Source: Bigelowiella natans CCMP2755 (lineage: Eukaryota > Protista > Cercozoa). Taken from it: DNA of 64,000 nucleotides. The stretch lies in NCBI GenBank assembly GCA_000320545.1, contig ADNK01002596.1:116331-180330 (forward strand), in the 5' to 3' direction. The notes beneath the pieces were generated by a model. That model was not told the DNA's origin. It searched no databases and saw nothing but the letters and a program-made list of their open reading frames with translations. How positions within the stretch are numbered: position 1 is the first letter of the stretch; each line of letters opens with the position of its first letter. The translations under genes and the position numbers were made by a program. This document shows, piece after piece, positions 1 to 64,000 of this stretch.

Positions 1-1411
1 ATCAATCAATCATTCAATCAATGAAGAGGGGTGTCACTGGTGCACGTGCTTCATTCTTTGATCCTTTCAAAGCACCATTGGAATTGCTTTGTTCACTTGT
101 TCGTGTTGACACGTGCATGCCACAACGTGACGAGACACAGTTTTCCTGACGCGGGTGTTTGTTCTTGTTTTCTTGGGCGTCGTTGTTCGCACGTTCCACT
201 CTTCTTCTTCTTCTTCTTCTTCTTCTTCTTCCTCCTCCTCCTACACCCCTGCGATGTAGCGAACATGGGAGCCTGGAGCCTGCTAGCCTGAGCTTCTTCA
301 CGTGCCATGTGTGATGGATGCATCTGAACAGTGTGACAAGGATGATAGACATGCAATACATTATGCTGTATTGCTGTGTCTATTATGAGGCCAGCCCAAA
401 CAAACTGAGCCATCAGATCCAGAGAGATGCACGTGCACACACACAGTTGATTGAGCGTGGCATGGCATGCACGTCTGGACCCATGTGGCAGAAATGTCGA
501 CAGTCTAGCAGCCATCACCAGATCAATCAAATCACAACAGCTAGACAACTCTGCTAGAATGCAACAAGAACTGTTCAGTGCAGAATCCACTCCAGGATCG
601 ACGAGATCCACACAACATCTAGCCTTGTGCACATCGCATCGATCGATCGGGCTGTGTCCACAACTGCAATTTCCTCTCGGCGCCTCGCTAGCGCGCAACA
701 TTTCTGCATTTCCCCCTCTAGCCCTCCCGTTGCATGCATCTGCATTTGCCAGCTTGTTTTTGTAATCCACTTTGTTGTGATGAAAAAGATTTAATCCAGC
801 AAAACACAGAAGATCACTTAGATTAGGCCGCAGCTTAACTAGAGATGATAAATGCGTTAGCATAATCTTGAAATTTAGTAGATTCACTCTTTTTGATCTT
901 AGCGAATCCAGACACTTATGTCATGGTCATCACCCAAATGTTAAGTACGCAATGCAAGTATCATTCCTATCGTGTCCTCTAACTATTACGGACGCAATGC
1001 AAGTTTCATTGCTGAAGGATGCTCATAACAACAGATTTGGTTTCGGATTAGTATGAATTGCTGTACTATTATCATTTTTGTAATATTTTAATTTAATTAG
1101 TAGCGGTCTAATTTTTGTTAACTCGATTATTGTCTTCCAAGTTTGTGTGCCGAGAGAGAAATAGATGGTGAGTTTGAAAAAAAGAGTAACTTTCTAATAA
1201 AGGAATACTATGTACAAGGAGAGAGGGTAAGTTTTTTTCTCGACTACATGTCCGTTACTGAGACTGGACCGATGAAGCCAGCAAACACTGTACAATACAC
1301 TGCCGACCCCATTGTAATTGGTTCCACGTTTCACATTTGATTAGTGAGAGGGGCTTCTTTCTAGTTCCCGGCCCGGCAGTGATTTTACATAACATTTTGA
1401 CGAAACTGCAC

Positions 1412-2014
1412 TCAAGCCAAGTGGGAGGGCAGAGCCGTTTCTTTTCCGTCTGAACCTCCGACATCAAGAGTAAGGTCAAATTGCAACATGTCCGAAAGAT
1501 CGTCTTGCTGAGATGGATACTGTCCCATCGTACCATTGTTGGTCCTAGACCCCGAGTTATGTTGCTCTAGTGAGGGGCCACCGCTGATTGTTCGTTTCTT
1601 CAACAACTCGAAAACAGTTGGAGACGAAGAGAGTTTAACATCCCCCGATCCCCTGGTGTCCTGAGAGGTGCCTTGTGAATTGGGTGCAGGGATAAATTTG
1701 CTCTGCTTTGCTCCACTTGTGAGCCTGTCTAGGAAACCAGATGGCAAATTCTGCGGACAAGAGAATCCCCCATATTCTGAGAGCGATCGTGACAGTTCCG
1801 TCTTTTCGGTTTCACTGCTTTTTCGTGAGAGTTCTGTCTCAAACATTGGGGAGCTGGGGAGGAGGAGGCTTGGTGGTTGAACTTTAGGTTTCAGTGGTCG
1901 TCGAGAAGGTGGTTGCGGCGGTATTCCAAATGCTGGGCACGAATGTGCAACTGATATCATACCACCTGCCAGTGACTCATGCTTTGAATTCAAAATTGGC
2001 TTGGCTTTGCTCAT
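1412..2014 (-). CDS. Hypothetical Ser/Pro-rich protein (probably the first exon of a spliced gene continuing leftwards)
   Basis: 200-codon ATG-initiated ORF in non-repetitive sequence (MSKAKPILNSKHES...). No recognisable domain and the 3' structure is unresolved. Confidence 0.45.
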   Translation of the reverse strand: MSKAKPILNSKHESLAGGMISVAHSCPAFGIPPQPPSRRPLKPKVQPPSLLLPSSPMFETELSRKSSETEKTELSRSLSEYGGFSCPQNLPSGFLDRLTSGAKQSKFIPAPNSQGTSQDTRGSGDVKLSSSPTVFELLKKRTISGGPSLEQHNSGSRTNNGTMGQYPSQQDDLSDMLQFDLTLDVGGSDGKETALPSHLA

Positions 2015-2149
2015 CCTAGTGAAAGCGGAAGTAGAGACTTAAACTAACGTTTTCGCAAATCGTTGACACTTTCCTATCCCTGAGAAAATAAACGATTTTT
2101 AAAAAATAAGTGTAGATGCTAATCTCATGAAAAGACACATTACACATAC

Positions 2150-3007
2150 ATTAACAGGGTTATTTCCCAGATTTGGACTACCTTAATGATATCAATTTTA
2201 ACCTGGTAATGGCCTAGCAATCGCTCATCTTATTCAATGGCTTCTTCTGTAAAATTGGAATGATAGTTGAATGAGTAAAGCTATCTTTAGAAAGTATTTC
2301 TTCACATTCATCGCCGCCTCCGTAATCTGAGGAGCTTACCTTAAAGAGGGTTTGGCGGTGTAAAGAGAGATAGCAACTGGGATTCAACCTTGCAAGAAAT
2401 TTTGATGAAATTTTCAAATAAAAAGTTTACCCTTATTACTGAAATGCTTCTTACATTTGAAAAAAATATACAGTAAAATGGTAGTACGACTTGTGCATGA
2501 ATCCAATTATAACCATAGTAGGACGTATTTTTCTGTTCACACAAAATAATAAAAATTCTGAATTTATTTTCAGACTATGAAGTACTTCCTTTTGATGATA
2601 AATCTTCACGTAGGTTTATAAATTACATCTCCGACAACACAATATTTATTTTTAGCTCATAATATCGTCGTATGATTTGTGAGGGAAAATGTGATGATCT
2701 TAGAGTAGTACTTTTTTGGTAGTATGTTGATTTCTGGGAGCTCAGGAGAAAAGAAGATGAAAAACTTTTTTAAAAAAGGAAGGTGCAAAAACAGATACGG
2801 CGAGCTGATGAGTATCTTCTTCAAGTAATTTTTGGCCTGTTTCCTATTCTTCTGTGTTAATCCAAATGTGGTTTCAGATTTTAGGGTTCGTTTTGTTGGT
2901 AGTGTTAGTTGCGCCAGGGTATCTGGTTTTTTCTCTTTGTTATGGGTGATGAGAAACCCTACAGTTGTAGTAGATCTACGGAAACAAACAAACGATGTTC
3001 GCAACAT
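2150..3007 (-). CDS. Possible hypothetical multi-exon gene, divergent from the kinase
   Basis: Alternating higher-GC open segments and AT-rich GT..AG segments on the minus strand (ORFs 2657-3007, 2341-2544, 2214-2417). I could not build a unique exon chain. Confidence 0.25.
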
Positions 3008-3258
3008 TTATTCTTGATCGCACGCACCGGAGAAATAACAATAGCCTATTGGAAAATCTCCCTTCTCGGCACGATCCGTGATTCGACAAAAACCATCAAA
3101 ACTAAGGGGATTAGTTGCAATATTTTCAAAGAAAGTTTGTCACATGCAACGTTCCTCCTTGCCAAAAACACACAAAGAAATTTTAAGTCTAACAGTTAGC
3201 ATTTGAATACTCAGAGTCTCTCCAGAGACGACAGCTGTTGTCGACTAATGGAAAGATA

Positions 3259-5122
3259 ATGGAAGAAAATCACTATGTACCGGGAGGTGTCTACGGCACA
3301 CCTGTGGTGCTCGAGGAGGCAAAAGACCAGCATCGTGAAGAAGAACTTTATCAAAAGCTCTTCTACAAACAAGAAGAGGTAGAAGAAATGTAGGATGGAA
3401 ATAAAGTGAATTTTATAAGGTGTACCTTGACACTGTGACTCAATTGCAGATCGAAATTGGAGAGAAACTGGGTGAAGGGAATTTTGCAGCGACATTTTGT
3501 GGAAGAATAAAGGATCTTGGGATCTCAGTGGCCCTAAAAGTCGCGAAGGCATCGGTTCGTAGTTGATATAATCGCTATCGCGTTCAAGCTACTGATACTA
3601 TGTAAATTGAAAAGGTGGATGATGAGAGTATACATGTGGAGATAAGCAATTTTTCCAAGATCGGAAAGCATCGCAATGTGCTCCGGTATATCGGTTTTGT
3701 GATGCTGGTTGATAAGCCATGCTATATGACTGAGCTTTGCTCTTATGGCAATCTTCACGACCTCCATGATTCGGAAAGATTTGATAAAGAGGCTAACTTT
3801 CTGAGAGTGGCGACAGATATATGCTGCGGTCTTGCACATTTACATGCAAAGGGTGTTGTACACCGAGACATTGCATGTAGAAATCTCCTGATGCGGAAAG
3901 ATGGTTCTGTACTGATCGCTGACTACGGTCTAGCTCGTGTAGTAGGCACAGGAGATGAGGCATATTATACCGCAGGGAAAGCTCCGACAGCATGGCCATG
4001 GATGGCACCAGAATCGTTTACCTATCTCGATTCAAAAATCAAACTTGTTAAGGGAAAGTTTACCAAGAAATCCGATGTATATATGCTTGGGGTACGTTAG
4101 ATAGATCGTGTGTGCGTGGAGGCAAAACTAATCTAACTAAAGTCACGGACATATACACTGCCTGCGTATAGTATTTTTGTGTTGTGTGTTTGATTTTTAA
4201 ACTCAAGACTATATTAATTATATCTAAGGTGGCTTTCTGGGAAATGTTAACAAGAGGGAAAAGACCATACGAGGAGAGCACAGGTGGTGTGTCATCAGCA
4301 AGAATCGGAGCTAGGGAGGCTTCGGAAAGAATACGATTAGGATTATTGAAATTATCAACACCCAAAAACGCAACAGTCATACAGAAGACAATTGTGGAGG
4401 CCTGCTTAGCTTTTGATCCAGAGGAACGTCCATCAGCTATGGGGGTGCTCTCAAACGTACTTTACATCAATCCTACCCAAGAACAACTTTCGGAGTGGAA
4501 AGAAAGTTTGGTAAGGAGGAGGAGGAGGAAGAAAATGTTCAAACTAGACGATAAGGTACATTATTATAGTCCGGTAAAAGGCGAGTATGTAAAAACTCGG
4601 AGGAAAATAGTGGAAATCAATTACGACCGTCAGGAGGTCCGATTAGATCGAATGGTGGGAATGCTGCGATTTGATCAAATATCACACCAGCCTCCTCCTC
4701 ATGATAAAGAGGTAAAAGATTTGAGGGGCAGGGAAAGAAAAATAGATTATAATCAGAAATATTGTGGCAATGGTAATGATTACACTAAAGAGGATGGCTC
4801 GAGCCCTATAAAGGTTGCCTCTCTTTCTAATGGAGCAACAAAGACGAAGGATCGGAATTGTCAGCGGAATATACTTCCACCTCACTCCCCTGTACTCATA
4901 AAGTATGAAGATGAAAAAGTTGAGAAAGAGAGAACAGAGACGAATTTTGTCCCCAAAGTTGGAGATTATGTTTTTTTTTTCAGCGCAGCACTTAAGCGAA
5001 TGAGTAAAATAAGAAGGCAAGTTACAAAAGTAGACCTAAATATGCGGATAGCGTGGTTGAAAGGAATGAAAAATAGAAACCCGCTCTCTTTCGACCAACT
5101 CGCACCCAATAACAACTTGTAG
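3259..5122 (+). CDS. Tyrosine kinase / TKL-type protein kinase with C-terminal duplicated SH3/Tudor-like domain
   Basis: Four exons join in phase 0: 3259-3378, 3420-3554, 3615-4091, 4229-5122. Motifs: LGEGNFA (Gly loop), VALK, HRDIACRNLL (catalytic loop, TK-like), DYG (in place of DFG), WPWMAPES, KSDVYMLGVAFWEM, DPEERPS. Confidence 0.9.
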
Positions 5123-5199
5123 CGAGATGTAGGAGTAATGAAACCTGTCTCAATGATGATCATGAACACAATCTAAATGACAAAAGAAAAAGGAAACGA

Positions 5200-5577
5200 A
5201 TTTGATGATGCCCCATGATGAAGCAATGTGGCACGCACAGCACCAATTAAGTAGGCAACGTGGCATGAGCATGCGCTACAGCTGACCCTGCACAAATGCC
5301 CCGTGAAAGACAAGCCTGTAATGTTCAGCTACGCATGACCGACCCCTTAGAGCATTGTGCCCGGCTAGCCATTCTGTCACATGCAATGTTTCATGCATGA
5401 ACGTTGCAAACGATTGAAAAAATCTCTGCACAACACGATGTGTGCGTGCGACAATGTGCTCTCTGCTCTGACCCACACTCCAAACACAACGCACAGTTTT
5501 CATGTTCAACGACACGTGTGGTCACGTGCAATCATCAAATTTGTTCCTCCCACTCATCCAACATGCACTCCACACAC

Positions 5578-5616
<39 letters not shown>

Positions 5617-7250
5617 ACACACACATTGTTCAATGTGCAGTCTAGCAGTTGCATCGGATGACGACAATCGGAAAAATGCAACAATTTTGTCATGCGTACA
5701 TGCATCCGTCCCCGAGCAACGCTGGCACGTTCACAATGCAGGATGTGTCAAGGAAACGAGCTTGCATTGCGATGAGTGGAGAGCCGCTGCAAGCTAGCAA
5801 GACATGCAACGTTTGTGTCTTCAGCTCGATGTGTGCCGGTCTGTTTCAGCGGGCTTGCGGTAGCTGTTTGGCTTTTGTGCGCGGGACTGTGTTGGAGATG
5901 TCACCGCAAGTCAACACGCGGTCCTGTGTGCGTTTGAATTCTGATGACCTGAGAACTTGCGCTGCATGCATGTGCATGTTGGATTCCGGCGCATTCGCGA
6001 AGATTCTCGAATCATCCAGAATTCTCTCGAATTCTCTCGAGCGTTCTGGAAGATTCCCGAAGCTTCCGGAATGCTCTCGAAGCTTCCGGAGAATTCTCGA
6101 AACTTCTGGAGAATTCTCGAACATTGTGGAAGACTCTCGAAACTTCCGGAATGTTCTCGAATTCTCTGGAAGGTTCTCGAAGTTCTGAGAACTTCCATGC
6201 GCATGCACACAGCGCAGCGTGCAGTGACGTGCACAGCAGCGCAGCGTGCAGCACGAGTGGGCGTGCGCATGCTGCGACAGTTCCTCAATCGTGGGTGGCG
6301 CGGCCACACCGCTGACAGTCTGCACGCAAAGCAGCAGCAGGCCACAATGCCACGGTGCATGCACGTTGCAGACACAGCCTCATCGCATGTCTAGACACAC
6401 CCAAGATGCACGCATGTGTGCAGCACGCCGCTGCCTTGCAGTGCTCACGCACAGCGTCAGCGCACACGTCTGTAGACGTGCCCACCGCCAATGGATCGAT
6501 TGAATGCGAGAACGGCAGCTAGTCTAGCAGTGCACGATGCATGGTGGTGATTGCGCACGTGCTGCAAGCAACACAACAGGTTCATGTTGCACGCAAGATC
6601 GCAAAGCAGCTCGGATCACTGCCCATCGATCACTTTAGCAGCAGCTCACTAGCTCAAATGGCTGCTGGGAATCATCGTGCAGTCAGATGCACCATCTGAA
6701 CCAGATTGTTGCAGTGCATTGCATTGAGACGCTGTTCGTGCGTGTCCAACCAGCTTGATTCTTTTCAAAGATTGGTCACAACAACTCACCAACTTGTGTT
6801 AATTTTTTTCGTGATGGATGGGAACTGTGGAAAACTAATGCGCCACAAACATGCTGTGTGACAATTCAAAGAGGAATCTCTTCCATGATGCTGTCCATGA
6901 GAACTTGCACGCATAAAAGTGTTCCAGTGTGCATGATTGATGCACCGACGATGGTGGCCGTCTAGCCATGCGAAAATGATCCAGACGCAGTGGCGGTAGG
7001 AATGATGTGGTAGCACACCGTGGTTTCATTTGTCGTTGGAAGTGGACCAGATCGTCTAATTAATGGCACCTCCAGTCGTTGCTCACATCATCATCTCACA
7101 TTTCCTCTCTGTGTGTGCATGTGCATGTGCGTGTGTGTTTTGCATCATCTGTCTAATCTCGGCTCAAAGATGCCATGAGCAAGATGAGCCACATGAGGTC
7201 AGAACCTACACAACATGCAATCATGAATGTGAGTGGTGAGTGATGATGCT
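5200..7250. other. Intergenic spacer rich in purine/pyrimidine alternation (TGCA, GCATGC, CACGTG, ATCGAT)
   Basis: Composition is visibly distinct from exons and from microsatellite introns. It lies 3' of the kinase stop codon and contains no credible coding exon. Confidence 0.6.
5991..6196. repeat. 10-bp-periodic tandem array, consensus A-nn-TTC-nn-GA (continuous GAAnnTTCnnGAA, heat-shock-element-like)
   Basis: About 20 consecutive decamers, e.g. agattctcga, aacttctgga, aacttccgga, atgttctcga, aggttctcga. The array is self-complementary in pattern. Confidence 0.85.
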
Positions 7251-7361
7251 CGGTATTGGCAGTGGCAGTAGCAGTAACAAAGTAGCATGTGTGAATCAAG
7301 CACTACGAATCGATGCAATGCAAACACACAGCAACAAGAGTGATGTAGCAGCAGCAGCAAC

Positions 7362-7396
<35 letters not shown>

Positions 7397-7480
7397 CAGT
7401 GAGATCATGTGTTTGGAAGATGAATGTTGGTGATAGATCTGCTGCATTGGTGGCTGTTGCAGTGATGATAATGATCATAG

Positions 7481-7514
<34 letters not shown>

Positions 7515-8061
7515 CTCCTCACGTAATTGCTCTTTCCTCCGTCTACAGATGATTGTACTATCGTGGTCATCATCCTCCTCCTCCTCGTCGCCTATACGCT
7601 TTGCATCATCGCAATCGCCTGTACTGCTTCTCACTCTAGCACCCTTTTCATCATCTTCCTCCTCCTCCTCCTCCTTTATAAAAAATAGTCACGAAAATGA
7701 AAAACAAAATGTGATTAACGGTATTCCTTCTTCTAGTACTAATATTTAAACACTATATTCTACTGCTACTACAACCACTACAACTACTACCATTACTGCT
7801 ACTTCCTATAGCAAGCAGCACCACTATGTCCGCTCAGATGATCATTATCATCATCATCATCATCAACTGACCTTAATGAAGTAGGGATTGTTTCCTCTAA
7901 TGAAAGGAGCGAAAAATGATGATAATGCTGATGATTTAAGAACTCCTTTCTTTTTCTTCTTCAGCTGCAGCAGGATGCCTCTTGTGAAAACGATGATAAA
8001 GCCGACGCTTACACATCTCGGGTATTTTCGTATTGTTTTAAGAAATCTCCTGAATAATTAT

Positions 8062-8778
8062 TTACTTTGTTTTGGTAACATCGATCGAAGCACACATTAC
8101 TCTCAGGTATGATGATGATGATGATGATATCATCATCATCATGATTAGTAGTAGGTGTAGTAGTGGTAGTAGTAGTGGTAGTAGTAGTGGTAGTAGTAGT
8201 GGTAGTAGTAGTAGTAGGAACACATGTACTACTATATATGTATATACCTTTTTTGGAATAGAGCACAAACCATCCCAATAAGAAGTGATGGTTCAACATA
8301 TCTTTGCCATATTGTTATTATTTTCTTCTCCTTTTCCCACTTTGTGCTGCTAAGTAAGCTTGTCCCAGGAGATGCAGATGATGAAGATGAGGACGGTGAT
8401 GATGTAAGGTAATTAGATAATGATTTTGTACAAGTTGTAACTCCTCTCGATTTCTTCATATTTGCCTAAACAATCGATCGGAGAAAGAAGAAGAAGAAGA
8501 AGAAAAAGAAAAAGAATAGAGTAGATAAGTGGTACGACTTGTCGCAGTAGCAAGCAATAAAGTGTGTGCGCTACTACTTCAGCAGTACTACTTCTACAAC
8601 ATGACCCACCACCACCACAACCACTACTACCTATTATTATTATTTAGTGATAGTATATTGAGGAGGAAAGAACGGGCAGTAGGTGTAATAAGCAAAAAGT
8701 AATGAAGATAATGATATTGAGATATGATGATATTAAGGCAAATGTAGTACCTCTTTCAACATATCCAGTCTGCTGGGG

Positions 8779-8812
<34 letters not shown>

Positions 8813-9650
8813 GAGTCTTCTTCTTCTGCTTCTTCTTACTATTACCACTACGAGTACTATTTCCATGGGATATTATCACTGTTCTAGTCGTACTCCTCTT
8901 CATCGTCGCTGCCGCACCCGTTTTCATTTCCATTCTTCGTGTTGGTCCCGGCGACTGATCATCAGCATTATCGTCATAATAAATCAAATCATTCAACTAA
9001 CAATTTTAATAATAATAAATAATCAAGTACAACTGATGTGTATTATTGGACGATAGCAAACGATGATAATGATATTTTACTGGTTTTAATAATGAATGTT
9101 TGAATTAGTAAGTATATTCTTGTTGCATCATCATCATCATCATTATCGTCATCATCATCGTCATCATCACCATATATGGCGCAAGCATAAGCGGTGGCAT
9201 TTCTCCTCCTCCTAGTTCTCCATTGATACTATCTGCTCTGCTTCTCGGCGAAAAAGATGGTGATGACGCCACCGATAAGGACTCCTGTATCTGCCAGTAA
9301 AGTAAGTAGCAAACAACCAAAGAGATTAAAAAGATAACGTGGCATCACCAACAAATGAAACAACATTCTTATTCCTCTTTCTTCGCCATCGTTACAATCA
9401 TAACTATGATTATAATTATCAATGCACACATCATCATCACCAAAATTTTGTTGTTGTGTGGTAATTGTCAGTTATAGTATATTTATTGCTTTGCACCAAA
9501 TAGCATTTTACGTGAGCAGCACTACCTGTGATAATAATAACACATCGGACTGTTGTTCTTTTTTGCCTTCTCCCAGATGATTAGTACCATTCTTCTTGTT
9601 GACTATAAAACCATCATTATCATAATCATCACCATCATAGCCGTCTTAGA

Positions 9651-9689
<39 letters not shown>

Positions 9690-9908
9690 CATTGTCTAGC
9701 CCACTCGCGACATTATTAGAATGATGCTCATCATGTTCTCCTAGTGACGATAATGCCATCGTTGTTGTCTCCTCTTCTCCTCCTCCCTTTTTTCTTTTTG
9801 CTTCCTTTTTTGCTTCTTCTTCTTGTTCTTTTTGATTATCTAGTCCTCCTTGTTTCAAGTTTGAGGCACTCAATGCGACTTTCTTTACTGTACATACGAC
9901 CTTCGATC

Positions 9909-9940
<32 letters not shown>

Positions 9941-9993
9941 CCTATCTTCATGAATAAATGAGAAGAAGAAAGGTAGCTCACAATGTTTACCAA
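8062..9993 (-). CDS. Possible hypothetical multi-exon gene
   Basis: Minus-strand exon-like islands between microsatellite introns (RSKVVCTVKK...SGLDNG ~9690-9905; KKSRGV...ALFQKR ~8250-8455; RVMCASIDVTKTK* ending 8062). Plus-strand readings are also possible and no domain is recognised. Confidence 0.3.
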
Positions 9994-10601
9994 GAAATTA
10001 TTTGTTGTTTCATAAGGGTAGCTAGCTACTACAGCAACGTACTGCTACTGCTGCTGCTGCTGCTGCTTTTCATATCGGAAAGGAGCAATAATATTCACAA
10101 TTACTTCCATCGTGATAGATTTCTTGGTTAATGACGATGATGATTATGAGGATGATGGTGATGATGATGCGGGTACTGATGGTGTTGTCTTCTTGTATCA
10201 TCGTAGTTACGACTCTTTGTTTATTTGTTTGCAGCAACTTTAACGACACGAAGCACCGCAAGAAGACTCTTGTTTTGGTGTGGCATTATACGTTAGTATT
10301 CTTATTTATTGTGTTGTTGTTGTTTTATGCATTTCATTATTGTGTTGATGATGCAAGAAGGACAAGCATAAGCAGCACCGTGGTTTGGAGATTAAAGGAC
10401 AGCAGGTTGTGTGTTGTTGCTGGGAGGAAGAAGAAGAACGTTTGCCTGGAGATATACATATTGCATCATGTTTTATAATCACACTAATACATCTTCTGCA
10501 TACTACTTACCATGATATACATGCATGATAATTGTTATCTTCAATCATCATCTTTCGTAATTGAGAGATTGTTGTCGTCATGCATGCATGCACAGTGTTG
10601 C

Positions 10602-10644
<43 letters not shown>

Positions 10645-10816
10645 CAAAGATCCTCGCATTTTGTTTGTCTCACACCATGTACTACTACTACTACTACTAC
10701 TACTATAAATAGCACTCTAGTGCGTACACAATCAGGCGAAATGGTGATGATCGATCATGTGCAGCAGTAGTAGTAGTAGTGGTAGTAATGGTAGTAGCAG
10801 TGCCGTATACAAACAA

Positions 10817-10847
<31 letters not shown>

Positions 10848-10867
10848 TGCACATCAAAGTAGTCGCC

Positions 10868-11028
10868 TTACGTACAATAATGTATGGTCATTGGTATTAG
10901 TTCCACTTTCCCCGCTGTGGATCTATTCTTTTTGTCCCCATGAATGATGATCATAGTGCTTTCAGCCACGAGATTCCAGCATGGATCCCTTCTCATTAGT
11001 TTTTCATAATATATGTTAGTCGAGTGTC

Positions 11029-11063
<35 letters not shown>

Positions 11064-11134
11064 CACAATCGCCTCATACCGATGATGATATCCATGCTGA
11101 TTTTCTCTCTGTCTTTGTGTGTGTGTGTGAGTGA

Positions 11135-11187
<53 letters not shown>

Positions 11188-11245
11188 AGGGGCAAGGGAG
11201 AGAGTATATCCTTGAGATATTAACTCGATCAAGTACTCAAAGAAC

Positions 11246-11282
<37 letters not shown>

Positions 11283-12439
11283 TCTATTAATATAAGTATA
11301 TCACAATTACATTGTAAGGGGTTCTGAGGAGACAATGACGCACTCTGCATGCAATTCTTTGACTTTTGGATGTACCAAGTCCTCATTTTGTGCCCATATC
11401 TTGGTTTTACCTCAAGATAAAAGGTGATAATCATGATGGTGATGGAAAAAAGAAAAGGGAGAAGAAACAAAGGAAAGTTAAACGACGAAGAAACAAGGCT
11501 GCTAATACTAAGAGAATGAGGAGAAGGAGGGGGATAGGGAGAAGACAAAAAGAACAAAGCTGCTAGTTCTAAGAGAATGAGGAGAAGTAGGAGGAGGAGG
11601 AGGAGAAGAGAGGGATAAGAAAAAGACAATAAGAAGAATGCTTATTACTACTACTACTACTACTATGCAAATTAAGGTGGGTGGGTGAGTGGGTTATCAT
11701 CATTCCTTGTACTGAACATCATCATACAACCATGGGTTATCATCATTCCTTGTACTGAACATCATCATACAACCATACGCCGTACTGCTACTACTACTAC
11801 TACTACTACTACTACCACTACCATTTTCTCCTTTAATTTCCTTGAGCATAGCGAAATAGAGAGAGGGGGGTTCGGACTTTCCCCGACGAAATCTAGTGAA
11901 TAATATGTGAGGAAGTGTAGCAATCATCAATTCTCCATTATATTCTCCAAAATACATTAAACTGCTGCGTTAAGTAAGTAGTAGTACTACTAGCAGTACC
12001 TTGTTGCTATTATTGTGCTGCCATTTGTCACTGCTAGATTCAAAGAACAAGCACTGCTACGTGATGAGAACCCAATCATCATATCCACGATCGTCTGAAT
12101 TGTACTTTGAAAGAATCAACAACAACAAATATTTTTTGATTAATCATTGGTGTATATATAAGGAATTCGTTGTTAGACTATTATTACTCTTGCAAAGCTT
12201 TTGCAATTTGTTTTGGAGTCGCATTTAACATATTGCCCTCCTCCTTCTTCTTACTCTTTTTCTTCTTCTTCTTCTTGCTGCTTTTCTTCTCACTGCTTTG
12301 ATGACTATAATCATCATCGTTACTACTCTTGCTGCTACAACCACCAGCATTGGCCTCTTCTTCCTCCTCCTCTTTCTTATTTTTCTCCTCTTTTGCTGCT
12401 GCTGCTGCTGTTGCGACATTTCTCTGTCGTGCACATATA

Positions 12440-12476
<37 letters not shown>

Positions 12477-12619
12477 TAGAGTCGTCAGGAGCACCACCAA
12501 GTGCAGCAGCAGCAGCAGGTAATCATTATTAAAAAGCTTACTCAGCAGCTAACATATGATAATAAGAAACTCTCAGGCCGCCCTTCCTCCTCTCCTCCAA
12601 ACATAAAAGTACAGAAGTG

Positions 12620-12690
<71 letters not shown>

Positions 12691-15465
12691 GAGTAGCAGT
12701 ATAGCTCTCATATCATCATCATCATCATCATCATCATCATTGAGTATGATCACCAACATATATACAACAACCAGTCGTATTATTACGATTATTACCTTCA
12801 GAATGGAGAGGAAGAGAGCAAATATATTTTCACTATCTGTAGAGCCAGCAATGATCGAGTAGAACTCATCACACAATTTACTAATAAATCATGGGGAGAG
12901 TATTGACGAAATTAAGGAAACAAGATGACACAGAGAACAAATTAGTCAATTGAATATTGTGATAATATCCGTTTGATTAATTTCGTGAGTAGTTACGATG
13001 ATTGCGACGTAAGTAGTGATAATTTAATCCAATCACTTATTTTGAACTAGTATCATCGTCAAACATCTCTTCATATGCAGCAGCAGCAGCAGCAGCAGCA
13101 AATAAATCAAAACGTCTCCTGTTTCTTTTAAATAATAACAACCTTTGCAATTTTCTTTTTATGCGAGCAAAATGCTGAATACCGCCGTTATGCATGAATG
13201 TGAAGGTTTTCCACTTGAAACTAGAAAGAAGAATCATCATTGTAATTACAGATATCAATACATGAATATATGCTAGCAGCTGTGAAGATAAGGAGATTAT
13301 TAGAAGATTGCTCATCGTATGATGCTCCTTTCTATAAAAATACGGGAGGCATTAATATTCATGATATCTAACTTCTTCTCCCTCCTAGCTGCTGACGGGA
13401 ACAACATTATCATCCATTCATTCATTCATTCATGATGACAAACTACTTCGTTCTTTCTGTGCTGCTGCTACTACTACTACAACTACTACAAGTGCTTCTT
13501 AAGATGTCGTACGGATGGCAATTCTGAATGGAAACAGATCCAACGATAGGGTCAAGTCCTGGAGATGTCATCGCTCTAACACTGTTATCATGATGATGAT
13601 GATGTTGTTGTTGATCATCATCATTATGTAATACAAAAATAAGTATTCACCAGCACATACGTGCACAGCTTATACTAGAGTACCTAATAGGCTCCGAAAA
13701 TATAAACATAAGATGATATAAATATAAATATAATATTCAGTGTTATTCATTCGCTCATTCAAACCAGTATACGCATTCATATGTTCAAATACAAGAATTT
13801 GTAATACTACAAACGGTAATATAATATATATTATATATATATATATAATCAATAGCCGTATTGATGATGATGACGATGGTCTCGACTGCGTTACATTACA
13901 TCGCTGCTACTACTACTCACTGAGCAAAGACTGTTGGAGATTTTATTACACGTCCTGAATGATGAAGAAGTGGAGAAGAAAAGAGAGGGATGATAAAGAA
14001 TAACAAGTGAAATAGAGTGCTGGTCTCTTTCAGCTACCTACTATATTTCCGGCAATCAGATCATCTGATGAATGGTGCTGCTAGCGGCAGAAAGTAGTAG
14101 TATTTAAATGTGTTATTATTTTTAAAACGTTTGTGGTGTAGTTCTTCTTCTTCTTCTTCTTCTTGTTCTCCTTCTAGTTCTCCGTCATTATCTTATGATT
14201 ACCCAGTTCTATTAGGTTCATATCTCCCTGTTTAATGTATTGATTGCACGTAATCAGCAGCACCAGCAGCAGAAAAGACAATGAGAATTGAATGTCGTTA
14301 TTCTTTTTAATATCGTTTTACTATTGTCAATACTACTACTGCTACTACTACTACTCCTACTATTACTATTTCTGCTACTTTCTTACTTTCTTACTTACTT
14401 ACTTACTACCCATGAAGGCTGTGTGCTCCGAAATACGCATGATTGTTCGTCCTATACGGTTGTAGTAGTGGTAGTAGTAGTAGGAGAAGAAGAAGAAGAA
14501 GTATAGTAGGAGGAGAAGAAGAAGAAGTACAGTAGTTCATCCAATGCATACTTGATGATAATAAAGAAGTATAGTAATTCATCCAATGCATGCTTGATAT
14601 AATAAAAAACATTATTCTTTTTCACAAACGATTGTTTTTATTGTCATTTACAGCAAAACAGAAAGAATTAAGCTGAATGCTTAAAAATGAGATTGTAGAC
14701 AACAACAATAACAACAACCATGAGTAGTACATTGTAAGCAAGCAACCACTACTGCTACCGACAGCTAGTACAAAGTTGATAATTAACTTTGCTGCTGCTA
14801 ATAATAATAATAGTAATAGTAGTAATAATAATAATGACAATAATAATAATAAGAATAATAATAATAATGCCACCTTAACATCCGTTGAATACCAAGCGAC
14901 ACCAAAACCATCAGCATTCACTAAATATTCAAAGAATTTCAGTCGAATCATCACTACATAATCCAGTTTAGCTACACAGACTAGTATCTAGCGAGTGTTT
15001 TAGTTGACGAGATTTGATCATCATCATTGTTATCACTCTGTTGGACATCGCCATCCATCACGCTGCTAGCTGTATGGTGGATGATGACGGGCTAACAACT
15101 TATTATATGTGTCATTATACTTTCTCTACTACCTCTGCAATTTCGTTTTTCTGCTATCAATTTGCTTGAATATTGACATCCTACGAGGTAAAACATTACT
15201 GTTTGTTCTAGTACTAAGCGCCTATGCTCACCGAAGATACATAGCAGTGATGATGAGTATTTGTAGTTCTTCGCGGTATTCATGTAAGATGATAAATAAG
15301 GAAGCAAAAAAGGCAACTTTGAAATTTGCTTTGATCAAAATATGATGTGTGTCTTACTTATGTTTACATGTGAAGCGTTTGTATGAGTGTTTACCATCTC
15401 GATATGTCTAGGAATTGTGTGTGTACAAAATGATGCCCATATCCAACCCATACTGGCCGGTTTTT

Positions 15466-15506
<41 letters not shown>

Positions 15507-15709
15507 GTCTCTACCTGGATGATATTTTGCATCCTTGGCTTGGTGAACGATTGAGTTCTCCGGATACGTTAGTATAGTGCTCAAACGTACAGGATTCCCT
15601 TTATATGCTAAGCAAAAATACAGAGCACATGTCAGTCACAGCCAGCACATATTAGCCAAACGAGGAAGCAAAATCGTCATTGCTGGTACTCACCCATCCA
15701 TCGGCACAT
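10868..15709 (-). CDS. DUG3: Class II glutamine amidotransferase (Ntn hydrolase), DUG3/EgtC family
   Basis: About 15 in-phase exons (first four: 15694-15709, 15515-15607, 15133-15180, 14874-14920). Translation: MCRWMAYKGNPVRLSTILTYPENSIVHQ...RNCRVNADGFGVAWY...FRSTQPSWGDMNL...VFAHVRA...NCHPF...FMHNGGI...GSTDSENIFALFL...SLNLAVTNG..IIATRF..PPSLYF...VIVSSEPLT...W..., stop TAA at 10868-10870. Catalytic Cys2 is present. The symbol denotes the family, not proven orthology. Confidence 0.9.
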
Positions 15710-16311
15710 GTCGTGATCAATTACGCCCTAAGGTATTATTATTGTTGTTGCAAATACAGATCGACGTTGAACGATCAAAGCATAAAAGGAAAATGGTTAT
15801 TCTATCTATCTAATTTCTTTGGCGATAAATGAATGTTGGGTTTATTGTCGGCAGTGGAGGAGGCTACAACAATGCTTATCGAACCAAATCATGAATTTAT
15901 TGGAATTTATGTTGTTAAGAACTAAATAGAAGGAGGATTTCTCACTTAGTTTGTTCCAAAGCCCTTTCTTTCTCTCTCTCTCTCCTCCTCCTCCTCCTCC
16001 CAATAATCCGTTCTGGAATAATGAATGAGAACTGGTAGAGGAGAGAAGACCCCCAGTTCACGTCTCACAACGTTTTTTATCCTATTTTCCCTAAACTCTT
16101 CGATAATACCTGTCGTAACAATGAAACATCATCTAATAAAATAACCCAAAAAAACCATGCTGTTTTCTATTGCGTCATTTCTTCCGATATGTCGTAACGT
16201 AGTTATAGTCGTAGTCGCAGCAGCAGTTGTTCTAGGGAAATGAGAAATTTCTTGGTGTTCCTCTCTTTTTCTGTAGAATTTTCCTGAGAGGGAGGAGGGA
16301 GGACCTCATTC

Positions 16312-16351
<40 letters not shown>

Positions 16352-16489
16352 CCCAACTCCAACTTTTAGAGCTTCTTCTTTGGTCTCATAAAGGTCACTA
16401 CTCGTAGGCTATCACTCGCACCGATAGAGAGAAACAAAAATTCTCAATGAGAAATTCTTATTTTTGTCCATACAGGAGAGCGCTGAGTG

Positions 16490-17303
16490 ATGCCGGTAGA
16501 CGAAGTAGTCTCAGTGTCTCCAGTATCAGCAGCACGATCCAGTTGCATCAACACAGATGCTTTGTGTTCGAAAGGGCGAGTTCCAAGCTTGTTTGAAATT
16601 ATAATGAGGTGATGATCACTGCAAATTCATGTCTCAAAATAATGAAAGCTATCTCTTGAGCAATGAAAGAATGATGTCATTGAACAGTAGTGAGTGATTC
16701 GAAGAATATTGCTGGCACTGATACTACATATATGAGGACTAAATGTAATAGAAGAGGGTTTGTGCGATGTGGGTTTAGCGTTTCTTCATCACATATTTAC
16801 TATCACACCCCTAATAATTCTTAGAGCTGTTGGACGACGACCTGACACACTGCTTGAAATTTCTAATGCACATCTCAGTATGATCCCTTCTTTCATTTTG
16901 GAGGTAGTAGTTGTTGTTGTTGTAGTAGTAGTAGGTGCTCAAGTCAAGGGCACAGTGCATCATCTATAAATAAAGGACTACTATTTAAATGATCAAAATA
17001 ATGTGTTGGTCCATTTTATTCAGAGACTAATACGGGAATTCGGATCCCATCCTTTATCGTTAAACCATCTTGAAAAGTAGTACTACTAGTAGTAGCGCAA
17101 TTGGAGATCAGCACAACAAACACACACAAATACCTTCAATGCATCACTGACACGTATTCACATGGATTTCCCCTCTCATATAAGATTTTGTTAGATAAAT
17201 TAATTATATATTACACATACAAAAAAAAGCTCACATCATATACACATGAATATGTTTTTTTCTTTTTTTTAATATGTGCGTGTGCATGCGTGAGTGCGCA
17301 TAT

Positions 17304-17337
<34 letters not shown>

Positions 17338-17735
17338 TGTGCCGTGCCGTGTAGCACTGGGTAGCGTTGGTGGCAAAGCAGCTTATATTTTAATTTACAT
17401 GAGCACGTGGACAAAGTTGTAGTTGTAGTCTCGCTTTTACTATAGAAGATCGTAGAAACTTTCAGGGATCTTAAATGATGATAGATGGCGTGAAGGAGGA
17501 GACGGTTTAACACAAGTATATATTTTGTATTACTGCAGAAGCAGAACCACCAGCAGTAACAGCAGAAATAATATCAAATTAATACTTGTTAAATGTTAAA
17601 GGTTAAGCTGGGTTCCGAATCTTCGATCTATAGTTTTGTCTTCAGCATCGACAGGAGAAGATCATCTGATCGAGCTTTCGCGTCACTCTGAAACTCTTGA
17701 ATCACTCACAATTTCTGGATTAGCGGTAATAGTCT

Positions 17736-17767
<32 letters not shown>

Positions 17768-19101
17768 CTTCTTTATCCACAATCCACTTGAAATGCTAAA
17801 GGTGGGTGGTGATGGACATAGTGCTACTGCTGTTGCTCCGTCATTATCATTCTCTCTAATCATTTTGAGGAGCATGTATTTGAATAGAGTCAAAACCTAC
17901 CTACGACGTGCTTTGCCTACTTAAGACAATTTCCACATCTCCAAATATTGCGGTAGAAGATGATGATTTACTACTACATTAGTCCCCATCACCGCCACCA
18001 CCAGCACATTAGTGTATTATAGCACTTAAAGCGACTACAACCATCTATCTCCTATAGCTACTAGCTATACTACTAATCATGTTGATGATAACATCGATGC
18101 TAAAGTTTTGACAATGAATGGATGGAAAAGATACTGTCTTTTTCCTGCTTGCACAGAATCGAAGGACTTGCAGCAAGTTTTGCGAAAAAGAAAACACGTG
18201 CTGAATTTCTCATCAGTGGTGAGTCTTTTGTTTTATCGTAGACAGAGTTAGAGCAACAACTATATACAACATATATCTTGTTGTGCTGTGTGTGCTGTTC
18301 TGTTTATGCAGGAGGAAGAAGACGGACAGCAGAAGAAAGAGGAGGAGGAGTAGTCAATATTGACTCCTACTGCTGCTGGAAATTGGCTGCTGGAATCTCT
18401 GAAGTGAGTGAGTGATGATGATAGTGATGATTGATAGTGATGATGATGATGATGTGGTGGTCAAGTGAAGAAGGATAAAATTGATCATCTACTATTTGTG
18501 AAAGTCACTTGGCGACCTGAAGAAATTGCACACGTTGGAATTGCCCAAATGTCAATTGAGAAAGGGGTACTAGTTGATTGAGTAGTAGTAGTGGTGACCT
18601 GTAGCCAATTAGTAAGTACATGAGGAGATGAAAATGATGATGATGATGATTATAATGATTGGTGATGGTGATGATGGTGATGTTACTGGCTATGATGATG
18701 TTTTTGCTACGCGATGTCGTTCATGGTTTACTGCTGCATTTCGGTTTGTTGCAAAAAGAAATATTATACTATTCAGATTGTCTTCCGTTGATGTTGATTC
18801 GTCGTTATTGCAGATTTGTTCATTATGATACATGTATATAATATAAATATGTGTGTATGTTCTTCTGGTTCGTGCAACAATGAAAAGAGATTTGAACGGA
18901 ATAGCTGCACATGTGAGGAGACTAGAGGTCCTTAATCTCAATGGAAATAATGGGTACTACTGCTACTGCTACTACTTACTACTACTATTCTGTAATGATG
19001 CATATATTGCTTGCTTCTACTGCTAGGGACAAGAATGTAGTCACTTAAGCATAATCACCTATCAATAGCACCTTTTTTTAACTGCTGGCTGTTGTTATCG
19101 A

Positions 19102-19134
<33 letters not shown>

Positions 19135-19304
19135 GTTTGGCCAAGACAGATATATTCCCTTTGCTCGAAACTAATGGGAACACTCTCAGAGTATTTAAAA
19201 TCAGTGAAGTCCCAATAGATTCAATCGATGCACTTCTTTGTGCCCAACACCTGGAAGTACTCGACTTATCATGGACACTGGTTGATATTATGCATGCATG
19301 AATC

Positions 19305-19347
<43 letters not shown>

Positions 19348-20613
19348 GTATACATATATCTCTGTGTGTGTGACGAATGAAGCAATTGCAGTAGCATAGA
19401 CGGATGCATAGCTCATCTAGATCGTTTATAAACCGCCCTCTATTATATGCGAGAGAGTTATTTTTGTGAATAATGATCGGTGGAAAAACCATGGGAAAAA
19501 AAGGTATCCTTCTTATCGTTTAATGCGCATCTTTTGTTCGTTTAGATAACAGATGAGGGTATTTGTGGCATTGCGCACCTAAAAAAGCTTAGACATCTAG
19601 ACATTTCCGGAACGGCACTTTCAGATGCTGGTAGTACTTATAAACATATTATTATTTAGTGTTGCATGGTAGGTACTCTCCATACAGTTCTTGATTAAAG
19701 TGTTGATAAAGTTTCTCTGTTTGCTGTGTCATTTCTCTTGAATGTAGTTACATACACATAATATATGTAATGTTCGATTGGTTTTTGTTCGTTCCTCCTG
19801 CTGCTGCTGCTACTTTCTTTCTTTCTTTCTTTTATATCAAACCATCAGGTCTAGCTTCCTTCTCTAGTATATGGAATGAGCTACTAAGTATGGATATCTC
19901 TGCTTGTGTCGGCATAAAGGGGGAATTTAAGGATATGATTCTGGATCATACTGTGGATGATAATGATGATGATGATGATGATTTTGAAGGAGCCAATAAC
20001 CAAGATAATTACAATGATGCAGAGGAGAAGAATGAGATGAAGGGAGTGCTGCTCTCGTGTGATGAACCATCATCGTCGCCATCTTCAATGTCGAAACGAA
20101 AGAAGAAAATGACGTCTGGAATGTCATCATCATCATCATCATCAACGCAACCATCTTCACCGTCATTTTCAAATTTAACGCATTTAGTAGCCTCACAGAC
20201 AGGACTTACCGACGAAGGATGCCACCGATTTGTATCAAGTATGGAGACAGCGGCGAGTTAAATAATAGCAGAGAAATGCCACCACCACCTGTCATACATA
20301 AATGAATAGCATTTCGATGATGATAATGATGATAATAAATGACTAAATCTATACAGGATTTCCATTTCTCCAAACGCTTTACATTGGGTCCAATCATTTC
20401 GTCAGTGATATAGGCATCTCTTATATTGTATCGTCGCTTCGTCGTCTCAGACACCTTGATATCTCAAATAATAGAAGGATAACAGATACTTCCATTCACC
20501 TACTTGTGGCTCTGCGACAGCTGACGTCCCTCGACGCATCAAATACAAAGCTGTTATTCTTGAATTCTACCGTTCTCAATTTTGCGAACATGTAGTAGAG
20601 GAAGTAGTAGTAA

Positions 20614-20645
<32 letters not shown>

Positions 20646-22333
20646 TGTCGGTATCTATGTCACTTCTTCCTACCAATGATGATGTACCTTGCTGCTGCTG
20701 CTGCTGCTTATGTAGGTGGTAGTGTGGGATGGATTGTTAGTTGAGCCTCTTCTTGTTGTTGTTGTTCTTCTTCTACTTTATATGCAGGTACAACCTAACA
20801 ACATTACGGATACAGAACTTGGATACTTTGTCCAAATTTAACCTTAGAACTAAGATAGAGAGCATCCTTAAGATGAGGAGGAGTGCTCAATCGGAGGCAG
20901 AAATTTTAGAGGCATCGTCATCATCATCATCATCATCTTCTTCTTCTTCTTCTTCTTCCCCATCATCATTTAAGAGTAGTAGTAATATGTCATTACGACC
21001 GATGCCACTTTCCATTTATTTCGGTTCTACACACGAAGCGACTAGTCTACTACGATATCACCAGAATACCTTTCCTACTCCTAATCCGCGAGCGCTTCGT
21101 CGCAGCAGTCGTGATTTGTCATTCCCCCCATCGCCATCGTCATTATCATCACCTAGGGAAGAAAATAAGAATTGTTCCTCCTCTACCAAGCTACATCTTT
21201 CTACTGTTAGACAACCACCCAAGATTCCGACTACAACCTCCTTCCCCTTGTGTTCATCATCCATGGTTAGTACACTGAAAGGGGACGGTCGTAAGCAACG
21301 ACCTCCCCCCACACTGCTTCTAAAAAATGCTACTGTCCCTTCCGCTACCACTGCTGCTGTATTATCTCGTTTCAATAACAGCAAGCCAAAACACTACCAA
21401 TACTCAATTAGCGAGCTCCTTTGCATGAGACATGCTCATCCTTCATGCCATAGACGACCATCGAAACTACCTCTCATCCCTGGAATTACAACATCGGTGA
21501 CAAAGATGGAGATGAAGTATAGTTACTATTCCTGCAACTACCAGGAGGAAGAGAAAAAGGAAGGGGAAAAACAGCTGCAGCATGAAATTATGGACCAAAG
21601 ATCTAAAAACGTGCGCAACGATGTTGATAATGTTAACGATGACATCACAATATATGATGGTAAAGGAGAATTGGGTGCTTGTGCGTCATCACCGGCATCA
21701 TCACCATCATCATTTTCTTTTTGTTATGGCCCACGATACTTCAAAAGAGAAGAAAGGGGAGAGAAAGTAGGAGAAAAAGCAGCAACCGATACACCAGTAA
21801 TTGAAACAGAACAGCAGCAACAGCAGTTATCATCATTCCCATCGAGAAATAATCCATGGGAAATGCGACGGCAAGAGCGAAGAAGAAGGACACCACAAGA
21901 AAATTGCAACGAACGAATACCAACAGCTAGTAAAACGTTTCACAGCTCATCGACATCTTCATCATTGTCATCCAGATCACTAAGGAGAGCAAAAAGAGGG
22001 AAAAAGAAGATGGGATTGAAAGAGCAATTTGATGAAGCTTGTCGAGTTACTGTCGTTGATTATCATAATGGCAAGGCCACATCTGTCTTTGTGCGCAAAG
22101 ATAGTAGTGTAAGTATCAAAGGTGGGAATGATGGCAGAAGTCACATGAGTAAAAAGAAAAAGAAGAGGATATCTGCTACGAAATCGGATCCGAGGGTTTT
22201 TATCACCGATTCTGAACACAAAGAAAGAATAGCACATTTCAACAATGCGAATCGTAATGGAAGGCGACACGGTGGAAATAAGGCAGGTAGCAATAGAAAA
22301 TGGAAGAAAAAGTCATTGACTGGCTGCGGTTGA
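16490..22333 (+). CDS. Leucine-rich repeat (RNI-like/AMN1-like) protein with long disordered C-terminal tail
   Basis: ATG at 16490 (MPVDEV...RVPSLFEIIMR). Later exons encode LRRs: WVPNLRSIVLS, FPHLQILR, LKKLHTLELPKC, VRRLEVLNLNGN, QHLEVLDLSWT, ITDEGICGIAHLKKLRHLDISGT, FPFLQTLYIGSNHFVSDIGI, LRRLRHLDISNNRRITDTSI, LRQLTSLDASNT. The last exon is ORF 20741-22333 from ~20789. Confidence 0.85.
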
Positions 22334-22339
22334 ACTCAA

Positions 22340-24100
22340 CAGATGGATGCGTCATTTCCATTGCTCTGTGCCACTTTTGTGGTCTGAGAATTTCACAATG
22401 ATGAAAATTCACAGTTTGTCGCACGTGCACACTTGAGGTTTGCGGGTCGAGAAAGAGAGAAGGGCCAGAGAGAGTTGAGAGCAAACATTGCAAATTTGCC
22501 TGTGCAGAAAATCAACAACAAAATTCTTGGCATGCTAGCATGCGCAACCAATGGTGAACAAGCGTTGAGCAAGCGTTCCTACATTTCTGCAGGCAGACGA
22601 CACGCATTGTCGCGCAAACATTGAACACAGTCTGATGGAGGGAAACAAGGAATGGACAATTGATTGCAAAAATTCCAACCAAAGTGTCGTTTTTCATTTC
22701 ATTGTGTGTGGCACTCATTGGCTCATGAACTGGTGTGGAGTCCAGAGCGATGTGCGCTGTTTTGAAAGGCCAATTGTGTCGCATTCCTCCCTGCGCGCAA
22801 AAGTGCAAAACAAGTGACACAGCAGTTTTCTGTTTTCTGTCTGTCTCGCCAGCTGGTCTGTGTTCAAGAATGGAGCTGGGCACAAATGATTTTTTTTGTT
22901 TTGAAACACGTCATTTGTTTTTTCTTGTGACATTCTGAACAAGTGTTCGATTTGAACAAACAATGCCCACGTGTCGCAAAACCAGTGTTCGATTCGTTCA
23001 AACAATGTTCGAACAACAAGAAGAATGTTTGCAAACAATCTGAAATGTTTTCGAACGGTCACTGAAACAACTGACCAATCCCCTTCACCTTTGATTGGGG
23101 TTGCACATTGCTAGATTGCACGTGTGGGCTTTCATTGTTTGTGTGTGTGGCCTTGCACGCTTGTGCGCAAGTGCTTTGACCTTGCATGCCAGCATGCTTG
23201 CTAGCTTGTGCGCTTTTGCGCTGCACTTGGCATTTTGTCGTGCTCTCAGGCTCACACTTGTGCGCTGCACTTGCACTTTGTCATGCCCACACGTGCTCAC
23301 ATGCTCACCATGCCATCCCCTTCACCCGCCTTCACCCACGATTGGGGTCCAGGGTTGCTGCCTGCACACGCACGTGCACCACCACCTCCAATTTTTGCAC
23401 GACACTCGCACGACACTTTGCAAAAGTGCAAGTGCAGTCTGCACTTGGCTAGTTGGGCTTTCATTGTTTGCACAGCCTTGCGTGCTTGTGCGCTGCACTT
23501 GCACACAACGTCCCCAGCTTTTGCGGAGACATTGCCCCCATTGCTGGGTTGATTTGCAATCAGAAGCACGAGCTTCACGCCAACCACAACGTCCCCGGTG
23601 TTTGCTGTTGCGGAGACATTGCCCGACTGGATGGCACAAATTGGAGGAGGACACATGTCATCCTGACGGGATTCATCCGGGATGAATCTCGTGCACAGAT
23701 CCGAACGTCCTTCACACGGCAACCAAGTCACCGGTGGCTGGCCCCCACCGGTGAACAGGAATGTGGTTCAGGGATGAGGGGAAAAGCCACCCTCGCAACC
23801 GAAAACTCCCCCCGCCCATCACCACTTCGGCGGATGCAACTTTGAATCTTGAGTGCAGGTTCAAACACCCTTGATTTGGCAACCGAGCTAGCGAGTCACC
23901 GGTGGCTGGGGCGACATGTCTGTCCATCCCACCAGTGAACGAGAATGTGATTCATGGGTAGGAGGAAAAGCCACCCTGGTGACCGAAAACCCCCGCTAGC
24001 CCGCCTAGCCGCCCATCACCGCATCGCGCGCCGCATCGCAATTGCCGCATCGGCGATGAAGGGCACCAACTGCACCAACCAGATGACAATCAAACAATTT
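22340..24100. other. RY-alternation-rich intergenic spacer containing internal direct repeats
   Basis: TGCA/GCATGC-rich sequence immediately after the LRR stop codon. Contains repeated motifs (gggctttcattgtttg x2; cttgtgcgctgcacttgca x2; gcggagacattgccc x2). Confidence 0.55.
23718..23995 (+). repeat. Imperfect direct repeat, two ~90-100 bp copies
   Basis: agtcaccggtggctgg...cccaccRgtgaac..gaatgtg.ttca.gg...ggaaaagccaccct.g..accgaaaac at ~23726-23815 and ~23894-23995. Confidence 0.75.
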
Positions 24101-25073
24101 GATGTCAAGACAGAATTGCCTGTGCTCACTCATAACGACAAGAATCCATTTGTGATCTTTCATTCTAAGTTGACATCAGCCAGGAATCTCTTCTATTTCA
24201 GGTAAATTTGGCTCATAATACAAGTCTCATCATTAACTTCGAATATCTTTGCATGTGTTGCAATTTTGAAAGTCATTAGATTCTGACAGAAAGATCTTAA
24301 CATTAGAAATTAGCTGGGGAAAATGCTGAGAATGCTTCATTCGAGAATAATGTTCAAATTTATAATCATTTCTTCCTTTCTTTGTTAGAACAATGTGTAA
24401 AATCCGGGATCCCGTTGCCAAATCGTAGTAGCGTATGACATATTGATTTCTTTCATGTTTCTTTTGTTTACACACTAGCATGCATTCTGGTTATTTCTAA
24501 GTGGTTTGTTGCCCGATGCCAATCCTTTTTTATTGGTTCCTCTCTCTCTTTCCTTTCTCTCTGTCTCCGTCTCTCTGTTGACTGCATAATAAGGCCGAAA
24601 CACGGTGACGCGAGGGACCGATGTCATTATGCTGATGGGAAAATACGATATTTTCTTTTACATGTCTTATTTTTCGGTTTATAATTGAGCGATACTAAAC
24701 TGACTTTTCAAATATATGTTATGTCGTATTTAATAAATTATCCTTCTTTAATGAAGGTGAAGAATAAATATGTTCCTCGCTGTGTCTTAAAAAAACCCAG
24801 GCAGGCAAGCCAAACAGGTGTGCTGGTGGGAGCAATGCTTCCATAGCTGGATCTCTATCGTGTTACATAATTTTCCGAGGGACATTTATACTGCTCTAGC
24901 CACATAAGTGTATGCTTGAAACAAAATCGTCGAATATAGTCAAAAAAGGGGACGAGATAACATATATTACAATACTCGCTTCACTCTCATCCCAATCTCT
25001 CGCTTTGATACCTGCGTAGGTCGGGCCGTCGAAATTATTCAATTTGGAAAGGAATTTTTATTCCTTAAGGGTC

Positions 25074-28000
25074 ATGGAATCGTTGAATAAGACTATGAGA
25101 GACATGGGAAACAATAAATCTAGCACAGATAGAAACAGCGATCAAAGACAAGTGGCCGAACAATCACATTTAAGTGCGCAGGTAATAGAAATTCTTTGAG
25201 GAATTGTACTGTATGAAATTAAGAAAGAGGATCTAGGTGGATTTAGAACGAGACTTGAAACCAGAGTGATGATTAATCTGAGTTGACTTCGTAGTCGTGG
25301 GGCAGAATTTCTCCATTGCTGAAATCTTAATGAAACTATTATTCGCGATCTCCCATATTTACCTCAAGGTGCACACTGAGAGTGATAGGGGCCTTCCGCA
25401 AAAGCGTGCATCAGCCAATTCGTCCACTGCTGCTTCAGATGCAGCATCCTCCACACTATTCCTATCAACCCTTCTTGAACAACAAAATTCTCCAATATTG
25501 GATGAATCATCTCTGAGTCTTCTCAGCAGTCTAAAGACCCTTACTTCTGACGAAAAAATTTCGCAGGGTGGGGTTGGTAAGCAGGTCGATAAAATAAAGC
25601 AACTTGTCTCAAGCATACAGACAAGTTGCCAGAGACTGAACGACAGAGAAGCTGCTCTGAAAAAGGCTACGCAACTACTGTTAAAAAGTACTTAAAAAAC
25701 CTAAATAAATATCATCATACAAGTAAAACAACGAATGTATTGAGAACTCTATTGGTATCATACAATAATCTCAGTTCAACAAGAAAAAGCGAAGATTCGA
25801 GAGGCAATGGACAGCAAGCACAGTCTCGAGGTGATTCCAGTTCGCACTCAATTTTTAAGGGAGATTTTTTCAGTTATTCCATATCTCCTCAACTTACCCG
25901 ATGCTTTCTTTTAAAAAGCGGACAATGATTGCTTGTGTAACACTTGTTCCTTCATCAAAATAAAATGAATTTTGCGAAACAGTTGACACGAGGAAAATCT
26001 TGAAATTTTCCTTATCTTCCACACGCTGCTTCAAAAATTTAACATTTTCTTAAATCTGTCAGAAGGGGGAATATAGCAATGAAGAAGCTGCTTTGCAAAA
26101 GCAAAAGTTGCAAAAAGAGGTTCGCATAATTTTCTGAATATTCATCTGCTATTTGTTCTCTAAAATTTCATAATCATCGATTTTTTTGTCTTTTCCCCAC
26201 CGTTATGTGCTACTAGTTGACCAGTAAAAACAGTCAATTTGTTGTTGTTGTTGTCTTCTCCTTTGATTTTTGGTTTGGGAATACTTGGTACGTTTTTGCA
26301 GGATCTGCGACGCAGTGCACTGCTCCAACAACTCTACCAAGGGGTTAATAGTGTTGTTGCGGTTGCTGCACAAGGAGAGAACATAACCACCAACCATAGC
26401 ACCCGAGCCTTAAAGGAAAGAGAGCAGCACACACGAGAGGAATTAGAGAAGTTGAAGGAGCAAGTCGAGCAATACAAAAGGCTCGTGGAGGAAGTCAAAC
26501 AACAGGTTATATAATGCAGGATAGAACCTCTCTCTTTTCTTGACTCGCTAATTGATTGGTTTTGGACATTTATGTGAAGGTCGCTCCTGCATCCCCCCCC
26601 AAAGAAAAGGAGGTAGTATCAAAGGCTAGGCATGATCAGAAGCAAGCTGAGATCGAGCGCTTGGCCAAAGATGTCGAAATATGTAAGGACGAGCTACAGC
26701 AGCTGCTCGCCACGATTGGTATAAATGGAAGCATGGATCATGGAATACAGCTCGAATAAGAAACCACCAACCACACCATGTGCACTGTGTATTTATTCTC
26801 TTGGCGGAAATTCTTGTTTGATGTTGCTGACCCTTACACAGCTCAAGAACAGTCGATGATGCAGCAAGTATACGACTTGCAAAATAAGCTCAAGAAGGAT
26901 AAACAACAGTTTGGACAGATGCAACAACAGCTGGTAAAATTAAAAGGGGTGATAACAATAGCTTTGGAACACTAGGATGATGATGATGAGAGCACGTATC
27001 TGTACTGGAAGTTTTTTTTTTAACGTTCATGAGCGCCGATATGATCGATATTGTGGTTGTTCCCACCCTTTGTCCTTGATTGTCTACATTACTAACATTA
27101 GATGATTGTCTCCATTATCAACATTAGACAAAGGAGCAGAACAAAGTTAAAGAAGGAAAAAAAATGAACAAGAAACTCCGTGCTCAAATAGATCGGGATC
27201 GTAGTTTTCTCGATAAAGAGAGGCAGAACCATAAGAAGAGGGAAGAGGATCTGAAAAATGAACGGGCTAAGATCAAGAAGGCTATGGAGGAGATGCAGAA
27301 TGGCCGCAAAGGAGTTGAACATGATCGAGCTCAGCTGAAAAGGGAACACAAAAAGCTGGATCGTAAGAAGGACGAGGTTGCAGATGAGACAAAAAAGCTT
27401 GAGGTAGAACGCAAAAAGATGCAGAAAGAAAAGGAACGTCTCAAGAAGGAAGTCCAGAAGGCCCAAAATGCCAAGGACAAAATAGAGAAAGAGAAACAGA
27501 GAGCAGACCAAGAGGCCTCCAATGCACAAAAGCGAAAAGAAAAGATAATGGCGGATATCCAAAAGGCGATCGTGGAGGAGGAAAGGAAGCTCAAGGTTGT
27601 CGCTGATGAATCGTGTATTTTATAGCGATATAGTGATGGGAACAGATTACTTTTTCATAATACACATTTAACTACTACAGAGCATTATGTCTGATTTTCG
27701 CCGCCACCTACGTACTACTCTGTTAATTCCATCTTATGATGTGATGACATTGTACGATCAGTTTGTACATATTTTCTACTTCTTCTCACTGATAATATAC
27801 AGACAGCGTAGTAAATATTGTCTTACCCCCCCCCCCTTTGATGAAAACTCAGGAATTGAAGGAGATAGAGAAAACCAAAGCTCAACTCAAGGGCGAACTC
27901 GAGCAGCTCAAAAAAGAGAAGCGCAAGATGGAAAAGCGGCGGAGTAAGTCACCAGGTCATCATAATACCACTGGTAATGGTGCAGAAGGAGGTGGTAAGC

Positions 28001-28857
28001 AAAGCAGCAGCGATGAGTTAGGAGTAGGTGGTGCCTCTTCAGAGACAAGTATTGCTTTGAGGCAGAAACTCCTACAGCTTGAGAATGAGAATAAAGTTCT
28101 AAAGAAAAAGATAGAGGCATCATCATCACCGGCCTCTTTCTCATCAGCACTCGGTCCATCATCGACTTCAACCTCCTACCATCAGCAGGATGTTGCGTGG
28201 CCTAATCGAGGAGTTAGCGGCAGCAAAGGGGGGGGTGAGAGCAAGGTTGGTGGGAGTAGCGGTACTTCCAGTGGACCTTCTGGTGGTGGTAGTAGTAATA
28301 CCATCAACACGTTCTCTTTTTCGCAGAATTCATGGCTGCGGAGCATGAAATCTTCGATGATGAACCCTGTCAAGGACACAATCAACATCCCCCGATTTGC
28401 ATGGCCGAGACCTGGCATGAAAGAGCATCACTCTTCTCATCATCACCAGCATTCCTCCCATCACCACCCTTCGTCTCTAAGTAGTAGTACTCATGGAAGT
28501 TCTTCTAACTCATCCTCTCATCATCACCATCATCAAATCCATCACCACCCTGCTCATCATGGTGGTCTTTCTGCCACTTCCACCTTTGGTGGTCCACCTG
28601 GATTTGCTGGTACCTCATCATCCCAACCAATGGGCGGCCTAATGTTTGCGCAACGAGGCAAGAAGGTGATGGCACGTTATCGTGGTGATGATCAATGGTA
28701 TGATGCTGAAATCAAGGAGGTCATCCTGAACGGCGCAAAGGGCCCTCGATACATCGTTAAGTTTCAAGGCTATGCAGGCAAGGAGGAGGTGAGTGCGGCA
28801 GATATACGTCCAAAACAACAGCGTCATCATCAGCAGGATGGAAATAGTGACAACAAC

Positions 28858-28895
<38 letters not shown>

Positions 28896-29613
28896 GTCTG
28901 GAGCAAGTGGGACAGGAAGCAGTGCTGGTGTAGTCGTATCAGGTGGTGGCGGTGGTGGTGGAGGGAGTAACAACACCACTTCATCATCCTCACATCCCAG
29001 CAGTCAACCTAATGGCCACCATCACCAACTTCATCATCATCATTCCAGCAGCAGCAGCAGTGGTGGTGGTGGTGGTGGTTCTAGTGTTGTTGGTGTTGGT
29101 CAGCACGGCGCCAACACGCATCATCATCATCATCATCATCACCTTAATCATACCACTCACCATCCTTCGCTTCGCACCCAATCGTCTTCTCAATGGGCGT
29201 CTTTGGTCAAGAACGATCGAAGCTCGTCACACCATGGTGGCAGCGTTTGGGGTATGAGCGCTAGCATGAAACCGTCTACGGCAATTGGAAGAGTAGGTGG
29301 TGGGGTATTGAATGGACTTAGTAGCCATACTTCTTCTCTCATGAAACAGCAACCACAGACGTCAGTTGGTAGCGGAAGTTCCTCAGTGGGAGGGGGAGGA
29401 GTCGGAGGAGGGGCTACAGCGAAAATGGGGGGCAGCAGTCGCGGTGGTGGTGGTGGTAGGAGTGGGGGTGGGGGGGGTACTAGTGGAGCGGGTGGTTTCT
29501 ATGCCCCGCACCATCTCCATCGTCATCATCATCCTCATCATACTTCAAACCTTGAAAACGGAGGAGGAGGAGCCGGAGGAGGGGGTAGCACTGTGGGAGG
29601 GAAACAAGGATGA
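25074..29613 (+). CDS. Coiled-coil protein with C-terminal Tudor domain in His/Gly/Ser-rich low-complexity sequence
   Basis: Multiple K/E/Q-rich coiled-coil exons (25369-, ~26060-, ~26300-, ~26580-, ~26840-, 27164-, 27838-). Tudor signature KKVMARYRGDDQWYDAEIKEV...YIVKFQGYAGKEEVSAADIRP at ~28660-28810. The start codon is uncertain. Confidence 0.75.
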
Positions 29614-29703
29614 GGAGGAGGAGGAGGGCAGAGTAGTGGTGGTGATGCCGGTGGTGTGCCGAAGGTCATGCTCTCGATGGATCGTGACAGTAGATCATAA
29701 AGT

Positions 29704-29706
29704 CAT

Positions 29707-29795
<89 letters not shown>
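29704..29795. repeat. Compound microsatellite (CA)n(TA)n(TG)n forming a long near-perfect palindrome
   Basis: Directly visible, about 90 bp downstream of the Tudor gene stop codon. Confidence 0.85.
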
Positions 29796-29807
29796 GTCAT
29801 CCCCCAC

Positions 29808-29854
<47 letters not shown>

Positions 29855-29899
29855 GAAGTGACGTTGAAGACCAGACTTAATATTAAAGCAACACTGGAT

Positions 29900-31100
29900 G
29901 TATTAACCAATGAGTGACAAAGAAACTAGTGTTTCTTTGCATCACACTTTAATGCAACGATCGAATTGCGACTTTTGCCATTGTAATGATGCATAATGGT
30001 TAATATAAATTCATCTTATAAAAATATATGCGAACAATACATGCATGTATTTGCAACACAGCTAGACACTTCTAGACTTATTAACTCTGCACCGTACGAA
30101 ACAATGTGCACAGTATAGATAGCGCACTATAGCGCAAGCTAATGTAGCATAGCATGGCTAGGCTGTAATAAGTGCGTATCTAGGTATGTCTAATATAGGT
30201 GTACATGACTACTAGAATCAAATGTCCATCATCGCTAGGCTTGCTAGCTTGTTATTATAGTCCATATGATACGAATGCAATGTGCTGATGTGGACATATC
30301 CCTTTAATTCAATTGTATGAGACGGAGGCAATGAAACAATTAAATTTTAGCTTTCAATGTGGTCATCGTACTAGCGTAGTGTAGCCATCAATTGTACGTA
30401 CGTCAGTCCTGGCATGCATGTCTAGATATGCAATGCAACTTTGATGAAGCTGCTACGCCATGCAATCTAGAAATGCCATGCTAACATGCACGCTCACGGC
30501 TACGCTACGCACAGCTACAGCAGGTGGCTTCAATAAGCTAGCAGTCAAGCCGAAAGACGAAATTAGCAATGCCTAGATGCTAGAATGGCGTGCTAGCGTG
30601 TGTGCACGACGAGCCATATATTTTGTAGAGCTCGCTGTACAAGCTGTAGCGCATGATTAGCGAAGAGATATCAAATCCCAGACTATCTGCCTAGTGTCTA
30701 GTCTTTAATACAGTAGCTATATTCATAATTTAACTGTGAAACACAAGTCTACCGTTACAATGGCGACATAAATGCGAAGGGGTAGACCATAGTAAAGTCG
30801 TGAGTCATCATCGTGAAAGTCAATAGGATATTACAACAAAATTCCCAACATGTATCACCTATACACGTGCATGCACAAGTGTTTGTGTCTTGATGTGTTT
30901 CATGATAGTATGATATACGTGTAATATTTTTCCTAATTTCGACGTTATTGATTGGGATGGCATTGATCTTATATGAGCAGAGTAGTTAATCGTCGCGTAT
31001 ATGTCAAGGCTCGCCACGGGCGTTGTTCGAGTCACAGGGAGCAAACTACGAAACTATGTAATTTTAACCCTAACGTGCCGAGCATGTGATGTGTCCTTTG
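29900..31100. other. RY-alternation/CTAG-rich spacer between convergent genes
   Basis: Rich in tagc/gcta/tgca/catg words. Lies between stops at 29613 (+) and 31129 (-). Confidence 0.6.
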
Positions 31101-31128
31101 TAGCTCTTGTAAAATCACCACCCTACTG

Positions 31129-32694
31129 CTATAAACAACACCGTGTCTCTAGATTCCTACATGTACGATGATAATACTGCCACCTCTCGTCTCCATGGAT
31201 ACCACCTGTTGTTGAGATCTGAATACGAACGCTATCCCCAAGCATAGTAGAAAAGTCGTCGTTGTTGTCTATCGGCAGCCCACAGAAGTTACAGCAGCAT
31301 TTGGCACCGTTGCGCACCATGTTTCTAATTGCTTCTAGTTCAACTTCGCAGTTCATTTGTATATCGGAGAGATACCCAAACTCCTTGATTGCAGAAACAT
31401 TTTCTTTAATCTCCTTTAAACATGTAATGATTTCAGGCATCGATCGTCGGATTTTCCAGGTGGAGCGCTTCGTGAGGGTATATATCTTTTCTGCAGTACT
31501 CAGACGCGTCATCACACGTGCGATCTCCATCGACCTGATTGTTGATATTTTGATGATGATGATGATGATGATGAAATCATACCCTATAGCAGCTATTGCA
31601 TTGTAATTAGTAGTATTATTATTAGTTAGTAGTTGTAGTTACCCTTTGACAAAGGTAGCGCCTGGAGTGATACTCTTAGCCATCTCAAGTCGTCTGCGAG
31701 GAGTGGTGGCACTACTATCATTATCATCATCAGATACTAGTAGCTTTTGTAGTAATGCAAGGTTTTTCCTGAGCGACTTAGTGAATTTTGTACAATCGCG
31801 AATAGTATTCAGGGCAAAATCAACAGTCAGCCCCCAATTATCCAGTGGTAGTGCGACAGCAGGACGTAGCAGAGCGCCAACGTCCTGTAGATATCTGTGT
31901 TATGTATCATGTGCCAACAATAATATCAACAACAATAACAAAGTTCTTATTATGAATAAATAATGTAAAGTGGGGATGATGTAGGAGCTACTAGTGAACA
32001 TGAATGATGATGATAATCAATCATAATAGGGTTAGTGTCCTTACAAATCATTCAGAAACCAAACACACTGTCTTACTCCTATTATTTTTGCTGCTGTACA
32101 GAGCAAACTTAGCCATTATTATTATTATTGTTATTATTATTATGTTGTTGTACATACGCGCGCATAGCTTCCATAGCTTCGAGTGCCTCTTCAATTTTGG
32201 TCTCATTGGCGAAATTACTATCCCCCCCCTTGCCAACGTCCGGTTTTGATGGAAATGCCATCTTGAATTCTTTGCCCTTATGAAACGCTTCTGCATATGC
32301 TAGAAAGTCCTCATAGCGATCCTGATTTGAGTCAGCATATTGCCAATGATATCGAAAGGGCAATTTCCATGAAGAAGATGTGCTCGTCACAGCTTGGAGA
32401 CTCAATTCCTTTTCAATTTCCTTAGCCTTCTTTCGGATAGACTTTGCCCTGCTAAATGCTGCATCCTCGTCGTCAGAGTCGGCCTGATAATAGGGTGGTT
32501 ATGAAGTATAAAAGAGATTTAGGAGAAGAAAATGTAGCAGAAACGTGATAGTACTCATGTTAGTAATAGATGCATTGGTGTTTCTTACTAGAGTAGGTAG
32601 TACCGTTGTTGTTGTTATTTAGTTTGTTTTCTCTCTGATTATTATTAAGCAGCAGTGGTAGTAGTACTAGTACCAGTAGTTCCAACAAACAAAC

Positions 32695-32730
<36 letters not shown>

Positions 32731-35700
32731 CACCTCCTCTCTCTCTACCATCTATTACCTAGTAACTAACTAACTGACTCACCTCTGTAATTTCCATCTT
32801 GGCCTGGCGCTTGAGATTTCTGACCTCCCTCTTTCGATTGATGTATCTTACCACAGCAAGTGCCTCTCTAAGTCTCTGCTGCCGTATTAACATGGGCAGG
32901 GCGTCTTCCACAGTATCAGCAGTATTCTCCATTGGGATCTCCAGAAGCTTTACGTCTTCTTGCTCTTCTTCTTCTGGTTGTTGTTGGAAACTACTACCTT
33001 CTGGTGTTAGAATGGCACCACCATCACTGACAACAGAAGAAGTACTGATAATATCACCCTGATCACTCTCACCCATAGAAACGCTCTTACTGCTCGCTCG
33101 TCCAGTGCCTCCACCCCCACCTCCAAAGAATAAGTTATCGACGTTGACATCGGCTGCTGAGACGGGTTTGCTGCTATCTCCTGATGCTGTTGCTGTTCCC
33201 ATTGTCATCACCCCCTCGAATAGCACGTCTAGTTGCTGATCATTGCCGTTCAGATGATGATGATGATGATGCTGCTGCTTCTTCTGCTTCTTTTTGATTG
33301 TGTTCACGACGTTGTTGTCGTTGTCAGCAGCAGCATTATCATCATCATCATCATCGCCATTCTTCTTCTTCTCCTCCTCGTCGTCATCGGCTGCCGCTGC
33401 TTCTTCCTCGAGGCGCTTTAGTCTCAGGTCTACACTTGCTGAGTGTCCTCCACCCATCATTTCAGGTGCTTTAATGTCTGTACTCTCATCCTCCGCACCG
33501 TATAAATCGTCAAATAGACCAGCAGCTGTTTTAGTCATCTTACGGCTGCTGATTTGTGATGTGGTTGATGTTTAAGAAGGACGAGGAGGGGGGGGGAGGA
33601 AAGACAGCAGAAAGAAAGAAAATCAGAGGAGTATCTTGCTACTACAAGTCCAGTAACATTCAGTGAGGAAAATGAGAGTTTGTGATAATAGATACTACTG
33701 CCATACATAATTGTTGGAGGATTATTCTCACGATCACCGTCACAACATGCGTTACGATATTAACAACAACCTAATTATCTCCCCCCCCCCTCCTCCTCCT
33801 GCTGCAGTCTCTGCCTCCACTTCCTGAGCGAGTTCTTGTTGATCATCGCGCTGCTGTTGGTGTGCAGTCTTGTCCATTTCGCATTCTTCATAACTGTTCG
33901 GTGTCGCTACCGTAGGACCTCCATTACCACCGGCAGAAGAAGGTGATAATATCACACCGGAGAGCACACCTCTGTTGTGTTTGCAGCAGTCAGCAATTAC
34001 TAGTACTTGCTATTATTTTCATGTGGTCGTCGTTAACATTTCGTGTGTAGCAAGTAGGTAGGCAGGTAGTTAAAAGCATCATCCATAGATACCAAATGTA
34101 GACCTCGATGAATGTTATTATCATTATCATTATCATCATCATCATCATCATCATCATCACCCTGTTGTAGTAGAAACATCATCTGAGGTATTGGATGCAG
34201 AAACAGAGACTGGTACAGGAAGAGGGGATGGCTTGTTGAACTTTATGTGCGCACCACCGACGTTGTCACCGAACTTCTCAATGAAATCACCTCCAAAAAT
34301 TCCTAGATCCACGCCGCCCTCCTCCTCCTCTTCTTCTTCTTCTTCTTCATCATCTTTTTCCTGCTCCTCTTGTCCTCCTCCCCCTTGTTTTTGTAGTACT
34401 CTATCATGATCCTTAGTGCTCTTTTCTTTTTCTTCCCCCGCCTCCTCATTTCCCTCCTCTTTGCTTATTATCCTGTCGTCATTGTCGTCCTTGGCCAGCA
34501 GCAGCCCCATATCCTTCTGTTCTTTCCCATCATGATCATCATTATAATCGTCGTCTTCTTCTCTGTCGTCTTTACCACCTTCTTCCTCTCCCCAGTCTGC
34601 CCAGTCACCATCTCCGCTTCCTTCTTCTTCATTTTCCCCTCCGCCTCCTCCCCTTTTCATCATGATCCCTGCATCATCATCACCATCATCATCATCATCT
34701 GCCTCCTCCTCTTGAGTAGTAGTTTGTACTAACTTTGTCGTACCTAGTAGCGTGGCAGTAGTTGTAGCAGTTGTAGCAGTACTAGTTAAAGTAGTAGTAG
34801 TAGTTTTTCCTCCTTTTTTTTCGTCATCATTACCTCCTCCGTCACCCCAATTTGCCCACTCATCATCGTTTCCATCGTCCCCTACTACAACTACCGCACC
34901 ATCAGCTCCTTCTCGCAGTCTATTTTCGTCGTCGCCGTCGTTGTCGTCATCATCATCATCATCGAAGTTAGCCTCAAAATCATCATCCATAGGGGAATGT
35001 GTAGTAGCAGCAGCTTTGTCGTCACCACCACTATCATCATCATCATCGTTATCGTCTATTTTCCTAATATTTTCTTGGGATGCAGTAGGCTTTTTCACCG
35101 GAATTGTACCGAAAAATTCATTCACAACCTACAACAACAATATATAGTGAGTGATTAATAGTTAGTACTACAAAAACTAGTAGCAGTCGTACGTAGTATT
35201 AGTGATTGATAGTTAGTACTACAAAAACTAGTAGCAGTCGTACAGTTGGCGACGAACAGTTATCTCTTTCTCACCTATTTTCTAGAATCTTAGACTCTCT
35301 TTTACTTGTTCTTCTTCTTACTATTCTTAATCATCATCATAATACTCAATTCAACCGTTTCTGTCTCAGGGACTTTTACTTCTGGCTCACCAAAAAATAT
35401 GGACGGCATCACCTGACAGCAGCAGCAGCAGCAGCAGCAGCAGAGAAATGATTAGTCATGATGATGATGATGATGATGATGAGGGAGAGACTCGTCAGCT
35501 TGACCTCCTCTCGAAATGCTGCTGCATTAGTCCATGTTCTAGGCGAATAAATATTTTTGCATGCTGCATGATGCTGCTGCTTTAACAACTAACTACTGTT
35601 GATACGGCAAACAAATATAGTTTCTTTTTCTTCTTCTTCTTCAACTACTACTACTACAATTACTACAACGACTAATACTACTTTTACTTCTACTAATACT

Positions 35701-38494
35701 AACTACTACTACAAATACTACTCCTGGCATAGCTAAACCTAACTATTTCTGTCCTACCATAATTCACTGCCGCTGCTGCTGCTATAATATACTACTACTA
35801 CACTACTACTAATAATAATAATAATACTTCTACCCTTTGAGCACTGCGGGTTTGCTGCTGCCATTTATTCTCCTCTAGCCCTGTTATTATTTTTGTTGTC
35901 GTTCTTGTTGTCGTGCCCTCATCGTCGTTGCTATCATTTGCCGTAGTCTTGGCCTTATTCTGTACTACTCCTACTCCTCCTTCTCCCATCGTCATTCCTA
36001 GCTCCTTCCCCTGCCTATCGTACTTGTTTTCGTCATCTCCCCATTCATTTCCCCAATCATCATCGTCTTCAGCAACACCGCCCCTCCACCCTCCCTTTTG
36101 TTCTTGTTCTGCATTTCCTTCCTTTCCTCCTTGAGAATCACCGCTACTCAGTCCCAGAATCTGCAGCATCTCCTAATAAAGAAAGAAGAGGATCAAGAAA
36201 TCGTCGAATCATTCATCAGCTATCCTATTCTTCCTCCCCCCCCTCCCTTAATGGTATTGAGCATTGTCATCTATATAGTATTTCTGCCTCTGGTCCCTCC
36301 ACCCTTCTTTTCTCACTGCATCACCATTATCATGATAATTTTATCAATATCCTTACGTCAGGAATATCATTGCTTTGTTTCCCCGTCGTCGAATTGAAGA
36401 GACCCCCCCCCCCCCCGAAGACATCATCATTATTATCATCCATTTCTTGCCCACTCTTCTTTTTCCTCCCTCCTATCGTTTTTTCCTCGTCCTTCCCTTT
36501 GTTGCTGTCATCTTCATTATTGTCCCAATCATTTCCCCAATCATCTTCTTGATCATCGCCCATTACTCCCACCGCACTTGTCGTCGTCACTGCATGTTGC
36601 TGCTGCTGCTGCTGCTTCTGCTGAATTTCTTGCGTTTTTGGTGTTTGAGGTGTTCTGCTCAGCACCAATTTCCCCACCGTTACTAGATTCAACGGTGGCA
36701 TCTTCCTCATTGAAGTTACCCCAACCCTCATCCTCGTCGGCAGCATTCCCTTCGGTGTTCCCTCCTCTTCCTCCCCTTAAATCACGAATGTTAGCAGTAT
36801 CAACAGCTTTTGCGTTGCCATAATCATCATCAAACCGTCCCCAGTCCTCCTCCTCCTCCTCCTCCTTTAATCTCTTATGTTGTTCGCCTGACATCATTAT
36901 CGGTGTGGTAGTGATTGTAGTTGCTGTAGTTGCTGTTGCAGAAATACTGCCGCCGCTACCACTGCCGCTGCTATTTTTATTCCCAATGAGGCCCCACACA
37001 CCACCACTATCAGCCTCCCGTTCAAAGGAAGAAGAAGTAGAAGATGTGCTATTTTTATTCTCGATCACCGTTTTATTTGATTGGACTTGATTCCCACTTT
37101 GCATCCTCATCATTCCTCCCATTTCTCCCATATTAATGGTGGCCTCCTGTGCCATCGCTGCTTGAAAGAATCCCCCCATATTCGTCCCTCCTTGCTGCAG
37201 TTTTGATGATGATTCTTCTTCAGGTGGAGGTGACTTAGGCTTCTTCTTAAGGCCGTACTGAGTTTCCAGATGGGCAGATATATCAGCAAAAAAGCCGGAA
37301 GAGTTTGGAGAGGAAGTTTGGCGGGAATGCCCTCCTTCTCCTCCTTGCTTCATCTCAACACTTTTATTGAACATTTGAGACGACGGTGGACCAAAGCTGT
37401 TAGTGTCTTGCACTGGTTGGAATCGCTTTTGTTGTTGATGTTGCTGCTGCGTACGTGCAGCAGTCAAAGGCGACAATGCATTTGTATTTGGTGAGTTAGA
37501 AATGACGGTGGAGTTCCCTTTACTTTTTACTCGCTGCTGCCGCTGCTGCTGCTTCATCGTCATCATCATTTGGCGCTGCATCTCAGCCTGAAAAGAAGTT
37601 GGACAATAGATGAGTGTTTTTTTGCCGGATAGATACAATGTAACAATTTTTACAAACTATAAAACACTTTTCGTCTCCCGACTCTCTTTTTGAATCTGCA
37701 TTAGACGCCAGAAAATTTGGTTGTTATCGATGTATCTCTCCAAATGGCGTTGACATCTATCGTTGTTGCAGATACCATCTTCTTGTCCATCGCTGCAATT
37801 TGCTCCTTGATTTGGTCTGGGGTCAGCTTTGCAGCAGCCGCAGCATTACCCATCACTTGGGGAGGCACCAACCCATAAACCCCACTCCTTGCCCCTTGCA
37901 TACTAGCAACCCTTGCTTGTTGCTGCTGTTGATTCAACCCACTCCAACCAGCTCGCAGACCACTACTGCGCTGTTGCTGTTGCTGCTGCCGCCGCATCAT
38001 CATTTGCTGTTGGTAAATCATCGGATTCATACCTACTTATAATTACAAAGAAAAAAATACAATGAATACGCTGTGTGAGTAATTGATTCTTTGGGAATTT
38101 CTTTGTTTTTCTTTGGGAATTTCTTTATTAATTCTTTGGGAATTTCTTTGTTTTTAAAACGATTGGTACGAAAGATATTGTGAAGATTAATCCAGAAGTA
38201 GATTCTGCCCGAAGTCAAATCAAGTGAATCGCTGAAAAGGAGCTTATTTCTCCGCAGTCTCTACATGTTCTTGCATTGAGTAATGAGGCATATAACAAGT
38301 ATGCAATATTTAGACTGACCCATTCCATATTGCTGTATCTGCATTTGGTATTGCATCCGCTGCATATACGCTTGGTATTGCTGAGGGTTGGTCCGAGCCC
38401 ATTGTTGCATGTTTTGTTGTGACATGCTCATGCGGGCTTGTGCTTGTTGTTGGGTGTAACTTCCCTTGTCTGCTCCCCCACCTCCAGGATGCAT
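31129..38494 (-). CDS. Large acidic low-complexity protein, synergin-gamma/aftiphilin-like adaptor accessory candidate
   Basis: Gln/Met-rich N-terminus (38494 onward). Long acidic middle with repeated aromatic motifs (DWGRFDD, GWGNFNE, DWGNDWD, DWGNEWGD, EWANWGD, DWADWGE, DDFEANFD). Helical C-terminal region ending in CNFC...YHRTC. The family call is from remembered similarity and is not searched. Confidence 0.65.
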
Positions 38495-39069
38495 ACTTAT
38501 TCGCTCTCAAATATGTACGCGTTGAATTATATCAGATGAATTGAGTCCCCACTCGGGGTGAGAGCTGAACAAAGGTGGCTAACCCCAGCCTTCTTTACTT
38601 CCAAGTGATACGAGCAGCAGTAAGAGAGGGAGGAAGACGAAATATAGTAGTACGACATCAAACAGGAAATATTTTTCAAAAACATATTTTTGACACGCAT
38701 TTGTTGTGAACGTCACCTGTTTTTCGGTTTAAAATCAGAGAAATGACCATAGTGAATATCACGAGAAAGGGAGGAAACTCGATAACGTAGAAGGCAGGAG
38801 TAGGGTCATAGGAAAATAGTAGTACGATGTTTCCCAGTAGTAGTCTAGTCATCATCGAAGTACATGTTGTGGTCCTCGTATGAAAGCCTGATGAAACTAC
38901 TACTACTACTACTAGATCTACTAGATCTATGTGCATTTCCTTTTCCTACTCCTTCCTGTAGTAGTTGTTCTACTACTACTCGTAGGAAATTATTATGAAG
39001 TACATATAGAAAATCTACAAGTAGTCTAGAAGAAAACCATGGAAAATGATGATGATGTGTGCTCGAAAC

Positions 39070-39870
39070 TACTACTTTGCTACTGTATGATGTGGAAGAA
39101 CTGATCCATAGATTAGAACTTTGGAAGATATCGGTTTTAATGTTTGACTTACATCAAATATGCAGGCTATTTTTCATATATTTACCGTTTTCCGAAAGTC
39201 AACATGAGTTACTGAAAAAACTATGGAACCCGACCTCCGATTAGTGTTTAATCATCACACTGCAGTTCAATAATTTGTGAACGAGCGACGCCAAAAGCTG
39301 TACCAGGTTGGTAGCAAGAATTATTTGATAACATCAACGGATCTCTTCTAGTACTTGGCATTCCTTCGAATAGATTTGGTAATACAAAGCAGAAGTTTCT
39401 GCCCACAAGTTTTCTTGAAGATGTCTACACATTCATAGGGCCTGTGAAGACATTCATCCCCCAGACCATTAAGGATTCAGGTGGACCAACATAGTATGTT
39501 GTGCCCTAATAGATGTTTAAGCTTACCGCTCCATTGCACGCAGGATATCGCGTCTTTAGAAGGGAATCGGTGGAGGAGGTAGCCTAACCTCAGGAAAAAC
39601 TAAGAAAAATATTCTTAAAATACATGGTCTGAAAGTGTCATCCATTGATGCATCTGCTCATACTTCAGGTCGGACACTATGGAGGCAAAAGAATATGCCT
39701 GGAATGCAATGGTTTGCATAATAATTTCATCATCTAGTTTTCCAATTCCGTGCCAGTACACATCTGACTCTGCAAAATATATAACAACAGGTTCAGAATT
39801 TGCCTTTGTTCCTTTCTCCACCGTCAAATTTACTCGAGGGCAGCTCCAGGGGTTGTATGAATTTTAAGTA
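39070..39870 (-). CDS. Hypothetical compact gene with very short introns
   Basis: Joinable exons: FIQPLELPSK/SDVYWHGIGKLDDEIIMQ...TLSDH/ATSSTDSLLKTRYPACNGA/GTTYYVGPPESLM/TSSRKLVGRNFCFVLPNLFEGMP...SCYQPGTAFGVARSQIIEL. The start and end are unresolved and no domain is recognised. Confidence 0.45.
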
Positions 39871-39890
39871 TTGAAAACAAAATAGTATGC

Positions 39891-39929
<39 letters not shown>

Positions 39930-40095
39930 AGAGAAATAGAGAGAGAGAGCTGGAGTGCAACATTTACGTTCTGCGATGCCTTACAGAGAGAGAGCGAAGA
40001 GAGATTTACGTTCTGCGTTGCCTTACAGCTAGATTACAGTCTTCTAGTCGGTTGCGGTGAATTGTGTACTTTATTAATTTCTCGAATTAGAGATA

Positions 40096-40131
<36 letters not shown>

Positions 40132-40221
40132 ATGACGCTCACTGTTATTATTAATAAGTACGTTGAACTGTCCTCTCTTCTCGTCCTCATTTACACAGAT
40201 TTACGACAATCTAAGAATAAT

Positions 40222-41995
40222 ATGAGCATTGCGAGCGGTGGCTCCTTTGCCAATGTTGCCCCCGACGACGACGACGATATTGAAATCTTTCAGCCGGAAG
40301 GGGGGGTAAAGGGAGATCACAAAGAAAAGGGAGATAAGATACCAAAAATGAAAAATATAGAGAGAGGCTCGGCGCAAAGCAGCACACAGATAATCAAATC
40401 CAACATAACTTTCGCGGACGATCCTGCTGCTTTTGACGATGATGACAGTGACATAGTGGTGGGTATTTTGCATTTTGAAAATTTTAACAAATTGCACGAA
40501 GAAGGAAGGAAGAACACTGTTTTTTTGGAAAACAAGAATAGAAAACGAAATAGTATAAGCTCAATCCAAAACCATCTTTTCGATACACACTTTCCGAATA
40601 CTTACCATCCTTCTCATCAACATGGTAGATATTCCAACCTGGCAAGACAAATTCGACCAAGAATTCTCGCTTTGAGTTGGGACAGTCAATGGAGAACAAC
40701 GTCTCCAAAATATCAGGAGATCTCGTAGGAAACACTAGCGAGGTGTGCTGTTTCTGAAGAAGAGAGAGGGAGAGGAGGGAAATGATAAAAAGGAGAAGCG
40801 GACTCCATTGCATCTTGCTGAATATTAAACTTGTTCCTCTCTTTCTTTAGGAAGGAGAGCATTTGTTTATGACGACATGGTTTATTATTATACATATGTT
40901 TTACTCAGGAAGCCATTGAAACCCCAAAAGACACTGCTTTTAATGGTGGTGACGACGACGACGATGACGACATTGCCATATTCAATCCTGCAGATTCCTC
41001 AGTCAATAACTCTAGCAAAAGTCGACGAAGAGAGGGACTCTCAAATGATAACGACGATTTGGGGAGCGCTCATACTGATGTACGTATGTATGATGATAAG
41101 AGATATGGTCTTGTCTTCTAAGTTACAGTCTCCCCTCACAACTCGTTGAGAAATTTATTCTTCTGCTTGTTAATCCCCTTCTTAACCCCTCTTTCCTTCT
41201 CCCCCTCCTCCTCCTCTTCCTCTTCTCCATTGTTCGGCCAGATATCTGGAGAGATATATGAGTTAGAGCAGCATGGAGACGGTAGTTCTATTGACTCAAC
41301 AGGGGAGATCATGGTAATTATACAAATCTAATTAATTCGTTTATCTGCTGCAGCAGCTGTGAGATCGACGGGATGGATTTTACTATGAGACAACACATAC
41401 TAAATGAATAATAAATATACTTTGACAAGCAATGATTCAGAGCTGTGGAGATTCCATCGATGCTATCACTTACTGTTTATGTATGTGTGTGTGTGTGTGT
41501 GTGTGTGTTCGTTCCTAGGAGATGGATCCAGACGCAATAGAGAGTATGTATGATGTCTCCTATGGTGGTGTTGGTGGAGGAGAGGACTCGAAGGATTCTA
41601 AAGAAGTGCGTGATCACCACCCTACCACCTGTTATTTAATCATCATTCTTCTCTATCTTTCTGTGTATTATTTTTATTATTATCCCCTACTACGTCTGTT
41701 TGGATGCATGCATTCATACATATATCAACTATGCGATTGTATGAATCACTGATGCATGTTTTTGTAATATTGCTGATGGTGATATATGCACTCGTACTAA
41801 TTTTGTAGGACCAAGCGTCCGGCAGGAGACACGCTTTGTAATAGAATTTATTGCTGAGGAAGAAGAAGAAGAACACGACAACAAGAATATATGCTAACCT
41901 TTTACTTAGGATGATATGAGAGCCTAGATAAAATCATAGGACACACCAACACATTTCGTTAATAACATAAATTAAACTAATCTATACATATATAA

Positions 41996-42060
<65 letters not shown>

Positions 42061-43675
42061 CTGCGGATGTCTGAGAAATATACTTATTTTCCCGTAGCGT
42101 CTCCCAAGCAGATGTGCTAGCATGTGCAAAATCCATAAAGGAAAACATCCAGCAAATCGACGATTATCTGCATAAAGTATTAAAAAGATGCATGAATATT
42201 CCACGATGGCATTAAAATATTACCAACACAGAATTGTGCAAAATTATAGGACATATATCATTTGTAAATCAATTCGCTTAGAGTAAAAACATACATATAA
42301 AGTTTATATGTATCTACCAGGTCTTTAATCTGCAACCTGTGTGTCGGACATATTTGCATTGGAGGTGTGTGTGAGTGTGTGTGTGAGTGTGAGTGAGTGT
42401 GAGTGTGAGTGAGTGTGTGCGTGTGCGTGTGAGTGTGAGTGTGAGATAGTATGTGGTGATGACATTCATTTTTGCTTATTTGAGTTGTTCTGGAAGAAGT
42501 AAAGAAAGATGATATACACATCCTATGTATTCTTCATTTTGTTTGTGATGAAGTGAACTATCTGATGACTATGTATTCTTCATTTTGTGTGTGATGAAGT
42601 GAACTATCTGATGACTAATGTATTATTTGACGATGACTACGGCTACAGAAACCTTCTGCTACGAATTTGGCATGAAACCTTCGATTCGAATGGAAACTGC
42701 ACGACCAATATGTATGATTATTGCTATCTTATCTACAATGATAGTTTTTTTAATGCTGTTGACAATACACGTAGTACCAATGGTATGTTGTTGAACAAAT
42801 AGATGCTTTATTTATGTAATGGTATATTGTGAAAAGAAGTATTATTTATGTAGTGTTGGTGGTGGTGGTGGTGGTGGTGGTTTTTGTGAGACAAATTCTG
42901 AAAGGAAAAGAGGAGAAGAAGGAGGAGGAAGAGGTGGTGGTGGTGGTGGTGGTGGTGGTGGTGGTGGTGAAGGACGACGAGAAACATCTACTAGCTATCA
43001 CATTTATTCGCTGCCGTCCTCCTCCCTCCTCCTTCTCCTCCTCTTTATGATGAATTTACATTTAGATCCTACCTGCAAGAGCTCGAGGAAATAGCTATCG
43101 GTCTGGGAGAGGCACAAAGGTATGTCGGTCGTCGAGTGTACAAGATAGATAGATAGATAGATAGATGGTAGATATTTGTGGAATAAGAATAATAATAATG
43201 ATAATAATCGAGAATTAACAATATCATTATCATCATAAGATCAGCACCGCTTGCTGTTTTGGTGTAATTCGTTATCCTCCTCCTACCAAATCCTTGTCAT
43301 CGTTGGGGCGTGGAAGAGGAAGAAGAACCCCTAATACTGCTTTAAACGCTGCATATGTCGAATATTGTGTTGTTACCAGCAAATGGAGCGAAATTCTTAT
43401 CAATCTCATCAGAGAAAAATCTGGTAAGTGGTAGCTTCGTCAGAATTAATAGTAATACTGAGAAGAATTAATAGTAATACTGAGAAGTAGGAGAAGGAGA
43501 GAAAGAAGACGTAGAAGAAGAAGAAGAAGAAGAAGAAGAAGAAGAGACAGAAGAAGACAGATTGTGTTATGATACTTCAGACTACGTTACACATAAGATA
43601 CACTAATAATGATAATATAACAACAGCAATAATAATTTGCGATCATCCACATTTCTCGTCACTAACATCATAGTT

Positions 43676-43706
<31 letters not shown>

Positions 43707-44125
43707 CCACCACCTTCCAACACTTTATGAAAACAGCCCAAACAAGATCTGGAAACTCGGTTAAGAGAAAGGTGGACATACTAATTGTGTAAACAATCTT
43801 TTTCTCCCTCTTTTCTTCCTCTTCCTCCTCTTTCTTTACAAGATGCATTATTGAAATTCGTTTATCCAACTTCAAACTAAGTAGTATTTTATGTGTGGAA
43901 AATGATGATGATTTATCAGAGAGTGATAAGTGGCTTTTCACACGTGTCTCTCGATGATGACGCACATCCTGCAAAGGCAGAGTTGGCAAACCTGGAGCGC
44001 ATGTTATATGCTAATTTAAGAATCTGTGTCTCCAAAAGCGATGCAAGCGACGATCCCAACCTGCATAATGAAGACAACGAAGCTGGTTTTCTACTACTAC
44101 TTCTTCTTCATCTTCTTCTTCTTCT

Positions 44126-44157
<32 letters not shown>

Positions 44158-45454
44158 ACGTACTTGGTTGCGTGGTAGCCAGTAGTAAGTAACCGTGTTG
44201 ATGCTGTTCTTTTGTCAATCATCTTTTAATATATAGTGTATGGTGTGTGTGTCTACTCTTTACATCTTCAAATAGGCCTTTTCTGGTGGAGATTCTTCGG
44301 TGTACGAACACGAGAGGAGAAGTTGGAAGTGTTCTGCCGTGCCTTATCGTTGTATTTGAGGCATGAGTTCAACCAATTTATCGGATCTGATGAGACACTA
44401 ATACAGCTTGTAAAGCAAACAGTTGACACGGGGGTGGATACTGGGGTCAGTCAGTCAGTCAGTCAGACAGTACATAAATAAATAGGTTAAATATAATCAT
44501 CACGCACATGTTTTGCTCCTCTTACTAATTCTTTACTGAGACAAGTGAGATGAGCCAGAGAATTAAAGATTAACATTTTTATCATATGAATTTCAAACAC
44601 AGAGCGACCACAAGAAAGATGAGGGCAAGTCACACGACAATATTGTCTCCGATAATGAGTTTCGTGAATTTATTTCACGTTATGGCCCGCTCAAATCGTG
44701 CTTTAACAAGATGCGTGGTGTCTGCGTCGTCAAGGACACAAAAACAGGAAGAATCGAGGGTGCTGATTGGTTTTATCCCTACGATCGCCAGGAAACTGTG
44801 TGTCTACTCAAATTCGGTCTGGCTTCCTTCTTTTTACCAATTTTATAAAATAATAATAATAATATTAATAATAATAATAATAAGAAAAATGATAATTATT
44901 TTGAACACCTTCGATTAATTTGGCAGTTTCTTCGTTACTGTTAAAAGAAGAAGATGTAATAATAAACTGTTCATTGTTGATATTCCTAATTGTACAGGAA
45001 AACAGGGGCGAGCGTCAAGAGAGTGGGTTGCAAGGTTGGGATGGAGGCACAAGAATATGGCATTTGTCTTCAGGTGATGATGATGTTGACTATGGTGCTG
45101 CTGCTACTGTTGTGTTGTTCGTTGCCGGCATCAGCCCAGAACCACTTAGCTCAGATAATTGATCACAATATTATTTTCCTGCAAGTGGAGAAGAGAGATC
45201 AGCCATTAAATCCTAAATAAAAATACATTATTATTCTATGTTTCCTAATTTTATCTCCCAGTTACATGAACCACAAGGACACGGCACACACACCTGTTAC
45301 ACACGGATATAAACAAGAGAAGGAAAATCATTTGTACGAGTGCGAACTGCAATCGATCAAAGTTTCTGGAGTAACCATGCGCCATTTGATCCTCAACATC
45401 TGTGGCAATCAGGTAGTATCGTAGAGTATATTAAATAACATTTACACACATACA

Positions 45455-45494
<40 letters not shown>

Positions 45495-46474
45495 GAGGTG
45501 TCTTTATAAATTTCAATCAATCTCATATGCAACAATCTAGTAATTCTCACGTTATTCAATGAACGATCATGATGATTACAATGATGTACGACAGCGTTTC
45601 AAATATGAAAAGAGCAAAATCTTAACAATGATGGTGAATATGATATTAAAATAGGGAGAACGGACTCCTATATTTGGGGAGAACATGCGATTGGAGAAAA
45701 AAAAAGCGGAAGAAGAAGATAGGAAATGGAATAACTGGCTCTCTTCCCTGAAGAAGGCACATCAGCAACGGCGCAAAGTGCATGCTATCGCTGAGGGCTT
45801 TGAGGAGGTAGTAGTAGTAGGTGGTTACTAGAGCATGAGTGCGTAAGTATGAGTGAGTGAGTAGTGGTAGTGTCGTTGAAAATGCTGATAATTGATCGTA
45901 CCATTGTTGTGCGACGCTTTGTTGTTATTGTAGTTGCCTTCATGGTAATAAACATTAGCACATTATTTCCACCACGCATAATCATGTCAACCACATAGGA
46001 TCACCATAATCAGAACCGATTTCGTTGTCATCATCTTTATCATTATCGATCAACATCCAAGAGACACACCACCTTGACCACTACCACCATTACTACCACA
46101 GGTATTCGAGCTGAACACGTTCTTCGAGAAGCTACGAAGTCGTGGCAAGTCGCCCTTACTTCGAGAAAGCATGCTTGAAACAGTGGAAGGCCGCTCTCTT
46201 TTCAAATGGATGCAGATGACGTGTAATAACATCAACATCTCAGTCAAGGATCTCTATTCTTCCAGTCCTTCGACGCGACACAAGGCACTAGTGACATTAC
46301 AGCATTTGACAATGTCTGCAGGAGCTTCCTGCTCTACGCTTTCCGATAACGATCGCCACTTGCTTCAGGTTAGAAAAAGAAGAAGAAGAAGAGGAGAAAT
46401 ATGATCGACAAAAAAGAACAAAAAGCAGAAAGATAGATTGTATGTAGTTGCAGGCGCTGCAGTTCTAGTGATTC

Positions 46475-46521
<47 letters not shown>

Positions 46522-49500
46522 TGTGTGTGAGAAGGGGGGGGGGGGAGTAGAAGGACCAGATTAAACACAAATTATTATTATTACTATTGTTGTTGATGTT
46601 ATTGTTGTTGTTTCCTTTGCTTATCAGAAGCTGAATCCTTTCTCGCGTGAGGTATCATCGCGCGAGAAGGAACAACGGCAATTAATGGAGAGGAAAGGGA
46701 ACTTGAAGCACTATCAATGGGCATTCAATGATTATAAGCGAGAGGGCCAAACCGTGATCCACGAACTCGTCGATGCCGCCACCGTACTTTTGGGAACAAC
46801 GAAAAATGGGGGGGGGCCAATCAATGCACAGGCCATGCTTATCGATCACTTCCAAGTAATAATGATAAAATAATAATCATACTAATAATACTAGATGATT
46901 AACACCGACAATGAAATTTAATAGGATGGAAAATGCGTTACCTGCCTGCTACTTTATTAAACTTGTGTGTGTCTGTATCGATTCCATCAACATAGAATAA
47001 CAATAACTCATTACATATTTTATCATAACTTTTTTATCATAACTATTCACCTTTACCTTTTCCTCCACATACTTGCACATACACACTTACGAACACACAT
47101 ACAAACCTGTGTTTGTGCGCGCGAGTGTGTATCTTCCTGTCTATTCTCTACTTCGTGAACATTTACTCTTATTACCATTATCATCATCATCATCATCATC
47201 ATTTCGTTAACATTATATTGACTTCTTATTATTATCTTTTCGTGATGCATATATGATGATTCATAAAACGCAGAACGTGTTAGGATTGCTCAAATCACTG
47301 TCGATTGTGGGTGTAGCGATGCATATCACAAATGATGCCGGGGCCACGCCTATCGAGCGTGTTGTTTCATGGTTTGCAAATCATCGAGAAAAGAGCAAGT
47401 CTTCCCTCCCAATTATTAGCGTTCAGATGTTTCACTCGCTCTTCTTCACGGTGTATGAGCGCACAATCAGCGACTTTCAGTCTGTAGTTCCTTTGGCGGG
47501 AGAGACACACGCGCGCAAGCATAGCGGTATCCTCATTAAAGTTTTACGAGGAATTATTCCTCAAGGTGACATTGAGATCATTGAGCATCTGGTGAAAACC
47601 GATCGCCGACTGCGTCATATGCTACGATTCGAGACAAAAAGGGAAACAAACATCTTTTTGTCTCTCAGTATCAACCATGATAGTAGCCATGGATCTCCAG
47701 GGCTTGGAGAAGGAGCGATTTCAATGGGACATGGTGAGCAAGAAATGGTGTAGTCGTTGTTCATAATATTTATGATAATGATTCTTTCGGGTTGGTTGTT
47801 GGGCTACACCTCTTTACTCTTGGCTACTTGCTTTTTCTTACGGCATTCAATTTGCTGTTTTCTCCTTGTGTTAGTGCTGATCTCAATTCGCGTAATGTTT
47901 TCACTTCTTCTTCTTCTTCTTCTTCTTGGTGTGCTGCTGTAGGAAATGATGTGCAGTCCAGCGGTGCGGCTGGTGTGTCCTTTCTTCACTATCTGATCCA
48001 GCAAACAGCAAACCATAATCATATGGATACTCACTTTGATGCATATGGAAATGCACCTCGAATTGCGAAGCTTGTATTCTCAGAAATGCCTCCTGAGAGG
48101 AAGGGCCTTTATTGCTCACTGCCAGGGGGTGAACATGGCGACACTCCGATCCTCGCTGCAGCTCGAGCCAATCATCAACCAATGATGTATTTATTATGAT
48201 GCCACAAGTCTCTAACAATCCAACGAGTCACATGTGGATTTTGTGGATTTGTGTCTTTCCAATACAAATACTACCTCCTCTAATGATACACGAATATTAA
48301 CTTCCTTTATTACTTGCTGCGTTTGACTTCTTTACATACGTCATGAAATTTGTGTGGTGATAAGAGATTTCTTCTTCTTCTTCTTCTTCTTCTTCTTCTT
48401 CTTCATAGGAAATTTCTGCTGCACGTTGGTACCCGGCTGCGTCGTGACTTCATGGAATTCCGGCGGCACAATGATGCTGCTATTAAGGATGGTGGTGGTG
48501 GTGGAAAAAAGAATAGGTGGGGGGTGTTACAACATGTATAATATCCTTATTTATTGTCATTCATCCTTTTAACGGTGAAAAGTGCCTTCGGTTGCAATAC
48601 TCTCCACCACATTGTCGTTGTCTTAATCGCCATCATCATCATCATCATCATTATTTGCTATTACCACTACTACTACTTACTGCCATCGCTGTTGGTGGTG
48701 GTGGTAGTGCATAACCCACCACCACCATCATGGTATCGTCGTCATCATCGTCGTCGTTAACTCTTCTTCTTCTGTTGTTGATATCAAATCTACCATTAAG
48801 TTCTCCACACGGAGGAGGAGGCGGCGGAGGCGGCGGAGGGGGGGTGCTAGGGGCCCTCGGTATAGGGTCTCCAGGAAGAATGAGTTCAGGGGGGAAATCG
48901 CCTGAGTCAATGCTGCAACGCAATAGCTCACAGCTCTCTTTAAAGATGATACGATCTATGTCGCTTGTATTTCAGAAGAATGATCATGATATCATAGGCA
49001 CTCCTATCTGCGAGATGGCCGACCGGTAGAATTTCTCCTAAAATCATTTTATTGATGATTCACAATGATAGTAAGAGTGGAACGAGGAAGTAGCACTGGT
49101 GTCAGGAAAAATACTGATAAATGGATGATAATGGCGATCTTAACATTTGAACTCGCCACGTCGTTGTTGTCATCTTTTGTTTGTGCATTATTTTGTAAAT
49201 TTCTTTTTCTTACAATAAATAGATACGGCAACTGTTTACTGCACTTCTTGGCAGCAAGTTCAAAGATATCACTTCGTGAAGTCTCTACAATTCTATCGGC
49301 CTTAGATAGTGCAGGTGGATTGATATCTGCTGTAATTGCTGCTGCTACTGCTGCTGCTGAACGTGAAAGACCTCATTCATTGCTAGGGTGTTATAGCAGT
49401 AGAGAACTTCTGCTTTCAATTGTTATTATATTGGTGCTTAATACTAGGTGTTTTGCAACATCATATATTTCATGTAGCCTTGTCTCTGTCTTGATTCTAT

Positions 49501-49842
49501 TCGATGTGTTTGCTAGGGGAAGCAACCGCTGCGATGGTTGACCGCATGAATGCAAAGGGGGAGACACCTTTGTCTATCTTACTCTCTAGATATAAAGCCA
49601 TACAGTCTACGGCTTCGAACTCACAGACAATGCAAATGTCAAACGTGCAATCTATTGAGCTTGCCAATGTAACGCTGCTTCTGCTTGCAAGAGGTGCCCG
49701 AACACAAGGATTGCGCCATGATGAAATGGAAATCCTAGGTGAAATTGCAGGCTTGGCGATGCAACGGTGAGTAGGGAAATAGTAGCCCTCTTTGTGTGAT
49801 GTCGTACAAGTGTGTGTGTGTGTGTGTGCGTGTGAAAGAGAG

Positions 49843-49900
<58 letters not shown>

Positions 49901-50767
49901 TTCGAAGAGATAGAGATGTGGCATTTACGAATTACAAGTGTAACAGAAAGTGACAACATGGTTGTTATCGGCGATTGAGCAGGTGCGTGAACTATCGTTG
50001 GACCATTCTCCGCAACGCAGTGCAGTATGGCGACGACAGGCTGGTGGAACTGATACTATCGTCAAAAAGTATTCGCACATTTCCTTTCCTAAAGCATCCA
50101 CGCTTTGAGAAGCGCAAGACCAGACTTCAAAAAAGGAGGAAAGAGCATGCGCGTCGTCTTCTCCGCCAAATAACGGCGAAGCGGTACACCGCTCATTGCA
50201 TAAAACTAGTTTTTTCTTATTTTCAAATTTGACAATAACAGTCTATCCTAAAGTACATTCCTCAAAGAACTTACCTCCTCGTTCAACCTCCTTGGCCTTC
50301 CTTTCACTACCGCAATCATCTTAGATTTTCAACTATTATACAAGCGAAATCGCCGATGGGGATTGGAAGCCACCGTCCTACGACAACATTTGCGGGAGCT
50401 GAAGGGGGGAGACCAAAGATGGCATGGCCTAGTCGAAAAGGAGGAGGAGGGGGGGGGGGGGGGGGGACAGGGACGGGGACCGGGGCAGGACAAATTGGAT
50501 TGAACAGTTTACAACGATTCAATTTACAACGATTCAATTCTGACTTATTTGATCTCAATGAAAGAGGAATGAATTCGCAAAAAGCGTTAAACCTAACGCG
50601 AAGCCCATTTTTCGAGGGCATATCCGATCATACGTTAATACATGTCGCGACGTCTAGTCCACATTCTAACGCCAAGATTGTAGAGATGCTGTTTAGGCAG
50701 GATCAGGTAAAACTTAAAAACAGTCGTAGTAGTGTTGTACTTTTCTTTTGATGAAATGTATGACATT

Positions 50768-50804
<37 letters not shown>

Positions 50805-52416
50805 ACTTTCTCACTCACTCTGTTGCTGACGTCCTCCTCGCCTTACACTACTTAGGTTATTGCCGATCGCAAATTCCGTGGGCGTTTGAAAGAGCTTGTA
50901 GTGACGCCAGATGACCTTAACCGGCAGCTTCAAGCGGTGAATGCGGGCGCCTTTCATGCCAAGAAATCGTCATCACGCAAGGACAAGTCTACATTAACGC
51001 ACATCATGCTCGGAAACCACCATCATTATCACCAACCATCGCGTATCCAATCCTCACAAATGGACGAGCGAAACTTACTACGCCTTGGGTAATCAGACAT
51101 TTGCCCTCCGTTTTCAGTTGTGTGTGTGAGAGAGAGAGAGAGAGAGAGTAATTCGTGTGTATATACCTCCAAATTCATAGCTGTATTCATAAAGAAATAC
51201 TATCGTTATGTTTCTTGTTTTTTTGATTGATTAAATTGATACTAACAGGTTGAACTTAGCTGATGATGGCGAGAAGAATCCCCTGCATTACATTGCATCA
51301 AAGCAAAACACCCAGACACGCAATATTGCTAAACTTTTAGTCGAGAATAGTGTGAATATAGTACATATGGACGCCGAGGGCCTCACACCTCTGCACGTGG
51401 CGGCTAAGGCTAATCAGCTCGAAATTGTGGACTTGATGGTCAGCACGCACATGCATCTCGACATCAAGACAGGCCGTGTACAGGACGACTACGCTCTGTA
51501 AGAATAAGAAGGAGAAGAAGAAGAAGAAGAAGAAGAAAACAATGTTGTTAAATATAAACCAGCAGTGAATATGTATTACTGTAGTATTTGTCACATCATA
51601 TTATTCTCACTTATATATAGATACGCGAACGCCATGAAGCAGCTTGAGGGTTCTTCATCTCGTGTCAATGCAAAACACGACCGTACAGCTTTGTTCTTTG
51701 CTGTTGAGCAAGGAAACTGGCAGATCTGCTCACTTCTATTAGCTAGAAAAGCTCAAGTAGATGAATTCGACTCTCAGGGAAAGACCGCGCTTACTGTTGC
51801 CTTCCAGTGTCGCCATGGACGCCTAACTGATGATAAACTGTACGTGCAGCACTGTAGAAGAGAATGTGTGTAGTATTTGAATTTAGTAGTATTTGGTGTC
51901 CTTTTGGATAAGAATGCTTCGATTAGATTATAAGTTGTTTTTGGGGTTTGAGAATGATAGTTTACCCCTCCCTCTTCATCATTATCGAAAGGTACGTTGA
52001 CATTGTGGAGACGCTAGAAGTGTGGCGTGAACTAGTAGGCGACGTTCAGAGGCTTACGATGCATCAGAAGAGGACTATGGTAAAAAAATGCGAATATTGG
52101 CTTCGCATTAAGCAGCGTAATGAGCGCGAGTTCTCTGTTGCGGACCCTCTCGACAAATCCAGGCATATCATCGCCACCATTCAGCAGGTAGTACAATTTT
52201 TTGTAATTCAATTTTTGAATTATAGCATATGTGTGAGTGTGCACATAAGAGTGTGTCTGTTTGTGTGTGATTTGTTGCACAGGCTAGATATGTGTGCATA
52301 TAGTTACTTCTTTACCATGTCTTCTCGTTGTTTGAATTTCATAGAGAGATGACCACAAAATAAGGATAGCAGCACTCCTCAAGCCAAATGCTACGATCTA
52401 TCTCATATTCACAACC

Positions 52417-52450
<34 letters not shown>

Positions 52451-54843
52451 TCACTATGATGCATCCCTTTACTAACTCTCCTCCGTCAACTTGTAAGAGT
52501 AATAATAATAACAATAATACCATTGTTATTAGGCCGTTCTTCATGTAAGAGCAATTGACGAGAACTTACATTATGATAATGAAGAACGGGGAGGAGGAGA
52601 CGCAGCAGCTGAAGTAATCGGGAGTACCAATGTAACTTCTCCAGCCGACGATACTACTACTACTGCTACTACCCGAGTAACGAAACCCTTAGGTTCCAGA
52701 CCCGTTGATGCTGCAGCAGCAGCAGCAGCAGCAGCAGAAAGGGACCAGAAATATAGCAACAACAACAACAACAAGAAGAAGAATATTGGTGGTGGTAGAG
52801 CAGATGTTGGTAGTAGTGGTGGCTTGAAACTACCGACGAGTCCTAAGCGGGCAAACAAAATGAGGCAGCAGCAGCAGCAGCAGCACATCCATAGCCGAAC
52901 TGGTGCTACTGCAGTATTGGGGTCCTCAATGAGGGGCTTTGAAGATAATGACCAGTAAGTTAAACAACATCTTATACAATACAGGCAACAAAATGCCAGT
53001 GGAAGCAGCAGCAGCAACATTAATCTTTAGCAAGAATAGCAACAACAGTAACAACATCTATCAAGAGATATAAACTTTTACCTCATTGTTGGTGATGAAA
53101 ATAATGCGACAGAACATTCTATGATTATGCTGTCTAGCGTATTCAAATGTTTGTCAATGTTTCGTGCCCAAATATTGAAAATTTAGAGAATTTTTGCAAT
53201 TTCAAATTACTCTTTATGCTACTGTTGTTAGTGTAATTGTTATTATAATTATCATCACTACTACTACTGCTACTACTACTAATTTATTTTATATTATAAA
53301 TATGGAAAGAATCTCTTGAGTATGTTCTTTTACAGATTCATGGAAGATTTATACGAAACACTGCTCGAGGCTGAAAATGCAATTACAGCCGAGAAGTCGC
53401 GTATACAACCGATTAAAGCGAATTTGAAGGTGAAGTGTAAAGGCGGCTACGGTGTATTTCATCCTTCTTGCCACCATCGTTAGAATTATCACCATAAATC
53501 TTCGAGCTACTTTAATCTACTATCAATCTAATACTAGTATGTGCAACAAATAATAAATTGTGGGTGGCTTAGGTGACAATCGATGTGCTCCTCAATCATG
53601 GCGCCGACATTGTGTTGGCATTCCGACTAGTTACGATGGATGTTTCCAACTGCATCGACATCGACGGCGAGGTGGCTGCTATCTCCCTTTCTTTCCTCCC
53701 CCCCCCCCCTTCTCCTCCTCTCTCTCTATTTATATGTCTATATATCTCCCTTCGAAATCAAAACCATAAGAAGAGGTACAGAAGAAGATAGAAGGATTAG
53801 GAAATGTGAGAGAGAGAGAGAGAATGAGATCTTCGAATGGAGGTAGAAGAAGAGTGGTGAGAGGAGTGGTTCTGCTGCTGGTTGTGTCGTCGTTGTGTTG
53901 TGTGTACTACTACAACAACATGTTGTGGTCGATAGTTTGAGGCAATAAACTCCAAGTTTAAAGCAATAGAAAAGGAGGCAGCAGAGTCCTACAAACTCAT
54001 TAATGATGCTGACATCTCCACCTTAGCGCGCACGTAAGACTGAATGCATTTTGAGAAAATAGAGAAAAGTAACAAAGAAGATATAGTTGCCTATGATAAT
54101 TAATATTATATTTATGACACATATCATACTAATCCTACTACCATCATTGTTGTAGTGGCTAAATAGTGAAGAAACGTAAGCTCAATAGAATACTTAACCA
54201 TATTCATTGCCAACTCCCACTCGAAGGTACACAAACCTGCAAAAGGGACATCGCGGTTTTACGCAAAGGGCCAACAATAGAAATAATACTAATGCCAACA
54301 ACGATCCTGACACCATGTCGCCGCTGGAATGGAACCATAGCCAGCGGTCGCCACTTATCCGAGAGGAACCTAATTCACCGCAGTTGGGTACCACTACTCA
54401 TGCTGGCGAGGTATGCCAATCGAAGAAGAAGAAGAAGAAGAAGAGAAAGACCTTATGTTGTGAATTAGAAATAATTAACACTGTTGTCACTGCTGCTGCT
54501 GCTACTACTGATGCAGCTACTACAAATCATGGCAGCAAGTGATTAACAATGGCGATGGTCATGATCAATCAATATATCTGGTACTATTAGGTGAAGCTCA
54601 TAGAACGCCTGATGAAGAACAAACAACACCAGGAGGATGTCGACGCGGTTGTGACTGCTATACAGGAGCGTCGGGAGGCAGTTTTCCGTACCAAGTTAGA
54701 CGACGACAGACAACATGCATGTGCTTCATTGATTGTAGCAGTAATTGTAATAGTAGTTCACATAATATACACATCAATATATTCAAATGCACCCGTCTAT
54801 CGCCCACGAACATAAACATAATGTGATTAAAATATATATAGGC

Positions 54844-54884
<41 letters not shown>

Positions 54885-55234
54885 CTAATATTGTTGTGTA
54901 CATCGAACTCAATAAAGCATCATATGAACAGATACAACCAAATCGTGATTACTGAGAAGTATAAAGCAACTATTGAGAAGGCAAAGTGGGGTGAGTTGTG
55001 GTGGTACTTGATCTTTCTCTGCCTTACGACGTATGTCGGAATTCACACCTCAAGTCGGAACAATAAGGCAAGCTTTTTAATGCGCGAAGGAGGTTCGTAT
55101 GTACGTACGTACTACTACATAATCACGACTACAACGCCATAAACGAAAGGAATTGAACGACGCAAATAGTACATGTTTATGTGACTATTGATCATTGCCC
55201 ATTCCTATCTTCATCGATTTACGATATTATATAA

Positions 55235-55267
<33 letters not shown>

Positions 55268-55307
55268 GTAATTATCACACATTACTCAACATATTTACTC
55301 AACCAAC

Positions 55308-55374
<67 letters not shown>

Positions 55375-55676
55375 TGTGTGTCTGTGTGTCTGTGTACATA
55401 TAACGTCATCCTTACACAGCGGTCTCCACACTGGTTGAGGACGAATTTTCAGAGCAAATTTCGATCTTAAAGCGCAATTTTCTTGAGATCGATTCAGTGG
55501 ACGAGTTTTATATGTGGGCAAAGGGGCCCTTCCTTGATGTATTCTACCCTGAACAACGTGACCAGTACTACGACGGTAACACGCTCAAGGACAGGACACC
55601 GACATATTTGGGGCAGGGTCGAGTGGTAGGCCTACCAAGATGGCGGCAGCAAAGGTGCTGGTGCTGGTGGTGCTTA

Positions 55677-55709
<33 letters not shown>

Positions 55710-58163
55710 AGACTATAACAAAACATACATCTATCCCAGTCGCCCTCACAGTAGCAAACATTATGGAAGCAAGTGAATATATTTGATGTTTCTTTCTTTC
55801 GAGTCTCCTAACAGAAGGCTCTGTTAATAATTTGTATCTCAACAACTAATTCTCCCTCATTCATTTATTTTTACATTAGATGGGATATCGTGGATTGTGA
55901 ATTGTATCCAAGCTATAAGGAGCTCGGAGACGTTTGTACGAAGGAAATTGATCGTTGGCCTTGGATTCCAGTCATGGAACATCACGGTTCAACCGAAATG
56001 TTTGGCAACAATTGGTTATACGAAGATCCTCCAGGGCCGTTTTCGTACTCATGGGCATCAGGCACTAGCCGGTGGTATCCAGGGGGGGGGTTCTCACAGG
56101 ACTTTCCCGACGTAACGAATACGACAATGGTGTATGAAGAGTCCACTAATTCAATGGTAAGCGCGGCGCGCGTGGCAGCCGCTGCTTTGGTCACGGAGCT
56201 CATGAATAAGACCTGGATTGACTCGATGACGCGCGTTGTCTTCGTCGAGTTCAACGTCTACAATGCCAATGAGGACCTGTGGTTAATAGGGCGCATGAAT
56301 GTTGAGTTTCCAAACACTGGAGGGATAAAGTCGAGTGCCAGTCTCGAAGTTCTCACAGGTATTCAAGTATTTGTTTTGTACGAGTTTTGTCCACCGATTA
56401 ATTGCAATATTATCTTAAATCTAATTGGGTTATTATGTGTTGTTATATTTGGGGCTGCTGTGTGTTGGGTGAAATACTATCAAACAAACAGAAATCTCAT
56501 GGCCATTCAAGCCCGAGTCTATCCATATTTGGGTACTAAAATTCGTGGTGCTTGTGTTCGCTCTTTGGAACTTTGTTCAATGGTGCGTGAACGCATGCTT
56601 CCTCAACGTTGGTGTGCGGCGAAGCAGGAATCTCAACATCGATAGCTTCTACAACGCTGTTGGAATGTTCATCAACGCTCTCTGGGCGCTAGTCATCCTT
56701 TCCCAGATTGGAATGATTCTCGCGACTAATTCGATTGATTTTGCGACTCAAAATAGCTTTATTGATATGACAGAGATCTCTTTCCTCAGTCAAGGGTAGA
56801 TGATAGAGTGAAGTAGTAGTGAGGTGGATGGTTAGCTTGGTTCTGCTATTGATGCTAATGATGATGCCGATAATGATGCTGACGGTGCTGCTGTGGCTTC
56901 TTTTCCTGATTACTACAGCATTTATTCATCATCACACCTTCCCATCATTAGCAACTAAAACTCTACTACTACCACTACTACTCTCCCTCACATAGGTACA
57001 CAAACTTCTTCTCGATGTTGCTCTTCTTACTATGGGTTTGTGCAGTTTTCTCAATGTCTTCTGTGTGTGTCTTGTGTGTGTGTGTATGTGTGTGCGGAGT
57101 ATTTAAGTTATCATCATTCTTCCTCCTTCGTGATTTATAATTATGCATCGTTGACGATGATCGATCAATCATAATGTCATTGATTGACGAGTAGTAACAA
57201 AATATACTGCTGCTGCTCTCTCCCTCTCTCTCTCTTTCAGGTAAAGCTGACAGACCACTGGTCTGTCCAACGGGAAATCTCGCGACTTGTTGTGATGATT
57301 ATGGTGCTGCTCCATGAGCTGCAGTATCTCCTCCTGTTCATGCTGATAATGTGGATTGCCTTCGCAACAGGCATCTTTGTCGCGTACGGCTACAGGTGGG
57401 AGGGTAGAGAAGAGAAGAAAAGCGAGGCGGGGGAAGAAATAGCGAGGGGGGTGGTGGAGAGAGAAAATGGACAAGATAGACTAAGAAAGAGATTTTTAGT
57501 CTTCGTCCTCGTCGTTCGACAGTGCACAGGAAAATATAGCAGCATCAACGCAGCATCTCTATTCGTCGTTTAGTTTCACTGCGATTCCTTCTATCATTTA
57601 GGAATAATCAGCACTCCCTATGGATTACTTCGCTATTAACAACAATTTCAAATGCATTTAATGGCGAGGATCTCCTCGATCAGCGTGATCAGTCTCCATT
57701 TATGGGTACAATCTATGGAGTCGCTGCACTCATCCTTGTCCTTCTTGTCCTCATGAATCTCGTCATCGCTATCCTTACTGCCGCGTACGAGAATGCAAGA
57801 GAGGAGGTCGGCGACGCTTTCTGGTATTAAGTTTGGAAAGTTCAGAAATGAGTACAAGGAAAGATGATCAGAGACGTGAGGAATATGTAGTAGTCATATA
57901 GTTCTCTTTCAAATAAGAGCACAATCTTTATAATTAAGTGCTCAACATTATCATTTTTATCATCGTTTTGTTTCAACCTTGGCTTTAGGGCGGGACATCA
58001 ATACCGACTTATACAGCAGTACACTAAAACGATGACAAGTAGTATTATTCATACGACGATGTTTATATAAGTGTACAGATAGTCATATAGTGGTGAGAGC
58101 TACGAGATATCATTTAGATACAAAATTAATTTTATATACATGTATATGTGTACATATTATATA

Positions 58164-58197
<34 letters not shown>

Positions 58198-58209
58198 GCT
58201 GTCTGTGAA

Positions 58210-58241
<32 letters not shown>

Positions 58242-59008
58242 AAATGGAAAGTATCTTAAAGCTAAATATGGGGAGACAAGGAGTGCATGTGTAATTTTGG
58301 CTGTTATCAATAAGGACCACCATGTTTATTTGGTGCTTCATTACCTCTTCCTCCTTAGGTACCAGCAAAGATAAAAATCATCAGCTACAGCAAGTCAAGG
58401 TTAGTGTCTACAAGGGGTAGACGTAGTTGTGCGCGCTGCAGAAATCTTGGAAAGATAGACGTGTTGTTTACAACCTATTTTCAGTGCCACTTGTGTCTGT
58501 GTGTTTGGGGGGGGGGGAGCGCAGTGACACAGGAATTTCAATTTGATCATTTTCATTCCTGTCCTTCTTATCAGAAAATGAAATTACGCTGCAACGAATG
58601 CTTACACAAAGTAGGAACAATCTACTTGACAACATCCTTGTGATTACTGCTAAGTATTCATTTTCCGTACGTATACCTCCTCTCGAGCTCTGACATTGTC
58701 ATCCTTCTTTGTTTGAGCAGCTTGTTCTTTCTCACCCATTGTTTGTGTCAACGGACTGTTTAACTCGTTGTGCTTTAGCTATATAATCTGGGGTGTACAT
58801 CGCGTATGAATTCACTGAATAATATTCCTCTGTCTGTCTTCTCAGGTTGTACAGTTAATTGGTCTTGTCATCTCTTCAATGTGGTCAACATGCTGCGGTT
58901 GCTGTCAGCCTACGGACACTTTTATGTAAGTAGTAAAATGATGGCTGACTGATAACGAGAAAATAGAAGAGGAAGATGATGAAGTGGGCTGTATGTTTGT
59001 GTGTGTGT

Positions 59009-59052
<44 letters not shown>

Positions 59053-60032
59053 AAGTCACTGCGGATGAAAGCCAGGATAGCCAGCTTTTGTATCATAAAT
59101 CTAAATATGCTCTACAAATCTTTCAAGTAGTGGCGTCGTTGAATTAATTGTTAGGAATTCGGACGATGATGATAGTCCCGGGGAAGGTAGAACCTCATAA
59201 TTAATTAATTTCTTGTCGTGATCATTATGATCTGTCATATGCAAAGATCTTCTCCGATTGTACGAAGATAGTTTCATGTTTGTTTTACGTTTTTTCACAG
59301 AAAACGATGATGAGAGAGGGGAAATCGATTTTGCCAAGAAGCGAAGAAGAAAGTAAAGAAAGAATATAAACATAACATAAGAGCAGAAATGTATTTCCAC
59401 TTTGTACATATATTATTTTTACCATATTTGCAAGATTCTTAGCATTTATAATATCATGTAGTTAAGTAGGAGAGGTGTAAAGCAGCATGGGAGTATTGCA
59501 TGTTTGGTGGTCATTCTCAGTTGCTTCTCTTACGCAAATCTTCTGCTATAATATGCAAAATAAAACTTCGACAAGGTCCGCCCTTGAGTTTACCTGCAGC
59601 TGACATTAATGCTTTTATGGGATCCCATTTTAAAATTACTTGTTCAGTTCGATCTTGGATGGTCTGAAGAGTACTGAGGATATAGATATAGAATACGTCG
59701 ACAAATTCAAATCGGTAATAATAGTTGTTCTAGCGTTTTCTATCCATCAGCTATAAAATAGCCTGATCAATGCATGTATAACATCCATTAGCCGACGTTT
59801 CTATGGGTGTATGTTCTCTTTCTCTCTCTCTCTCTTTCTCTTTCTCTTTCTCTTAGTTCGTGTGTGTATGATTTGCTATCATGCATCAAAAGAATGTTGT
59901 TTAGATAAAATTTACGGATTTACGATGCTGTTTGTTCGTCATCAGGGAATTTATGCGTCACCACATAATAGTGGGAAGGAAACAAAAAGGACATTTCATA
60001 CTTTCCGAGCAGAGGAAACCAAGGAAAGGTAG
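40222..60032 (+). CDS. Giant multidomain cation channel: acidic N-terminus - helical region - EF-like linker + SH2 - ankyrin repeats - polycystin-2 (TRPP/PKD2-like) channel
   Basis: More than 40 GT-AG exons join in consistent phase from ATG 40222 through the channel and TRP-box-like helix (~58020). The last C-terminal exons to stop 60030-60032 are less certain. See sub-features. Confidence 0.8.
44275..45412 (+). other. EF-hand-like linker + SH2 domain (Cbl-TKB/STAT/Dictyostelium Shk-like) within the giant gene
   Basis: EAGLFWWRFFG...LEVFCRALSLYL...KQTVD...DNIVSDNEFREFISRYGPL...DWFYPYDRQETVCLLKFG (exon ends 44816) / KQGRASREWVARLGWRHKNMAFVFS (44998-45073) / YMNHKDTAHTPV...LYEC...TMRHLILNIC (45262-45412). 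The betaB Arg position is conserved in WVAR. Confidence 0.65.
46628..52050 (+). other. Ankyrin-repeat region within the giant gene
   Basis: EGQTVIHELV, NDAGATPIERV, HGDTPILAAARANHQPMMKFLL, YGNCLLHFLAA, NAKGETPLSILL, DGEKNPLHYIASK, DAEGLTPLHVAAKANQLEIVDLMV, HDRTALFFAVEQGNWQICSLLL, DSQGKTALTVA. Confidence 0.9.
54932..58020 (+). other. Polycystin-2-like (PKD_channel, TOP domain + 6TM) region within the giant gene
   Basis: S1 ELWWYLIFLCL. TOP domain: FLEIDSVDEFYMWAKGPFLDVFY, VVGLPRWRQQR, YPGGGF, WIDSMTRVVFVEFNVYNANEDLW, VEFPNTGG. S4 LFLLWVKL; S5 YLLLFMLIMWIAFA; pore TISNAFNGED; S6 LMNLVIAILTAAYE; post-S6 DAFWAGHQYRLI. Confidence 0.92.
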
Positions 60033-60049
60033 AAGACAAATTTGAAATC

Positions 60050-60780
60050 ATGAAGCAGTAGAGCAGCTGGTTGAAATGTTGCAGTCATCATCAAAAATGA
60101 TGATTGTTAGCGTTCACTTTTGTCGAAGCATGCACATGACACTTGCTGTGTGTTGTTCACTTGCGAATGGTTTGGCGCCCACGCGCGGACGTTGCGATGC
60201 AATGCATTGTTGATGCAGTGCATGACGATTGATGAGCATGCTAGCATGCTGTGCAAGTCATGCTCTCCGATTTAGGCCATGATGCATGTTTGGACACTCC
60301 GCCTAGACTCAGTGAGCAAAAAGTAGCCACAAAAAAATGGCATCATGACAGCATGTGTGTGCATGCGCAGTTGTGTGGCATGCATGCTGTCTACTAGATC
60401 TAGCTACATGTGCGTGTGCATCGATCGATGTGCTGTTGCATTGCAATGTCGAAGTCTTCATCGCACATCGCATCGATGTACGAATGACAATGTGCACTAG
60501 CGATGCACGTACGTGCTAGCATGCTAGTCGTACACAGCAACCAGGACATTGCTCACATGCACATATGATGTGATCATCAGTGCCAGATCGAGTGGTTGCA
60601 CGTGCTAGCCATAGCTAGATAGCTAGATCTATGTGTACATAGAGATGTACATGTGGCAACATCGATCTGCTTGCATGCATGTATTCGATCGTCTATAGTC
60701 ATAGCGGCAGGCTGCGCAATGCAATGACATTTGTTTCACATTGTGTTGTTGTGGATGATGTCGTACGTAGTTCCGCACAC
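60050..60780. other. RY-alternation-rich spacer 3' of the channel gene
   Basis: Dense tgca/gcatgc/atcgat/gctagc words and no coherent exon. Confidence 0.55.
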
Positions 60781-60789
60781 ATGTGGCAT

Positions 60790-61887
60790 CATCACATGAA
60801 GCGCATTTTATGTTCCTTAGCCAGCCTCACTCCACACAAAGCGCTATTTGAAGACATCGCTGTGGACACGTGCAATGTCATCGACATGTCATTGTCATGG
60901 ATCAGACGACCTGCACAGATTAAAGATTGTGAATGTGTCATGATCAAATTGAGTATCTTCACTGCATGTAGTGCTAACAACGGCATTGAAATGCAACCCA
61001 CTTTCGGACATTTCATAAGGCTATTTCAAGCTCAAAAGTATATGCGATCCAATTCTCTCTATGTGATCCATGCCCATTTATTAAGGAGCCCTGAGGATAG
61101 GTCATCCATCACAAACTCTCTCGTGTTTGAATAGTCTGTCACTCAAGAGACATTGTGCCCCATTTTGAGATGATACTCACTGTGAAATTTGATGATCATA
61201 GAGGTTTATCATCCATACCAGAGAACTAGGAACACGACGAGCAGAAGGAGAAGCATCAGGCCTGCAACTTGTAATGGTGGAGTTCCAGAGCTTGTGCGGA
61301 AAATTCCAAAAGATGAATCAGTTGACTCAGATATTTGGCTCGAGCAGAGTGGGGATCGCGCATTTATCTTTGAAGAAATTTGATGGCAAAGTGTTGGAGC
61401 AGCATGCGCCTTTGAAAATGTTGTTCTCGCTGAGGCTGCCAAACTTAAGACCGCGGATCTTGTAGCGGCAGAAAACGCCATAGAACCGTGAAATTTACCT
61501 GGGGTACCGAGAGGCGTAATATTTATGTAGCCATTCCCACACTGAGAACTTGAACTGGCAAATGACTCCGTTGTTGTGAACTTCGGCCCTGATTTTAACG
61601 ATGAGATGAATTTGCATGTAAATTGAGTGGAGAGTTTATGAACCTGTCTCGCTTCGCTTGGTCTTTCTCAGATTCCTCTTAAGCTTATGTAGTACCCTTG
61701 AACTTGATCTGCCTGTGTGTACATCTTCATAGTGGTAATTACTTTCCGCATGCTGTTCCATTTTGATGCTGCTGGAGGGGCCTGCCGGAGTGCGTGGTTG
61801 TTGCCGTGCACACACACACACACACACACACACAGGATATGTTTCTTGCTTTTCGGCTGGAAGAAAAATACATAGAGGAAAACCCAA
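60790..61887 (-). CDS. Hypothetical Ser/Thr-rich protein (spliced)
   Basis: Exon QQPRTPAGP...KTKRSETG splices in phase 1 to GPKFTTTES...GSMAFSAATR...VFLVLW. Further possible exons lie at 60790-61140. No domain recognised. Confidence 0.4.
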
Positions 61888-62359
61888 GACTGAGATTCTG
61901 AGGCCTAAAATAAAAGCAACAATATTTGAGGAATCAACCTGGACCTAATGATAGAAATTATTCGTAGTTATATCGATAAAATATAATCTTTTGTCAATAG
62001 ATATTTTGCCGTACCCCAAAAACCGACCAGGAATCGTGACAACAGTGTGTTACTGACCGTTTTTTTGTTTCGATTTCTCGAGATTAGTTAGTTAGTTAGT
62101 TAGTTAATCTTTTCGCGCCCTTGACTTCCCAGCTAAGTTGTTACACCGAAGTGATTTTCATAGTGGATGTTGTCTCATAACGGACATTGCGAAAGTCAAA
62201 ACTTGCATGGCAAAACATAGCAAAATTTGTGACTTATAGGACTAATAAACTTTTTTCTTTTTTCATTGGATTTCTCCTTCTTCTTCAGAATCTTCTTAGT
62301 TCTACTAGTAACATGTTGCCTGATCTCATCACCACAACAATAACAACAACATTATCATC

Positions 62360-62414
<55 letters not shown>

Positions 62415-62779
62415 ACAACATAGAAGCGATACAGTACGAGCTACAGCATACCGCCATTTCCTGATTTCTAAAGATTTGCCCTCCACCACCAAGTCAAGGA
62501 CGCGAACAGAATAACTAACTAACTAACTAATTAACTAATTGCAATCAATTGTGCCACACCGAAGAGGCTAAGCATAGGTTACTCTCATTTAACTGGAACA
62601 GGTCCTTCACGCAGCGAGTTCCAACGAATCAGGGAAACCAATGGCTACTAAAAAGGTTAATTGAGTACAATTTATACGGTTGAATGAAATTGGATTGACT
62701 GTGGCAACTGGAAAAACTAAACTCTCTTTGCCAATTTCGCTCTAAGCCATAGGATTTGTGTCTGCACCTCATTATAAAC

Positions 62780-63443
62780 ATGGATTCAAGTTCATATGAT
62801 GTAAATAGGAGGTATACGAAAGACCCGGTTTGAGCCAAGATGAAATTGAGGAACTTAAAGAAGCTTTTGCCTTATTCGATCATGAGAATAAAGGCTCCAT
62901 CGATGGGAAGGAACTTAAATCCGCAATGGAAAGTCTGGCTACAAAAAGAAAAATAAGATGGTCCACCAGATGATTGAAAGTATTGATAAAGAGAAAAAGG
63001 AGATTACGTTTCCAGCGTTCCTGGACATGATGACAGCCAAGATTGTAATCATTCTAATAATTTCGCCATTCTCATCTTCTAGATTCTAACCTTCTGGCAT
63101 ATTCCATATTTCTACCATATTCCTGTTCTGTTTGCTTTTGTAAACGATATGTGTAAACAGAGTGATACAGATTCTAGAGACGACATCATGAAAGTGTTTC
63201 AGCTGTTTGATGAGGAGGACAAAGGCTATATTACAGTTGACAATCTTAAAAATGTAACTCGAGAATTGGGAGAAAATATGACAAAGGTCATTCTTGCACA
63301 TGTGATGATGCATCCCTCGCATTAACTCCATCATTTGGAATCAGGATGAACTTGCAGAAATGATCACACGAGCGGACACAGATGATGACGGAAAAGTTAG
63401 CTTTGAAGATTTCTATGCAATAATGACGAAGAAATCATACTAG
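62780..63443 (+). CDS. CETN: Centrin (caltractin), ICL1/alveolate centrin-like EF-hand protein; two apparent -1 frameshifts as assembled
   Basis: YERPGLSQDEIEELKEAFALFD...SIDGKELKSAMESL(G)YKKKNKMVHQMI...FLDMMTAKI (to 63044) / SDTDSRDDIMKVFQLFD...LGENMTK (63161-63286) / DELAEMITRADTDDDGKVSFEDFYAIMTKKSY* (63345-63443). Confidence 0.9.
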
Positions 63444-63779
63444 AGGCTAGGTACGCGTAACGCAGCCCAATTTGCATGCATGTACATCGATGTTTCTCTT
63501 CACACTGCATTGAGAATGCCTTCTCAATGCACATGACGCTTAACGCCCATCTCTGGTCTTGAACGCAAGCGGTCCATGTCGATCTAGATGTTGATTTGCA
63601 AAACAGTCGCATGCATTTGTCTCAAAGTTGCCGCTGTGCGAGCTTTTTGTGCTCCATTTTCATTGCATCCACCAAACGCAAATGAGAAGCCAGGTTGACG
63701 ACCAACCAAAACTGTTCATTGCACATAGCCGTGATCACGATCTTTCGCACACATGACATCATGGAAGAGGGAATCGTGA

Positions 63780-64000
63780 TTCGGGGTCAGGATTAAGGAC
63801 CAGAGTTCAAGGTTGGGCTTCAGGGATGAGGTTGATCAAGGTCGATCGTCAGAATTAACGGCTCGTCGGGGTTGGGGTCAGGGTTTCAGGGTCAGGATAG
63901 ACAGTCGGGGTTGGGGTCAGGGTTTCAGGGTCAGGGTCAGGGTTAGGGTTTCAGTTGGGGTTTCAGGGTCACGGTTGAAGTTAGGTTCAGGGTTAGGGTT
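63780..64000 (+). repeat. Degenerate telomeric/subtelomeric repeats (GGGTCA, GGGTTTCA, GGGTTG variants grading into GGGTTA)
   Basis: G-rich strand points toward the window end, which terminates in ...cagggttagggtt. A ~30 bp unit is duplicated (gtcggggttggggtcagggtttcagggtcagg) at ~63866 and ~63904. Confidence 0.85.

Follow-up and report, generated by a model that had tools for sequence, protein, structure and literature searches.

Analysis of a 64,000-nucleotide stretch of Bigelowiella natans DNA (hereafter the window) revealed an LRR protein of 1040 amino acids that carries, in its tail, a motif resembling human 4E-BP1 in both of its eIF4E-binding elements. The presence of this 4E-BP1-like motif in the B. 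natans LRR protein is confirmed, and the results support the conclusion that it exceeds chance within the B. natans genome and is under purifying selection. Because all residue classes of both motifs are present, with a linker one residue longer than that of 4E-BP1, the motif is read here as a bipartite 4E-BP1-type eIF4E-docking module on an FBXL-type LRR scaffold, a reading made from sequence and given a probability of about 0.55. The 1040-aa protein is probably a new eIF4E-docking scaffold with a CERES-like layout.

The motif and its match to human 4E-BP1

Translation of window positions 21401-21493 on the forward strand gives YSISELLCMRHAHPSCHRRPSKLPLIPGITT, exactly the peptide reported in the first-pass annotation of this DNA. 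That annotation had also claimed three elements in common with human 4E-BP1, namely the canonical YxxxxL-phi motif, an arginine at +9 and a downstream LPxIPG[VI]T motif, at the same spacing except for an offset of one residue; this match holds, and the human sequence used for it agrees with PDB entries 5bxv, 4ued and 8rch. The human reference stretch comprises residues 51-84 of 4E-BP1 and is identical in chains 5bxv_B, 4ued_B and 8rch_Z. Counted from the tyrosine, leucine at +5, a hydrophobic residue at +6 and arginine at +9 are common to human 4E-BP1 and the LRR protein, whereas the distance from this tyrosine to the first leucine of LPxIPG[VI]T is +21 in human 4E-BP1 and +22 in the LRR protein (LPLIPGITT).

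Analysis of 120 vertebrate 4E-BPs, collected with a 70-residue human query, showed LPxIPG[VI]T to be invariant with its third position free, and the spacing from the tyrosine to its first leucine to be 21 in 118 of 118 proteins. The full bipartite motif of the LRR protein extends from Y731 to T760. YxxxxL-phi occurs once in the 1040 amino acids, and the two-part pattern occurs once in the six-frame translation of the window. The positions of the gene and of the parts of the motif are listed in Table 1.

Table 1. Features of the LRR gene and of its 4E-BP1-like motif, in window coordinates.
Feature	Position	Strand	Description and basis
CDS	16490..22333	+	one gene, 14 exons, 1040 aa; transcript contigs, splice joints, ORF reconstruction, MMETSP ORFs P0125/P0126
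Exons 1-5	16490-16608, 16825-16903, 17024-17076, 17602-17725, 17888-17952	+	
Exons 6-10	18157-18218, 18312-18403, 18505-18566, 18888-18953, 19136-19280	+	
Exons 11-14	19546-19630, 19849-20238, 20357-20591, 20788-22333	+	
LRR exons	16700..20870	+	~14-15 cysteine-containing FBXL-type LRRs, ~aa 80-555; Pfam LRR families, Atlas neighbours, repeat listing
Intron 12	20239..20356	+	118 nt; when retained, in-frame stop and 454-aa LRR-only product; retained in L001/L002, P0125
Intron 13	20592..20787	+	196 nt; when retained, ATG|TAG stop after NFANM and 526-aa LRR-only product without tail; P0126
Last exon	20788..22333	+	final LRR (YNLTTLRIQNLDTL...) and 490-aa Ser/Pro/basic-rich tail, predicted disordered; AF2
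Conserved block	21389..21529	+	47 codons, KHYQYSISELLCMRHAHPSCHRRPSKLPLIPGITTSVTKMEMKYSYY, top conservation within tail; comparison with L004
Canonical motif	21401..21421	+	YSISELL (YxxxxL-phi), Y731-L737, putative eIF4E site; residue match with 4E-BP1
Arg +9	21428-21430	+	of the canonical motif
Linker	21422..21466	+	CMRHAHPSCHRRPSK, 15 residues, 4E-BP1 linker plus one residue, without Ser/Thr-Pro site
RRPS	21452-21463	+	in linker, conserved, immediately N-terminal to second motif; basophilic-kinase-type site by inference only
Non-canonical motif	21467..21490	+	4E-BP1-type, LPLIPGIT (human LPTIPGVT); sequence match, vertebrate 4E-BP profile aligns there
Stop codon	22331-22333	+	TGA of the 1040-aa ORF

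Gene structure and transcripts

In the public annotation this locus is represented by two separate models, a 238-aa LRR fragment (jgi/Bigna1/80515; P0127) and a 448-aa tail (P0002). Our analysis supports the conclusion that both models belong to a single 1040-aa gene, which corrects the annotation, and RNA contigs back the 14-exon structure. All 13 introns have GT..AG borders. Two JGI samples provided three transcript contigs with the motif-bearing ORF (L001-L003), and L001 aligns to window positions 16328-22649 in twelve blocks with 99.2-100% identity. Contigs from four runs, each belonging to a different study, show ten GT..AG joints, including 17952|18157 and 20238|20357, the kind of these runs being recorded as 'RNA?', a guess. 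The introns at both of the named joints are retained in L001, and their removal gives a single 1040-aa ORF; the ORF derived from the genome (14 exons, 13 introns) differs from the transcript ORF at two residues. Since each single contig keeps some intron, the 1040-aa product is put together from overlapping pieces of evidence. The LRR part shares a 90% cluster with EukProt EP00466_Bigelowiella_natans_P018686 (jgi/Bigna1/80515).

When one of the last two introns stays in the transcript, the product ends before the tail. The MMETSP protein P0125 (454 aa) ends within retained intron 12, and P0126 (526 aa, MMETSP) has intron 12 spliced and is terminated by the opening codon of retained intron 13. 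The spliced 20238|20357 joint is present in all four runs, with a contig depth above that of the retained form in all four, and intron 13 is spliced in L001 and L002. Intron-retention noise is common in B. natans, and retention of introns 12 and 13 could be such noise or a switch that takes off the tail. The placement of LRRs and motif in one protein by the first-pass annotation holds for the spliced RNA, in which both lie in the same frame and the last LRR crosses the final exon junction, but LRR-only transcripts exist as well.

LRR domain and tail

Pfam families LRR_4, LRR_6 and LRR_1 were found above cut-off in the LRR part of the protein and LRR_Zer-1 and LRR_At5g56370 more weakly, and the Atlas neighbours of this part bear LRR_6 and LRR_FBXL15. 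The last exon opens with an LRR unit and therefore the repeat domain spans the final junction into the tail exon. An acidic (DDNDDDDDD), Ser/Lys-rich insert of ~90 aa (aa ~345-425; window 19950-20140) breaks the LRR array in exon 12.

A single-sequence AF2 model of the LRR half had a mean pLDDT of 42, too poor for a fold search. For the last exon the mean pLDDT was 41, in agreement with the disordered surroundings that had earlier been claimed for the motif, and a short helix was predicted with low confidence on ISELLCMR. This predicted helix is compatible with one that forms on binding and is not evidence for such a helix.

Close to the C-terminus there is another conserved block (aa ~934-1017; 22010..22261, forward strand; GLKEQFDEACRVTVVDYHNGKATSVFVRKD...) with Lys/Arg runs on both flanks. 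It is 60% identical to P0003/L004 (L004:1020-1325) and was modelled by AF2 as a weak three-strand sheet; no Pfam family was found for it.

Conservation and selection

An exhaustive HMMER search with the 448-aa tail against 1.84 billion representatives returned only the tail itself and P0003, an 84-aa C-terminal fragment of an orthologue. The contig of P0003, L004, comes from another JGI sample and encodes an orthologous tail in an ORF without a gene call, and for this reason protein databases under-report the orthologue. Word-indexed protein searches with the tail region found only the tail itself and, with an 87-aa piece, no protein sharing three 5-residue words, and the ESM Atlas gave no usable neighbour for the motif piece. 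An alignment-based metagenome scan gave no match. Scanning of metagenome contigs with the back-translated pattern of PSKLPLIPGIT identified one B. natans-like contig, L005, which is 97% identical.

The first-pass annotation had proposed that the motif be checked in orthologues, and it proved to be identical in L005 and retained in L004. The latter is a diverged orthologue (61% identity to the tail overall, dS about 0.5) and its agreement with the B. natans sequence reads KHYQY[ST]ISELL.MRH.HPSC.RRPSKLPLIPGITT.VT.M.MKYSY, the canonical half in L004 being YTISELL. The best 30-aa window of the tail is the motif block, with 26 of 30 residues identical to L004. Nei-Gojobori estimates against L004 gave dN 0.086, dS 0.57 and dN/dS 0.15 for the 47-codon motif block and dN 0.285, dS 0.505 and dN/dS 0.56 for the rest of the tail, this being one pairwise comparison with a single informative diverged orthologue. 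Purifying selection on the motif block is clearly stronger than on its surroundings. Between positions 990 and 1025 of L004 the reading frame shifts from that of the motif ORF (frame 1, end 999) to that of the C-terminal block (frame 3), which may be an assembly error or a real frameshift.

Chance expectation and profile scores

The combined two-part pattern is expected 1e-11 to 4e-11 times per residue, that is, ~3e-5 to 4e-4 times per 1e7-residue proteome. This frequency is negligible for one genome, but over a scan of ~250,000 windows roughly 0.1-1 chance matches are expected, and it is because of this expectation across the whole scan that the conservation result carries weight.

A profile of the 120 vertebrate 4E-BPs, run with filters off, scored 14.9 bits for the protein and 15.0 bits for the orthologue (E 2e-6, two targets). 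When 1316 six-frame ORFs of the window were searched with the vertebrate 4E-BP profile, the tail ORF came first with 16.3 bits (E 4.9e-4; next 0.15), a score reached by 0 of 20,000 shuffles of the tail. The alignment spans the non-canonical half only (P.LPxIPGxT, ~12 residues). A profile of the 33-position core gave 6.7 bits and was equalled by 22 of 20,000 shuffles. Built from vertebrate sequences only, the 4E-BP profile is too narrow for the canonical half to add to the score.

Relation to the 4E-BP family

The LRR protein is not a member of the 4E-BP family, since it has neither a Pfam match nor TOR sites or a TOS motif and is ~9 times the size of a 4E-BP, which is a small (about 100-120 aa) stand-alone disordered protein. 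A comparison with Pfam eIF_4EBP (PF05456) had been suggested as a check of the motif, and Pfam hmmscan gave no match to this family at E<=10, whether the query was the tail, short pieces of it or the orthologue; HMMER filters do hide weak matches. No match was found in the PDB by phmmer with a 70-aa piece, and pairwise BLASTP against the human peptide gave no alignment because the pieces are too short. The many SP/TP sites noted at first for the region amount to seven across the 490-aa tail, all of them outside the module; no Ser/Thr-Pro site lies in or beside the module, the nearest being at aa 647 and aa 827, and no TOS-like motif (F-x-[MLIV]-[DE]-[ILMVF]) occurs in the protein. What stands of the original description as an LRR-4E-BP fusion is thus a real motif in frame with the LRRs, but by family criteria the protein is not a 4E-BP. 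A fused 4E-BP gene and a convergent short motif cannot be told apart.

Proposed function and alternative readings

The 4E-BPs are a textbook switch between growth signalling and cap-dependent translation. Through their canonical helix they attach to the dorsal face of eIF4E, a face also bound by eIF4G; their non-canonical motifs contact a lateral surface left free by eIF4G, and in this way 4E-BPs can displace eIF4G (Igreja et al., PMC4164784). In 4E-BP1/2 the affinity for eIF4E is increased ~1000-fold by the IPGVTS/T motif, which reportedly lacks conservation across animals (PMC4164784). By analogy, YSISELL..R of the LRR protein would fold as a helix on the dorsal eIF4E surface, the site of eIF4G, and LPLIPGIT, past the 15-residue linker, would pack on the lateral surface used by 4E-BPs and unused by eIF4G. 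Our proposal is that such docking on two surfaces would lead to tight binding of eIF4E and hence to competition with eIF4G, and that the LRR solenoid, perhaps together with the basic C-terminal block, would recruit further partners to eIF4E. Control might be exerted by retention of the last two introns, which would remove the tail, and perhaps through the conserved RRPS in the linker (S751). Proline-directed phosphorylation of the TOR type is an unlikely means of control because Ser/Thr-Pro sites are absent. The proposal is open to either direction of effect: translational repression would be one option only, and plant CERES, the nearest known protein with LRRs and a 4E-binding site, promotes translation (PMC12758896).

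The similarity to 4E-BP1 may instead be a chance match from a very large scan, the conserved block binding another partner (a kinase, a phosphatase or an adaptor) and having nothing to do with eIF4E. Consistent with this, Pfam, PDB phmmer and BLASTP gave no significant match, the profile match covers ~12 residues only, the pattern frequency implies about 0.1-1 chance match per ~250,000 windows, and the conserved block reaches past the 4E-BP-like part, to HYQ upstream and VT.M.MKYSY downstream. Chance, however, leaves unexplained why two independent motifs should be correctly ordered and spaced; all residue classes of both 4E-BP1 motifs, at near-equal spacing, are kept in the orthologue, and purifying selection is centred exactly on the motif block. 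We therefore consider a chance origin doubtful, though worth serious attention. A different objection is that the tail is normally not joined to the LRRs, so that LRR-only isoforms would be the main products and the motif ORF would be separate or rarely translated. The split JGI/EukProt models (80515, 238 aa; P0002, 448 aa), the termination of P0125 and P0126 in retained introns and the retention of intron 12 in L001 and L002 all fit this objection, which appears very unlikely given that 20238|20357 is spliced in all four runs at a contig depth above the retained form, that the last junction is spliced in L001/L002 with an LRR unit crossing it in frame, and that the tail stays open for ~490 codons with dN/dS < 1 in two species.

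Binding to eIF4E could also serve a different end, the protein being a CERES-like alternative scaffold that replaces eIF4G and promotes or selects translation; it might even be a CERES homologue gained via the green-algal endosymbiont. The plastid of B. natans is green-algal-derived, which would agree with such a route, the LRRs are of the FBXL/cysteine-containing class, and the long tail has a basic conserved end that could hold other factors or RNA. The layout is also the same, ~15 LRRs followed by a 4E-binding site (PMC12758896). Against this, CERES is described as plant-specific, with the canonical site alone mentioned (PMC12758896, PMC13518413), and the IPGVT-type lateral motif is a hallmark of competitive 4E-BPs (PMC4164784). 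This reading, which is drawn by analogy, seems unlikely to us, and a bipartite 4E-BP1-type docking module on an LRR scaffold is preferred.

Wider meaning

Outside animals 4E-BPs are patchy, being absent from plants, nematodes and dinoflagellates (PMC6027434). Our search of the literature found no description of a 4E-BP for Rhizaria, and the papers that name both Bigelowiella and 4E-BP describe none in B. natans. The presence in an algal LRR protein of a nearly exact copy under selection would mean either that the bipartite core is much older and more modular than thought or that the two-surface solution evolved twice. It would also provide a concrete candidate for the control of eIF4E in a chlorarachniophyte and extend the design of LRRs followed by a 4E-binding site, so far that of plant CERES only, to another supergroup. 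As a tentative and still rather doubtful conjecture, the 4E-BP core (canonical helix plus IPGVT-type motif) may be ancient and portable, and in chlorarachniophytes may sit on an FBXL-type LRR scaffold as a non-plant counterpart of CERES, turned on and off by retention of the last two introns and maybe tuned through RRPS instead of TOR. On this conjecture, Rhizaria would gain their first described 4E-BP1-type bipartite eIF4E binder, and no earlier binder of this type would be known in combination with a ligand-binding repeat domain.

Other features of the window

Two further regions of the window, both on the forward strand, were recorded. An intron-split protein kinase domain (PK_Tyr_Ser-Thr, E 6e-33) is encoded at 3615-5122, and the tail of this kinase contains two similar segments of approx. 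35 residues (…KVHYYSPVKGEYVKTRRKIVEINYD… and …KVGDYVFFFSAALKRMSKIRRQVTKVD…). At 27164-29613 two ORFs lie in succession, the first Lys/Glu-rich and coiled-coil-like, the second 591 aa long and rich in His/Gly/Ser/Asn, with an ordered-looking island (…VMARYRGDDQWYDAEIKEVILNGAKGPRYIVKFQGY…) that is Tudor-like by eye; no Pfam family was found for the ORFs of this region.

Comparison with known eIF4E-binding proteins

The vertebrate 4E-BP1/2/3 proteins (PF05456) share with the LRR protein the YxxxxL-phi motif, the arginine at +9, LPxIPG[VI]T ~21-22 residues on and a disordered region. They differ from it in length, ~118 aa against 1040 aa with 14-15 LRRs, and in the linker, which in the LRR protein is one residue longer and unrelated in sequence. 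Moreover, the LRR protein has no equivalents of the Ser/Thr-Pro sites T37/T46/S65/T70 and no TOS-like motif.

Cup, 4E-T and Mextli resemble the LRR protein in being large and multi-part, with a canonical motif, a linker and a non-canonical motif for the dorsal and lateral faces of eIF4E (PMC4164784, PMC4573856). Their non-canonical motifs, however, are unrelated to IPGVT in sequence, and they have no LRRs.

In CERES a canonical 4E-binding site comes after 15 LRRs, and the protein binds eIF4E (PMC12758896, PMC13518413). It assembles cap complexes that lack eIF4G, and its effect on translation is positive (PMC12758896, PMC13518413, bioRxiv 10.1101/2023.02.16.528822). Compared by description, Arabidopsis CERES (At4g23840) and the B. 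natans protein agree in an N-terminal and central array of LRRs, 15 in the former and ~14-15 in the latter (aa 80-555), with a canonical site after it, which in B. natans is YSISELL at aa 731. Unlike CERES, a 67-kDa protein restricted by description to plants, the LRR protein belongs to a rhizarian alga and has a 490-aa tail with a 4E-BP1-type lateral motif. Judged by description, plant CERES is the closest known layout that combines LRRs with a 4E-binding site.

What the first reader, a model, noticed from the sequence alone, without database searches (positions are those of the whole stretch)
40222..60032. One gene appears to fuse an SH2 module, ankyrin repeats and a full polycystin-2 (TRPP) channel
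Seen in sequence: exon phases are continuous from the SH2-like exons (44275-45412) through about 9-10 ankyrin repeats (46628-52050), a helical/low-complexity linker (52532-54700) and into S1, TOP domain, S2-S6 and a TRP-box-like helix. For example ...AVFRTK/YNQIVITEK...WGELWWYLIF. Established: ankyrin arrays typify TRPA/TRPN/TRPV/TRPC, whereas characterised TRPP/PKD2 channels (defined by the TOP domain) lack them. I know of no characterised ion channel carrying its own SH2 domain. Inference: this could be a cation channel gated or scaffolded by phosphotyrosine, and may be an undescribed TRP architecture of roughly 2500-3000 aa (my estimate).
Basis: partly seen in the sequence, partly recalled or inferred. 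Interest (0 to 1): 0.92.

Follow-up and report, generated by a model that had tools for sequence, protein, structure and literature searches.

The report
Polycystin channel with built-in SH2 module
One 20-kb gene of the alga Bigelowiella natans encodes a polycystin-2-type cation channel whose very large cytoplasmic front end carries ankyrin repeats and a Cbl-like EF-hand plus SH2 module; I found no described ion channel with this combination.

Summary
The window is Bigelowiella natans nuclear DNA. The locus 39679-60032 (+) is one gene, JGI model Bigna1 80520 (2553 aa).

I revised the model with help from homologues: 55 GT-AG exons and 2735 aa. The revision restores the S1 helix, the first SH2 helix, one ankyrin exon and the true 3' end.

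Pfam and PDB profiles confirm ankyrin repeats and a full PKD2/PKD2L1-type core: S1, TOP domain and S2-S6 (E 1.5e-58).

Relatives show the same collinear layout as an uninterrupted ORF. One is an intronless 7.8-kb genomic ORF flanked by other genes. Another is a 2548-aa transcript ORF. So the fusion is not a gene-prediction artefact.

The SH2 part gets no Pfam hit. The evidence for it is indirect:
- An AlphaFold model of a distant family member (pLDDT 82) matches Cbl TKB, EF-hand plus SH2, at Z 13.2.
- The same model then matches about 40 ordinary SH2 domains.
- The two phosphate-binding arginines and the betaD histidine are conserved in B. natans.

For B. natans itself the SH2 call rests on transitive homology. 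Regulation by phosphotyrosine remains an inference. I rate this a new variant of a known kind.

The parts
39679..60032 (+). Whole gene. The revised model has 55 GT-AG exons, a CDS of 8208 nt and 2735 aa. The JGI model Bigna1 80520 has 51 exons and 2553 aa, spanning 39679-59356.
   Evidence: P0001 threads exactly onto the window. The revisions keep one open frame with a single terminal stop. The final junction is corrected to 59714/59946 from the sequence.
40199..41079 (+). Acidic N-terminal region, about 20% Asp plus Glu. It carries three DDDDxIxIF(Q/N)P motifs at aa 55, 113 and 174.
   Evidence: Motif scan. The same motif occurs 3-4 times in each of L001, L002 and P0155.
42098..44085 (+). Helical region upstream of the EF-hand (aa about 277-410). 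It may correspond to the Cbl four-helix bundle.
   Evidence: The first AF2 model has four helices at pLDDT 63-89. The fold search gave only generic helical bundles, Z below 10, so this is inconclusive.
44276..44816 (+). EF-hand-like half of the TKB-like module plus SH2 helix alphaA. Exons 44276-44445 and 44603-44816. Motifs: FWWRFFG; SHDNIVSDNEFREFISRYGPL; ADWFYPYDRQETVCLLKF.
   Evidence: Alignments A2 and A5. The extension to 44816 is supported by P0003 at 80% identity, and by P0155 and L002. EF-hand proteins match this half: AtCBL2 at Z 8.2 and in the PDB profile searches.
44998..45412 (+). Rest of the SH2-like domain. Exons 44998-45073 and 45262-45412. Contains betaB WVARLGW (Arg at betaB5), betaC MAFVFSY, betaD HTPVTH and alphaB TMRHLIL.
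   Evidence: residue conservation; register against Src SH2; hhalign of the B. natans-clade SH2 half against the P0028-clade SH2 half, E 2.4e-4; fold of the homologue.
46628..52187 (+). Ankyrin-repeat region. Four to five canonical repeats lie at 51249-51839. About six degenerate repeats lie upstream, including the exon 49983-50183 that JGI missed (WTILRNAVQYGDDRLVELIL).
   Evidence: Pfam Ank families on exon pieces and on P0001 residues 1416-1573. PDB ankyrin-R/B and TRPA1 ankyrin domains match at E down to 7e-26. The missed exon is 71-90% identical to three homologues and is in frame. The degenerate repeats were counted by eye only.
52533..54694 (+). Low-complexity and helical linker, followed by the pre-S1 helix (ends ...QERREAVFRTK).
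   Evidence: No Pfam family. Only the exons 53336-53671 and 54591-54694 are conserved in homologues.
54932..55092 (+). Exon encoding S1 (WGELWWYLIFLCLTTYVGI). The JGI model truncates it at 54990.
   Evidence: P0002, P0003 and P0004 match 54930-55094 at 51-76% identity. Alignment A6 shows a 34-aa gap only in P0001.
55420..56358 (+). TOP / polycystin domain between S1 and S2. Exons 55420-55654 and 55880-56358.
   Evidence: Pfam Polycystin_dom, E 6e-14 on the exon and 4e-19 on P0001. Intron 56359-56491 is confirmed by collinear homologues.
56492..57823 (+). S2-S3 (56492-56795), S4 (56996-57035), S4-S5 linker and S5 (57241-57395), pore helices, filter FNGED and S6 (57602-57823).
   Evidence: Pfam PKD_channel on residues 2255-2457. 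Profile A6 against PDB matches PKD2L1 at 1.5e-58 and polycystin-2 at 6.5e-56 over S1-S6. F-x-G is invariant and an acidic residue follows it in all seven sequences. Hydropathy peaks.
57989..58038 (+). Conserved post-S6 helix (AFW|AGHQYRLIQQYTKTMT).
   Evidence: W, A and Q are invariant across seven family members. Matched by P0002, P0004 and P0155.
58359..60032 (+). C-terminal tail exons: 58359-58399, 58575-58610 (KMKLRCNECLHK), 58846-58925 (hydrophobic, Cys-rich), 59155-59186, 59301-59352, 59648-59714 (EYVDKFKS) and 59946-60032 (GIYASP...KER, then stop).
   Evidence: Local alignments to the tails of P0002, P0004 and P0155 score z 4.3-7.8 against shuffles. Splice enumeration leaves one open path. 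Exons 59155-59186 and 58359-58399 come from the ab initio model only.

Best explanation
Window 39679-60032 (+) is a single nuclear gene of the chlorarachniophyte Bigelowiella natans, with about 55 exons.

The product is a subunit of about 2700 aa of a polycystin-2 (TRPP)-type cation channel. By analogy with PKD2 and PKD2L1 it is presumably a tetramer with an acidic, Ca2+-permeable filter.

The channel core is ordinary: S1, a luminal or extracellular TOP domain, S2-S6, the filter F-N-G-E-D and a conserved post-S6 helix. What sets the protein apart is a soluble N-terminus of about 2070 aa, which should be cytoplasmic. In order, it contains:
- an acidic region with repeated DDDDxIxIFxP motifs;
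- a helical segment;
- an EF-hand-like domain packed against an SH2 domain, the arrangement found in the Cbl tyrosine-kinase-binding domain;
- about ten ankyrin repeats, four or five of them canonical;
- a low-complexity linker.

Shown here: the exon structure, the domain identities, and conservation of the whole order in at least six other sequences.

Inferred mechanism: the SH2 pocket keeps Arg alphaA2, Arg betaB5 and His betaD4. It would dock a phosphorylated ligand, most likely phosphotyrosine. The ankyrin solenoid would serve as a rigid scaffold or tether. Together they would couple channel localisation, assembly or opening to a phosphorylation signal. In some family members the EF-hand loop is canonical and could add Ca2+ feedback.
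For: Identity of the locus.

Single gene:
- P0155 is an intronless 2599-aa ORF in genomic contig L005, flanked by unrelated genes.
- P0003 is one 2548-aa ORF on transcript contig L001.
- L002 covers P0001 residues 3-2491 collinearly.
- P0028, P0156 and L003 also carry the module together with Ank, with or without a detected PKD part.

Channel: Pfam and the PDB profile search, PKD2L1 at E 1.5e-58.

Ankyrin repeats.

SH2 and EF-hand:
- The B. natans-clade HMM finds P0028 at E 4.5e-18 across the EF-hand and the start of the SH2.
- The AF2 model of P0028:215-450 has pLDDT 82 and pTM 0.79.
- The top 50 Foldseek hits are all Cbl TKB, E 2e-6 to 1e-4.
- VIA-align gives Cbl-b Z 13.2, rmsd 3.7 A, 165 residues over Cbl 173-343.
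- In the search that does not rely on Foldseek, Cbl TKBD is first (Z 12.1), followed by about 40 SH2 domains at Z 7-10, with EF-hand proteins on model residues 1-84.
- In the family-profile search of PDB sequences, 24 of 29 hits are SH2 domains (Src E 0.017), in the W...R...FLVR...H register.
- The pocket residues are conserved in all members.

No hydrophobic segment reaches the transmembrane threshold before residue 2358, and S1 itself (residue 2075) falls below that threshold.
Against: No Pfam SH2 or Cbl_N family hits any member, even at E up to 10.

A profile made only from the B. natans clade finds no SH2 in the PDB.

The only AF2 model of a B. natans-clade sequence had pLDDT of about 30 in this region.

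hhalign restricted to the SH2 halves gives only 44% probability.

So for B. natans itself the SH2 call depends on transitive homology.

The EF loop of B. natans has lost the position-1 Asp.

No transcript of B. natans itself was examined. The 5' third of the gene (39679-43771) rests on an ab initio model plus about 31% identity to L002 over P0001 residues 3-796.

Binding to phosphotyrosine and any effect on gating are untested. Whether B. natans has tyrosine kinases was not established.
Confidence: 0.72

Rival explanations
1. The architecture is real, but the EF-hand plus SH2 module no longer reads phosphotyrosine. It would act as a rigid structural or protein-docking domain. Alternatively it would bind phosphoserine or phosphothreonine, or acidic peptides, as the Spt6 SH2 domains do with the RNA polymerase II linker.
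For: The B. natans-clade sequence is too divergent for any SH2 profile. Good structural neighbours include Spt6 SH2 (Z 8.9-9.4) and the Trichomonas IBP39 C-domain (Z 9.7-11), which is not a phosphotyrosine reader. By my own knowledge, conventional tyrosine kinases are not known from Rhizaria; the literature searches found nothing on this.
Against: Arg alphaA2, Arg betaB5 and His betaD4 are kept in all seven members across deep divergence. That pattern is what one expects of a working phosphate pocket.
Confidence: 0.2
2. The locus holds two or three adjacent genes (SH2-like, ankyrin, channel) that ab initio prediction merged in B. natans.
For: The B. natans model is fgenesh ab initio and contains at least five errors. 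No B. natans transcript was examined.
Against: The same order occurs as one uninterrupted ORF in an intron-poor genome, flanked by other genes, and in a transcript contig. Exon phases stay open across all 54 junctions. No stand-alone homologue of the module was found.
Confidence: 0.04
3. The SH2 resemblance is an artefact. The AlphaFold model of P0028 imposed a common fold on a shallow 8-sequence alignment, and the B. natans region is an unrelated alpha/beta domain.
For: The alignment is shallow. The PDB profile E-values are marginal, 0.017 to 1. The B. natans-clade model is poor.
Against: Four of the five models agree, with mean pLDDT 78-82. The sequence profile independently finds SH2 domains in the correct register, and EF-hand proteins on the neighbouring part. 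P0156 carries a literal FLVR motif and a canonical EF loop. The module sits at the same place in the same architecture in all members.
Confidence: 0.04

Closest known systems
Polycystin-2 / PKD2L1 (TRPP channels)
   Same: S1, TOP (polycystin) domain, S2-S6, pore helices and a glycine plus acidic filter. The family profile matches PKD2L1 and PKD2 over S1-S6 at E about 1e-58 to 1e-56. Pfam finds Polycystin_dom and PKD_channel.
   Different: The N-terminus is about 2070 aa and carries an EF-hand plus SH2 module and ankyrin repeats. Pfam found none of the C-terminal EF-hand or coiled-coil of PKD2. The tail has its own motifs (KLxCNEC, a Cys-rich hydrophobic stretch, DKFKxG). The filter reads F-N-G-E-D, whereas PKD2 has L-G-D (from my own knowledge).
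Cbl tyrosine-kinase-binding (TKB) domain
   Same: An EF-hand domain packed against an SH2 domain, followed by a helix. Best structural match: Z 13.2, rmsd 3.7 A, 165 residues, Cbl-b 173-343. By eye, the sequence entering the EF-hand resembles Cbl (FWWRFFG against Cbl FWRKAFG, the latter from memory).
   Different: There is no RING and no Pfam Cbl_N, Cbl_N2 or Cbl_N3 hit. The four-helix bundle is not demonstrated. The family keeps the alphaA2 arginine, which Cbl lacks (from my own knowledge). The module is attached to an ion channel and not to an E3 ligase.
Ankyrin-bearing TRP channels (TRPA1, NOMPC/TRPN, TRPV, TRPC)
   Same: A long cytoplasmic N-terminal ankyrin array ahead of a six-helix TRP-type channel. 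The canonical repeats match the ankyrin domains of TRPA1 and NOMPC.
   Different: The transmembrane core is TRPP, a group 2 channel with a luminal TOP domain. TRPV5/6 and TRPM match only at E about 1e-5. [quoted passage not shown] This protein has both.
STAT linker-SH2 and plant STAT-type linker-SH2 proteins (from my own knowledge; not tested)
   Same: An EF-hand-like linker domain directly precedes an SH2 domain. This group includes non-metazoan examples.
   Different: No STAT chain appeared in the top 50 of any fold search. There is no DNA-binding or coiled-coil domain.

Membership tests
TRPP / polycystin-2-like channels | Six-helix channel core recognised by PKD_channel, with closest solved relatives PKD2 and PKD2L1 | tested here: met
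   Pfam PKD_channel E 6e-10 on P0001. Profile A6 against PDB: PKD2L1 1.5e-58 and PKD2 6.5e-56 over S1-S6; TRPV and TRPM only about 1e-5.
TRPP / polycystin-2-like channels | TOP / polycystin domain inserted between S1 and S2 | tested here: met
   Pfam Polycystin_dom, P0001 residues 2010-2224, E 4e-19. It lies between S1 (54932-55092) and S2 (56492 onward).
TRPP / polycystin-2-like channels | Cation-selective pore with an acidic filter; tetrameric assembly | not testable with these tools
   F-x-G is invariant and an Asp or Glu follows it in all seven sequences. Conductance and stoichiometry need experiments.
SH2 domain | alphaA, central beta sheet, alphaB fold | tested here: met
   Met for the family member P0028. 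AF2 model residues 88-223 align to STAP-1, Spt6, Grb7/10/14, PLCgamma, Syk and ZAP-70 SH2 domains at Z 7-10, rmsd 2.1-3.3 A. For B. natans this holds only by homology; its own clade's model was poor.
SH2 domain | Phosphate-binding arginine betaB5 (FLVR motif), plus Arg alphaA2 and His betaD4 | tested here: met
   B. natans has DRQET, WVARLG and HTPVTH. P0156 has FLVRPG and P0028 has FLFRHG. All three positions are conserved in every member. The register against Src (R155, R175 and H201, numbering from my own knowledge) is.
SH2 domain | Match to the Pfam SH2 profile (PF00017) | tested here: not met
   No hit at E up to 10 on exon pieces, P0001, P0003, P0028, P0155 or L002. The one weak SH2 hit (E 0.13) lies at 50856-51089 inside the ankyrin region and looks like chance.
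SH2 domain | Binds phosphotyrosine peptides | not testable with these tools
   Needs the recombinant module and peptide binding assays.
Cbl family (TKB-RING E3 ligases) | Contiguous EF-hand plus SH2 supradomain | tested here: met
   Cbl-b and c-Cbl TKB at Z 12-13 over the EF-hand and SH2 (Cbl-b residues 173-343, c-Cbl residues 180-351). All of the top 50 Foldseek hits are Cbl.
Cbl family (TKB-RING E3 ligases) | N-terminal four-helix bundle of the TKB | tested here: inconclusive
   Four helices are predicted upstream at pLDDT 63-89, but the fold search gives only generic bundles.
Cbl family (TKB-RING E3 ligases) | Linker helix plus RING finger; Pfam Cbl_N, Cbl_N2 and Cbl_N3 | tested here: not met
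   No RING or Cbl_N family in P0001, P0003, P0004, P0155 or P0156. This is not a Cbl family member.
Ankyrin-repeat TRP channels (TRPA/TRPN/TRPV/TRPC) | Group 1 transmembrane core without a TOP domain | tested here: not met
   The core is TRPP with a TOP domain. Only the ankyrin array is shared.

The most novel reading that the evidence does not exclude
The channel would be a self-contained phosphorylation-gated Ca2+ channel. Its N-terminal SH2 would bind a phosphorylated tyrosine in a partner, or in its own or a neighbouring subunit's conserved C-terminal motif DKFK(S/T)G(I/A)Y(A)(S/T)P. That motif resembles Cbl-TKB ligands. Binding would move the ankyrin arm and open or close the pore. This would put SH2-based phosphotyrosine signalling, wired directly to an ion channel, in Rhizaria, far outside animals and amoebozoans. 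It would also place the EF-hand plus SH2 supradomain of Cbl and STAT earlier than the split of these lineages.
Probability: 0.15. Interest if true: 0.9.

Novelty: new variant of a known kind. Interest (0 to 1): 0.72.

Why it matters
To my knowledge, TRPP and TRPML channels (group 2) are defined by a luminal domain and have short, simple cytoplasmic ends, while ankyrin arrays are a group 1 trait. This conserved family breaks that division.

It also adds a phospho-ligand reader module that I know from no characterised ion channel, and the literature searches found none.

It places a Cbl-type EF-hand plus SH2 supradomain in Rhizaria and in several unidentified protist lineages. That bears on when SH2-based signalling and the Cbl and STAT 'linker-SH2' unit arose.

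Finally, Pfam and InterPro-style annotation cannot see the module. Part of the reason is that the public gene model splices out its first helix.

Tried and rejected
- Pfam on 30 stop-to-stop exon pieces confirmed only Ank, Polycystin_dom and a weak Ion_trans, and no SH2.
- Pfam at E up to 10 on the module of P0003, L002, P0028 and P0155 found nothing.
- PDB sequence searches with A1, with P0028 alone and with the B. natans-clade-only profile A7 found no SH2.
- The first AlphaFold job (P0155:200-600, 5 sequences) gave pLDDT 46 and was unusable for the SH2 part. Its helical N-terminus gave only generic bundle matches.
- A search for short or stand-alone homologues of the module found none.
- The first metagenome scan found none and the second found one locus, L003.
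- I considered that 56359-56447 encodes S2, because P0004 and P0155 seemed to align through it. I rejected this. Alignment A6 shows no extra segment in any homologue, and reading through runs into a stop. It is a T-rich intron.
- A full depth-first search of the 3' exons timed out. I replaced it with targeted enumeration.
- Literature searches for SH2 or Cbl in Rhizaria or Bigelowiella, for ankyrin-bearing polycystins and for tyrosine kinases in B. natans found nothing relevant. Liu et al. 2011 is not held.
- The scan's notes held nothing more on this gene.

Full report
WHAT THE LOCUS IS

A 195-aa piece of the large TOP-domain exon (55896-56480) was searched against 1.84 billion proteins. It returned a 2553-aa protein at 99% identity (P0001). 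The collection names it EukProt Bigelowiella natans P018691, which is JGI Bigna1 80520, an fgenesh ab initio model.

P0001 threads exactly onto 51 GT-AG exons between 39679 and 59353 on the + strand. Pfam on P0001 gives ankyrin families (residues 1416-1573), Polycystin_dom (2010-2224, E 4e-19) and PKD_channel (2255-2457, E 6e-10). It gives no SH2.

CHECK OF THE OBSERVATION

The junction AVFRTK|YNQIVITEK is exon 54591-54694 joined to the exon starting at 54932.

The JGI model spliced it out, but three homologues match 54930-55094 at 51-76% identity, and only P0001 has a 34-aa gap there.

THE REVISED GENE MODEL

Guided by homologues, I corrected the model as follows:
- Exon 44603-44759 extends to 44816. 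This adds 19 aa and restores ADWFYPYDRQETVCLLKF.
- A missed in-frame exon lies at 49983-50183. It adds 67 aa, is an ankyrin-like repeat, and is 71-90% identical to P0003, P0004 and P0155.
- The S1 exon extends to 55092.
- A missed 36-nt exon lies at 58575-58610 (KMKLRCNECLHK).
- The JGI stop at 59354 lies inside a GTAAAG donor. The real 3' end is 59301-59352, 59648-59714 and 59946-60032. It reads ...RRRNSILDGL...EYVDKFKS|GIYASP...KER-stop and parallels the tails of P0002 and P0003.

The revised model has 55 exons, all GT-AG, and 2735 aa with one terminal stop. The first exons (MEAKEYAWNAMVQNLPLF) resemble the N-terminus of P0155 (MSTMDPWVAAIQNVPVF), but I judged this by eye only. A 39-nt exon (45595-45633) followed by a 21-nt intron remains doubtful.

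ONE GENE OR SEVERAL?

No B. natans transcript was available, so the test is comparative.
- P0003 (2548 aa, 50-96% identical per exon) is one continuous ORF on a 9.3-kb, GC-rich transcript-like contig (L001). It is collinear with the window from 43914 to 57824.
- L002, another transcript-like contig, covers P0001 residues 3-2491 in order. It has a short run of N at one point.
- P0155 (2599 aa) is an uninterrupted 7.8-kb ORF on genomic contig L005. It sits between a DOMON/cytochrome b561 gene and a gene on the other strand.
- P0028 (with its next ORF), P0156 and the partial L003 carry the same order in more distant organisms.

The merged-genes rival is therefore very unlikely.

THE SH2 QUESTION

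Sequence profiles fail. No Pfam SH2 or Cbl family is found at E up to 10 on any member. The JGI model also lacks the first SH2 helix.

By eye, the region 44276-45412 looked like the EF-hand plus SH2 part of the Cbl TKB domain.

An HMM of the B. natans clade finds the distant member P0028 at E 4.5e-18, across the EF-hand and into the SH2. P0028 and P0156 look much more canonical (WFHFVERSEAERLL...FLFRHG and WYEVIDRKSATEKL...FLVRPG).

Family profiles that include them hit mostly SH2 domains in PDB sequences. Twenty-four of 29 hits are SH2 domains (Src E 0.017), in the W...R...FLVR...H register. An EF-hand protein (AtCBL2) hits the neighbouring part.

AlphaFold on P0028:215-450 with the 8-row alignment A5 gave pLDDT 82 and pTM 0.79. 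The fold searches gave:
- Foldseek: the top 50 are all Cbl TKB structures, E 2e-6 to 1e-4.
- VIA-align: Cbl-b Z 13.2, rmsd 3.7 A, 165 residues, Cbl 173-343, which is the EF-hand plus SH2.
- The search of 48,161 representative chains that does not rely on Foldseek: Cbl TKBD first (Z 12.1), then about 40 different SH2 domains (Z 7-10) on model residues 88-223, and EF-hand proteins on residues 1-84.

In alignment A5, Arg alphaA2, Arg betaB5 and His betaD4 are conserved in every member, including B. natans (DRQET, WVARLG, HTPVTH).

Caveats:
- The one AlphaFold run on a B. natans-clade sequence was poor.
- A clade-only profile finds no SH2.
- hhalign on the SH2 halves alone gives 44% probability, E 2.4e-4.

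For B. natans itself the assignment is therefore transitive, though strongly supported by position and by the conserved residues.

The EF loop is canonical in P0156 (DGNADGSVQVQE) and P0155 (DQDSDGVVSEEE). It has Gly at position 1 in B. natans.

A four-helix bundle upstream, as in Cbl, is possible but not shown.

ANKYRIN REPEATS AND CHANNEL

Pfam and PDB searches support four to five canonical repeats at 51249-51839. One of those units is the recovered exon at 49983-50183.

The channel profile matches PKD2L1 and polycystin-2 across S1-S6 at E about 1e-58. PKD1-type channels and group 1 TRPs are far behind.

The pore has an invariant F-x-G followed by an acidic residue. S6 and a post-S6 helix with the motif (F/Y)WAxHQY are highly conserved.

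No segment upstream of S2 (residue 2358) reaches the hydropathy threshold used. S1 itself (residue 2075) falls below it, so the scan is not sensitive to weaker helices. If the topology is that of PKD2, the whole N-terminus is cytoplasmic.

HOW IT MOST LIKELY WORKS

This section is inference. The protein would form a tetrameric cation channel that is probably Ca2+-permeable. Its cytoplasmic arm would combine a phospho-ligand reader (SH2, buttressed by an EF-hand as in Cbl) with an ankyrin scaffold. Localisation, clustering or gating would then depend on a phosphorylated partner.

The main rival is that the module is a structural domain or a reader of something other than phosphotyrosine. The Spt6 SH2 domains and the Trichomonas IBP39 C-domain are good structural neighbours.

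COMPARISON AND NOVELTY

The core is a bona fide TRPP member. The SH2 fold and pocket are present, but the Pfam profile test fails. The protein is not a Cbl family member, because it has no RING and no Cbl_N families. It is not a group 1 TRP.

[quoted passage not shown] This family has both kinds.

Automatic annotation already records ankyrin plus polycystin on such proteins. A second lineage, P0039/P0151 (3131 aa), has Ank plus PKD without a detectable module.

I found no paper describing ankyrin-bearing polycystins, or any ion channel with an SH2 domain. I rate it a new variant of a known kind, with the EF-hand plus SH2 module as the new element.

Noticed in passing
window 40199-41079 (P0001 aa 55, 113, 174); also L001, L002 and P0155 N-termini: An acidic motif is repeated 3-4 times in every orthologue: DDDDxIxIF(D/N/Q)P, or IEVID / IQVVD / VEIIS in P0155. 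It lies in an N-terminus that is about 20% Asp plus Glu. It looks like SUMO-interaction motifs, or like extended peptides that could occupy an ankyrin groove. Function is unknown.
   Followed up: partly
window 44760-44816, 49983-50183, 54991-55092, 58575-58610, 59353-60032: The public JGI/EukProt model Bigna1 80520 has at least five errors. It lacks the first SH2 helix, an ankyrin exon and the S1 transmembrane helix. It skips a conserved CNEC exon. It stops early inside a GTAAAG donor. These errors help explain why domain databases see neither the SH2 nor a complete channel.
   Followed up: yes
window 59648-59714 and 59946-60032: The conserved C-terminal motif is EYVDKFKS|GIYASP. P0003 has DKFKTGAYTP...TGAYSP, and P0002 has Phe in place of Tyr. 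The G-x-Y-(S/T)-P tyrosine context recalls Cbl-TKB ligands (from my own knowledge). It could be an internal ligand for the SH2.
   Followed up: no
window 58846-58925: A hydrophobic stretch is followed by a cysteine cluster (LIGLVISSMWSTCCGCCQP). It is conserved in P0155 (z 7.8), and by eye in P0002 and P0003. It looks like a palmitoylation-type membrane anchor in the tail.
   Followed up: partly
window 60000-60499 and 63500-63999: TpA is strongly depleted just downstream of the gene's stop: observed/expected 0.36 and 0.29, against 0.5-1.25 in the other 500-nt bins between 57000 and 63999 (about 0.7-0.8 in most). The region is rich in CATG and GCATGC. This fits the TpA-erasure notes that first-stage readers made elsewhere in this genome.
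   Followed up: partly
window 50856-51089: A weak Pfam SH2 hit (E 0.13, 12.8 bits) lies inside the ankyrin region. It is below any threshold and sits in a segment with no SH2-like conservation, so I treat it as chance.
   Followed up: partly
L004 260-9655 (P0151/P0039, NCBI GCA_977009605.1): A separate lineage of intronless 3131-aa proteins has ankyrin repeats, Polycystin_dom, PKD_channel and a YVC1_C-like tail. The EF-hand plus SH2 module is not detectable (HMM E above 1). Ankyrin-polycystin fusions are therefore broader than the SH2-bearing family.
   Followed up: partly
window 45595-45654: The JGI model uses a 39-nt exon followed by a 21-nt GT-AG intron that removes an in-frame stop. Homologues have no matching insertion. 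Skipping the exon (one intron, 45413-45654) keeps the frame and fits P0003 better.
   Followed up: partly
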